Positions 1 to 42,132 are shown, numbered from the stretch's first letter. The stretch: 42,132 nucleotides of DNA from Betaproteobacteria bacterium (GCA_039931635.1 JBDTRO010000174.1:1-42132), one strand, 5' to 3'. The notes: generated from the letters alone by a model not told the origin. A program made the numbers and translations.

Positions 1-227
1 TGCGGAAAGCGCTCGTCGATGTACTCGTTGATGATGTTCGACTCGTACAGGACGAGATCCCGCTCCACCAGGACCGGCAGGCGGTTGTACGGATTCATCA
101 CCGCGATGTCCTCGGGCTTGTTGTACATATCCACGTCGATGACCTGGAAGTCCATGCCCTTCTCGTAGAGCACGAAGCGGCAGCGGTGGCTGAACGGACA
201 GGTGGTGCCGGAATACAGTTGCATCAT
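1..227 (-). CDS. sspA: Stringent starvation protein A (GST-like), N-terminal part, truncated by the window edge
   Basis: Hand translation from ATG at 227: MMQLYSGTTCPFSHRCRFVLYEKGMDFQVIDVDMYNKPEDIAVMNPYNRLPVLVERDLVLYESNIINEYIDERFP. Follows petC, as usual in beta/gamma-proteobacteria. Not in the ORF track. Confidence 0.93.
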   Translation of the reverse strand, partial: MMQLYSGTTCPFSHRCRFVLYEKGMDFQVIDVDMYNKPEDIAVMNPYNRLPVLVERDLVLYESNIINEYIDERFP

Positions 228-249
228 GATGCGGGCTTTCGATACGGAG

Positions 250-278
250 AAAAAAAGGCCGGGCGGCGCCCGGCTTTT
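250..278 (-). terminator. Rho-independent terminator after petC
   Basis: Minus strand reads AAAAGCCGGGCGCCGCCCGGCCTTTTTTT: GC-rich hairpin plus T tract, about 16 nt past the petC stop. Confidence 0.8.
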
Positions 279-294
279 GTAAAAGCAGGCGAAA

Positions 295-1017
295 CTACTT
301 CACGTCCTTCCAGTATTCCTTCTTCAGCGCGTAGGCGAAGATGAACACGAAGACCAGCGCGAACAGCGCCACGATCCCGATCCGCTTGCGGTCGTTCGCG
401 GCGGGCTCGCCCACATAGACGAGGAAGTTGACCAGGTCGCGCACGGTGGTGTCGTACTGCACCGTGGTCTGCGTGCCGGGGGAAAGTTGGCCCCACTTGT
501 ACTCCGGCGGCGCGTGGTGCTCGGCATGCGAGACCACCTCCAGCGAGCGTTCGCCCTGCAGCGACCAGAGCGCATGCGGCATCGCCACCTGCGGGAACGC
601 GGCATTGTTCCAGCCGGTCGGGGACTTGTCGTCGCGGTAGAACGTGCGCAGGTAGGTATAAAGCCAGTCAGCGCCACGCGAGCGGCCGACCACGGTGAGG
701 TCCGGCGGCGCGGCGCCGAACATCGCCTTGCCATCGCTCACCGAGAGCGCAACCTTCATCGTGTCGCCGACCTTGGCATCCGTGAGGATCAGGTTGTCGC
801 GGATCTGGGCTTCGGTCAGGCCGAGGTCGGTCATCCGGTTGTAGCGCATGTATTGCGCGCCGTGGCAGTTCAGGCAGTAGTTGACGAAGGTGCGCGCGCC
901 CGCCTGCAGGCTGAGCTGGTCGTGCGGATCGATCGGCGCGCGGTCCAGCCGGTAGCCAGCTTCGGAAGCCGCGGCAATGGCAGGCACAACAAGCAGCGCG
1001 AGCAGGAATTTTTTCAT
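295..1017 (-). CDS. petC: Cytochrome c1
   Basis: C-terminal part of ORF 295..2298 from MKKFLLALL (signal peptide); CLNCH heme motif, PPDL, MPH axial Met region, C-terminal TM ending KKEYWKDVK. Confidence 0.96.
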   Translation of the reverse strand: MKKFLLALLVVPAIAAASEAGYRLDRAPIDPHDQLSLQAGARTFVNYCLNCHGAQYMRYNRMTDLGLTEAQIRDNLILTDAKVGDTMKVALSVSDGKAMFGAAPPDLTVVGRSRGADWLYTYLRTFYRDDKSPTGWNNAAFPQVAMPHALWSLQGERSLEVVSHAEHHAPPEYKWGQLSPGTQTTVQYDTTVRDLVNFLVYVGEPAANDRKRIGIVALFALVFVFIFAYALKKEYWKDVK

Positions 1018-1025
1018 GGCGCGAC

Positions 1026-2321
1026 TCACATCGTCACCCGGTCGGGTTCCGGCTTGCACTTGTCTATCAACGTATACCAGGGCATCAGGAAGAAGAACGC
1101 GAAGTAGAGCAGCGTGAAGATGCGCGCCACCACGGTCGCCACGTCGGCGCTGCCCAGCCAGGGCCCGAACTGGCCCCACACCGTGACCGACTCGGTGCCG
1201 AGATAACCCAGCACCAGGAAGGTGACAACGAAGATCGCGAGCGCGCTCTTGTACAGGATGCCGCGGTAGCGGATCGACTTCACCGGGCTGCGGTCCAGCC
1301 AGGGCAGGAAGAACAGGATCAGGGTCGCGATGCCCATCACCATCACGCCCGGGAACTGGGTCGGCGGAATACCCAGCCACTCGATCGATATCGGCGGCAC
1401 CGCCCGCAGGATCGAGTAGTACGGCGTGAAGTACCAGACCGGCGCGATGTGCGCGGGCGTCTTCAGCGGGTCGGCCGGAATGAAGTTGTTGTACTCGAGG
1501 AAGTAGCCGCCCATCTCCGGCACGAAGAACAGGACCGCGCAGAACACCATCATGAACACCACCGCGCCGGCGAGGTCCTTGACCGTGTAGTACGGATGGA
1601 ACGGGATGCCGTCGAGCGGATGGCCGTCGGGGCCCTTTTTCTTCTTGATCTCCACGCCGTCCGGATTGTTGGAGCCGACATCGTGCAACGCCAGGAGATG
1701 CGCCGAGACAAGGCCCAGCAGCACCAGCGGGATCGCGATCACGTGCAGCGCGAAAAAGCGGTTCAGCGTCGCGTCGCCCACCACGTAGTCGCCGCGGATC
1801 CAGAGCGCCAGGTCGGGCCCGATGAACGGGACGGTGGCAAACAGGTTCACGATCACCTGCGCGCCCCAGTACGACATCTGGCCCCAGGGCAGGAGGTAGC
1901 CCATGAAGGCCTCGGCCATCAGCGTGAGGTAGATCAGCACGCCGAAGATCCACACCAGCTCGCGCGGCTGCTTGAACGAGCCGTAGAGCAGGCCGCGGAA
2001 CATGTGCAGGTAAACCACGACGAAGAACGCCGACGCCCCGGTCGAATGGACATAGCGGATCAGCCAGCCGCCGGGCACGTCGCGCATGATGTACTCGACC
2101 GAGCCGAAGGCGAGGTTTGCATCGGGCTTGTAGTTCATCGTCAGGAAGATGCCCGACACGATCTGGATCACGAGCACGATCAGCGAGAGCGCGCCGAAAA
2201 AATACCAGAAGTTGAAATTCTTCGGTGCGTAATATTCGGACGCGTGCTTGCGGAACTCCTCGGCAACCGAGGGCATCCTCGCGTCGAACCAGTCCCACAA
2301 AGCCATCAGACGGCTGGCCAT
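1026..2321 (-). CDS. petB: Cytochrome b of the bc1 complex
   Basis: From MASRLMALW; WLIRYVHSTGAS, LPWGQMSYWGAQVI, PVWYF (PEWY-equivalent), many TM helices. Confidence 0.97.
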   Translation of the reverse strand: MASRLMALWDWFDARMPSVAEEFRKHASEYYAPKNFNFWYFFGALSLIVLVIQIVSGIFLTMNYKPDANLAFGSVEYIMRDVPGGWLIRYVHSTGASAFFVVVYLHMFRGLLYGSFKQPRELVWIFGVLIYLTLMAEAFMGYLLPWGQMSYWGAQVIVNLFATVPFIGPDLALWIRGDYVVGDATLNRFFALHVIAIPLVLLGLVSAHLLALHDVGSNNPDGVEIKKKKGPDGHPLDGIPFHPYYTVKDLAGAVVFMMVFCAVLFFVPEMGGYFLEYNNFIPADPLKTPAHIAPVWYFTPYYSILRAVPPISIEWLGIPPTQFPGVMVMGIATLILFFLPWLDRSPVKSIRYRGILYKSALAIFVVTFLVLGYLGTESVTVWGQFGPWLGSADVATVVARIFTLLYFAFFFLMPWYTLIDKCKPEPDRVTM

Positions 2322-2323
2322 GT

Positions 2324-2914
2324 CTACGCCCCCTTCTTGTCGCCGCCGATCAGCAGCCTGGTGTCGGAGAGAAAGGCATGCGGCGGAACCTCCAGGTTGA
2401 TCGGCGCCGGCGCTCCCTTGTAGACGCGGCCGGCGAGATCGAACTTGGAGCCGTGGCAGGGGCACAGGAAGCCGCCCGCCCAATCCTGGCCCATCTCGCC
2501 TTTCGCGTCCGCGGTCTTCTGCTGCGGCGAACAGCCCAGGTGCGAGCAGATGCCCACCAGCACCAGGACTTCGGGCTTGATGGAGCGGTACTCGTTCTTC
2601 GCGTAATCGGGCTGCGGCGAATCTTTCGACCTGGGATCCGTCACTTTGTCGTCCGCCTTGCGTACCGCGTCCAGCATCTCTTTCGTGCGACGCATGATCC
2701 ACACCGGCTTGCCGCGCCACTCGACGACCTGCAATTCCCCGGGCGCGAGATTGGAGAAATCGGCCTCCACCGGCGCGCCGGCCGCCTTCGCGCGTTCCGA
2801 AGGCCACCAGCTCCAGGCGAACGGTATGGCGACGCCTGCGCCCGCCGCGCCCGCCGCCACTGTGGTCGCGACGATCAGATTGCGCCGCGTGTTATCGATC
2901 TTTTTTTCGCTCAT
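2324..2914 (-). CDS. petA: Rieske Fe-S subunit of the bc1 complex
   Basis: Tat motif TRRNLI; Rieske boxes CSHLGC and CPCHGS. Confidence 0.97.
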   Translation of the reverse strand: MSEKKIDNTRRNLIVATTVAAGAAGAGVAIPFAWSWWPSERAKAAGAPVEADFSNLAPGELQVVEWRGKPVWIMRRTKEMLDAVRKADDKVTDPRSKDSPQPDYAKNEYRSIKPEVLVLVGICSHLGCSPQQKTADAKGEMGQDWAGGFLCPCHGSKFDLAGRVYKGAPAPINLEVPPHAFLSDTRLLIGGDKKGA

Positions 2915-3042
2915 GGAGGAATCTGTGGAAAGTGATGAGGGACGCGGCAGGCGCGATTCTAGCGTTTCGCTCCGGGAATGTCCACGTTTTGGCGCCTAAG
3001 TGGTTAAAACAAAAGGCGAAACATGGTAAATTGCCAGGTTCC

Positions 3043-4209
3043 ATGCGCCGCCTCTGGATCATCTTTTCCCAGACCGCCACGATCTGCCTGGCGGTCCTGT
3101 TCGTCGTCTCCACGCTAAAGCCGGAGTGGCTGCCGTCGCGTTCGGGCCTGATGCCGGAGTCACTACGGGTGGCGACCGTTCTGCAGGAGGCGCAGCCGGG
3201 CGGCGGTGCGCGACCCGACTCGTACCACGAGGCAGTGCGCAAGGCTGCGCCCTCGGTGGTGAATATCTTTACCACCAAGGAAGTGCGGGTCCCGCGCAAT
3301 CCGCTGCTGAACGACCCGATTTTGCGGCGCTTCCTCGGTGACCGGCTCGGCGACGAGTCGCAGAAAGCCACCAGCCTTGGCTCGGGCGTGATCGTGAGCC
3401 CGGAGGGCTACATCCTCACCAACAACCACGTCGTCGAATCCGCCGACGAAATCGAAATCGCATTCCCGGACGGCAAGAAACTGCTCGCCAGGGTGGTTGG
3501 CAGCGATCCGGACACCGACCTGGCGGTGCTGCGCGTCGAGGCACAGAACCTGCCCGCGATAACCTTCGGTTCTTCCGACACCCTGCGTGTCGGCGACATC
3601 GTGCTCGCGATCGGCAACCCGCTGGGCATCGGGCAGACCGTCACCTCGGGGATCGTCTCGGCCCTCGGGCGCAGCGGCCTTGGCATCAATACGTTCGAAA
3701 ATTTCATCCAGACCGACGCGGCGATCAACCAGGGCAACTCCGGCGGCGCGCTCGTCGATGCGCGCGGCAACCTGGTCGGCATCAACACCGCGATCCTTTC
3801 GCAGAACGGCGGTTCGATCGGCATCGGCCTGACGATCCCGGCGTCCATGGCGAAGACCGTAATGGAGCAGATCATCAGGACCGGCACCGTGACGCGCGGC
3901 TGGATCGGCGTGGAACTTCAGCCGGTGACGCCGGTGCTGGCCGAATCGTTCAAGCTGGGCACGCTTGAGGGTGCGATCATCAATGGCGTGCTGACCGGCG
4001 GCCCGGCCGACAAGGCGGGGGCCAAGCCGGGCGACGTGCTGGTTTCGATCGACGGCAAGCGGATCGTGGAACCGCAAAGCGTGCTGAACGTAGTGACCGG
4101 CATCGCACCGGGCAGCACCGCGCAGGTAAAGCTCAAGCGCAAGGGGCAGGACATGGACCTGACGGTTACCGTCGGCCGGCGCCCAAAACCGCAGGCGCGC
4201 GCCGAGTGA
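3043..4209 (+). CDS. HtrA-family serine protease (DegS/DegQ-like, N-terminal anchor, single PDZ)
   Basis: Probable start MRRLWIIFSQ; triad motifs TNNHVV, DTDLAVL, INQGNSGG; C-terminal PDZ (RGWIGV...GGPADKAG). Confidence 0.92.
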   Translation: MRRLWIIFSQTATICLAVLFVVSTLKPEWLPSRSGLMPESLRVATVLQEAQPGGGARPDSYHEAVRKAAPSVVNIFTTKEVRVPRNPLLNDPILRRFLGDRLGDESQKATSLGSGVIVSPEGYILTNNHVVESADEIEIAFPDGKKLLARVVGSDPDTDLAVLRVEAQNLPAITFGSSDTLRVGDIVLAIGNPLGIGQTVTSGIVSALGRSGLGINTFENFIQTDAAINQGNSGGALVDARGNLVGINTAILSQNGGSIGIGLTIPASMAKTVMEQIIRTGTVTRGWIGVELQPVTPVLAESFKLGTLEGAIINGVLTGGPADKAGAKPGDVLVSIDGKRIVEPQSVLNVVTGIAPGSTAQVKLKRKGQDMDLTVTVGRRPKPQARAE

Positions 4210-5627
4210 CCAAGGCCACGCCGCTGCCGAGCGACGCGGCCAGCATCCGCAAGCTCGCGGCGCGCTCGATGTTCGATCTGTTCTCGAGCGTGAGCGAAGG
4301 CATGATGCTGGTGGACCGCAGCGGCCGCGTGGTCTGGATCAACGACAGCTACAAACGGTTCCTGCCCGCGCTGGGTTTCGCGCGGCCGGAGGATTTCGTC
4401 GGCCGCCCGGTCGAGGAGGTGGTGCCGAACACGCTGATGCACCGCGTGATCGAGACCGGCAAGCCGATCCTGATCGATCTCCTCACCAACAAGGCGGGCA
4501 CCTTCGTGGTGTCGCGCATACCTCTGCGCGACGAGGCCGGCGTGGTGATCGGCGCGATCGGCATGGTGCTCTTTGATCACCCGGAAACCACACTGCAGCC
4601 GCTGATCGCCAAGTTCGCGCGCCTGCAGCAGGACCTGGACGAGGCGCGCCGGGAACTGGCCGCGCAGCGGCGCACCAAGTACACCTTCGCCAGCTTCATC
4701 GGCTCGAGCCCTGCAGCGCTGGAAGTGAAGCGCCAGGCGCGGCGCGCGGCGCAGACCGATTCCACGGTGCTGCTGCTGGGCGAAACCGGCACCGGCAAGG
4801 AACTGCTCGCGCATGCGATTCACGCGGCTTCCGCGCGCGCCGAGCGGCCGTTCATCAGCGTGAACCTGGCCGCGGTTCCCGAGACGCTGCTGGAAGCCGA
4901 ATTTTTCGGCGTCGCCCCCGGCGCCTACACCGGCGCCGAGCGCAAGGGGCGCGATGGCAAGTTCAAGCTGGCCGACAAAGGCACGCTGTTCCTGGACGAG
5001 GCTGGCGACATGCCGCTTGCGCTGCAGGCAAAGCTCCTGCGCGCGCTACAGGAGCAGGAATTCGAGCCGCTCGGTTCGAACAAGGTGATCAAGGTGGATG
5101 TGCGCGTGATCGCCGCGACCAGCCGCGACCTGAAGACGATGGTCGCCGACGGCCGCTTCCGCGAAGATCTCTTCTACCGGCTGAGCGTGCTGCCGGTGCG
5201 CCTGCCGGCGCTGCGCGACCGGCTGAGCGATCTCGAGACGCTGGCGGAGAACCTGCTGGAATCCATCGCGGCGCGCACCGGCATGCCGCAGCGCGAACTC
5301 AGTCCTTCAGCCCTCGCGGTGCTCGCTGTTCACCGGTGGCCGGGAAATATCCGCGAATTGCGCAATGCGCTCGAACAGGCGGCGATGCTCACCGACAACC
5401 TGCGTCTGGTGGCGGAGGATTTCGCGCAGGTGCTGCCGGGTCCGGTCGTGCAGGACGAGCGCCGGAAGGTCACGCAGCTGCGGCCGCTGCCGCAATTGAT
5501 CGCGGAGCTGGAGCGCAGCTCGATCCAGTCCGCGCTGGCGGCCACCGGTGGTAACAAGGTTTCGGCCGCCCGGATGCTGGGTATTTCGCGCGCTACGCTT
5601 TACGAGAAATTGGGCGCGATGAAGTAA
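4206..5627 (+). CDS. Sigma-54-dependent transcriptional activator, PAS-AAA+-HTH
   Basis: N-terminal PAS-like region, Walker A GETGTGKE, GAYTGA variant of the GAFTGA loop, LFLDE, WPGNIREL, Fis-type HTH (AARMLGISRATLYEKL). GTG start overlaps the protease stop. Confidence 0.93.
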   Translation: MTKATPLPSDAASIRKLAARSMFDLFSSVSEGMMLVDRSGRVVWINDSYKRFLPALGFARPEDFVGRPVEEVVPNTLMHRVIETGKPILIDLLTNKAGTFVVSRIPLRDEAGVVIGAIGMVLFDHPETTLQPLIAKFARLQQDLDEARRELAAQRRTKYTFASFIGSSPAALEVKRQARRAAQTDSTVLLLGETGTGKELLAHAIHAASARAERPFISVNLAAVPETLLEAEFFGVAPGAYTGAERKGRDGKFKLADKGTLFLDEAGDMPLALQAKLLRALQEQEFEPLGSNKVIKVDVRVIAATSRDLKTMVADGRFREDLFYRLSVLPVRLPALRDRLSDLETLAENLLESIAARTGMPQRELSPSALAVLAVHRWPGNIRELRNALEQAAMLTDNLRLVAEDFAQVLPGPVVQDERRKVTQLRPLPQLIAELERSSIQSALAATGGNKVSAARMLGISRATLYEKLGAMK

Positions 5628-5628
5628 C

Positions 5629-5688
5629 TGTCGGAAATACATACACTCTGTATGCAATTCAGGCACAGATGTGTATCCTTTCCAGGCA
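5629..5688. promoter_or_regulatory. Three candidate upstream activator boxes (17-bp imperfect palindromes)
   Basis: TGTCGGAAATACATACA (5629-5645), TGTATGCAATTCAGGCA (5649-5665), TGTATCCTTTCCAGGCA (5672-5688), upstream of a sigma-54 promoter. Confidence 0.6.
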
Positions 5689-5720
5689 TTCTCGCCGTTG
5701 ATATTTAAATTACCCTTGTA

Positions 5721-5733
5721 ACTCAAATAGTTA
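5721..5733 (+). promoter_or_regulatory. IHF-like binding site
   Basis: ACTCAAATAGTTA has one mismatch to WATCAANNNNTTR and lies in an AT-rich patch between the boxes and the -24/-12 promoter. Confidence 0.5.
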
Positions 5734-5738
5734 TAGCC

Positions 5739-5754
5739 TGGCACCCCGCTTGCA
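5739..5754 (+). promoter_or_regulatory. Sigma-54 (-24/-12) promoter
   Basis: TGGCACCCCGCTTGCA has exact GG-N10-GC spacing; followed by RBS AGGAGG and ATG at 5791. Confidence 0.9.
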
Positions 5755-5790
5755 ATAGGTAGCCTGGCTATTCCAATCCTAGGAGGGACC

Positions 5791-6978
5791 ATGAAACGCC
5801 TGAACACCCTGCTCGCCGCGGCAACGCTCGCAGGCGCCACGACCCTGGCCATTGCCCAGGACATCAAGATCGCGCTCATCACCGACAAGACCGGCGCACT
5901 CGAGGCCTACGCCAAGCAGACGCAGGCCGGCTTCATGATGGGCCTCGAATTTGCTACGGGCGGCACGATGAGCGTGCTTGGCCGCAAGATCGTGGTCATA
6001 GAAAAGGACTCGCAACTCAAGCCCGATGTCGCCAAATCCCAGCTCGCTGCCGCCTACGGCGATGACAAAGTTGATATCGCGGTCGGTCCTACCGGTTCGG
6101 GCTCGGCGCTCGCGATGCTGCCCGTCGCCGAGGAGTACAAGAAGATCCTGATCGTCGAGCCGGCGGTCGCCGACTCAATCACCGGCGACAAGTGGAATCG
6201 TTATGTCTTCCGCACGGGGCGCAACTCGACGCAGGACGCGGTTGCCGGTGTCGTCGCGCTACCTGCGAACGCGCAGATCGCGATGTTGGCCCAGGACTAC
6301 GCCTTCGGACGCGACGGAGTGAAGGCCTTCAAGGAAACGCTTGCCGCCATCGGCAGCAAGGCGCAAATCGTGCACGAGGAATACGTACCGCAGGCGACCA
6401 CTGACTTCACGGCTCCAGCCCAGCGCATGTTCGACGTGCTCAAGGACAAGAACGGCACGCGCATCATCGCGATCATCTGGTCGGGCGCGCATCCAGCCAC
6501 CAAGATTCACGACCTCAAGCCCGAGCGCTTCAACATCATCCTGGCCCCTGGCGGCAACATCCTGCCGGTAATGAAGGGCTGGAAGGATCTGGCCGGCGCC
6601 GAAGGTGCGATTTACTACTACTACGGATTTCCGAAGAACAAGATGAACGACTGGCTGGTGGCCGAGCATCGCAAGCGCTTTAGCGGGACGCCGCCCGACT
6701 TCTTCACGGCGGGCGGCATGGCCGCGGCCATCGCCACGGTCGAGGCAGTAAGGAAGGCCGGCGGCACCGACACCGAGAAACTGATCGCGGCGATGGAAGG
6801 CATGAGCTTCGAATCGCCCAAGGGCACCATGACATTCCGCAGGGAAGACCACCAGGCAATGCAGAGCATGTACCAGTTCCGCATCAAGAAGACGCAGGCC
6901 AACGAGTGGGACCTTCTGGATCTGGTGCGCGAGATTCCGGCCAAGGAAATCCCGGTCCCGGTTCGTAACAAGCGCTAG
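5791..6978 (+). CDS. ABC transporter periplasmic binding protein, Liv/HAAT type
   Basis: Sec signal peptide (..LAIA-QD), type I PBP-like motifs (WNRYVFRT, QDYAFGRDG, GTMTFRREDHQA); first gene of a Liv-type operon. Confidence 0.9.
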   Translation: MKRLNTLLAAATLAGATTLAIAQDIKIALITDKTGALEAYAKQTQAGFMMGLEFATGGTMSVLGRKIVVIEKDSQLKPDVAKSQLAAAYGDDKVDIAVGPTGSGSALAMLPVAEEYKKILIVEPAVADSITGDKWNRYVFRTGRNSTQDAVAGVVALPANAQIAMLAQDYAFGRDGVKAFKETLAAIGSKAQIVHEEYVPQATTDFTAPAQRMFDVLKDKNGTRIIAIIWSGAHPATKIHDLKPERFNIILAPGGNILPVMKGWKDLAGAEGAIYYYYGFPKNKMNDWLVAEHRKRFSGTPPDFFTAGGMAAAIATVEAVRKAGGTDTEKLIAAMEGMSFESPKGTMTFRREDHQAMQSMYQFRIKKTQANEWDLLDLVREIPAKEIPVPVRNKR

Positions 6979-6981
6979 GAA

Positions 6982-7049
6982 CCGTCGCCCCCGCGAAAGC
7001 GGGGGCCCATCGACGAAAACCTGGATTCCCGCGTGCGCGGGAATGACGG
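6982..7049. repeat. Inverted pair of GTC-type REP palindromes (REPIN/BIME-like)
   Basis: CCGTCGCCCCCGCGAAAGCGGGGGCCCA (6982-7009) and, on the reverse strand, CCGTCATTCCCGCGCACGCGGGAATCCA (7022-7049), with a 12-nt spacer. Confidence 0.8.
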
Positions 7050-7817
7050 ATGACCTCCGAACATCCCGTCCTGGAGACCCGCGGTCTGACGATCCGCTTC
7101 GGCGGCCACGTTGCGGTCAACGCGGTGAGCTGCGGCTTCGAGCCGGGCACGCTTACCGCGATCGTCGGCCCGAACGGCGCGGGCAAGACCACCTACTTCA
7201 ACCTGATTTCGGGGCAGCTGCAGGCGAGTGCCGGCCAGGTACTGCTATTCGGCGACGATGTGACGCGCGACGCGGCGCCAATCCGCACCCGCAAAGGCAT
7301 GGGGCGGGCGTTCCAGCTCACCAACCTGTTTCCGAATCTCAAAGTGCTGGAGAACGTGCGCCTCGCCGTACAGGCGCGCGCCGGCATGGGCCTCAACCTC
7401 TTTTCGATGTGGAGCAGCCACGCCGAGCTTACCGAGAAGGCCGAGCACTACCTGTCCCGGGTCGCGCTCGCCGGTCGGCGCTCGACCCTCGCCTCCGAAC
7501 TGTCGCACGGCGACCAGCGCAAGCTCGAAGTGGCGATCCTGCTCGCGCTCGAGCCCGCGATCTTCATGTTCGACGAGCCGACCGCCGGCATGAGCGTAGA
7601 CGAGGTGCCGGTGATCCTCGACTTGATCCAGGAGATCCGGCAGCAGAAGGACAAGACCATCCTGTTGGTCGAGCACAAGATGGACGTGGTGCGCTCGCTC
7701 GCCGACCGCATCATCGTGCTGCACCAGGGAGAACTCGTCGCCGACGGCCTGCCGGCGGAAGTAATCGCTTCACCGGTCGTCCAGGAAGCTTACCTTGGCA
7801 TTCCCGCGAATGGCTGA
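7050..7817 (+). CDS. LivG-like ABC ATPase
   Basis: GPNGAGKTT, LSHGDQRKLE, FDEPTAGM, VEHKM. Confidence 0.92.
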   Translation: MTSEHPVLETRGLTIRFGGHVAVNAVSCGFEPGTLTAIVGPNGAGKTTYFNLISGQLQASAGQVLLFGDDVTRDAAPIRTRKGMGRAFQLTNLFPNLKVLENVRLAVQARAGMGLNLFSMWSSHAELTEKAEHYLSRVALAGRRSTLASELSHGDQRKLEVAILLALEPAIFMFDEPTAGMSVDEVPVILDLIQEIRQQKDKTILLVEHKMDVVRSLADRIIVLHQGELVADGLPAEVIASPVVQEAYLGIPANG

Positions 7818-8535
7818 CGCGCTGCTCACCCTGGCCGGTGTGCATACACACATCGGGCACTACCACATCCTCCAGGGCGTGGACCTGGTAGTGCCGCGCG
7901 GCGAACTCACCATGCTGCTCGGACGCAATGGCGCCGGAAAAACCACAGCGCTGCGCACCATCCTCGGGCTGTGGCGCGCCTCCGCGGGCTCGATCCGCTT
8001 CGACGCCGATGACATCGCGCCCTGGGAAACGCCCGCGATCGCGAACCTGGGCATCGCCTACGTGCCCGAGGCAATGGGCATTTTCGCCGGCCTCACGGTG
8101 CAGGAGAACCTGCTGCTGGCGGCGCGGCGCGGGCCGCCGGACGAAAAGCGGCTGGATTGGATCTTCCGCTTCTTCCCGCCGATGAAGACCTTCTGGCACC
8201 TGCCGGCGGGCCTGCTCTCGGGCGGCCAGAAGCAGATGCTTTCGATTTCGCGCGCGATGGTCGAACCGCGGAAACTGGTGCTGATCGACGAGCCGACCAA
8301 GGGCCTCGCCCCGGCGATCATCAACAACCTGATCGAGGCCTTCACCGAACTGAAGAAAACGGACACCACCATCCTGATGGTGGAGCAGAATTTCCACGCC
8401 GCGAAGTCGCTCGGCGATTCGGTGGCGGTGATGGATGCAGGCCGCATCGTGCACGCGGGACGCATGGCCGACCTCGCCGCAGATGCCGCGCTGCAAACCC
8501 GCCTGCTTGGACTATCCCTGGAAGCGCATCAATGA
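7810..8535 (+). CDS. LivF-like ABC ATPase
   Basis: Start MADALLTL; GRNGAGKTT, LSGGQKQML, IDEPTKGLAP, VEQN. Confidence 0.92.
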   Translation: MADALLTLAGVHTHIGHYHILQGVDLVVPRGELTMLLGRNGAGKTTALRTILGLWRASAGSIRFDADDIAPWETPAIANLGIAYVPEAMGIFAGLTVQENLLLAARRGPPDEKRLDWIFRFFPPMKTFWHLPAGLLSGGQKQMLSISRAMVEPRKLVLIDEPTKGLAPAIINNLIEAFTELKKTDTTILMVEQNFHAAKSLGDSVAVMDAGRIVHAGRMADLAADAALQTRLLGLSLEAHQ

Positions 8536-8554
8536 GCCGCACAGAGGCGCGGCG

Positions 8555-9547
8555 GTGAACGCGATCGAAGGCAAGCGCATCGACTGGATTCCGCCCGCCC
8601 TGATGCTGGTCATCGTGCTGGGCGCGCTCGCAATGATCGGCAATCCGTCCACCTGGGTTACGCTCACCGTCGCCGGCCTGGCGATGGGCCTGCTCATATT
8701 CATCATGTCTTCGGGCCTCACGTTGGTTTTCGGCCTGATGGACGTGATGAATTTCGCGCACGGTCTGTTCATTGCCGTGGGCGCCTATGTCGCCGCCTCG
8801 GTCATGAAGCTGTTCTCCGCCTCGGCTGGATCGGAGAGCTTCCTCGCCAATCTTGGCGCGGTCGTGCCGGCGGTGCTTGCCGCTGCGTTCGTTGCCGGCC
8901 TGCTGGGTCTCGCGTTCGAACGCATCATCATCAGGCCGGTCTACGGCCAGCACCTCAAGCAGATCCTGATCACCACCGGCGGCATGATCGTCGCCGAGCA
9001 GCTGATCCACGTCTTCTGGGGCCCCGACCTGCTGCCGCTGCCGCGGCCCTCGACCCTGCGCGGATCGTTCCTGATCGGCGACATGGCGATCGAGAAGTTC
9101 CGCCTGGTCGCGGTGGTCATCGGCCTGGCGGTATTCGCCGCCATGATGATCGTCCTGAATCGCACCAAGACCGGCCTGCTGATCCGCGCGGGCGTCGAGA
9201 ACAAGGAAATGGTCGAGGCGATGGGCTACCGTATCCGGCGCCTGTTCGTCGCGGTATTCGTGGCCGGTTCGGCCCTCGCCGGATTGGGCGGCGCCCTGTG
9301 GGGCATGTACCAGGAGAGCGTCAACGTCCATATCGGCGCGAATATGATGGTGCTGATCTTCATCGTCATCATCATCGGCGGCCTGGGCTCGGTGGGCGGC
9401 TGCTTCACCGGCGCCCTGCTGGTGGGGCTGGTGGCGAACTACGTCGGCTACCTGTCGCCCAAGATCGCGCTCGGCTCCAACATCCTGCTGATGGTGATGG
9501 TCCTGCTGTGGCGGCCGCAGGGGCTGTATCCGGTGAGCAAATCGTGA
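8555..9547 (+). CDS. LivH-like ABC permease
   Basis: GTG start after AGAGG; GLTLVFGLMDVMNFAHG, IIGGLGS, LWRPQGL. Start position uncertain. Confidence 0.88.
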   Translation: MNAIEGKRIDWIPPALMLVIVLGALAMIGNPSTWVTLTVAGLAMGLLIFIMSSGLTLVFGLMDVMNFAHGLFIAVGAYVAASVMKLFSASAGSESFLANLGAVVPAVLAAAFVAGLLGLAFERIIIRPVYGQHLKQILITTGGMIVAEQLIHVFWGPDLLPLPRPSTLRGSFLIGDMAIEKFRLVAVVIGLAVFAAMMIVLNRTKTGLLIRAGVENKEMVEAMGYRIRRLFVAVFVAGSALAGLGGALWGMYQESVNVHIGANMMVLIFIVIIIGGLGSVGGCFTGALLVGLVANYVGYLSPKIALGSNILLMVMVLLWRPQGLYPVSKS

Positions 9548-10560
9548 TCCACGCTCTCATTTCCGACGACCGTCCGCGCAGCAGGATTCTTGCCGTGCTG
9601 CTGGTGGCGATCCTCGCCGCGCTCGCCCTCGCGCCGTTCATTTTCCCCGGCACGCGCCCGCTGGATGTCGCGGCCAAGATATGCGTCTTCGTGCTGCTGG
9701 TGGCGAGCTACGACCTGCTGCTCGGCTACACCGGCATCGTGTCGTTCGCGCACACGATGTTTTTCGGCATCGGCGGCTACGGCATCGCGATTGCGCTGTC
9801 GCGCATCGACGTCAGCTGGTCCTCGATCGGTCTCGGCAGCGCGGCCGCCGTGGCGCTGTCCCTGGTCCTTTCGTTCCTGATTGGCCTTTTTTCGCTGCGC
9901 GTGAAAGCGATTTTCTTCGCCATGATCACGCTGGCCGTGGCCTCGTTCTTCGCCATTCTCGCCTCGCAGCTCTCGAACTTCACTGGCGGCGAGGACGGCA
10001 TCACCTTCAAGGTACCCGAGCTGATGCGCTCGCGGGTCGCGGCCTATTACCTCGTGTTCGGCACTTCGCTCGTACTGTTCCTCGCGCTGCTGCGGGTGGT
10101 CAATTCGCCGTTCGGCCGCGTGCTGCTGGCGATCCGCGAGAACGATTTTCGCGCCGAGGCGCTGGGCTACCGCACCGTGATCTACCGGACGATCGCCAAC
10201 TGCCTGGGAGCAGTGGTGGCGACATGCGCCGGCATCCTGTACGCGCTCTGGCTGCGCTACACCGGTCCGAATACGACGCTCGACTTCGCCATCATGATCG
10301 ACATCCTGTTGATGGTGGTGATAGGCGGCATGGGGACGATGTATGGCGCGGTAATCGGCGCCACGATTTTCGTCGTCGCGCAGAATTATCTGCAGGAAGC
10401 GATGAAGGCCTTCTCGGAGGCGATGAAGGGGGTTCCCCTGTTACCCGACCTGTTCCATCCCGACCGGTGGCTGCTGTGGCTGGGCGTGCTGTTCGTGCTC
10501 TCGGTCTACTACTTCCCGCACGGCATCGTGGGACAGTTGCGCGCGAAGGCACGGAAATGA
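9544..10560 (+). CDS. LivM-like ABC permease
   Basis: GTGA overlap with the upstream stop; SYDLLLGYTGIVSFAH, TGGEDG, SPFGRVLLAIREN, VIGGMGT. Confidence 0.9.
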   Translation: MIHALISDDRPRSRILAVLLVAILAALALAPFIFPGTRPLDVAAKICVFVLLVASYDLLLGYTGIVSFAHTMFFGIGGYGIAIALSRIDVSWSSIGLGSAAAVALSLVLSFLIGLFSLRVKAIFFAMITLAVASFFAILASQLSNFTGGEDGITFKVPELMRSRVAAYYLVFGTSLVLFLALLRVVNSPFGRVLLAIRENDFRAEALGYRTVIYRTIANCLGAVVATCAGILYALWLRYTGPNTTLDFAIMIDILLMVVIGGMGTMYGAVIGATIFVVAQNYLQEAMKAFSEAMKGVPLLPDLFHPDRWLLWLGVLFVLSVYYFPHGIVGQLRAKARK

Positions 10561-11396
10561 ACGGCAGTTCCCATTACATGCAATGCGAAGGCCGGGAGAT
10601 CCACTACACGCTGTGGGGTGCGGAACATCCCGCCACCGTCATCGCCTGGCACGGCCTGGCGCGCACCGGCAGGGACATGGACGAAATCGCGGCGCACCTT
10701 GCCGCGCGCTTCAGGGTCATCTGTCCGGACACCATCGGCCGCGGCCTGTCGCAGTGGAGCCCGGCGCCGGAAAAAGAGTATTGCCTGGATTTCTATGCGC
10801 GGCTCGCGGAGTCGATGGTCGGCCAGCTCGGGATCCGGGAGCTGCACTGGCTCGGCACTTCAATGGGTGGAGCCATCGGTATCCGGCTTGCCGCCGGGGC
10901 GCTGAAGGGACGCATCCGGCGCCTGGTCCTGAACGACATCGGCCCGCAACTTGGTGCGGCCGCCGTGAGCCGCATCCGCAGCTACGCTGGCAACCCGCCT
11001 CAGTTCGACCGGTTGAGCGAGCTGGAACAGTACTTCCGCGGCATTTACAAACCCTATGGCTGGCTGTCGGACGAACAGTGGCGGCGGCTTGCGGAGACCT
11101 CGGCACGGCGTACCGCCGAAGGCGGGATCACGCCGCATTACGACCCGAACATGGTGATGCAATTTACCCACCATCCGCAGGACTACGATCAGTGGGAGGC
11201 CTGGGACGCGATCGAAGCGCCGACGCTGTGCCTGCGGGGCGAGACCTCGGATCTGCTGCTGCCCGAGGTCGCCGAGGCGATGCGTTCGCGCGGTCCGCGC
11301 GCGGTGGTGGTGACGATTCCCGGCTGCGGGCATGCGCCCGCGCTCAACGTACCGGATCAATTCGCGCTGGTCGAACGATTCCTCAACGGGCGGTAG
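10557..11396 (+). CDS. Alpha/beta-fold hydrolase (esterase-like)
   Basis: Start MNGSSHY (ATGA overlap); WHGLAR, PDTIGRGLS, nucleophile elbow GTSMGG, RGETSD, GCGHAP. Confidence 0.9.
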   Translation: MNGSSHYMQCEGREIHYTLWGAEHPATVIAWHGLARTGRDMDEIAAHLAARFRVICPDTIGRGLSQWSPAPEKEYCLDFYARLAESMVGQLGIRELHWLGTSMGGAIGIRLAAGALKGRIRRLVLNDIGPQLGAAAVSRIRSYAGNPPQFDRLSELEQYFRGIYKPYGWLSDEQWRRLAETSARRTAEGGITPHYDPNMVMQFTHHPQDYDQWEAWDAIEAPTLCLRGETSDLLLPEVAEAMRSRGPRAVVVTIPGCGHAPALNVPDQFALVERFLNGR

Positions 11397-11399
11397 AAT
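11394..11399 (+). promoter_or_regulatory. Possible sigma-70 -10 element for the M20 peptidase gene
   Basis: TAGAAT overlaps the hydrolase stop; GGAGG RBS follows before ATG 11421. No clear -35. Confidence 0.35.
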
Positions 11400-11420
11400 C
11401 CTGCGTTCTGGAGGATCACC

Positions 11421-12923
11421 ATGAACGCACGCGACCACAGCCAACCCCTGCCATCCGATCAAACGAACGCCCTGGCCGCCTTCGCCGGGCGCGCCTGGGA
11501 CGAGGAGATCGTGCCGGCGCTCACGCGCTATGTGGCAATTCCGGCCAAGAGCCCGATGTTCGATGCGAACTGGGAGCGCAACGGGTACATCGAGCGCGTG
11601 ATCACGGATGCGGCGGCCTGGATTGAAAGCAAGAAGGTGCCCGGCCTGAAGCTCGAGGTCGTCCGTCTCGCTGGCCGCACGCCGGTTATTTTCTTCGACG
11701 TGCCGGCGACGCGGCCTGGCGGCAACGAGTCCAAGGCCGGCACCATCTGCCTTTATGGCCATCTGGACAAGCAACCCGAATTCAACGGCTGGCGCGCAGA
11801 CCTCGGCCCGTGGACGCCGAAGTACGAGAACGGCAAGCTGTACGGTCGCGGCAGCGCCGACGATGGCTATGCGGTGTACGCGGCGCTCACCGCCATCATG
11901 GCGCTGGACAAGCAGGGCATCCCGCGGCCGCGCTGCGTGGGCATCATCGAGAGTTGCGAGGAAAGCGGTTCGCCAGACCTGCCCGCCTACCTGGAACTGT
12001 TGAATCCGCGCCTTGGCGATGTAGCGCTGGTTGTGTGCCTGGATTCCGGCGCCGGAAACTACGACCAGCTATGGCTCACCACCAGCCTGCGCGGCCTGGT
12101 CAGCGGCGTACTGAACGTCGAGATATTGACAGAGGGCATCCATTCGGGGGACGCGAGCGGTCTGGTGCCTTCGAGCTTCCGCATCCTGCGCCACTTGCTC
12201 GAACGGCTGGAGGACAGCAAGACCGGGCGCCTGCTGCCCGATAGTTTTCATTGCACGATACCGGATGGACGCGTTGACCAGGCGCGCGCCACCGCCGCGA
12301 TCGTCGGCGACGAAGTCTGGAAGCGCTTCCCGTGGGCCTGCGGCGCGGACGGCGGCCCGACCCTGCCGACCACGACCGACCGGCTGGAAGCCCTGCTGAA
12401 CCGCACCTGGCGTCCGGCGCTGTCCGTTACGGGCGTGGAGGGCTTTCCGGATCTCGGCAGCGCCGGTAACGTGTTGCGGCCCTACACGGCGTTCAAGCTG
12501 AGCCTGCGCCTGCCGCCGCTGGTCGATGGCGCGCAGGCTGCGGCCACGCTCAAGTCTCTCCTCGAAGACAACGCGCCGTACAACGCGCGCGTCACGTTCC
12601 GCGCCGATGGCCGCGCCGGCGGCAAGGCGGGTGAACCGTCAGGCGCCACCGGCTGGAACGCACCGGATCTCGCGCCATGGCTGGAAACCGTCCTGAATGC
12701 CGCGTCGCAAGCGCACTACGGCGCACCGCTGGGCTACATGGGCCAGGGCGGCACCATCCCGCTCATGAGCATGTTGCAAAAAGGCTTCCCGAAGTCGCAG
12801 ATGATGGTCTGCGGCGTGCTCGGCCCGAGGAGCAACGCGCATGGGCCGAACGAGTTCCTGCACGTTCCCTACGGCAAGCGGCTCACCGCGGCGGTCGCGC
12901 AGGTGATGGCGGCCTGTCCGTAG
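11421..12923 (+). CDS. M20/M25/M40 metallopeptidase (DapE/ArgE/dipeptidase-like)
   Basis: GHLDKQP, LYGRGSADD, EESGS, CLDSG, HSG and NAHGPNE metal/catalytic motifs. Confidence 0.92.
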   Translation: MNARDHSQPLPSDQTNALAAFAGRAWDEEIVPALTRYVAIPAKSPMFDANWERNGYIERVITDAAAWIESKKVPGLKLEVVRLAGRTPVIFFDVPATRPGGNESKAGTICLYGHLDKQPEFNGWRADLGPWTPKYENGKLYGRGSADDGYAVYAALTAIMALDKQGIPRPRCVGIIESCEESGSPDLPAYLELLNPRLGDVALVVCLDSGAGNYDQLWLTTSLRGLVSGVLNVEILTEGIHSGDASGLVPSSFRILRHLLERLEDSKTGRLLPDSFHCTIPDGRVDQARATAAIVGDEVWKRFPWACGADGGPTLPTTTDRLEALLNRTWRPALSVTGVEGFPDLGSAGNVLRPYTAFKLSLRLPPLVDGAQAAATLKSLLEDNAPYNARVTFRADGRAGGKAGEPSGATGWNAPDLAPWLETVLNAASQAHYGAPLGYMGQGGTIPLMSMLQKGFPKSQMMVCGVLGPRSNAHGPNEFLHVPYGKRLTAAVAQVMAACP

Positions 12924-12941
12924 ACAGGCGCGCGGGGCAGG

Positions 12942-13121
12942 CTACTTCTTGTTGTGCGCGGCGACGTCGGCGCGGCCGCGATGCTTGCCGCGGCCGATGG
13001 CGCCTTTGCGCAGCTGCGAGCCGAAGTTGAAGCTGTTGTCGCCTGCCTCTTTGGCGCGCTCGCGCATCTTCTGCTCGGCGATGGATTCGTTTTTCAGGGC
13101 CGAGCCGTATTTGCGTTTCAT
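12942..13121 (-). CDS. Small basic hypothetical protein (59 aa)
   Basis: Hand translation MKRKYGSALKNESIAEQKMRERAKEAGDNSFNFGSQLRKGAIGRGKHRGRADVAAHNKK*. Purine-rich GGGAAG upstream, TAGAAT at 13173-13178, GC-ending codons, fills the tatC-M20 gap. Apparently just below the ORF-track cutoff. Confidence 0.7.
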   Translation of the reverse strand: MKRKYGSALKNESIAEQKMRERAKEAGDNSFNFGSQLRKGAIGRGKHRGRADVAAHNKK

Positions 13122-13185
13122 GGGTGCTTCCCGGTCTGTTCTGGTACGTAAAGGTTAATAGGCAGGGGCGCGATTCTACCCGAGC

Positions 13186-13947
13186 TTAAGGCGTTGTCGA
13201 CTGGCCCTGGTTTTCGGGGCCTGCGGCCTTCGTCCGTACCCCGACAAAGCGCGAAACAAACAGGCCGGCCTCGAACAGCAGGCACATGGGCACCGCGAGC
13301 ATGAACTGCGACAGCACGTCCGGGGGGGTCACCACCGCCGCGACGACGAAGGCGCCAACGATTACGTAGGGGCGCGCCGCCGTCAGCTTCTCGACGCTGA
13401 CCACGCCGGAGCGCACCAGGACGATCACCGCAATCGGGATCTCGAACGTGACGCCGAAAGCGATGAACATGGTGATGACGAACGAGAAATAGGCCTCGAT
13501 GTCCGGCGCCGGAGTGATGGACTTGGGGGCGAAATCGTTGATGAACTTGAATACCGTGCCGAACACGAAGTAGTAGCAGAACGCGACGCCGATCAGGAAC
13601 AGCACGGTGCTCGCGAAGATCAGTGGTACCGCGAACGTTTTCTCGTGCTCGTAGAGACCGGGCGCGACAAACGACCAGGCCTGGTACAGCACGTACGGCA
13701 GCGCGACCATGAACGCCACCATCGCCGTCACCTTCATCGGCACCATGAACGGCGTGATCACGCCGGTGGCGATCATCTTGGTTCCTTCGGGCAGCGCGTG
13801 CATCAACGGCGCGGCAAGGAAATCGTAGATCGCGCCCGAACCCGGGTACAGGAACAGCACCACGAACGCCGCCAGTACCGCCACCAGCGCATGCATCAAC
13901 CGCGTGCGCAGCTCGACCAGGTGCGAAATGAAGGTGTCCTGCTGCAC
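13186..13947 (-). CDS. tatC: Twin-arginine translocase TatC
   Basis: HLVELRTRL, YQAWSFVAPGLYEHE, FEIP, TPPD. Confidence 0.97.
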   Translation of the reverse strand: MQQDTFISHLVELRTRLMHALVAVLAAFVVLFLYPGSGAIYDFLAAPLMHALPEGTKMIATGVITPFMVPMKVTAMVAFMVALPYVLYQAWSFVAPGLYEHEKTFAVPLIFASTVLFLIGVAFCYYFVFGTVFKFINDFAPKSITPAPDIEAYFSFVITMFIAFGVTFEIPIAVIVLVRSGVVSVEKLTAARPYVIVGAFVVAAVVTPPDVLSQFMLAVPMCLLFEAGLFVSRFVGVRTKAAGPENQGQSTTP

Positions 13948-13949
13948 GG

Positions 13950-14300
13950 CTAGCCGGTTTTCTCGGGCAGCTTGGGCGCCTCGACGGCCTCCGCTGCAGC
14001 CGCGGTGGTTGACGTGTCCAGACTGGCTGCCGCGTTCAATTCGCTTTCGGTCCTGTTGAGTTCGCCTTGCACGGAATTCTCGATCCCGGTGGCCGCCTCC
14101 TGCACCGAATCCTTCATCTTGCGTAGTTCGTCCAACTCGACCTCGCGGTTGATGTCGGCCTTGATGTCGGCGACGTAGCGCTGCAACCGCCCGGCCAGGT
14201 GTCCGAGCGTGCGCGCGACGCCTGGCAGGCGCTCCGGCCCGATCACGATCAACGCGACCAGACCGATGACCATCAGTTCAGAAAAGCCGATGTCGAACAC
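13950..14300 (-). CDS. tatB: Twin-arginine translocase TatB
   Basis: MFDIGFSEL...GPERLP. Confidence 0.97.
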
Positions 14301-14310
14301 GCGGGACCCT

Positions 14311-14342
14311 AGAGAACAAACGGGCGCCCGCTGGGCGCCCGT
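14311..14342 (-). terminator. Stem-loop / weak intrinsic terminator between tatA and tatB
   Basis: Minus strand ACGGGCGCCC-AGC-GGGCGCCCGT followed by TTGTTCTCT. Confidence 0.65.
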
Positions 14343-14364
14343 GGCATGAAAAGTTTGGAAAAGA

Positions 14365-14595
14365 TCAGGCCTTGGACTCGGTCTTCGCCTTGACCTCGCC
14401 CTCGACCGTCTTGCCGGTCACCTGCGGCGCGACGCCGGCGTCCGCGGCTTTTTCGCCGCCTTCGCGTATGCCGTCCTTGAAGCCGCGCACCGCGCCGCCA
14501 AGATCAGCGCCGATGTTGCGCAGCTTTTTGGTGCCGAACACGAGCATCACGATCACCAGAACGATCAGCCAATGCCAGATGCTGAGCGAGCCCAT
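14365..14595 (-). CDS. tatA: Twin-arginine translocase TatA
   Basis: [40 protein letters not shown]; AGGAG RBS. Confidence 0.97.
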
Positions 14596-14605
14596 AGAGT
14601 TTCTC

Positions 14606-14968
14606 CTATTTCCTCTTTGAAATCATGGGGCCCAACGGTTCAGGACCCCCGATCACGTGCATGTGGACATGATACACCTCCTGATGCCCCACCCGCCCGG
14701 TGTTGATGATGGTACGGAAGCCTTCGGTGGCCCCCTCCTTGCGGGCAAGTTCGCCGGCCAACACCAGCATCTTCCCCAGCGCGCGATGTTGCGCCATGCC
14801 CGCATCGTAAAGCGTCGCGACGTGCTCCTTCGGAATGATCAGGAAATGCACGGCGCCCTGGGGCCGGACATCGTGAAAGGCGAGCACATCCTCGTCCTCG
14901 TGCACTTTTTTCGAGGCAATCTCGCCGCGCACGATCTTGCAGAACAGGCAGTTGGGGTCTCCGGTCAC
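14606..14968 (-). CDS. Histidine triad (HIT/HINT) nucleotide-binding protein
   Basis: CLFCKI and the HxHxH triad in [13 protein letters not shown]. Confidence 0.93.
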
Positions 14969-15282
14969 TTTTTCCTCGACGCTTTTTCATCCAGTCCCGG
15001 TATGCCCTCGCGCCGCTGCAATTCGGCCAGCACGTCGGCGGGCTTGAGGCCGTGCCGCGCAAGGAGAATCATGCAGTGGAACCACAGGTCGGCGGTTTCC
15101 CGCACCAGGTGCAGCCGGTCGCCGCCCTTCGCCGCGAGCACCGTTTCGGTCGCTTCCTCGCCGATTTTCTTCAGCACGGCGTCTTCATCTGCGGCGAGCA
15201 GTCGCCCGACGTAGGACTTCTCCGGGTCGGCGCCCTTGCGCGCCTCGATGGTGCGGGCCAGCCGTTCCAGGATATCGCTCAT
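14965..15282 (-). CDS. hisE: Phosphoribosyl-ATP pyrophosphatase
   Basis: From MSDILERLA; [17 protein letters not shown]. Confidence 0.95.
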
Positions 15283-15661
15283 TTTTTGTAGATGGCCGCC
15301 GGATCCATGAGCACCGGATCCGTCGTCACCCAATTCCCATTCTCTAGTTTGCGGAAAAAACAGCTTTCGCGCCCGGTATGGCAGGAGATGCCGCCCGCCT
15401 GGTCCACGCGCAAAAGGATCGCATCGGAATCGCAGTCCAGGCGCAGTTCGCGCACCGTTTGCGTGAAGCCGGATTCCTCGCCCTTGCGCCAGAGCTTCTT
15501 GCGCGAGCGCGACCAGTAGACCGCCGCGCCGCTCTTTGCCGTCTCGGCCAGCGCCTCGCGGTTCATCCACGCGAGCGTCAGCACCCTGCCCGAGGCGAAT
15601 TCCTGCGTCACTACCGGGATCAGTCCCTCGCCGTTCCACGGCACTTCATCCAGCCATTCAG

Positions 15662-15665
<4 letters not shown>
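15279..15665 (-). CDS. hisI: Phosphoribosyl-AMP cyclohydrolase
   Basis: [32 protein letters not shown]. Confidence 0.96.
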
Positions 15666-16420
<755 letters not shown>

Positions 16421-16422
16421 CG

Positions 16423-17196
16423 CTATTCCTTGGCGGGCGGCTTGGCTGCCGGTATTTCGGTCGCCTTGTCCGCTGCGGCCTGCGCCCTCTTGAAATCGAG
16501 CGCGCCCTCGTAAAGCGCCCTGCCGGTGATCGCCCCGATCACGCCTTCAGGCGCGAGCTTGCTGCAGATCGTCTGCACATCCTTGAGATTGCTCAGGCCG
16601 CCGCTGGCGATAATCGGAGTCCTGATGGCCTGCGCGAGCTTGAAAGTGGCGTCGATGTTCACGCCGGTCATCATGCCGTCGCGCCCGATGTCGGTATAGA
16701 TCAGCGCCTCGGGTCCGTAGTCCTCGAATTTTTTTGCCAGATCGACGACGTCGTGGCCGGTCATCTTCGACCAGCCTTCCACCGCGACCTTGCCGTCCTT
16801 GGCGTCCAGGCCGACGATGATATGTCCGGGAAACGCGTAGCAGGCGTCGGAGAGGAAGCCGGGATTCTTCACAGCCGCCGTGCCGATGATGATGTAGGAG
16901 ACACCGGCGTCGATGTAGCCCTCGATGGTGTCCAGGTCGCGGATGCCGCCGCCCAGCTGGATCGGGGTTTTCTCGCCCACCGCCTTGATCATCTCGCGGA
17001 TGATTTTCTCGTTCTTCGGCCGGCCGGCGACGGCGCCGTTCAGGTCCACGATGTGCAGGCGCCGGGCGCCCTGGTCCGACCAGTATTTCGCCATCGCCAC
17101 CGGGTCTTCCGAAAACACGGTCGCCGAATCCATGCGCCCCTGCTGCAAGCGCACGCAGTGGCCGTCCTTGAGATCGATAGCGGGGATGATCAGCAC
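16423..17196 (-). CDS. hisA: ProFAR isomerase
   Basis: [39 protein letters not shown]. Confidence 0.97.
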
Positions 17197-17223
17197 GGGG
17201 TGCTGCGAGCCGAAATCAGAAGC

Positions 17224-17835
17224 CTAAGGCATCCATTGGACGAAGTTGGACAGCAACTGCAGGCCGCTGTTCTGGCTTTTCTCAGGGTGGAACTGCACGG
17301 CAAAGATGTTATCCCGCGCCACCGCGCAGGTAAAGCTGATGCCGTAGTCGCAGGTGCCGGCGGTCATCGAGCGGTCGGCCGGCTCGGGGTAGTAGCTGTG
17401 CACGAAATAGAAGCGGCTGCCGTCCGCGATGCCATTCCACAGGGCGTGGGGGCGCTGCTGCATCACCTCGTTCCAGCCGATGTGCGGGATTTTCAACCCC
17501 ATGGCTTTGAAGCGCGGCACGCGGCCCGGGAGCAGTCCGAGGCCCGCGGTGTCGCCTTCCTCGCCGCGCTCGAACAGCATCTGCAGGCCGATGCAAATGC
17601 CCAGAAATGGCTTGCTGCCCGCCGCCTCGATCACCGCATCGCGCGCGCCGCTGGCCGCGAGCTGGCGCATGCAGTCGGGCATCGCGCCCTGCCCGGGAAC
17701 GACCACGCGGTCCGCGGCGCGAATGGCTGCGGGATCGGAGGTCACGCGCACATGGTCGCGCGGCGCGACATGCTCGAGCGCCTTCGACACGGAGCGGATG
17801 TTGCCCATCCCGTAGTCAACGACCGCAATGTTCAA
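17224..17835 (-). CDS. hisH: Imidazole glycerol phosphate synthase, glutaminase subunit
   Basis: DYGMGN, GICIGLQ, YFVHSY, QFHPEKS; TTG start. Confidence 0.96.
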   Translation of the reverse strand: MNIAVVDYGMGNIRSVSKALEHVAPRDHVRVTSDPAAIRAADRVVVPGQGAMPDCMRQLAASGARDAVIEAAGSKPFLGICIGLQMLFERGEEGDTAGLGLLPGRVPRFKAMGLKIPHIGWNEVMQQRPHALWNGIADGSRFYFVHSYYPEPADRSMTAGTCDYGISFTCAVARDNIFAVQFHPEKSQNSGLQLLSNFVQWMP

Positions 17836-18423
17836 CTAGAGCGAGCCCTTGGTTGACGGCACGGAGCCCAGCGCGAGCGGATCGGGCTCCGCGGCCATGC
17901 GCAGCGCGCGCGCGAAGGCCTTGAACATCGTCTCGCACTGGTGGTGCGCATTGTCGCCGCGCAGGTTGTCGATATGCAGCGTCACCTGGGCGTGGTTGAC
18001 GAAACCCTGGAAGAACTCATGCACCAGGTCGGCGTCGAATTCGCCGATCAGCGCGCGCGTGAACTTGACGTTGTACGAGAGTCCGGGCCGGCCGGAGAAA
18101 TCGATCACCACGCGCGACAGGGCCTCATCCAGAGGCACGTAGGCATGGCCGTAGCGCCGGATGCCGGACTTGTCGCCGACCGCCTTGTAGAACGCCTGGC
18201 CGAGCGTGATGCCGATATCCTCGACCGTGTGGTGCGCGTCGATGTGCAGGTCGCCCCTGGCCTCGATATCCAGATCCACCATGCCGTGGCGCGCCACCTG
18301 GTCGAGCATGTGCTCGAGGAAGGGAATGCCCGTGGCAAGCGTGGCCACGCCCTTGCCGTCAAGGTTCAGCTTGACGCGGATCTGCGTCTCTTTGGTCTTG
18401 CGTGCGACTTCTGCCGTTCTCAT
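17836..18423 (-). CDS. hisB: Imidazoleglycerol-phosphate dehydratase
   Basis: From [13 protein letters not shown]; [20 protein letters not shown]. Confidence 0.96.
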
Positions 18424-19499
18424 TTCAATGCCTCTCGCAATGCGGCGACCAGTATACGATTTTCCTCCGGCGTGCCGATGCTCAGCCGCAGAGTGTTCTC
18501 CAGCGCCGGTGCCCCGCCGGAAAAATTCCTCACCAGTACGCCCTGCGCCTTCAAGCTCTCGAAGGCGCGCGTGCCGGCGCCCGCCGGGCCCTTGACGCGC
18601 GCGAGGAAAAAATTCGCGACCGAGGGATAGACCGTCAGGCCGGGCATGCGCTCGAGCTCGGGGCGCAGCCGCTCGCGTTCGGCCAGCACCTTGGCCGCTG
18701 ACGCGTCCAGCACTTTCTTGTTCTCCAGCAGCTTGATCGCCACCGCCTCGGTCACGACATTGATATTGAATGGCGATCGGGCCTTGTTGAACGCCTCGAT
18801 CCAATCCGGCCGGCCGCAAACGTAGCCCAGCCGCAGGCCCGCCATGCCGATCTTGGAAACGGTACGCATCACCACCAGGTTCTCGAACTCGGCCAGGCGC
18901 GGCATGAAGGTGCCGCCGGCAAAAGGCTGGTAGGCCTCGTCGATCACGACCAAGCCCGGCGCGGCGCGGATTACCCGCTCTATGTCGGAGACTGGGAAGG
19001 CGTTGCCAGTCGGGTTGTTCGGGTAGGCGATCCAGACCAGCGCCGGCTTTTCCTTCTCCATCGCCGCCAGGAACGCGCCCGCGTCGAAGCTGAAATCCTC
19101 GCGCAGCGGGACGCCCACGAAGCGCAGGCGGTAAAAAAAGGCGTGCATCGAGAACATGCCGAATGAGGGCGCCGGCGCCATCACCACGGCGCCTTCGCGC
19201 GCGACCGTCGCGGTGATGTACTGGATGCATTCGTCCGAACCATTGCCGAGCAGTACCTCGCAGCCCGCCGGCACCTGCATCACGTCGCGGATCAGCGCGC
19301 GCAACCGTTGCGCGCTCGGCACCGGGTAGCGGTTGAGCGAGAGCTGCGACACGATCTTCCCGATCTCGGCCGCAAGCCCGGGCGGCAGCCCGTACGGGCT
19401 CTCCATCAGGTCGAGCTTGACCAACCCCGTCGCGTCCGCAACCGGGTAGGCGTGCATGGCCTGGATTTCAGGCCGGATGACTTTGGACGCGGCGCTCAT
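18420..19499 (-). CDS. hisC: Histidinol-phosphate aminotransferase
   Basis: From [11 protein letters not shown]; GNGSDE, YPNNPTG, IDEAY, RTVSK. Confidence 0.95.
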
Positions 19500-20788
19500 C
19501 GCCGGGACTCCGCGCGCATTTCCGCCGAAATGGCGTGCGCGAACAGGCCTTCGCCACGCGCCAGGCTGGACGCGAGCCGCCCGAGCGTGCGCGCGCCCTT
19601 GCGCGACACGTTGACCAGGCTGGTGCGCTTCTGGAAATCGTAGACGCCCAGCGGCGAGGAGAACCGCGCCGTACCGGATGTCGGCAGGACGTGGTTCGGG
19701 CCGGCGCAGTAATCGCCGATCGCCTCCGAACTCCAGCGGCCGAGAAAGATCGCGCCGGCATGGCGCAGCTTCGGCAGCAGCGCCTGCGGCCTGGCCACCG
19801 AGAGCTCCAGGTGCTCGGGCGCGATGCGGTTCGCGATTCTGCATGCCTCATCCAGGCTTCGCGTCTCAATGAGCGCGCCCCTGCCGGTGAGCGAAGCAGC
19901 GATCACCTTGCGCCTCGGCATGTCCCGGATCAGCCTGCGTATCGCCGCCTCCACCGCATCCAGATAGCCGCGCCGCGGCGACAGCAGAATCGCCTGCGCG
20001 AGCTCATCGTGCTCGGCCTGCGAGAACAGATCCATCGCCACCCAGTCGGCGGGTGTGCTGCCGTCGCCGATCACAAGGATCTCGGACGGACCTGCGATCA
20101 TGTCGATGCCGACCCGTCCGAAAACCTGCCGTTTCGCCTCCGCGACATAGGCGTTGCCGGGCCCGACGATCTTGTCGACACGCGGTACCGAACGCGTGCC
20201 GTAGGCCAGCGCTGCCACCGCCTGCGCACCGCCGATTACGATCACGCGGTCCACGCCGGCGATGGCCGCCGCCGCCAGCACCAACGGATCCGGATTCGGG
20301 CTCACCATCACCACTTCGGGCACGCCCGCCACCTTGGCAGGAATCGCGTTCATGAGCACTGACGACGGATACGCCGCCTTGCCTCCCGGCACGTAAAGGC
20401 CGACACGCTCCAGCGGTGTCACGATCTGGCCAAGCTGCGTGCCGTCGGCCTCGGCATATTTCCAGGACTTCGAAAGCTGGCGCTCATGGAACCGCCGAAT
20501 CCGCATGGCGGCGCTGCGCAGCGCTTGGGCCTGCGGCCGGGGCAACGAGCGCAAAGCCGCCACCAGTTTCTGCCTGCTCACCTCCAGTTTCGCAATTGAA
20601 TTCGCCCTGACACGATCAAAGCGGCGCGCATAGGCGAGGACCGCCGCGTCGCCGCGCTTGCGCACGTCGGCGATGATCGAGCGCACCACGCGCTCCACCG
20701 CCGGGTCCGCGGCCGACTCGTAGTGCGTCAGCGCCGCAAGCTTCGCGTCGAATCCCGCCTGGCGCGTCGAAAGCCGGCGTAGTTTCAT
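19496..20788 (-). CDS. hisD: Histidinol dehydrogenase
   Basis: ATG at 20788 overlaps the hisG stop; [52 protein letters not shown]. Confidence 0.97.
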
Positions 20789-21429
20789 TTCCACGCCGCC
20801 TTCGCAAAGGACTCAATGAGCGGCTGCAATTCGGCGCGACGCGTCTTCAGCGCGGCCTGGTTGACGATCAACCGCGCCGATGCCGGCATGATTTCCTCAA
20901 CCTGCACGAGATTGTTGGCGCGCAGCGTCCTGCCGCTGGAAACGAGGTCGACGATCGCATCGGCCAGGCCGAGCAGCGGCGCGAGCTCCATCGAACCGTA
21001 GAGCTTGATGAGGTCCACGTGCACGCCCTTGGCGGCAAAGTGCTCGCGCGTGATCCGGACGTATTTGGTCGCAATGCGCAAGCGCGCGCCCTGGCGCACG
21101 GCGGCTTCGTAGTCGAAGCCGCGCCGCGCCGCCACCATCATGCGGCAGCGAGCGATACCCAGGTCCACGGGTTGATAGAGTCCCGCGCCACCATGCTCGG
21201 CGAGCACGTCGCCGCCGGCTATGCCCAGTTCCGCGGCGCCATGCCCGACGTAGGTGGGAACGTCGGACGCGCGCACCACGATCAGCCGGACACCGCGCCG
21301 CTCGGTGCCGATAATGAGCTTGCGCGAACTCCCGGCGTTCTCCACCGGGCGCAGGCCGACGCGCGCGAGCAGCGGCGCGGTCTCCTCGAGAATCCGCCCT
21401 TTGGACAAGGCGATGCTGATGGTGCCCAT
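20785..21429 (-). CDS. hisG: ATP phosphoribosyltransferase, short form (HisZ-dependent)
   Basis: From [13 protein letters not shown]; [25 protein letters not shown]; 214 aa with no C-terminal regulatory domain. Confidence 0.95.
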
Positions 21430-21434
21430 GCGGC

Positions 21435-22685
21435 TCAGTTTACCCGCCGGATGCTTGCGCCCAGCGCCCCGAGCTTGTGCTCGAGCGCCTCGTAGCCGCG
21501 GTCCAGGTGGTAGATGCGGTCGATCACGGTCTCGCCCTGCGCCGCCAGGCCCGCGAGCACGAGACTCGCCGAGGCGCGCAAGTCGGTCGCCATCACAGGC
21601 GCTCCGGAAAGCCGCTCCACGCCTTTGACCACCGCGACATTGCCTTTCAGTTCGATACTCGCGCCCATGCGCGCCAGTTCCGGAACATGGGTGAAGCGAT
21701 CGAGATACACGGTGTCCTCGATCACGCTGGTGCCGCCGGCGATCGCGCACACCGCGATCATTTGCGCCTGCATGTCGGTCGGGAAGCCCGGAAACGGCTG
21801 CGTCACGACGTTCACCGCTTGCGGGCGTGCCGGCCCGGTGACGGTGACGGAATCGGCGGCCCGTTCGATCGTGCTCCCGGCTTCCTCCAGCTTGAGCAAT
21901 GCGGCCTCGAAGTGCGCCGGCACGACGCGCTCGAGCTTGAGACAGCCGCCAGTCATCGCCGCCGCGGCCGCGAAAGTCGCCGCCTCGATGCGGTCGGGAA
22001 TGATTGTGGTATCGATCGGGCGCAGCGAACTGACGCCTCGAATGGTGAGCTGGCGCGTACCCAGGCCATCGATACGCGCCCCGCAAGCCACGAGCACGTC
22101 GCCGAGCACCGTAACGTCGGGCTCGACGGCGACGTTCTCAAGCACCGTCGTGCCCTCCGCGAGCACGGCCGCCATCATGAGTTGCGCGGTGGCGCCGACC
22201 GAGACCACATCGAATCCGAACGTCGCACCCTTCAGCCTTACGTTGCGGCCGACGATGTAGCCATGCTCGACGTCGAGTGCCGCGCCCATCGCCTGCAATC
22301 CCGCCATGTGCAGATTCACCGGCCGTGGCCCCCATGCGCAACCGCCCGGCAGCGATACCCTTGCGGCACCGAATCGCGCGAGCAACGGCCCCAGCACGTA
22401 GATGCTCGCGCGCATCGTCTTGACCAGTTCGTAGGGCGCCTCGAACGAATTCACGCCGGTGGAGTCGATCGAACACAGGTTGCCTTCGAAGGCGACCTTC
22501 GCGCCGAGCAACTCCAGCACCTTTGCGAAGGTGCGCGTGTCGCGCAGCCGCGGAACATTCCTGAGGCGATGAACGCCCGGCGCGAGCAGCGTCGCGGCCA
22601 TGACCGGTAGCGCGGCATTCTTGGCGCCGGAAATCGGCACCGTGCCCTGCAGCGGCCGGCCACCGGTAATGAGAAGCTTATCCAT
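21435..22685 (-). CDS. murA: UDP-N-acetylglucosamine 1-carboxyvinyltransferase
   Basis: [45 protein letters not shown]. Confidence 0.97.
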
Positions 22686-22917
22686 TCAGCTTTGCTTCTT
22701 CCGGTGTCAGGGTCTGCATCGACAGCGCATGTATCTCTTCGCGCATGCGATCGCCCAGGGCCTTGTAGACGAGCTGGTGCCTCTGTACGCGGCTCTTGCC
22801 TGCGAACGCGGCCGACACGACCAGCGCCTGGAAGTGCTGGCCGTCGCCCATCACGTCCACGCGCTCGCAGGCGAGGCCCGCCTCGATGCCGCTCTTGATG
22901 CTTTCGGGTGTCACCAT
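22678..22917 (-). CDS. BolA/IbaG family protein
   Basis: From MVTPESIK; GDGQHF, RHQLVY, EIHALS; immediately upstream of murA. Confidence 0.92.
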   Translation of the reverse strand: MVTPESIKSGIEAGLACERVDVMGDGQHFQALVVSAAFAGKSRVQRHQLVYKALGDRMREEIHALSMQTLTPEEAKLNG

Positions 22918-22919
22918 GT

Positions 22920-23675
22920 CTATTGCCTCAGTTTGTATCCCGAGCGCAGCATCAGCAGGGAGGCCGCGGACAGGAGCGCCAAGCTTACCGCGACCACCGC
23001 AAGGCTCGCGACGGGCGAATAGTCGGAGACGCCGAAGAAGCCGAATCGGAAGCCGTCGATCATGTAGAAAAACGGATTCAGGTGCGTCAACGTCTGCCAT
23101 AGCTCGGGCAGCGAGCGGATGGAATAGAACACGCCGGAAAGGAACGTCAGGGGCAGGATGACGAAATTCTGGAACGCCGCGATCTGCTCGAACCTGTCGG
23201 CCCAGATGCCCGCAATGAGGCCGAGCGCGCCCAGCAGCGCGGAGCCCAGCAGCGCGAACATGAAAACCCAGGCCGGCTCCGCCAGCCGCAGGTCCACGAA
23301 CCAGACCGACACCGCGAGCACCCCCGCGCCGACCACCAGGCCGCGGATCATGGATGCAAGCACGTAGGCACCGAAGAATTCCAGGTAGGAAATCGGCGCC
23401 AGCATCATGAATACGAGGTTGCCGCTGATCTTGGACTGGATCAGGCTGGAGGAACTGTTGGCGAACGCGTTCTGCAGCACGCTCATCATCACCAGCCCCG
23501 GCACCAGGAACTGGGCGTAGCTCACCTGCTCGAACATGCGCACGCGGTCGCCCAGCGCATAGGCGAAAACGACCAGGTACATCAGCGCAGTGAGCACCGG
23601 CGCGGCGACGGTCTGGAAGCCGACCTTCCAGAAGCGCAGCAATTCCTTGTAAAGCAAGGTCGGAAAGCCGCCCAT
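22920..23675 (-). CDS. ABC-2 type permease (YadH-like)
   Basis: From MGGFPTLLYKELLRFWK; FLVPGLVMM, FLSGVFY, NPFFYMIDGFR. Confidence 0.9.
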   Translation of the reverse strand: MGGFPTLLYKELLRFWKVGFQTVAAPVLTALMYLVVFAYALGDRVRMFEQVSYAQFLVPGLVMMSVLQNAFANSSSSLIQSKISGNLVFMMLAPISYLEFFGAYVLASMIRGLVVGAGVLAVSVWFVDLRLAEPAWVFMFALLGSALLGALGLIAGIWADRFEQIAAFQNFVILPLTFLSGVFYSIRSLPELWQTLTHLNPFFYMIDGFRFGFFGVSDYSPVASLAVVAVSLALLSAASLLMLRSGYKLRQ

Positions 23676-24574
23676 CAGTGTTTTTCCATCACGCGCAGGA
23701 AAACGTCCTCGAGATCGGGCGGCTCGAGGTCGAGTTCCTTGATGGTGGCGCCGGTTTCCCGCACCCGGTGCAGAACCTGTTCGAGCGCGTTGAAGTCGCG
23801 CAGGCGAAGCGTGTAGCGCCCGCTCTCGGCAGTCAGCACTTCCGCCGCAAGGCCGTCGGGCAGCGCGTCGCGGTCGATGCGGATCTTCAGCACCAGACCG
23901 GAAAAGGTCTCGAGCAGGTTGCGGGTCGAATCGAGCGCCACGACGCGACCCGCTTTCAGCATGGCGATGCGATCGCACAGTTCCTCGGCTTCCTCGAGGT
24001 AATGGGTGGTCAGCACGATGGTGTGGCCGTCGCGGTTCAGGCGGCGGATGAACTGCCACAGCCCCTGGCGCAGTTCGACGTCCACGCCCGCAGTCGGCTC
24101 ATCGAGCACGATCACCGGCGGGCGATGCACCAGCGCCTGTGCCACCAGCACGCGGCGCTTCATGCCGCCCGACAGCGCGCGCATATTGGCGTCGGCTTTC
24201 GCGCCCAGGTCGAGGTGGTGGATCACCTCGTCGATCCAGGCGTCGTTGTTGCGCAGTCCGTAATACCCCGACTGGATGCGCAGCGTCTCGCGCACCGTGA
24301 AGAATGGATCGAATACCAGTTCCTGCGGCACCACGCCGAGCATGCGCCGGGCCCGCCGGTAATCGGTGATCACGTCGGCACCCATCACGCGCACCTGCCC
24401 CGCGCTGGCGCGCGCAAGCCCCGCGATGATGCTGATCAGGGTCGTTTTGCCCGCGCCGTTGGGCCCCAGCAGGCCGAAAAACTCCCCTTCGGCCACGGCA
24501 AGGCTCACTCCGGCGAGCGCATGCAGCGCACCGTAGCGTTTCTCGACGTTCAAGGCTTCAATCGCAAGGGTCAT
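23675..24574 (-). CDS. ABC-2 type ATPase (YadG-like)
   Basis: From MTLAIEAL; GPNGAGKTT, LSGGMKRR, LDEPTAGVD, THYLEEAE. Confidence 0.9.
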   Translation of the reverse strand: MTLAIEALNVEKRYGALHALAGVSLAVAEGEFFGLLGPNGAGKTTLISIIAGLARASAGQVRVMGADVITDYRRARRMLGVVPQELVFDPFFTVRETLRIQSGYYGLRNNDAWIDEVIHHLDLGAKADANMRALSGGMKRRVLVAQALVHRPPVIVLDEPTAGVDVELRQGLWQFIRRLNRDGHTIVLTTHYLEEAEELCDRIAMLKAGRVVALDSTRNLLETFSGLVLKIRIDRDALPDGLAAEVLTAESGRYTLRLRDFNALEQVLHRVRETGATIKELDLEPPDLEDVFLRVMEKH

Positions 24575-24641
24575 AGGCGGGCGGGCCCGCGACCACGTGC
24601 TGCGCGCATTCTCACGCACGTGATCGCGCGGGCGTTCGACC

Positions 24642-24935
24642 TCAGTGGTGCGCTGCGGAGACGGGCAGCAGTTCTGCTACGCCGTACAGACGGGCAATGC
24701 TCGTGAGGCCCTGAGGAAGATTTGCAAATTCGAGGCTGCGATTGTGCTTCCTGGCCTCGCGCAACCAGGCGAGCAGGAGCGCCAGCGCGGACGAATCCAC
24801 CTCGCCGACTTCGCCCAGGTCCACGGTCTGCACGCCCTGCCCGATGGCGGCCGTGCCCTCGGGGAGCACCGCCGCGACGCTGGCAAGCGTCAGGCCGCCG
24901 CTGACGAACATGCGATCGCCGTCGCGCCGGATCAT
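24642..24935 (-). CDS. mlaB: STAS-domain protein MlaB
   Basis: From MIRRDGDR; VDLGEVGEVDSSALALL, ARLYGV; directly after mlaC. Confidence 0.85.
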   Translation of the reverse strand: MIRRDGDRMFVSGGLTLASVAAVLPEGTAAIGQGVQTVDLGEVGEVDSSALALLLAWLREARKHNRSLEFANLPQGLTSIARLYGVAELLPVSAAHH

Positions 24936-25585
24936 TTTTTCTGCGCTCCCGCGACCGCCGGCTGCGCCTGGTAGTTGTTCTTCGCGTTCAGCGCCTTTAT
25001 CAACCCTTCGACGCCGCTCTCGCGGATCAGGTTGTCGAACTCGGTGCGGTAATTGGCGACCAGGCTGATGCCGCCGACGCGCACGTCCCAGACTTTCCAT
25101 CCCGCGGGCCGCTTTTCCATGTCGTAGTCGATCGTCACCGGCTGGTCGCCCGATTGCATGATGCGCACGAACACGGTGACGTCGGTGTCCGTCGGCTTGG
25201 CGCGCAGCGGGCGGAATTCGAATTTCTGCGTGCTGTAGGCCGCGAGCGCGCTGGAGTAGGTGCGCACCAGGAGCGTCTTGAACTCGTCCGTCAGGCGCGC
25301 CTTCTGTTCGGCGCTGGCCTTCTCCCAGTTGCGGCCGGTCGCGCTCGCCGTCATTGCCTGAAAATTGAAGTGCGGCAGGACCTTGGCCTCGATCAGGGCG
25401 ATCACCTTCTTGCGGTCGCCTTTCTGGATGTCCTTGTCGTTCTTGATGATATCCACGACCTCGAGGGTCACGGTCTTCACCAGCACGTCGGGCGCCATGG
25501 CCTCCGACTGGGCCCGAACGCCTCCGGCCAGCACGAGACTCGCCGCCGCGGCCGCCGTCGCGAACCGTACGAACATGGGGAACAT
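24932..25585 (-). CDS. mlaC: Periplasmic phospholipid shuttle MlaC/Ttg2D
   Basis: Signal peptide; LPHFNF, FKTLLVRTYS, WKVWDVRVGGISLVANYR. Confidence 0.92.
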   Translation of the reverse strand: MFPMFVRFATAAAAASLVLAGGVRAQSEAMAPDVLVKTVTLEVVDIIKNDKDIQKGDRKKVIALIEAKVLPHFNFQAMTASATGRNWEKASAEQKARLTDEFKTLLVRTYSSALAAYSTQKFEFRPLRAKPTDTDVTVFVRIMQSGDQPVTIDYDMEKRPAGWKVWDVRVGGISLVANYRTEFDNLIRESGVEGLIKALNAKNNYQAQPAVAGAQKK

Positions 25586-25586
25586 C

Positions 25587-26468
25587 CTAGCCTCCGTGGC
25601 TGGCGGCAGGGGACGCCGGCTGCTCAAGCAACCGCACCGCAGCCTCCAGCGCAGCCGGATCCGGCCGCACGACCGGCGCTTCGGCGACCACTTGCAGCGG
25701 GGGGTGCGACGCCGGCGCGGCCTCACTCGAGGGCTCCGGCGGGTTGACATCGGCGCGCGGCACCTCCCGTGCGGCGCGCGGCGGACTGCCGTCGTACACC
25801 TGGCTGCGGCGGCGCTGCAGGTAGGCGTCGCGCTGGAACACGTACTTGTCGAGTGCCGCTTCTTCCAGAATCCGGCTTGCATCCAGCAGGTCGGCGCGCT
25901 TGCCGGTTGCCCGCAAGATCGTCATCGCGTTGCGCACGCGGACAGGATCATGCTGCAGCACCGGGTCCAATCCGATGTCGAATATCAGGCCAGCGCTATC
26001 GCGCAGGCTGCTGGAGCCCAGAAACGGCCACACCAGGTACGCGCCGTCCGCGACACCCCAGCGGCCGAAGGTCTGGCCGAAGTCCTCGTCGTGCTTCTCG
26101 ATGCCGATGTCGCTGGCGACGTCGATCAATCCGAAGAGTCCGATCGTCGAATTGAACGCGAAACGCACCCAGTCGGTGATCGCATCGGCCGGCTTGCCCT
26201 GCAGAAGGTTATTGGCGCCAATCCACAAATCGGCGATGTTGGCAAAGAAGTTGCGGACCCCGGTGCGCACCGGGCTCGGCAGCACGTTGCGGTAGGCGGT
26301 CGACACCGGCTTGCCGATCGCCTCGTCGAAGCCGTCGTTGAACGAATACATCGCGCGATTGAGGCCTTCGAGGGGATCGCGTACGTCGCTGCCGGTCGTC
26401 GCGCAGCCCGCCGCTCCTGAGAGGAGCAGCGATAAAATGAAATTCCTGGACACGCTTTTCATCGTCAC
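25587..26468 (-). CDS. mlaA: Outer-membrane lipoprotein MlaA/VacJ
   Basis: Lipobox AAGC; DPLEGLNR, EDFGQTFGRWG, YLVWPFLG, DKYVFQRDAYLQRR; Pro/Ala-rich tail. Confidence 0.94.
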   Translation of the reverse strand: MTMKSVSRNFILSLLLSGAAGCATTGSDVRDPLEGLNRAMYSFNDGFDEAIGKPVSTAYRNVLPSPVRTGVRNFFANIADLWIGANNLLQGKPADAITDWVRFAFNSTIGLFGLIDVASDIGIEKHDEDFGQTFGRWGVADGAYLVWPFLGSSSLRDSAGLIFDIGLDPVLQHDPVRVRNAMTILRATGKRADLLDASRILEEAALDKYVFQRDAYLQRRRSQVYDGSPPRAAREVPRADVNPPEPSSEAAPASHPPLQVVAEAPVVRPDPAALEAAVRLLEQPASPAASHGG

Positions 26469-26935
26469 TTGCCGTCCTTGCCCTCAGCCGCCTTGTTGAA
26501 CAAGAACTGGCTGATCAGGTTTTCCAGCACTACGGCCGATTGCGTCAGCCGCAACCGGTCCCCCTGCTTCAACATTACCCCGTCCCCGCCCGCTTCCAGG
26601 CCCACGTACTGCTCGCCGAGCAGGCCAGAGGTCAGGATCTTCGCCGACGTATCGCGCGGAAACCGGTATTGCGCGTCCACCGTGAAGGTGACGATGGCCT
26701 CGTAGCTCTCGTTGTCGAAACTGACCTCCGACACCCGCCCGACGACCACGCCCGCGCTCTTGATCGGCGCGCGCACCTTCAACCCGCCAATGTTAGCAAA
26801 CTTGGCCTGTACCTGATACATCTCGGCGGTCGAAAAAGAGGCCAAATTTCCCACCTTAAGGGCAAGAAACAACAGTCCGGCGAAGCCGGCGGCGACAAAG
26901 GCGCCGACCCAGATGTCGATGGTGGAGCGTTTCAT
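26465..26935 (-). CDS. mlaD: MCE-domain protein MlaD
   Basis: FANIGGLKVRAP, GVVVGRV, TSGLLGEQY, LENLISQFL. Confidence 0.95.
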   Translation of the reverse strand: MKRSTIDIWVGAFVAAGFAGLLFLALKVGNLASFSTAEMYQVQAKFANIGGLKVRAPIKSAGVVVGRVSEVSFDNESYEAIVTFTVDAQYRFPRDTSAKILTSGLLGEQYVGLEAGGDGVMLKQGDRLRLTQSAVVLENLISQFLFNKAAEGKDGK

Positions 26936-27750
26936 TTCGCATTTCCTCCGGTAAACATGAGCGCCGTGAGCGCGAAATCCAGAGCCAGGATGGCCAGCGA
27001 GGAGGTCACCACGGTCCGCGTCGTCGCCGCCGAGACCCCCTCAGCGGTAGGCAGGGCGTCATAGCCCTCGAACACCGCGATCCAGGTCACCGCGACCCCG
27101 AAAACTACGCTCTTGATGACCCCATTCAGGATGTCCTCGCGCACGTCCACGGAGGCCTGCATCTGGGACCAGAACGCCCCCTCGTCGACCCCGATCAGCT
27201 TCACACCGACCAGGTAGCCACCGAAAATCCCCATCGCCGAGAACAACGCCGCCAGCAACGGCATCGAGATCACGCCGGCCCAGAAGCGGGGCGCCACCAC
27301 GCGGGCAATCGGATCCACCGCCATCATTTCCATGGCGGCGATCTGCTCGGTCGCCTTCATGAGGCCGATTTCGGCCGTAATCGCCGAGCCGGCACGGCTG
27401 GCGAACAGCAGCCCGGCGATCACGGGCCCCAATTCACGCACTAGCGAGAGCGCGACGAGCACGCCCAGCGCCTCGCCCGAGCCGTAGCGCTGCAGGGTCT
27501 CGAAGCCCTGCAACCCCAGGACCATGCCGACGAACAGCCCGGAAACCAGGATGATGATCATCGACAGTGCGCCCGCGAAGTAGATCTCGCGGATCGTAAG
27601 CCCGAAACGGCGGAATGCGGTCCCCGAGTGCAGCAGGATCGCTACAAAAAAGCGCGCCGCAAACCCCAGCCGCCAGACCTTCGCGGTCGCGGCATGTCCC
27701 AGGCTCGCGAGCCCGTCGCGCAGCCCGGCAAATAGGGATCTTTCAGCCAT
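26932..27750 (-). CDS. mlaE: Permease MlaE
   Basis: From MAERSLF; LVRELGPV, AEIGLMKATEQ, VVAPRF, TTRTVV. Confidence 0.95.
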   Translation of the reverse strand: MAERSLFAGLRDGLASLGHAATAKVWRLGFAARFFVAILLHSGTAFRRFGLTIREIYFAGALSMIIILVSGLFVGMVLGLQGFETLQRYGSGEALGVLVALSLVRELGPVIAGLLFASRAGSAITAEIGLMKATEQIAAMEMMAVDPIARVVAPRFWAGVISMPLLAALFSAMGIFGGYLVGVKLIGVDEGAFWSQMQASVDVREDILNGVIKSVVFGVAVTWIAVFEGYDALPTAEGVSAATTRTVVTSSLAILALDFALTALMFTGGNAK

Positions 27751-28576
27751 GCGTAGCCACCTGCGCAAGGTCGGCCTCGTAGCCAGGCGCCGGGTAGTGG
27801 AACGGGATTGGGCCGTCGGTTTCGCCGCGCACGAACTGGCTGACGAAAGGTTCCGCGGAACTCCGCAGCGCATCCGGCGTGCCATGCGCCACGATTCGGC
27901 CAGCCGATACGAAATAGACGTAGTCCACGATGCTGAAGCATTCCTCGACGTCGTGGCTGACCACGATCGACGTCTGCCCAAGCGAGTCGTTCAAGGTCCG
28001 GATCAGCCGCGCGATCACGCCAAGCGAGATCGGGTCCAGACCGGTGAATGGCTCGTCGTAGAGCATGAGGCGCGGGTCGAGGGCCACCGCGCGGGCCAGC
28101 GCCACGCGTCGCGCCATCCCGCCCGAGAGCTCGGAAGGCATCATCTGCGCCGCGCCGCGCAATCCGACCGCTTCCAGTTTCATCATGACGAGGTCGTTTA
28201 TGAGATCCGGTGGCAGGTCGGTATGCTCGCGCATCTGGAATGCCACATTGTCAAACACCGTCATGTCGGTAAACAAGGCGCCGAACTGGAACAACATGCC
28301 CATCTTGCGGCGCAATGCAAATATCCCTTCGCTGTCCAGGTCGCTCACCGACTTGCCCAGCACCCGCGTGGCGCCGGCGCTGACCTTGAGCCAGCCGGCA
28401 ATGATTCGCAGCAACGTCGTCTTCCCGCAGCCGGACTGGCCCATGATGCCGACCACGCTGCCGGGCTCGATGCGCAGGCTCACGCCGTGCAGCACCGGGC
28501 GTGCGGCGTCGTAGCCGAACGAAACGTTGTCTATCTCGACGATGGGAAGACCGGCCACGGCAGGAAGGGTACGCAA
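27743..28576 (-). CDS. mlaF: ATPase MlaF
   Basis: GQSGCGKTT, MLFQFGALF, ELSGGMARR, YDEPFTGLDP; exact start uncertain (TTG). Confidence 0.93.
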   Translation of the reverse strand: MRTLPAVAGLPIVEIDNVSFGYDAARPVLHGVSLRIEPGSVVGIMGQSGCGKTTLLRIIAGWLKVSAGATRVLGKSVSDLDSEGIFALRRKMGMLFQFGALFTDMTVFDNVAFQMREHTDLPPDLINDLVMMKLEAVGLRGAAQMMPSELSGGMARRVALARAVALDPRLMLYDEPFTGLDPISLGVIARLIRTLNDSLGQTSIVVSHDVEECFSIVDYVYFVSAGRIVAHGTPDALRSSAEPFVSQFVRGETDGPIPFHYPAPGYEADLAQVATHG

Positions 28577-28605
28577 CGGAAGGGGAGGATTATAGTATCG
28601 CCCGC

Positions 28606-29379
28606 ATGGTTGCCCCCGACATGTTGGCTCCCGCGACCGTCGCCGCTTTCCGCGCCGAGGGGCTCGTCAAGCGCTTTGGCGCACGCCGGGCCCTCGACGG
28701 CGTCAGCATCAGCGTTGCCCCCGGCGCCGCCATGGGCCTGGTCGGCGCCAATGGCGCAGGCAAGACAACCTTCATCAAATGCGCCCTCGACCTGTGCGCT
28801 GCCGACGCCGGCCGCGTCGCGATCTTCGGCCTCGACAGCCGCCAGGCTGCGGCGCGCGCCAGACTTGCCTACGTTCCCGAACGCTTCGTGCCGCCTTACT
28901 ACCTGCTTGGCCGGGAGTTTCTTGCGATGACGCTGGAACTCGCAGGCACCCGGCTTAACCACGCGCGCGCGGTGGCGCTCGCCGCCGAACTCGAGCTCGA
29001 TCCCCAGGCGCTGGAGCGGCCGGTGCGGCAGCTATCCAAGGGCATGACGCAGAAGCTCGGCCTTGCCGCCTGCTTTCTCCTCGAACGGGATCTCTACGTG
29101 CTGGACGAACCGATGAGCGGGCTGGATCCGGCCGGAAGGGTGGCCGTGAAATCGGTGCTGGCCCGGCTCAATCGCGGCGGCAGCGCGCTGCTCTTCACGT
29201 CACACGTGCTCTCCGATGTCGACGAACTTTGTTCGACGATCAGCGTGCTCGATCGCGGCGCACTGCGCTTTCACGGTGCGCCGGCGGAGTTATGCCGGCT
29301 TCATGGCGAAGACAACCTGGAGCGTGCTTTCCTGAGATGCGTTAGATCCGATGCCGACACCCCTGCAATCAGCGCCTGA
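28606..29379 (+). CDS. ABC ATPase, PilH-like, no adjacent permease
   Basis: GANGAGKTT, LSKGMTQK signature, LDEPMSGLD, TSH; start at ATG 28606 or 28621. Confidence 0.85.
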   Translation: MVAPDMLAPATVAAFRAEGLVKRFGARRALDGVSISVAPGAAMGLVGANGAGKTTFIKCALDLCAADAGRVAIFGLDSRQAAARARLAYVPERFVPPYYLLGREFLAMTLELAGTRLNHARAVALAAELELDPQALERPVRQLSKGMTQKLGLAACFLLERDLYVLDEPMSGLDPAGRVAVKSVLARLNRGGSALLFTSHVLSDVDELCSTISVLDRGALRFHGAPAELCRLHGEDNLERAFLRCVRSDADTPAISA

Positions 29380-30784
29380 AGGGCGGCCCCGGCTCCTCAT
29401 CGTCGACGACGATGTCCTGATCGTGGACACGCTGTCGTTCGCGCTCGGCGCCGAGTTCGAGGTGCTGGCCTGCGAATCGCGGCCCCACGCGATCGAGCTG
29501 CTGCGCCAACTGCCCGAGGCGCCCCAGCTCGCACTGGTGGATTTAGGCCTGCCCCCCACGCCGCACACGCCGGACGAGGGTTTCCAGTTGATTGCGGATC
29601 TGCTCGCGCATTCGCCCGGGATGCGCATCTTCGTGCTCTCCGGCCAGAACGATGCGGCGCACGCGCGCCATGCACGGGCGCTGGGAGCGGCAGAATTCAT
29701 CGCCAAGCCCTGCGATCCGGCCGTTCTCAAGAAGATCCTTGCGCGCGCGCTCGCGGTGCGCGACGCCGAATTGACCCATGCCCGCGGCGCGGAGGAACTG
29801 ATCGGGCAAAGCCCGGCGCTGATGAAGCTGAAAAGCCAGCTCGCGCAGTTCGCCGGATCTCCGTTCCCCGTATTGATCGAGGGGGAGTCCGGCAGCGGCA
29901 AGGAACTTGTCGCGCGCAGCCTGCACCGCCTTTCGGCGCGCGCGGACAAACCCTACTATGCGCTCAACTGCGCCGCAATCGCCCCGACCCTGGTCGAACC
30001 GACCCTGTTCGGCTACGCCAAGGGGGCCTTCACCGGCGCCGCCACCAACAGAACGGGCTATTTCGAGGACGCGCGCGACGGCACCCTGTTCCTGGACGAA
30101 ATCGGTGAGCTGCCCCTCGAGATGCAGGCAAAACTGCTGCGGGTGCTTGAGAATGGCGAATACCAGCGTGTCGGCGAGACCAGTAGCCACGTGTCGCGCG
30201 CCCGGGTGATCGCCGCCAGCAACCGCGACCTGCGCCAGGAAGTCCGCAATGGCGCCTTCCGCCCCGACCTCTACCACCGCCTTTCGGTATTCACGCTCGG
30301 CGTGCCGCCGCTGCGGGACATGGAAGCGGATAAGCTGCTGCTGCTCGAGCATTTCCGGCGCTTCTACGCCGAGCAGGCCGCGGTGCAGCCGTTTTCGCTG
30401 GATGAGGGAGCGGAACGGCGCTGGCTTGCCTACCTTTTTCCCGGCAATGTGCGCGAGCTGCGCAACATCGTCATCCGGCTGACCACCAAGCACGCCGGCC
30501 GCAGGCTGCCCGCCGCCGATCTCGAGCCGGAATTCGACCTCGCCTCCGATACGCAGGCACCGGCGTCGGCCGCCGACGGCGACGTGCTCGAGCAGGCGCT
30601 GCGTCACCTGGAGCGCAGCCGCGGTATCAGCCTGGACGAGATGCTGCGATCGCTTGAGCGCGGCTACATCGAAGCCGCGCTCAAGCTCACGCGCGGCAAT
30701 GTCAGCCAGGCCGCCAAGCTGCTGGGGGTAAACCGCACCACGCTCTACAGCCGGATGAACAATCCGGAAGAAAAGGAAAAATAG
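29351..30784 (+). CDS. Sigma-54-dependent response regulator (REC-AAA+-HTH), PrsR/NtrC-like
   Basis: REC (LIVDDD, VDLGLPP, FIAKP), GESGSGKE, GAFTGA, LFLDEIGE, FPGNVREL, HTH (AAKLLGVNRTTLYSR). Confidence 0.92.
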   Translation: MPTPLQSAPEGRPRLLIVDDDVLIVDTLSFALGAEFEVLACESRPHAIELLRQLPEAPQLALVDLGLPPTPHTPDEGFQLIADLLAHSPGMRIFVLSGQNDAAHARHARALGAAEFIAKPCDPAVLKKILARALAVRDAELTHARGAEELIGQSPALMKLKSQLAQFAGSPFPVLIEGESGSGKELVARSLHRLSARADKPYYALNCAAIAPTLVEPTLFGYAKGAFTGAATNRTGYFEDARDGTLFLDEIGELPLEMQAKLLRVLENGEYQRVGETSSHVSRARVIAASNRDLRQEVRNGAFRPDLYHRLSVFTLGVPPLRDMEADKLLLLEHFRRFYAEQAAVQPFSLDEGAERRWLAYLFPGNVRELRNIVIRLTTKHAGRRLPAADLEPEFDLASDTQAPASAADGDVLEQALRHLERSRGISLDEMLRSLERGYIEAALKLTRGNVSQAAKLLGVNRTTLYSRMNNPEEKEK

Positions 30785-30787
30785 CCG

Positions 30788-32248
30788 GTGGCACTTTACC
30801 TTGAGCACTTCGGCCTGAACGAGCCGCCGTTCCGCATCACGCCGCATCCGGATTTCTTTTTCGACGGCGCGGACCGCGGCGCCACGCTCGACGGCCTGCT
30901 GTATGCCATCCTGCACGATGAGGGCATCGTCAAGGTAAGCGGCGAGATCGGCAGCGGCAAGACGACGCTGTGCCGCGTGCTGATGGAGCGCCTGCCGCCA
31001 GAAGTGGAGACAGTATTCCTCGCCAATCCTTCCTATTCGCGCTCCGAGATCCTGCATGCGATCGCCGAGGAACTGGGACGGCCGGCCTCCGCAAGTCCCG
31101 AGGTATCTGCGCTGCGGGACCTGCAGACCAAGCTGATCGAGATCTACGCGAGCGGCCGGCGGGTCGTGGTGATGGTCGACGAAGCGCATGCAATGCCCGA
31201 GGACACCCTGGAGCAGTTACGCCTGCTGTCGAACCTGGAATCAAGCCGCCACAAGTTGCTGCAGATCGTCCTGTTCGGCCAGCCCGAACTGGACTTGGCG
31301 CTCGACAAATCCTCGATGCGCCCGCTCAAGGACCGCATCACGCACAATTTCCGCACCCGGCCGCTGAATGTGACCGAGGCCGGGAGCTATGTCGCGTTCC
31401 GCATGCGCGCGGCGGGCTACAAGGGCCGGGACGTCTTCACGCCGGCGGCAATCTCGGCCATCGCGCGCGCGTCCAGCGGACTGACCCGGCGCATCAACGT
31501 CCTGTGCGACAAATCGCTGCTGGCGGCGTTCGCGGCCAACACGCACGCGGTTACGCCGCGTCAGGTCCGGGCCGCGATCGCCGACTCGGATTTCGGCCCG
31601 GTGCTGGGGAGCAAGCGAAAAAACCCGCGGGCTCTGGCGGCGGCAGCCCTGCTGGCCGTGGGCGGCCTTGCCGGGGCGAGTGTCTTCTACTGGCTAGACC
31701 GCGGCAGGGACCTTCCGGTGGTCTCCACTCCCGTCGCATCGGTGCCGGCAGAAGCGCCGGCCGCCCCGCCGACGCCACCGCTGGCGGAGGCCAAGGCGCC
31801 AGTCCCGGAAGCGGCGGTGCCCGCGCGGGCATCCCTGGTGCAAATGCCCGAGAAACCACCCGCGCCTACCTTTTCCCCGGAGCAGCTGCGCCGGCTCGAG
31901 GCCTACAGCGCCGGCCGCAACCCGCTGCTGCGTGAGCGGATCGCCGCCGCGCGCGAAAAGCTCCAGAGCGAGCCAGACACGAGCTACAGCGTTGAACTTT
32001 TCATCGCCGAGAATAGCGACGCCGCACGCGCCGAACGTTTTCTCGTGCGCGCTCGTGAGCTGGTACCGCTGACGGAGATGTACGTCATTCCGGTTGCCAC
32101 GGGATCGCGTTACTTCCTGCGGGTTTCATACGGCGCTTACGCTGACAAAGAGGCGGCAGCCGAAGCCGCCAAGCGGCTGCCGCCCAAGTACCAGAGGGCG
32201 TTTCAATTCGAGCTGCGCAGTTTCGCTGAACTCCGAGCCGCCATCTGA
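30788..32248 (+). CDS. ExeA/GspA/MshM-family AAA ATPase with TM helix, Pro-rich linker and SPOR-like C-terminus
   Basis: YLEHFGLNEPPF, GEIGSGKTT, VDEAH, LEQLRLLSN, VLFGQPEL, RRINVLCD; C-terminal LRVSYGAYADKEAAAEAAKRLP. Confidence 0.88.
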   Translation: MALYLEHFGLNEPPFRITPHPDFFFDGADRGATLDGLLYAILHDEGIVKVSGEIGSGKTTLCRVLMERLPPEVETVFLANPSYSRSEILHAIAEELGRPASASPEVSALRDLQTKLIEIYASGRRVVVMVDEAHAMPEDTLEQLRLLSNLESSRHKLLQIVLFGQPELDLALDKSSMRPLKDRITHNFRTRPLNVTEAGSYVAFRMRAAGYKGRDVFTPAAISAIARASSGLTRRINVLCDKSLLAAFAANTHAVTPRQVRAAIADSDFGPVLGSKRKNPRALAAAALLAVGGLAGASVFYWLDRGRDLPVVSTPVASVPAEAPAAPPTPPLAEAKAPVPEAAVPARASLVQMPEKPPAPTFSPEQLRRLEAYSAGRNPLLRERIAAAREKLQSEPDTSYSVELFIAENSDAARAERFLVRARELVPLTEMYVIPVATGSRYFLRVSYGAYADKEAAAEAAKRLPPKYQRAFQFELRSFAELRAAI

Positions 32249-32339
32249 AGCTCCTCCCGGACACTCCCGGAAGTCAGAAAACGTCATGGCGACAAATGCT
32301 TAGAAGACATTCCTCAGGAAGTCATGCTATGCTGGCCTG

Positions 32340-34121
32340 ATGGGAGAAAGTTCGCGCGCGGCTAGCGTGGCCAGGGTGCTTGTCGCAGCTACCTTGGTGG
32401 CCGCGCTCGCTGGCTGCGGCCAGGCCCCGCTCAAGCCTTCGCCGGTTCATGTCCGGGCAGACGAACCGCGGCCGGAAGGCTCGATCCCCGCTCCCGTCCA
32501 GGTCGCGCCCGCGCTGCCGCCGCCATCGCCCACGGCCCGGCCGGAAACCTACAGCGTCGTTGTCAATAACGTGCGCGTGCAGGATCTGCTATTCGCCCTG
32601 GCGCGCGATGCGAAGCTGAATGTCGACATCCATCCGGGCGTCACCGGTTCGGTCACGCTGAACGCCATCGACCAGACCTTGCCCCAATTGCTCGGCAGGA
32701 TCTCGAAGCAGGTCGATATGCGTTACGAGATGGACGGTCAGACGCTGTCGGTAATGCGCGACACGCCGTATCTGCGCGTCTACCGCATCGACTACGTGAA
32801 CCTTGCGCGCGACGCCACCAGCCAGGCAAATCTGTCCACCAACGTGAGCGGCGCCGCAGCCACCCCCGGAGGCGGCAGCAGCAGCGGCAGCCAGAATAAT
32901 TCCACGTCTGTCATCAAGACGACGTCAGTCAACAAATTCTGGGAAACCCTGGTCGCCAACCTCAAGGATCTGCTGCGCGAAACCGACAAGATCGTCCCCG
33001 TAAATGCGCCGGTCGCGAGTGCTGCCGCGCCGGCCACACCCGCAGCGCCTCTCGCGCCGGGCGCACCGCCGGCGGCGCCCGTCGCGCCGGCGGCGCAGCC
33101 AGCCGTCGAATTCCGTGAAGCCGCCTCGGTCATTTCGAATCCGGAATCGGGCGTCCTCAGCATCCGCGCCACCTCGCGCCAGCACGAAAAGGTGCAGGAG
33201 TTTCTCGACCAGGTCATGAGCAGCGCCAGGCGCCAGGTGCTAATCGAGGCCACGATCGCCGAGGTGCAGCTGAACAACCAGTACCAGCGCGGCATCGACT
33301 GGACACGCCTGCGCAGCGTCGCCGGTTTCGGTTTCGCGCAGGCCTCTGGCACCACGCCCGCGGGCATCAATACGGGCGCCTTCACGCTCGGCTTCTCGAC
33401 CGGGCCCGGTCTGGGCATCAGCGGCACGCTCAAGCTGCTCGAGTCGTTCGGCGACGTGCGAGTGCTCTCGAGCCCGAAGCTGAGCGTGCTGAACAACCAG
33501 ACCGCCGTGCTCAAGGTGGTGGACAATCTGGTTTACTTCACCGTTGCTGCGACGACCATTCCCGGCACCAACGGCAGCGCGACGATAACCACGTTTTCGA
33601 CCACCGTGAACTCGGTGCCGGTCGGCTTCATCATGAGCGTGGTGCCGCAGATCAGCGAAGGCGATACGGTGACCTTCAACGTCCGGCCGACTATTTCGCG
33701 CAAGCTGAGGGACATCGTTGACCCGAATCCCTCGCTCGCCAATCCCTGCGGCATCCCGGTGCCGGTCGGCGGATGCAACATTCCCGGCATCTCTAGCCTG
33801 ATTCCCGAGATCCAGACGCGCGAGATGGAGTCGGTGATGCGCGTGCAGAGCGGTCAGACCGCCGTGCTGGGCGGCCTGATTCAGGACTCGGTGACCAACG
33901 TTGAGGACACGATACCGGGTGTGCGCACCATTCCCGGGGTCGGCCAGTTGCTCGCGCAGCGCAAGGACGTGAATCAGAAAACGGAACTCGTCATATTTCT
34001 GCGCGCGGTCGTAATTCGCGATTCGAGCATGGATGGCGATTACTCGCGCATGCGCGACCTGCTTCCCGGAAGCGACTTCTTCCTGAAGCCCAATCCGAGC
34101 CGGCAACCGCCCGCGCAGTGA
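32340..34121 (+). CDS. Lipoprotein secretin, MshL-like
   Basis: Lipobox LAGC; STN-like LLFALARDAKLNVDIHPGV; RQVLIEATIAEV, VLSSPKL, VLGGLI, TELVIFL. Confidence 0.9.
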   Translation: MGESSRAASVARVLVAATLVAALAGCGQAPLKPSPVHVRADEPRPEGSIPAPVQVAPALPPPSPTARPETYSVVVNNVRVQDLLFALARDAKLNVDIHPGVTGSVTLNAIDQTLPQLLGRISKQVDMRYEMDGQTLSVMRDTPYLRVYRIDYVNLARDATSQANLSTNVSGAAATPGGGSSSGSQNNSTSVIKTTSVNKFWETLVANLKDLLRETDKIVPVNAPVASAAAPATPAAPLAPGAPPAAPVAPAAQPAVEFREAASVISNPESGVLSIRATSRQHEKVQEFLDQVMSSARRQVLIEATIAEVQLNNQYQRGIDWTRLRSVAGFGFAQASGTTPAGINTGAFTLGFSTGPGLGISGTLKLLESFGDVRVLSSPKLSVLNNQTAVLKVVDNLVYFTVAATTIPGTNGSATITTFSTTVNSVPVGFIMSVVPQISEGDTVTFNVRPTISRKLRDIVDPNPSLANPCGIPVPVGGCNIPGISSLIPEIQTREMESVMRVQSGQTAVLGGLIQDSVTNVEDTIPGVRTIPGVGQLLAQRKDVNQKTELVIFLRAVVIRDSSMDGDYSRMRDLLPGSDFFLKPNPSRQPPAQ

Positions 34122-34122
34122 T

Positions 34123-35550
34123 ATGAGCCTGCTGCTCGAGGCCCTGAAAAAGGCGGAAAAAGCCAAAGAGGACGCACAGCGTCGCGCCCGCGGTGGCGAT
34201 GCGGGCAGCGAGCCTCCCGCGTCGGCGTTCGACGTGGACGCGACCGTCGCCACAGACGGCAAGCACGTCATGAGGCGCGACGAATTGCCGGACATTTCAG
34301 CGCCGCTGGAAATTCTCAGCGACGACCTGCGGCCGGCAGCGCGTGCCAGACCCGCGGCGCCGCTGGAACTTGCGCTCACCGACACATCCTCTCCCGCGCC
34401 GTCGTCCGAACGAAGCGCGGCTCCGCGGCGCGCGACGCCGCGTGCCGGTTCCGGCACCCAGGCCGCCGACCCGGCGAGGTCCGAAAGGGCGGCCGCGCAA
34501 AAGGTGTTCGAGGCAAAATTCCGAGAACCCAACCCGCGCCTGCCCTTCTACATCGCGATGGGCACGCTTGGCGCGTTCGCGGTGGGGACAGTGGCCTATT
34601 TCTGGATCCAGCTGCGCCCCACAGCGCCGCTGGTAAATACCAATCCGGCCCGTTCGGCAAGCGAAAAACCGGTTGAGAGCGGTGCGGAAAAGTCTGCCGC
34701 CGCTACGCCGGCAGCGACGGCAAGCACGGGGCTGGCCGCCATTCCCGGCCTGCCCGGCAGCGCACCTCCGCCGCCGCCCGCTGCGGCGGCAGTTCCGGCA
34801 GGGTCCGCTGTGCCTGCGATGCCTGCGATCGCGACGCCGGCCCCCGCGGTTGCGGCGGCACCGGTCGCGGCGGCAACGCCGATTCGCGCAAAGCCGGCAG
34901 CGATCAGCGCCGGCGCCACGCGCAGCAGGTCCGCCGCAAAGGGCGACGAGAGCGCGTTAAGCGTGAACCGTGGCCGGCCGCAGATTCACCCTCAGGTGAG
35001 CGCGGGATACACCGCCTATCAGGAGGGCGACATGGCAAGAGCACGCGCTGCATACCTGCAGGTGCTGCGCGAGGAGCCGGCCAACCGGGACGCCATGCTG
35101 GGTCTCGCCGCGGTCGAGATGCGGGAGCAGCGCTACGATCTGTCGGATGCGTACTACCAGCGCATCCTGCGCGCGGATCCGCGCGATCCTCACGCGCAGG
35201 CGGGGCTGCTTGCGCTACGCAGCCAGCAGCTGGACCCGGTACTCGTCGAGAGCCGCGTCAAATCCCTGCTCGCTTCCGACCGCGAAGCGAACGTGCTGTA
35301 TTTCACGCTCGGCAACCAGTACGCGCAGCAGGCACGTTGGGCCGAAGCGCAGCAGGCCTATTTCAAGGCCTTCGCCACCGATCCCGACAACGCGGATTAC
35401 GCCTTCAACCTGGCGGTAAGCCTGGACCAGCTGCGCCAGCCGAAGCTGGCGCTGGAGTATTACCGACGCGCGCTGGCGCTGGCCGAAAAGCGCAGCGCCA
35501 ATTTCGCCCTGGAAGTCGCGCGCCTGCGCGTGCAGCAACTCTCCCGCTGA
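34123..35550 (+). CDS. Membrane-anchored TPR protein (MshN-like, ExeB/GspB-like N-terminus)
   Basis: MSLLLEALKKAE start, central TM (FYIAMGTLGAFAVGTVAYFWI), Pro/Ala linker, TPR-like repeats (YFTLGNQY..WAEAQQAYFKA; YAFNLAVSLD). Confidence 0.8.
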   Translation: MSLLLEALKKAEKAKEDAQRRARGGDAGSEPPASAFDVDATVATDGKHVMRRDELPDISAPLEILSDDLRPAARARPAAPLELALTDTSSPAPSSERSAAPRRATPRAGSGTQAADPARSERAAAQKVFEAKFREPNPRLPFYIAMGTLGAFAVGTVAYFWIQLRPTAPLVNTNPARSASEKPVESGAEKSAAATPAATASTGLAAIPGLPGSAPPPPPAAAAVPAGSAVPAMPAIATPAPAVAAAPVAAATPIRAKPAAISAGATRSRSAAKGDESALSVNRGRPQIHPQVSAGYTAYQEGDMARARAAYLQVLREEPANRDAMLGLAAVEMREQRYDLSDAYYQRILRADPRDPHAQAGLLALRSQQLDPVLVESRVKSLLASDREANVLYFTLGNQYAQQARWAEAQQAYFKAFATDPDNADYAFNLAVSLDQLRQPKLALEYYRRALALAEKRSANFALEVARLRVQQLSR

Positions 35551-35621
35551 CACTTTTTTGCAGTGCGGCAACCGAGTGTAACGAGCCTGCCCGTTGGCGC
35601 GCCGGGTATCATTGAGGCTCG

Positions 35622-37331
35622 ATGAATTCGCCCACGAATCCCCAGGCCAAGCGGCACATCGGACAGATCCTGATCGACCAGGGGATCCTCACCGAAGACC
35701 AACTCAGGATCGCCCTGCTCGAGCAGATGAAGTCGCACCTGCCGGTCGGACGCCTGCTGGTGCAGCTCGGGTTCGTGTCGGAAGCAACGCTGCGCGACGC
35801 GCTGTCCGAAAAGCTCGGGCTGCAGTCGGTTGATCTGGTGCACATCATCGTCGACCCCGCGGCGCTGAAGATGCTGCCAAGGGAGCTGGCGCGCCGCTAC
35901 CGCATGTTCCCGGTGGCGCTCGACCGGCAGGGCAAAAAATTCATCGTCGCGCTCGCCGATACCAACAACATTGTCGCGGTCGACCAGCTGCGCGCGCACC
36001 TCAAGGGCGACCTGGAGATCGAACTGCGGCTGGCGGGCGACTCGGAGATCGAGCGCGCGATCGAGCACTATTACGGTCACGAGTTTTCGATCGACGGAAT
36101 TTTGCGCGAGATCGAGACCGGCGAGGTGGATTACACCTCGATCTCGGAAGGCGACGAGTACAGCCAGCCGGTGGTGCGCCTGATTTCGGCGCTGCTCGCC
36201 GACGCGGTCGACCGCAGCGCATCCGACATCCATTTCGAGCCCGAACAGAACTTCCTGCGCATCCGGTACCGCATCGACGGCGTGTTGCGCCAGATCCGCA
36301 GCCTGCACAAGACCTACTGGCCGGCGATGGCGGTGCGCCTGAAAGTGATGGCGAAAATGAACATCGCCGAAACGCGCGCGCCGCAGGACGGCCGCATCTC
36401 GGCGACGATGGCCGGCCGCGTCGTCGACTTCCGCGTCGCGAGCATGCCCACCACGCACGGCGAGAACGTCGTGCTGCGGATCCTCGACCGGCAGAAGGGC
36501 ATCGTGCCGCTCGATCGGCTCAACATGGAAGAGGCGCAGCTCGACCTGCTCAAGCGCATGATCGCGCGGCCCGAGGGCATCATCATGGTCACCGGCCCCA
36601 CCGGCAGCGGCAAGACGACCACCCTCTACTCGATCCTCAATCACATCAATTCCGACGGCGTCAACATCATGACGCTGGAGGATCCGGTCGAGTACCCGAT
36701 GACGCTGATCCGCCAGACTTCGGTGGCGGAGGCGGCGAAACTGGACTTCGCCAACGGCATCCGCTCGATGATGCGCCAGGACCCGGACGTGATTCTGGTG
36801 GGCGAAGTGCGCGACGAGGAGACCGCTGAAATGGCGTTCCGCGCCGCGATGACCGGCCACCAGGTCTATACGACGCTGCATACGAACTCCGCGGTCGGCG
36901 CGATCCCGCGCCTGCTCGACATCGGCATCGTTCCCGACATCATGGCGGGCAACATCATCGGCATTATTGCGCAGCGCCTGGTGAGAAAGCTGTGCCGAAC
37001 CTGCCGCCAGTCCTACGATCCCGACGTCAAGGAAAGGCGCCTGCTGGGCTTGTCTCCGTCTGAGCCGATGGCGCTGTTTCGCTCGGTGGGCTGCGAGCAG
37101 TGCGACTATCAGGGCTATCGCGGACGCGTCGGCATCATGGAAATCCTGAAGATGGATCCCTCGATCGACGAACTGGTTGCGCGCCGCGCCACCGCGCGCG
37201 AGATCCTCACGGCCGCCCGGGCCAAGGGATTCAAGCCGCTGGCCGAAGACGGTATCCGCCTGGTGCGTGGCGGCGTGACGAGCGTGGACGAACTCATGCG
37301 CGTCGCAGACCTGACCGATCGCATGGCGTAG
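35622..37331 (+). CDS. GspE/PilB/MshE-family assembly ATPase
   Basis: MshEN-like N-terminus, ASDIHFEP, RAPQDGR, GPTGSGKTT, LEDPVE, RQDPDVILVGEVRD, TGH..TLH, two CxxC motifs. Confidence 0.95.
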   Translation: MNSPTNPQAKRHIGQILIDQGILTEDQLRIALLEQMKSHLPVGRLLVQLGFVSEATLRDALSEKLGLQSVDLVHIIVDPAALKMLPRELARRYRMFPVALDRQGKKFIVALADTNNIVAVDQLRAHLKGDLEIELRLAGDSEIERAIEHYYGHEFSIDGILREIETGEVDYTSISEGDEYSQPVVRLISALLADAVDRSASDIHFEPEQNFLRIRYRIDGVLRQIRSLHKTYWPAMAVRLKVMAKMNIAETRAPQDGRISATMAGRVVDFRVASMPTTHGENVVLRILDRQKGIVPLDRLNMEEAQLDLLKRMIARPEGIIMVTGPTGSGKTTTLYSILNHINSDGVNIMTLEDPVEYPMTLIRQTSVAEAAKLDFANGIRSMMRQDPDVILVGEVRDEETAEMAFRAAMTGHQVYTTLHTNSAVGAIPRLLDIGIVPDIMAGNIIGIIAQRLVRKLCRTCRQSYDPDVKERRLLGLSPSEPMALFRSVGCEQCDYQGYRGRVGIMEILKMDPSIDELVARRATAREILTAARAKGFKPLAEDGIRLVRGGVTSVDELMRVADLTDRMA

Positions 37332-37380
37332 CGCGGTACACGGGGCGGCAGCCGCCCCCGCGCTTCTCGCACACCCGTTT

Positions 37381-38586
37381 ATGCCTCTGTATACCTACAA
37401 GGCAATCGACGCCGACGGCAAGACGGTGATCGGCCGCGTCGACGCAGGCAACGTGTTCGACCTGGAACAGCGCCTCTCGCGGATGGGGCTGGATCTCATC
37501 TCCGGGGCCCCGACCGCGCAGAAAAGCCGCCTCATCGGCGGCAGCAGCGTCAAGCGCCAGGACCTGATCAATTTCTGCTTCCACCTGGAACAGCTGGCGA
37601 GCGCCGGCGTGCCGATCGTCGAAGGCCTGATTGATCTGCGCGAAAGCGTCGAGAATCTGCGTTTCAGGGAGGTGGTCGGCGGCCTGGTGGAAACCATCGA
37701 GGGCGGCAAGAGCCTGTCGCAGGCGCTTGCCGACTACCCGGAAGTGTTCAGCAAGGTGATGGTCAGCCTGGTGCGTTCGGGCGAGCAGACGGGAAAACTC
37801 TCGGAGGTTCTGAAGAGTCTGGCCGAAACCCTGAAATGGGAGGACGAGCTCGCGGCACAGACCAAGAAGCTCCTCGTGTACCCATTGTTCGTCGGCGGCA
37901 TCGTGACCCTGGTCACGTTCTTCCTGATGATCTATCTGGTCCCGCAGATGGTCGGGTTCATCAGGAACATGGGCCAGGACGTGCCGCTGCAGACGCGGAT
38001 CCTGATTCACGTTTCCAATTTCTTCGTCGGCTACTGGTGGGCCGTCGCCGCGATGCCCTTCGTCATCTGGTACGGCCTCAAGATAGCCGCCAAGACGAAC
38101 CCGGCGGTCGCCTACACCCTGGACGACCTGAAACTGCGGGTGCCGTTCATCGGCCCGATCCTGCGCAAGATCATCCTGTCGCGCTTCGCGTCGAGCTTCG
38201 CGATGATGTACAGCTCCGGGATCACGGTACTGGACGCGATCCGGTCCTCTGAAGAAATCGTCGGCAACCGCCCCCTGGAGAACGCGTTGCGCACCGCCGG
38301 CCAGCAGATCGCCGAGGGCAAGGGCCTTACCGCGGCATTCACCGACGTGGGGCTGTTTCCGGCGCTGGTGATCCGGATGCTGAAAATCGGGGAAAATACG
38401 GGCGCACTCGACAGGGCACTGCTCAATGTCAGCTACTTCTACAACCGCGAGGTGAAGGAAGGCATCGACCGCGTGCAGGCGATGATCGAGCCGGCGATGA
38501 CGATGGTGCTCGGCGCCATTCTCGGCTGGGTGATGCTCTCGGTGCTCGGCCCGGTCTACGATACGATCTCCAAGATGAAGTTCTAG
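37381..38586 (+). CDS. GspF/PilC/MshG-family inner-membrane platform protein
   Basis: MPLYTYKAID, AGVP, GEQTGKL, YP-TM, GENTGALD, IEP-TM. Confidence 0.93.
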   Translation: MPLYTYKAIDADGKTVIGRVDAGNVFDLEQRLSRMGLDLISGAPTAQKSRLIGGSSVKRQDLINFCFHLEQLASAGVPIVEGLIDLRESVENLRFREVVGGLVETIEGGKSLSQALADYPEVFSKVMVSLVRSGEQTGKLSEVLKSLAETLKWEDELAAQTKKLLVYPLFVGGIVTLVTFFLMIYLVPQMVGFIRNMGQDVPLQTRILIHVSNFFVGYWWAVAAMPFVIWYGLKIAAKTNPAVAYTLDDLKLRVPFIGPILRKIILSRFASSFAMMYSSGITVLDAIRSSEEIVGNRPLENALRTAGQQIAEGKGLTAAFTDVGLFPALVIRMLKIGENTGALDRALLNVSYFYNREVKEGIDRVQAMIEPAMTMVLGAILGWVMLSVLGPVYDTISKMKF

Positions 38587-38590
38587 CGCC

Positions 38591-40144
38591 ATGTCCGCCA
38601 AGCTCGTCCTTTATTTCACCGCCACCGAGCACACGCTCTACCGCTGGGTGGGCGGCGCGCTTGAGGCAGTGGCGACGTTCGGCGCCGACGACGAAGGACT
38701 GCAAGCGTTCCGCGTCCATCTGCAGGGGCGCCGCGGGGCGCTCGTTTACGTCCTTGCCGACCTGGCGGGCGAAGATTTCCACGAGGATCAGATTCCCAAC
38801 CTGCGGGGCGGCGACCGGCTGGCGGTCGTGCAGCGCCGGCTCGCAGGCCGCTACCGCGACTCGCGGCTCGCTGCGGCGCTGTCGCTCGGTTATTCGACCG
38901 GCGAGAAGCGCTCCGAGCGCCTGCTGCTCGCCTCGTTTACCAATACGGAACAGTTCACGCCCTGGGTCGATGCGCTGGTGGCCTCGGGCGCGCGGCTCTC
39001 CGGCGTCTATTCCGTTCCGTTGCTCGCGCCGGCGCTCGCTGCGCGGTTGGGCGCCCGCAACGGCCGCATTTTCGTCGTAACGACAAACAGCACCGGCCTG
39101 CGGCAGTGCTTCGTCGACAACGGTTTGCTGCGCTTCGCACGCCTCGAGCGCACCACGGACGTTGAACCGCAAGCGCTCGCGGCGTTCGTGCGCGCAGAAA
39201 CGATGCGGCTAGTGCAGTACCTCTCGACACTCAGGGCCCTGCCGCGCGAAGGCCCGCCGATCCAGGTTCTGGTGGTCGCACCGGCCGCGTTGCGCGCGGC
39301 ACTTGAGCAAGTGCTGGTGTCCGATGCACGCATTACATTCAGGACCATCGCCATCGAAGAGGCGGCGCGCAAGGTCGGCATCAAGCGTCCAGCCGCCGAC
39401 CTGCCCGGCGAGCAGCTCTTCCTGCAGCTTGCGGTCAAGAGCCCGCCCAAGGACCAGTTCGCCCGCCTCGAAGACAGGCGCAGCTTCTTCCTCTGGCGGT
39501 TGCAGCGCGCGATCGTCGCCACAGGCGCCGCCGGATTGCTTGCCTGCACATTGTTCGCCGGGGCACAGTGGATCGACCTGCTCGGCGTCAAGGACCAGGT
39601 TTCAATCCAGCAGCGCGAGGCGCGCGAGGCGACGCAACAATACCAGCGGATCACGGCGTCATTCCCGGTAACGCAAACCACGACCGACAACCTGAAGGCG
39701 ACCGTGGTCGAGTTCACCAAGATCGCGGCGCAATCGTCCTCGCCGGAACCCGCGCTGGTTTACCTGTCGCAGGTGGTGGAGAAATTCCCGCAGATGGAAA
39801 TCGAATCGGTGGTGTGGCGGGTGGGCAAACCCGCCGGCGCGGCAGATAAGGCACTGGCCAAACCGGCAGCGGTGCCCGCGGCCCCCGGGCAAGCGGGCGA
39901 AAACCTGCAAATACTTGAAGTTTCCGGACGGGTAAACGCAACCAGGAGATCCGACTATCGCGCGATAACCGGCCAGGTGCAGCGCTTCGCCGAAGCGCTG
40001 CGCACCGACCCGGCCTGGCGCATCCTGCGCACGCAGCTGCCGTTCGATGTCACATCCGAAGGCACCCTGTCCGGCGACATCGGCGCGGCGGAAGGCACCG
40101 AGGCGCCGCGGTTTTCTGTCACGGTGGGGCGCGAGATCAAATGA
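38591..40144 (+). CDS. PilM-PilN fusion / GspL-like assembly protein
   Basis: Large soluble N-terminal domain, single TM (AIVATGAAGLLACTLFAG), coiled coil, then a PilN-like C-terminal domain; sits right after gspF. Family inferred from architecture and context. Confidence 0.6.
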   Translation: MSAKLVLYFTATEHTLYRWVGGALEAVATFGADDEGLQAFRVHLQGRRGALVYVLADLAGEDFHEDQIPNLRGGDRLAVVQRRLAGRYRDSRLAAALSLGYSTGEKRSERLLLASFTNTEQFTPWVDALVASGARLSGVYSVPLLAPALAARLGARNGRIFVVTTNSTGLRQCFVDNGLLRFARLERTTDVEPQALAAFVRAETMRLVQYLSTLRALPREGPPIQVLVVAPAALRAALEQVLVSDARITFRTIAIEEAARKVGIKRPAADLPGEQLFLQLAVKSPPKDQFARLEDRRSFFLWRLQRAIVATGAAGLLACTLFAGAQWIDLLGVKDQVSIQQREAREATQQYQRITASFPVTQTTTDNLKATVVEFTKIAAQSSSPEPALVYLSQVVEKFPQMEIESVVWRVGKPAGAADKALAKPAAVPAAPGQAGENLQILEVSGRVNATRRSDYRAITGQVQRFAEALRTDPAWRILRTQLPFDVTSEGTLSGDIGAAEGTEAPRFSVTVGREIK

Positions 40145-40749
40145 GCTTCTCCATCGCGGAACTGAAAAAGATCGCGTTGCCGCTGCTGCTGCTGGTCGTG
40201 CTGCTGGGCGCCGGCGCCGGGCTGATCCTTTGGACGCAGGGCGAGCAGCAGGCCGAGGCGCGGCTGCTCGCGGCAGCGCGCGCCGAGCGCAGCCAGGCGC
40301 GCGAACGCCTGACGCGCATCGCGGACGAGGAAAAGGAAGTCAACGACAAGCTCGAGGTGTATCGCAAGCTGAAGAGCCTGCATATTCTCGGCGAAGAACA
40401 GCGCCTCGAGTGGGCCGACGCGATGACCCGCATCCGCACCACGCGAGAACTCCTCGATCTTCGCTACCTGGTGGACCGCCAGCGCCTGCTCGTCGCGGTC
40501 GCGGGCAAGCCGGGGGGCGTGGAGGTCTACGCGAGCGCCATGAAAGTGGATATTGCGCTGCTGCACGAAGGCGATCTGCTCGCATTCCTGCGTGAACTGC
40601 GCGCATCGGGCAATGCCTACTATTCGATCAAACGCTGCGCGATCAACCGGGTGGGTAGCGCGGCGACCGGCACCTCGATCGTGCCGCGCCTGCGCGCGGA
40701 CTGCGAGATCGACCTCATTACCATCATCGACCGGGCGGCCAAGACATGA
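40141..40749 (+). CDS. PilO/GspM/MshJ-like bitopic protein
   Basis: N-terminal TM, coiled coil, LLHEGDLLAFL, Cys pair; ATGA-coupled to both neighbours. Confidence 0.6.
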   Translation: MSFSIAELKKIALPLLLLVVLLGAGAGLILWTQGEQQAEARLLAAARAERSQARERLTRIADEEKEVNDKLEVYRKLKSLHILGEEQRLEWADAMTRIRTTRELLDLRYLVDRQRLLVAVAGKPGGVEVYASAMKVDIALLHEGDLLAFLRELRASGNAYYSIKRCAINRVGSAATGTSIVPRLRADCEIDLITIIDRAAKT

Positions 40750-41213
40750 AGCGGATCTTCGTGATGGCAGCAAGCGGCGCGCTGGTCGCTGCGGGCATTT
40801 CGCTGGCCGGCGTGGCGAACGCGCAGGCGTTGGGACGCCTGTTCTTCACCCCGGAGCAGCGCGCGGCGCTCGATGCGCGCCGCAAAGCACGCGTGCCGGA
40901 CAAGCCGGCCGCGACCCCCGTTGCCGAATCGCCGGTTACCCGCGTCAACGGCGCGGTGCGGCGCGGCGATGGAAAGTCGACCGTCTGGGTCAATGGCGAA
41001 ATGATCCCGGAAGACACGCGGGGCGACGGCGCGCGGGTGACGCGGCGCGGTCCGAATCCGGGCCGCGTCTCCATACCAGCCGGCGAAGGCCCGCAGCGGT
41101 ACGACCTGCGCGTCGGGGAATCGCTCGATCGCGGCAGCGGTGAAGTGCGCGACGTGGTCGGCGAGGGCGAGATTCGGATCGGGCCTCGCCGCACCGTGCC
41201 GGGGAAAAAATGA
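40746..41213 (+). CDS. Small exported protein, MshK/PilP/GspC-HR-like
   Basis: Signal peptide (ANA-QA), LGRLFFTPEQRAALD, beta-rich VNG..VWVNG..LRVGES; occupies the slot of MshK/PilP. Confidence 0.55.
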   Translation: MKRIFVMAASGALVAAGISLAGVANAQALGRLFFTPEQRAALDARRKARVPDKPAATPVAESPVTRVNGAVRRGDGKSTVWVNGEMIPEDTRGDGARVTRRGPNPGRVSIPAGEGPQRYDLRVGESLDRGSGEVRDVVGEGEIRIGPRRTVPGKK

Positions 41214-42132
41214 AGCGGCTGGGTTCACGACGCCAGCAAGGCATCGCCATGATCGCGCTCGTGGCGATCCTGGCGCTCGTCGGATCGACGCTGCTCGTCA
41301 AGCAGCTGAACTCGGCGAGCGCCGGATTTTCCGCGGTCAGGAAAAGTCGCAACGCCGAAATTTTGCTGCGGGCCAAGCAGGCGCTGATCGGCTACGTGGC
41401 CGCGCAGGCGGTGAAGACAGGGGAAAACAATCCGGGCGCCATGCCCTGCCCGGAGAATCCCGGTGACTTCGACAGCACCACCGGAAACGACGGCAAGGTG
41501 GGAACCAGCTGCGGGGTCACGACCGTGGGGCGCTTCCCCTGGCGCACGCTGGGCGTGGACCAACTCGTCGATGCATCCGGCGAACCCCTGTGGTACGTGG
41601 TGTCCCCAGGCTGGGGGGTCGCTTCCGGCTCGAACACCTCGATCAACTCCAACTCCGTCGGACGGCTTACGGTTGACGGCACGGCAACAACTCCAATTGC
41701 GTCGCCCGGCAAAGTCAACTACACCGGCCACGGATTTGCAGTCGGTGACACGGTTTCATTCGCGACCGGCGGAGCGCTGCCGACCGGCATCACGGCAGGC
41801 GCAATGTATTACGTCATATCAGCGGGATTGACGTCTGATTTGTTCGAGATCTCCGCCACGTCGGGCGGAGCGGCAATCGACTTCACAGGCACGACCTCCG
41901 GTCCCCACAATGTTTATCGGAACCAGTCCGGCGTGGCGAAAAGCGTAGTCGCTCTCATCATCGCGCCGGGGCCCGCATTCACGGTGGCCGCGGCTACCGG
42001 CTGCACGGCCCGGACACAGGCGCGCTCGAACACCGGCACCCCCGACTGGCGCAACTACCTCGAGTGCGAGAACGCAACTTCGCCCGCGGACGGCATCTTC
42101 GTGACAACCGGCCCGAGTGGCTCGTTCAACGA
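41210..42132 (+). CDS. Large pilin-like protein (PilX/GspK-type class III signal peptide), truncated by the window end
   Basis: Not in the ORF track because there is no stop in the window. Hand translation MKRLGSRRQQG|IAMIALVAILALVGSTLLV..AKQALIGY..GAMPCPE..GRFPWRTLG..DASGEPLWYVVS..VALIIAPG..NYLECEN. No Glu at +5; ATGA overlap with the upstream gene. Confidence 0.8.
   Translation, partial: MKRLGSRRQQGIAMIALVAILALVGSTLLVKQLNSASAGFSAVRKSRNAEILLRAKQALIGYVAAQAVKTGENNPGAMPCPENPGDFDSTTGNDGKVGTSCGVTTVGRFPWRTLGVDQLVDASGEPLWYVVSPGWGVASGSNTSINSNSVGRLTVDGTATTPIASPGKVNYTGHGFAVGDTVSFATGGALPTGITAGAMYYVISAGLTSDLFEISATSGGAAIDFTGTTSGPHNVYRNQSGVAKSVVALIIAPGPAFTVAAATGCTARTQARSNTGTPDWRNYLECENATSPADGIFVTTGPSGSFN

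Follow-up and report, generated by a model that had tools for sequence, protein, structure and literature searches.

The locus at 28606-42132 of the window (the whole analysed stretch of 42,132 nt, which is one entire contig) encodes, together with its continuation on two overlapping contigs, a real and complete set of surface-filament genes, related to that of the MSHA pilus but distinct from it. The products probably assemble into a complete type IV pilus machine, one whose lineage is distinct but allied to that of the MSHA (MSH) pilus. We regard it as a distinct, widespread and uncharacterised variant of the MSH kind, which most likely forms an adhesive pilus rather than a hybrid T2SS. The machine is not of a new kind; known pili have the same parts and work by the same logic.

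Organisation and extent of the locus

Eleven co-oriented genes occupy the + strand between 28606 and 42132, in agreement with the initial annotation of this DNA, with four overlaps (29, 4, 4, and 4 nt) between neighbours and, at the six other junctions, gaps of 1 to 91 nt. The locus had also been described as truncated and without a visible major pilin; the truncation is real, but the prepilins sit on the next contigs. The downstream genes, whose retrieval had been proposed as a check, were reached through two exact 55-nt contig overlaps, by which the locus runs on to contigs C137 and C253 and comprises 16 genes in total. Five genes are added in full, namely those of two prepilins (287 and 228 aa), of a convergently oriented multi-TM histidine kinase, of an ABC-2 permease, and of an accessory protein, while C137 also supplies the rest of a giant pilin-like protein without E5. 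All parts lie on these three overlapping contigs and form a single locus. No retraction ATPase is encoded in it, and the sole PF01478 (prepilin peptidase) match in the genome, which is 89.8% complete, is found outside the locus, on C203.

The genes of the machine follow the order M-L-N-E-G-I-J-K, in contrast to I-J-K-L-M-N-E-G in a canonical MSH locus, and with respect to canonical MSH the earlier claim of an order unlike that of known systems is correct. The order is kept in all four other genomes of the genus (4/4) and in eight fetched genomes from other families of the order Burkholderiales; since it recurs in relatives, it is not a product of chance. Conservation was seen in 29 of 41 relatives.

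The first gene encodes an ABC-type ATPase of 257 aa (28606..29379, + strand; PF00005, E 1.2e-19), the ATG start of which at 28606 was checked. Its top NCBIfam models are of the DrrA/GldA type, all far under cut-off. Of 12 related loci within the order, 9 have an ABC ATPase gene in the equivalent position, and its likely partner is the ABC-2 permease, which is encoded on C137 at the opposite end of the locus. The view that the ATPase is an unrelated neighbour was rejected for Burkholderiales, as the genes of ATPase and permease lie on either side of the machine in several families. It does not belong to the core of the machine, because two other genomes (G175 and G097) lack it. A regulator and an ABC ATPase belonging to the system, as initially proposed, are a feature of the Burkholderiales loci; next to the machine of two other gammaproteobacterial families, neither was detected.

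Secretin, motor and scaffold proteins

The gene at 30788..32248 (+ strand) encodes an MshM/ExeA-like AAA+ ATPase (AAA_22, E 2.7e-27) with a TM helix at residues 281-303 and, at the C-terminus, a peptidoglycan-binding SPOR domain (22 bits vs the Pfam cut-off of 21). It is 35-44% identical over ~268 aa to MshM of 18 canonical-order loci. The canonical MshM of one such locus (L155) has 314 aa and no SPOR domain, whereas the protein described here possesses the extra TM helix and SPOR. The outer-membrane channel is an MshL-type secretin lipoprotein (32340..34121, + strand; PF00263, 110 bits) with an N-terminal LAGC lipobox. Its best NCBIfam model is MshL (TIGR02519), with 234.6 bits against a cut-off of 250.2, a value exceeded by its counterparts in G175 and G097 (274.8 and 257.4 bits); it falls below the GspD (136.8 < 351.35) and PilQ (81.5 < 284.35) cut-offs. 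The protein in the MshN position (34123..35550, + strand) contains TPR repeats at residues 290-457 (TPR_16, TPR_2, and related Pfam families) and a predicted TM helix at 144-162, and its conservation across the order is confined to the C-terminal half. Three of the proteins, the secretin, the MshM-like ATPase, and the TPR protein, are thereby of an MSH-like type.

The extension ATPase (35622..37331, + strand; T2SSE, 426 bits) has an N-terminal MshEN-type domain (PF05157, 49.4 bits) and scores above the cut-off of the c-di-GMP motif model NF053729 (59.1 vs 38 bits), so that c-di-GMP binding is predicted. It stays under the cut-offs of both the PilB (519.7 < 675.65) and the GspE (516.8 < 630.25) models. 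The N-domain matches PDB entry 5htl, the MshE of V. cholerae, with E 1.3e-14 and 57.7 bits, and this entry ranks sixth, behind PilF and PilB, whereas it is the top match for the N-domains of two canonical-order ATPases (143 and 112 bits). The ATPase gene is followed by that of the inner-membrane platform protein of the GspF/PilC/MshG family (37381..38586, + strand; T2SSF, 174 bits). GspF is its best NCBIfam model (294 vs a cut-off of 424), and it is 25-34% identical to the platforms of canonical loci.

The 517-aa scaffold (38591..40144, + strand), a GspL/MshI analogue, consists of a PilM-like actin-fold domain fused through a TM/coiled-coil part to a PilN-like periplasmic domain, with a single TM helix after the cytoplasmic domain. 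Foldseek matched its AlphaFold model (pLDDT 80.7) to PilM (5eoy, E 1.9e-12), PilM-PilN (2ych), EpsL (1yf5, E 1.2e-9), and GspL (4pht). These matches bear out the initial reading of a bitopic, GspL-like fusion of PilM and PilN, and it is this fusion that accounts for the GspL-like look of the protein.

The bitopic 202-aa protein with an N-terminal TM helix (40141..40749, + strand) is the probable PilO/GspM-type partner of the scaffold. A complex model with scaffold residues 295-517, in which the two proteins are predicted to pair, gave 0.71 as compared with 0.09 for the best of three controls. The score of 0.71 is attained by 116 of 157 solved complexes, but by no more than 2 of 215 mismatched pairs; its runs have 95% or more of the contacts in common, and the partner has a pLDDT of at least 79. 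Structures of the PilN-PilO and GspL-GspM complexes have been solved, and for this reason the pairing model shows likeness. The Atlas feature neighbours of the 202-aa protein are GspM/PilO at 0.94, which serves as a lead only. Comparison of its family with canonical MshJ by hhalign was not significant (probability 3.9%), and a search of the family profile against PDB sequences yielded nothing meaningful (a lone match at E 0.45). The secreted 155-aa protein encoded in the MshK/GspB/PilP position (40746..41213, + strand) has a signal-peptide-like N-terminus and the conserved motifs GRLFFTP..R and TVW.NG; hhalign of its family with canonical MshK gave a probability of 22% and E 9.4e-4, by which homology is not established. 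On sequence grounds, the labels 'PilO-like' and 'MshK-like' originally given to the two proteins are weakly supported. For the 517-aa, 202-aa, and 155-aa proteins and the giant one starting at 41210, neither Pfam nor NCBIfam yielded a family at E 0.01, with the exception of one sub-threshold match.

Pilins and two-component control

The window encodes the first 307 aa of the giant pilin-like protein (41210..42130, + strand); the reading frame is open at the contig end and continues on C137 to about 757 aa. The leader is GspK-like, with G at position -1 and without E5. Over its first ~240 aa, the protein shares homology with the 287-aa prepilin of the locus (BLASTP, E 1e-6). In the model of the protein, VIA-align detected a pilin fold (Z 5.2-6.1) and an Ig-like domain (Z 6-7.6), which are middling values, and Foldseek returned no PDB match at E<=0.001. 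The two prepilins carry the motifs GFSLVEL (287 aa) and KGFTLVEIAIV (228 aa, on C253), and the latter exceeds the TIGR02532 cut-off (27 vs 16.3 bits). The best matches of the prepilin N-termini are weak ones to GspH and GspG, with 21.9 and 26.7 bits vs cut-offs of 80 and over. We infer that the 228-aa protein is the 'major' pilin.

A sigma-54-type site, TGGTACGCCGATTGCG, with two mismatches to the strict consensus, is located 42 nt upstream of the ATG of the 228-aa pilin gene. Similar sites occur 76-99 nt before the G-1 codon in 6/6 Burkholderiales loci with this pilin in the fetched DNA, and none was found in G175, the one non-Burkholderiales locus examined. A search of the + strand of 28606-42132, allowing up to two mismatches, found no sigma-54 promoter; the whole window contains 12 such matches vs 19.7 expected. 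No site was detected upstream of the 287-aa prepilin gene, the start codon of which overlaps the stop codon of its neighbour and so leaves no intergenic DNA. A sigma-54-like sequence upstream of the ABC-2 permease gene (L022, 3976-3991) was set aside, as it recurs only in a close relative (G014).

The putative control proteins are encoded at opposite ends of the locus. The sigma-54-dependent response regulator is PilR/NtrC-like (29351..30784, + strand; Pfam Response_reg, Sigma54_activat with E 5.6e-64, and HTH_8), and the histidine kinase has 7-8 predicted TM helices. In Pseudomonas aeruginosa, PilS-PilR control pilA of the type IVa pili. The locus described here has in common with that system a multi-TM kinase, an NtrC-type sigma-54 regulator, and a pilin gene with a sigma-54-type promoter immediately upstream. 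It differs in the position of the two genes and in the best NCBIfam matches, which are PrsK (63 bits) for the kinase and NtrC (357 bits) and PrsR (350 bits) for the regulator, all below cut-off.

Relationship to known filament systems

The extension ATPases of the variant form their own clade (15/15 rows, SH-aLRT 100; stem 0.9), apart from the GspE (SH-aLRT 100), PilB, and TfpB clades and from the MSH rows, which are loci with the canonical L-M-N-E-G order and include no full-length named MshE. The secretins likewise constitute a clade of their own beside canonical MshL (14/14 rows, SH-aLRT 99; stem 1.43). Both phylogenies had been suggested as checks in the initial annotation, and the separation of both proteins from canonical-order MSH loci supports its proposal of a distinct type IV filament subtype.

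The scaffold is present in 177 of 301 sampled genomes of Burkholderiales and in 57 of 300 of the class Gammaproteobacteria (GTDB sense), and this family marks the machine in about three in five and one in five of them, respectively. The scaffold is matched at E<=1e-3 by 3270 clusters at 50% identity, and tblastn with it against a plasmid collection gave no match. The names given at source are, with one exception, 'hypothetical' or 'uncharacterized'. Among proteobacteria of soil and water the lineage is very frequent; it is carried, for example, by bacteria that oxidise iron and sulfur and by uncultured lineages that are abundant in soil. Rearranged MSH clusters were remarked in the iron-oxidising Betaproteobacteria Sideroxydans and Gallionella in a 2013 genome paper (PMC3770913). 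To call the locus the best candidate for an undescribed system was therefore an overstatement, since it is a very common branch of a known kind, already noted in passing. The accompanying remark that no experimental characterisation of the system was known agrees with the literature searches, which found no functional study of the MSH-related variant.

Three core proteins and the tip protein match no Pfam/NCBIfam model. To characterise the machine would close a real gap among the catalogued type IV filaments and benefit annotation as well as MacSyFinder-type models, and it could explain surface attachment and biofilm behaviour of environmentally important bacteria. A bolder reading, which we regard as rather doubtful, is that of a separate filament lineage ranking with MSH, T2SS, and T4aP, having its own scaffolds (the fused PilM/PilN and two unrecognised partners), a tandem-pilin tip, a filament-coupled ABC exporter in Betaproteobacteria, and joint c-di-GMP and sigma-54 two-component control of its output. 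If this were true, the exporter might, e.g., deliver or modify a pilus-associated component.

In the MSH-related pilus that we favour, c-di-GMP would switch on the MshEN-bearing ATPase, which with the GspF/PilC-type platform would polymerise prepilins processed by the single PilD of the genome, encoded outside the locus. The fused PilM/PilN, the 202-aa PilO/GspM-like protein, and the 155-aa protein in the MshK position may connect the inner-membrane motor to the MshL-type secretin, while the ExeA-like AAA+/SPOR protein and the TPR protein would aid secretin insertion through peptidoglycan. The filament could be primed and capped by the giant E5-less protein and the 287-aa prepilin and built of the 228-aa prepilin as the major subunit, expressed from its own sigma-54 promoter under the PilS/PilR-like kinase and regulator of the locus. 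The product would most likely be an adhesive, biofilm-related pilus.

It is quite improbable that the locus simply belongs to the characterised MSHA pilus family, as an ordinary representative with merely shuffled genes, although much is shared with the MSHA pili of Vibrio cholerae, Shewanella, and Pseudoalteromonas. Common to both are the MshM-like AAA+ ATPase, the TPR protein, the MshEN extension ATPase, the GspF/PilC-type platform, and a secretin for which MshL is the best model and the cut-off of which is passed in G175 and G097. Denise et al. 2019 (PMC6668835) characterise MSH as a single locus without prepilin peptidase, with a TFF-SF model in which mshL, mshM, mshE, mshG, and mshA are mandatory and a MacSyFinder detection rule of at least three mandatory genes and four in total; the absence of a prepilin peptidase and of a retraction ATPase from the single locus is a further likeness. 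What speaks against mere shuffling are the separate clades with their long stems and the lower score and rank of 5htl, so that the ATPase does not appear as an orthologue of V. cholerae MshE. A single protein combines the PilM-like part with the PilN-like one, MshM carries SPOR, and the J and K positions are taken by proteins without significant profile similarity. The pilin set comprises two large prepilins and an E5-less protein of 580-757 aa, in contrast to the several short N_methyl pilins of L155; Burkholderiales loci of the variant add the two-component pair and the ABC transporter. Moreover, the genome has a separate canonical MSH set (I-J-L-M on C34, E-G on C307).

A dedicated T2SS-like machine, with a short pseudopilus of the 228-aa GspG-like subunit and a giant GspK-like cap pushing one or a few substrates through the secretin, is also unlikely. 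The E5-less giant pilin with its GspK-style leader, the fused scaffold resembling GspL, and the ExeA-like protein would also fit a secretion pseudopilus. ExeA is composed of an AAA+ domain, a TM helix, and a peptidoglycan-binding domain, an order shared here, and GspF as the best platform model and the weak GspH and GspG matches of both prepilins agree with such a machine. However, GspC and the GspH, GspI, and GspJ families have no match anywhere in the locus, and no GspE, GspD, or GspK family exceeds its threshold. The secretin scores far better on MshL than on GspD, and the ATPase, with its MshEN c-di-GMP domain and not a GspE-type N-domain, lies outside the GspE clade. The initially proposed 'Hybrid MSH/T2SS' character is thus not sustained. 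The mature subunit of ~218 aa is far above the GspG model length of 134, and pilin-specific sigma-54 two-component control is typical of pili. A true T2SS is present elsewhere in the genome, on C10, where a bona fide GspE over cut-off adjoins GspD and GspF. Type IVa pili are likewise distinguished from the MSH-related machine by their PilB-type ATPase and PilQ secretin, neither of which was found in the locus; by size and order only, a pilMNOPQ-like row is located on C238 and pilC-pilD on C203.

A pilus locus spread over three contigs

The genes at 28606..42132 (+) belong to a real, complete and strongly conserved type IV pilus locus, whose lineage is related to MSH but separate from it, and which is very common yet uncharacterised. 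The window spans contig C174 from end to end; its source genome (G000), 89.8% complete, has 3.09 Mb in 334 contigs. ORF calls together with Pfam and NCBIfam searches bore out the 11 co-oriented, overlapping or closely spaced genes of the initial annotation between 28606 and the contig end; four neighbouring pairs overlap and the remaining ones are separated by 1 to 91 nt. Their products are, in order, an ABC ATPase, a regulator of REC/sigma-54-AAA+/HTH_8 type, an MshM-like ATPase that has a TM helix predicted between its AAA_22 part and a SPOR domain at its C-terminus, a secretin whose lipobox reads LAGC, a TPR protein, an MshEN-carrying T2SSE ATPase (59.1 on the c-di-GMP motif model, cut-off 38), a T2SSF platform, and four proteins (517, 202, 155 and, for the truncated last gene, 307 aa or more) to which neither Pfam nor NCBIfam assigned a family. 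The mlaFEDAC lipid-asymmetry operon (24932-28576, minus strand) lies upstream of and divergent from the pilus locus, with about 30 nt between the mlaF ORF start and the ABC ATPase ATG.

The last gene of the window runs on into contig C137, which is followed by C253; at each junction the two contigs share 55 identical nt, and the resulting gene order agrees with that of relatives having unbroken contigs. C137 carries the remainder of this gene, whose giant product comprises about 757 aa in total, then the gene of a 287-aa prepilin (GFSLVEL), the ATG of which overlaps the stop codon before it, a convergent gene for a histidine kinase (7-8 TM segments predicted, weak PrsK-like match), and an ABC-2 permease gene. 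C253 encodes a mostly helical accessory protein of no assigned identity and a 228-aa prepilin (KGFTLVEIAIVLVIIGLLLGGILKGQ; TIGR02532 27 bits against 16.3), beyond which lie a KefB-type antiporter gene on the opposite strand and a SIS+CBS gene. The locus had been described as truncated and lacking a visible major pilin; truncated it is in the window, but pilins are not missing, since the contigs joined in this way carry prepilin genes. Genome-wide, a prepilin peptidase was matched only on C203.

Relation to canonical MSH and T2SS machines

MshL is by far the best NCBIfam model of the locus secretin (234.6 bits, against 136.8 for GspD and 81.5 for PilQ), yet the score stays under the MshL cut-off of 250.2, and the T2SSE ATPase scores under both the PilB and the GspE cut-offs. 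In the class-wide sample, MshL matches over the cut-off occurred in 117 of 300 genomes, a tally that includes the unpublished genomes G155, G300, G310 and G077. When 20 of the best MshL loci were fetched and 20 kb scanned, 18 had the secretin gene followed by mshM; E and G came after that in 12, and the other six gave no E or G match within 20 kb. The remaining two had the order of the present locus. A canonical locus (L155) encodes PilM_2, a small ORF, T2SSM-like and T2SSB-like proteins, the secretin, an AAA_22 protein of 314 aa without SPOR, TPR, T2SSE with MshEN, T2SSF and several short N_methyl pilins, a gene order that we take to be that of Vibrio.

The claim that the locus is distinct from MSH and T2SS was upheld by phylogeny. 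In a quick IQ-TREE analysis of 48 ATPase rows, the present locus type formed one clade (15/15, SH-aLRT 100, stem 0.9), and a canonical-order clade of 14 rows (support 100) contained 11 of the 12 canonical-order ATPases and three others, one of them from contig C307 of this genome. GspE, PilB and TfpB rows, assigned with the NCBIfam cut-offs, each grouped separately. The split placing the present and canonical clades together against these three has a support of 84 and a length of only 0.013, so the two clades may or may not be sisters. The canonical-order ATPase of genome G288 sits on a long branch outside both clades; the MSH-like locus of that genome (L157, G288:C4) is itself aberrant, with a prepilin gene directly 5' of the secretin gene and an ORF of 370 aa separating the secretin gene from mshM. 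Secretins gave the same picture (present type 14/14 at 99, canonical 13/13 at 99), both clades being far from the GspD and PilQ of the genome, the only two outgroup rows. V. cholerae MshE (5htl) was the top match of two canonical-order ATPase N-domains (143 and 112 bits); the N-domain of the locus ATPase reached 57.7 bits against it, which ranked behind PilF and PilB.

The locus does not stand in for MSH and is not a T2SS, because the same genome encodes a canonical MSH set (MshI-J-L-M on C34, MshE-G on C307) and a true GspE on C10. Two MSH-type machines coexist in G000. The complete genome G175, from another family, has a locus of the present type and, some 13 kb away on the same strand, a canonical-order MSH locus (G175:C1 82104-99707; secretins at 82104 and 95091, ATPases at 84802 and 98553). 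Further T2SSE ATPases in G000 are a TfpB-like one cut by the contig end on C288 (649.8 bits on NF053534) and an odd 789-aa one on C76, with a long N-terminal extension and a very long branch.

A full-text literature search found no functional study of the present MSH-related variant. Denise et al. 2019 (PMC6668835) define an MSH model in which mshA, E, G, L and M are mandatory. The passage of Emerson et al. 2013 (PMC3770913) on MSH clusters of Sideroxydans ES-1 and Gallionella ES-2 mentions 'a significant gene rearrangement' relative to Vibrio/Pseudoalteromonas, with the data not shown there and the function stated to be unknown; these rearranged clusters are probably the present system. In its passages on Gallionellaceae MAGs, PMC10734482 merely lists MSHA clusters.

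The scaffold, its neighbours and the giant protein

The 517-aa scaffold protein (38591..40144, plus strand) was modelled confidently from a 17-row alignment, with a pLDDT of 80.7; a long helix with TM and coiled-coil parts leads from an actin-like domain to a small alpha/beta domain. Foldseek matched the model to PilM (5eoy, E 1.9e-12), to the PilM-PilN complex (2ych) and to the EpsL/GspL cytoplasmic domains (1yf5, E 1.2e-9; 4pht). It is a PilM/PilN fusion and thus resembles GspL. The predicted complex of scaffold residues 295-517 with the 202-aa protein scored 0.71 against 0.09 for the best control. Among solved complexes 116 of 157 attained this mark, and among mismatches 2 of 215; runs agreed in 95% or more of their contacts, with a partner pLDDT of at least 79. 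PilN-PilO and GspL-GspM complexes are already solved, so the pairing indicates likeness rather than proof. Sequence support for these two small proteins is weak: profile comparison (hhalign) of the 202-aa family with canonical MshJ gave a probability of 3.9%, and of the 155-aa family with canonical MshK 22% (E 9.4e-4, over an ING-type strand motif); in the Atlas, the 202-aa family lies near GspM/PilO clusters at 0.94, which serves as a lead only.

The first 240 residues of the giant protein share homology with the 287-aa prepilin (BLASTP E 1e-6) and resemble pilin folds with middling Z scores: EpsG 6.1 (rmsd 2.4 A, 89 residues aligned), PilE 5.4 and PulG 5.2. An Ig-like sandwich spans residues 320-462 (Z 6-7.6), this being a common fold, and Foldseek returned no match to the protein at E<=0.001. 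Its leader has the invariant G without E5, and the GspK leader likewise has G without E5.

Conservation, abundance and putative sigma-54 control

The order from ABC ATPase and regulator through M, L, N, E, G, the 517-, 202- and 155-aa proteins, the giant protein and prepilin to kinase and permease recurs in 4/4 additional genomes from the same genus and, beyond it, in other Burkholderiales families, at GC contents of 51-68%. ABC ATPase and regulator stand at the front of 9 of 12 loci; neither was found there in G031 or G029, and in G030 the contig stops at mshM. Among the compared related loci, kinase matches occurred in eight and permease matches in nine. The permease gene directly follows the prepilin gene in G031 (L028, G031:C52, 14767-16352), overlapping its end by 4 nt with no kinase between, which points to possible co-translation of the permease with the pilin genes. 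G175 and G097, from other families of the class, have the core order M/L-N-E-G-517-202-155-giant-prepilin, and their loci gave no matches to ABC ATPase, regulator, kinase or permease. Since these two retain the machine order without such matches, the core is the 11-gene machine, with the two-component pair and the ABC transporter as additions so far seen within Burkholderiales.

The scaffold profile matched 177/301 genomes and 82/144 genera of the order at E<=1e-10, and 57/300 genomes and 50/265 genera of the class at E<=1e-30; unpublished genomes (G350 in the order, G310 and G077 in the class) count as positives, and the prevalence depends on them to that small extent. Among 1.84 billion representatives, 3270, 2687 and 1525 clusters at 50% identity were found at E<=1e-3, 1e-10 and 1e-30. 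The best 80 of 93 relatives are uncultured MAGs, except for one record without 'MAG' in its title, and are mostly labelled Burkholderiales or Betaproteobacteria. Family members in Chitinibacter, Deefgea, Gallionella and Thiogranum are named 'hypothetical protein' or 'Uncharacterized protein' at source, and one UniRef entry opens 'GspL cytoplasmic a...'.

A search of the plus strand of the window part of the locus, allowing up to 2 mismatches, found no sigma-54-type site. On the continuation, TGGTACGCCGATTGCG (L197:812-827) lies within an AT-rich 138-nt spacer, with 42 nt separating it from the ATG of the 228-aa prepilin gene downstream. A similar site occurs 76-99 nt before the G-1 codon in 6/6 Burkholderiales loci with the gene in fetched DNA (its own, G014, G038, G027, G034 and G030), which are kin rather than independent samples, and was not found in G175. 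The site fits PilS/PilR-like control of the subunit gene, and we infer that the 228-aa subunit is the major pilin. Another sigma-54-like site, GGGCTCGGTGCTTGCA, is present in the spacer that separates the kinase start from the ABC-2 permease gene (L022, G000:C137, 3976-3991); it recurs before the permease in the close relative G014, and none was found there in other families. Elsewhere in the window, a PAS/sigma-54 activator gene (4206-5627, plus strand) is followed by a perfect TGGCAC-N5-TTGCA site (5739-5754) and next by a Peripla_BP_6 solute-binding protein gene (5791-6978, plus strand); the stretch 4206-6978 has the look of a self-contained uptake operon under sigma-54 regulation.
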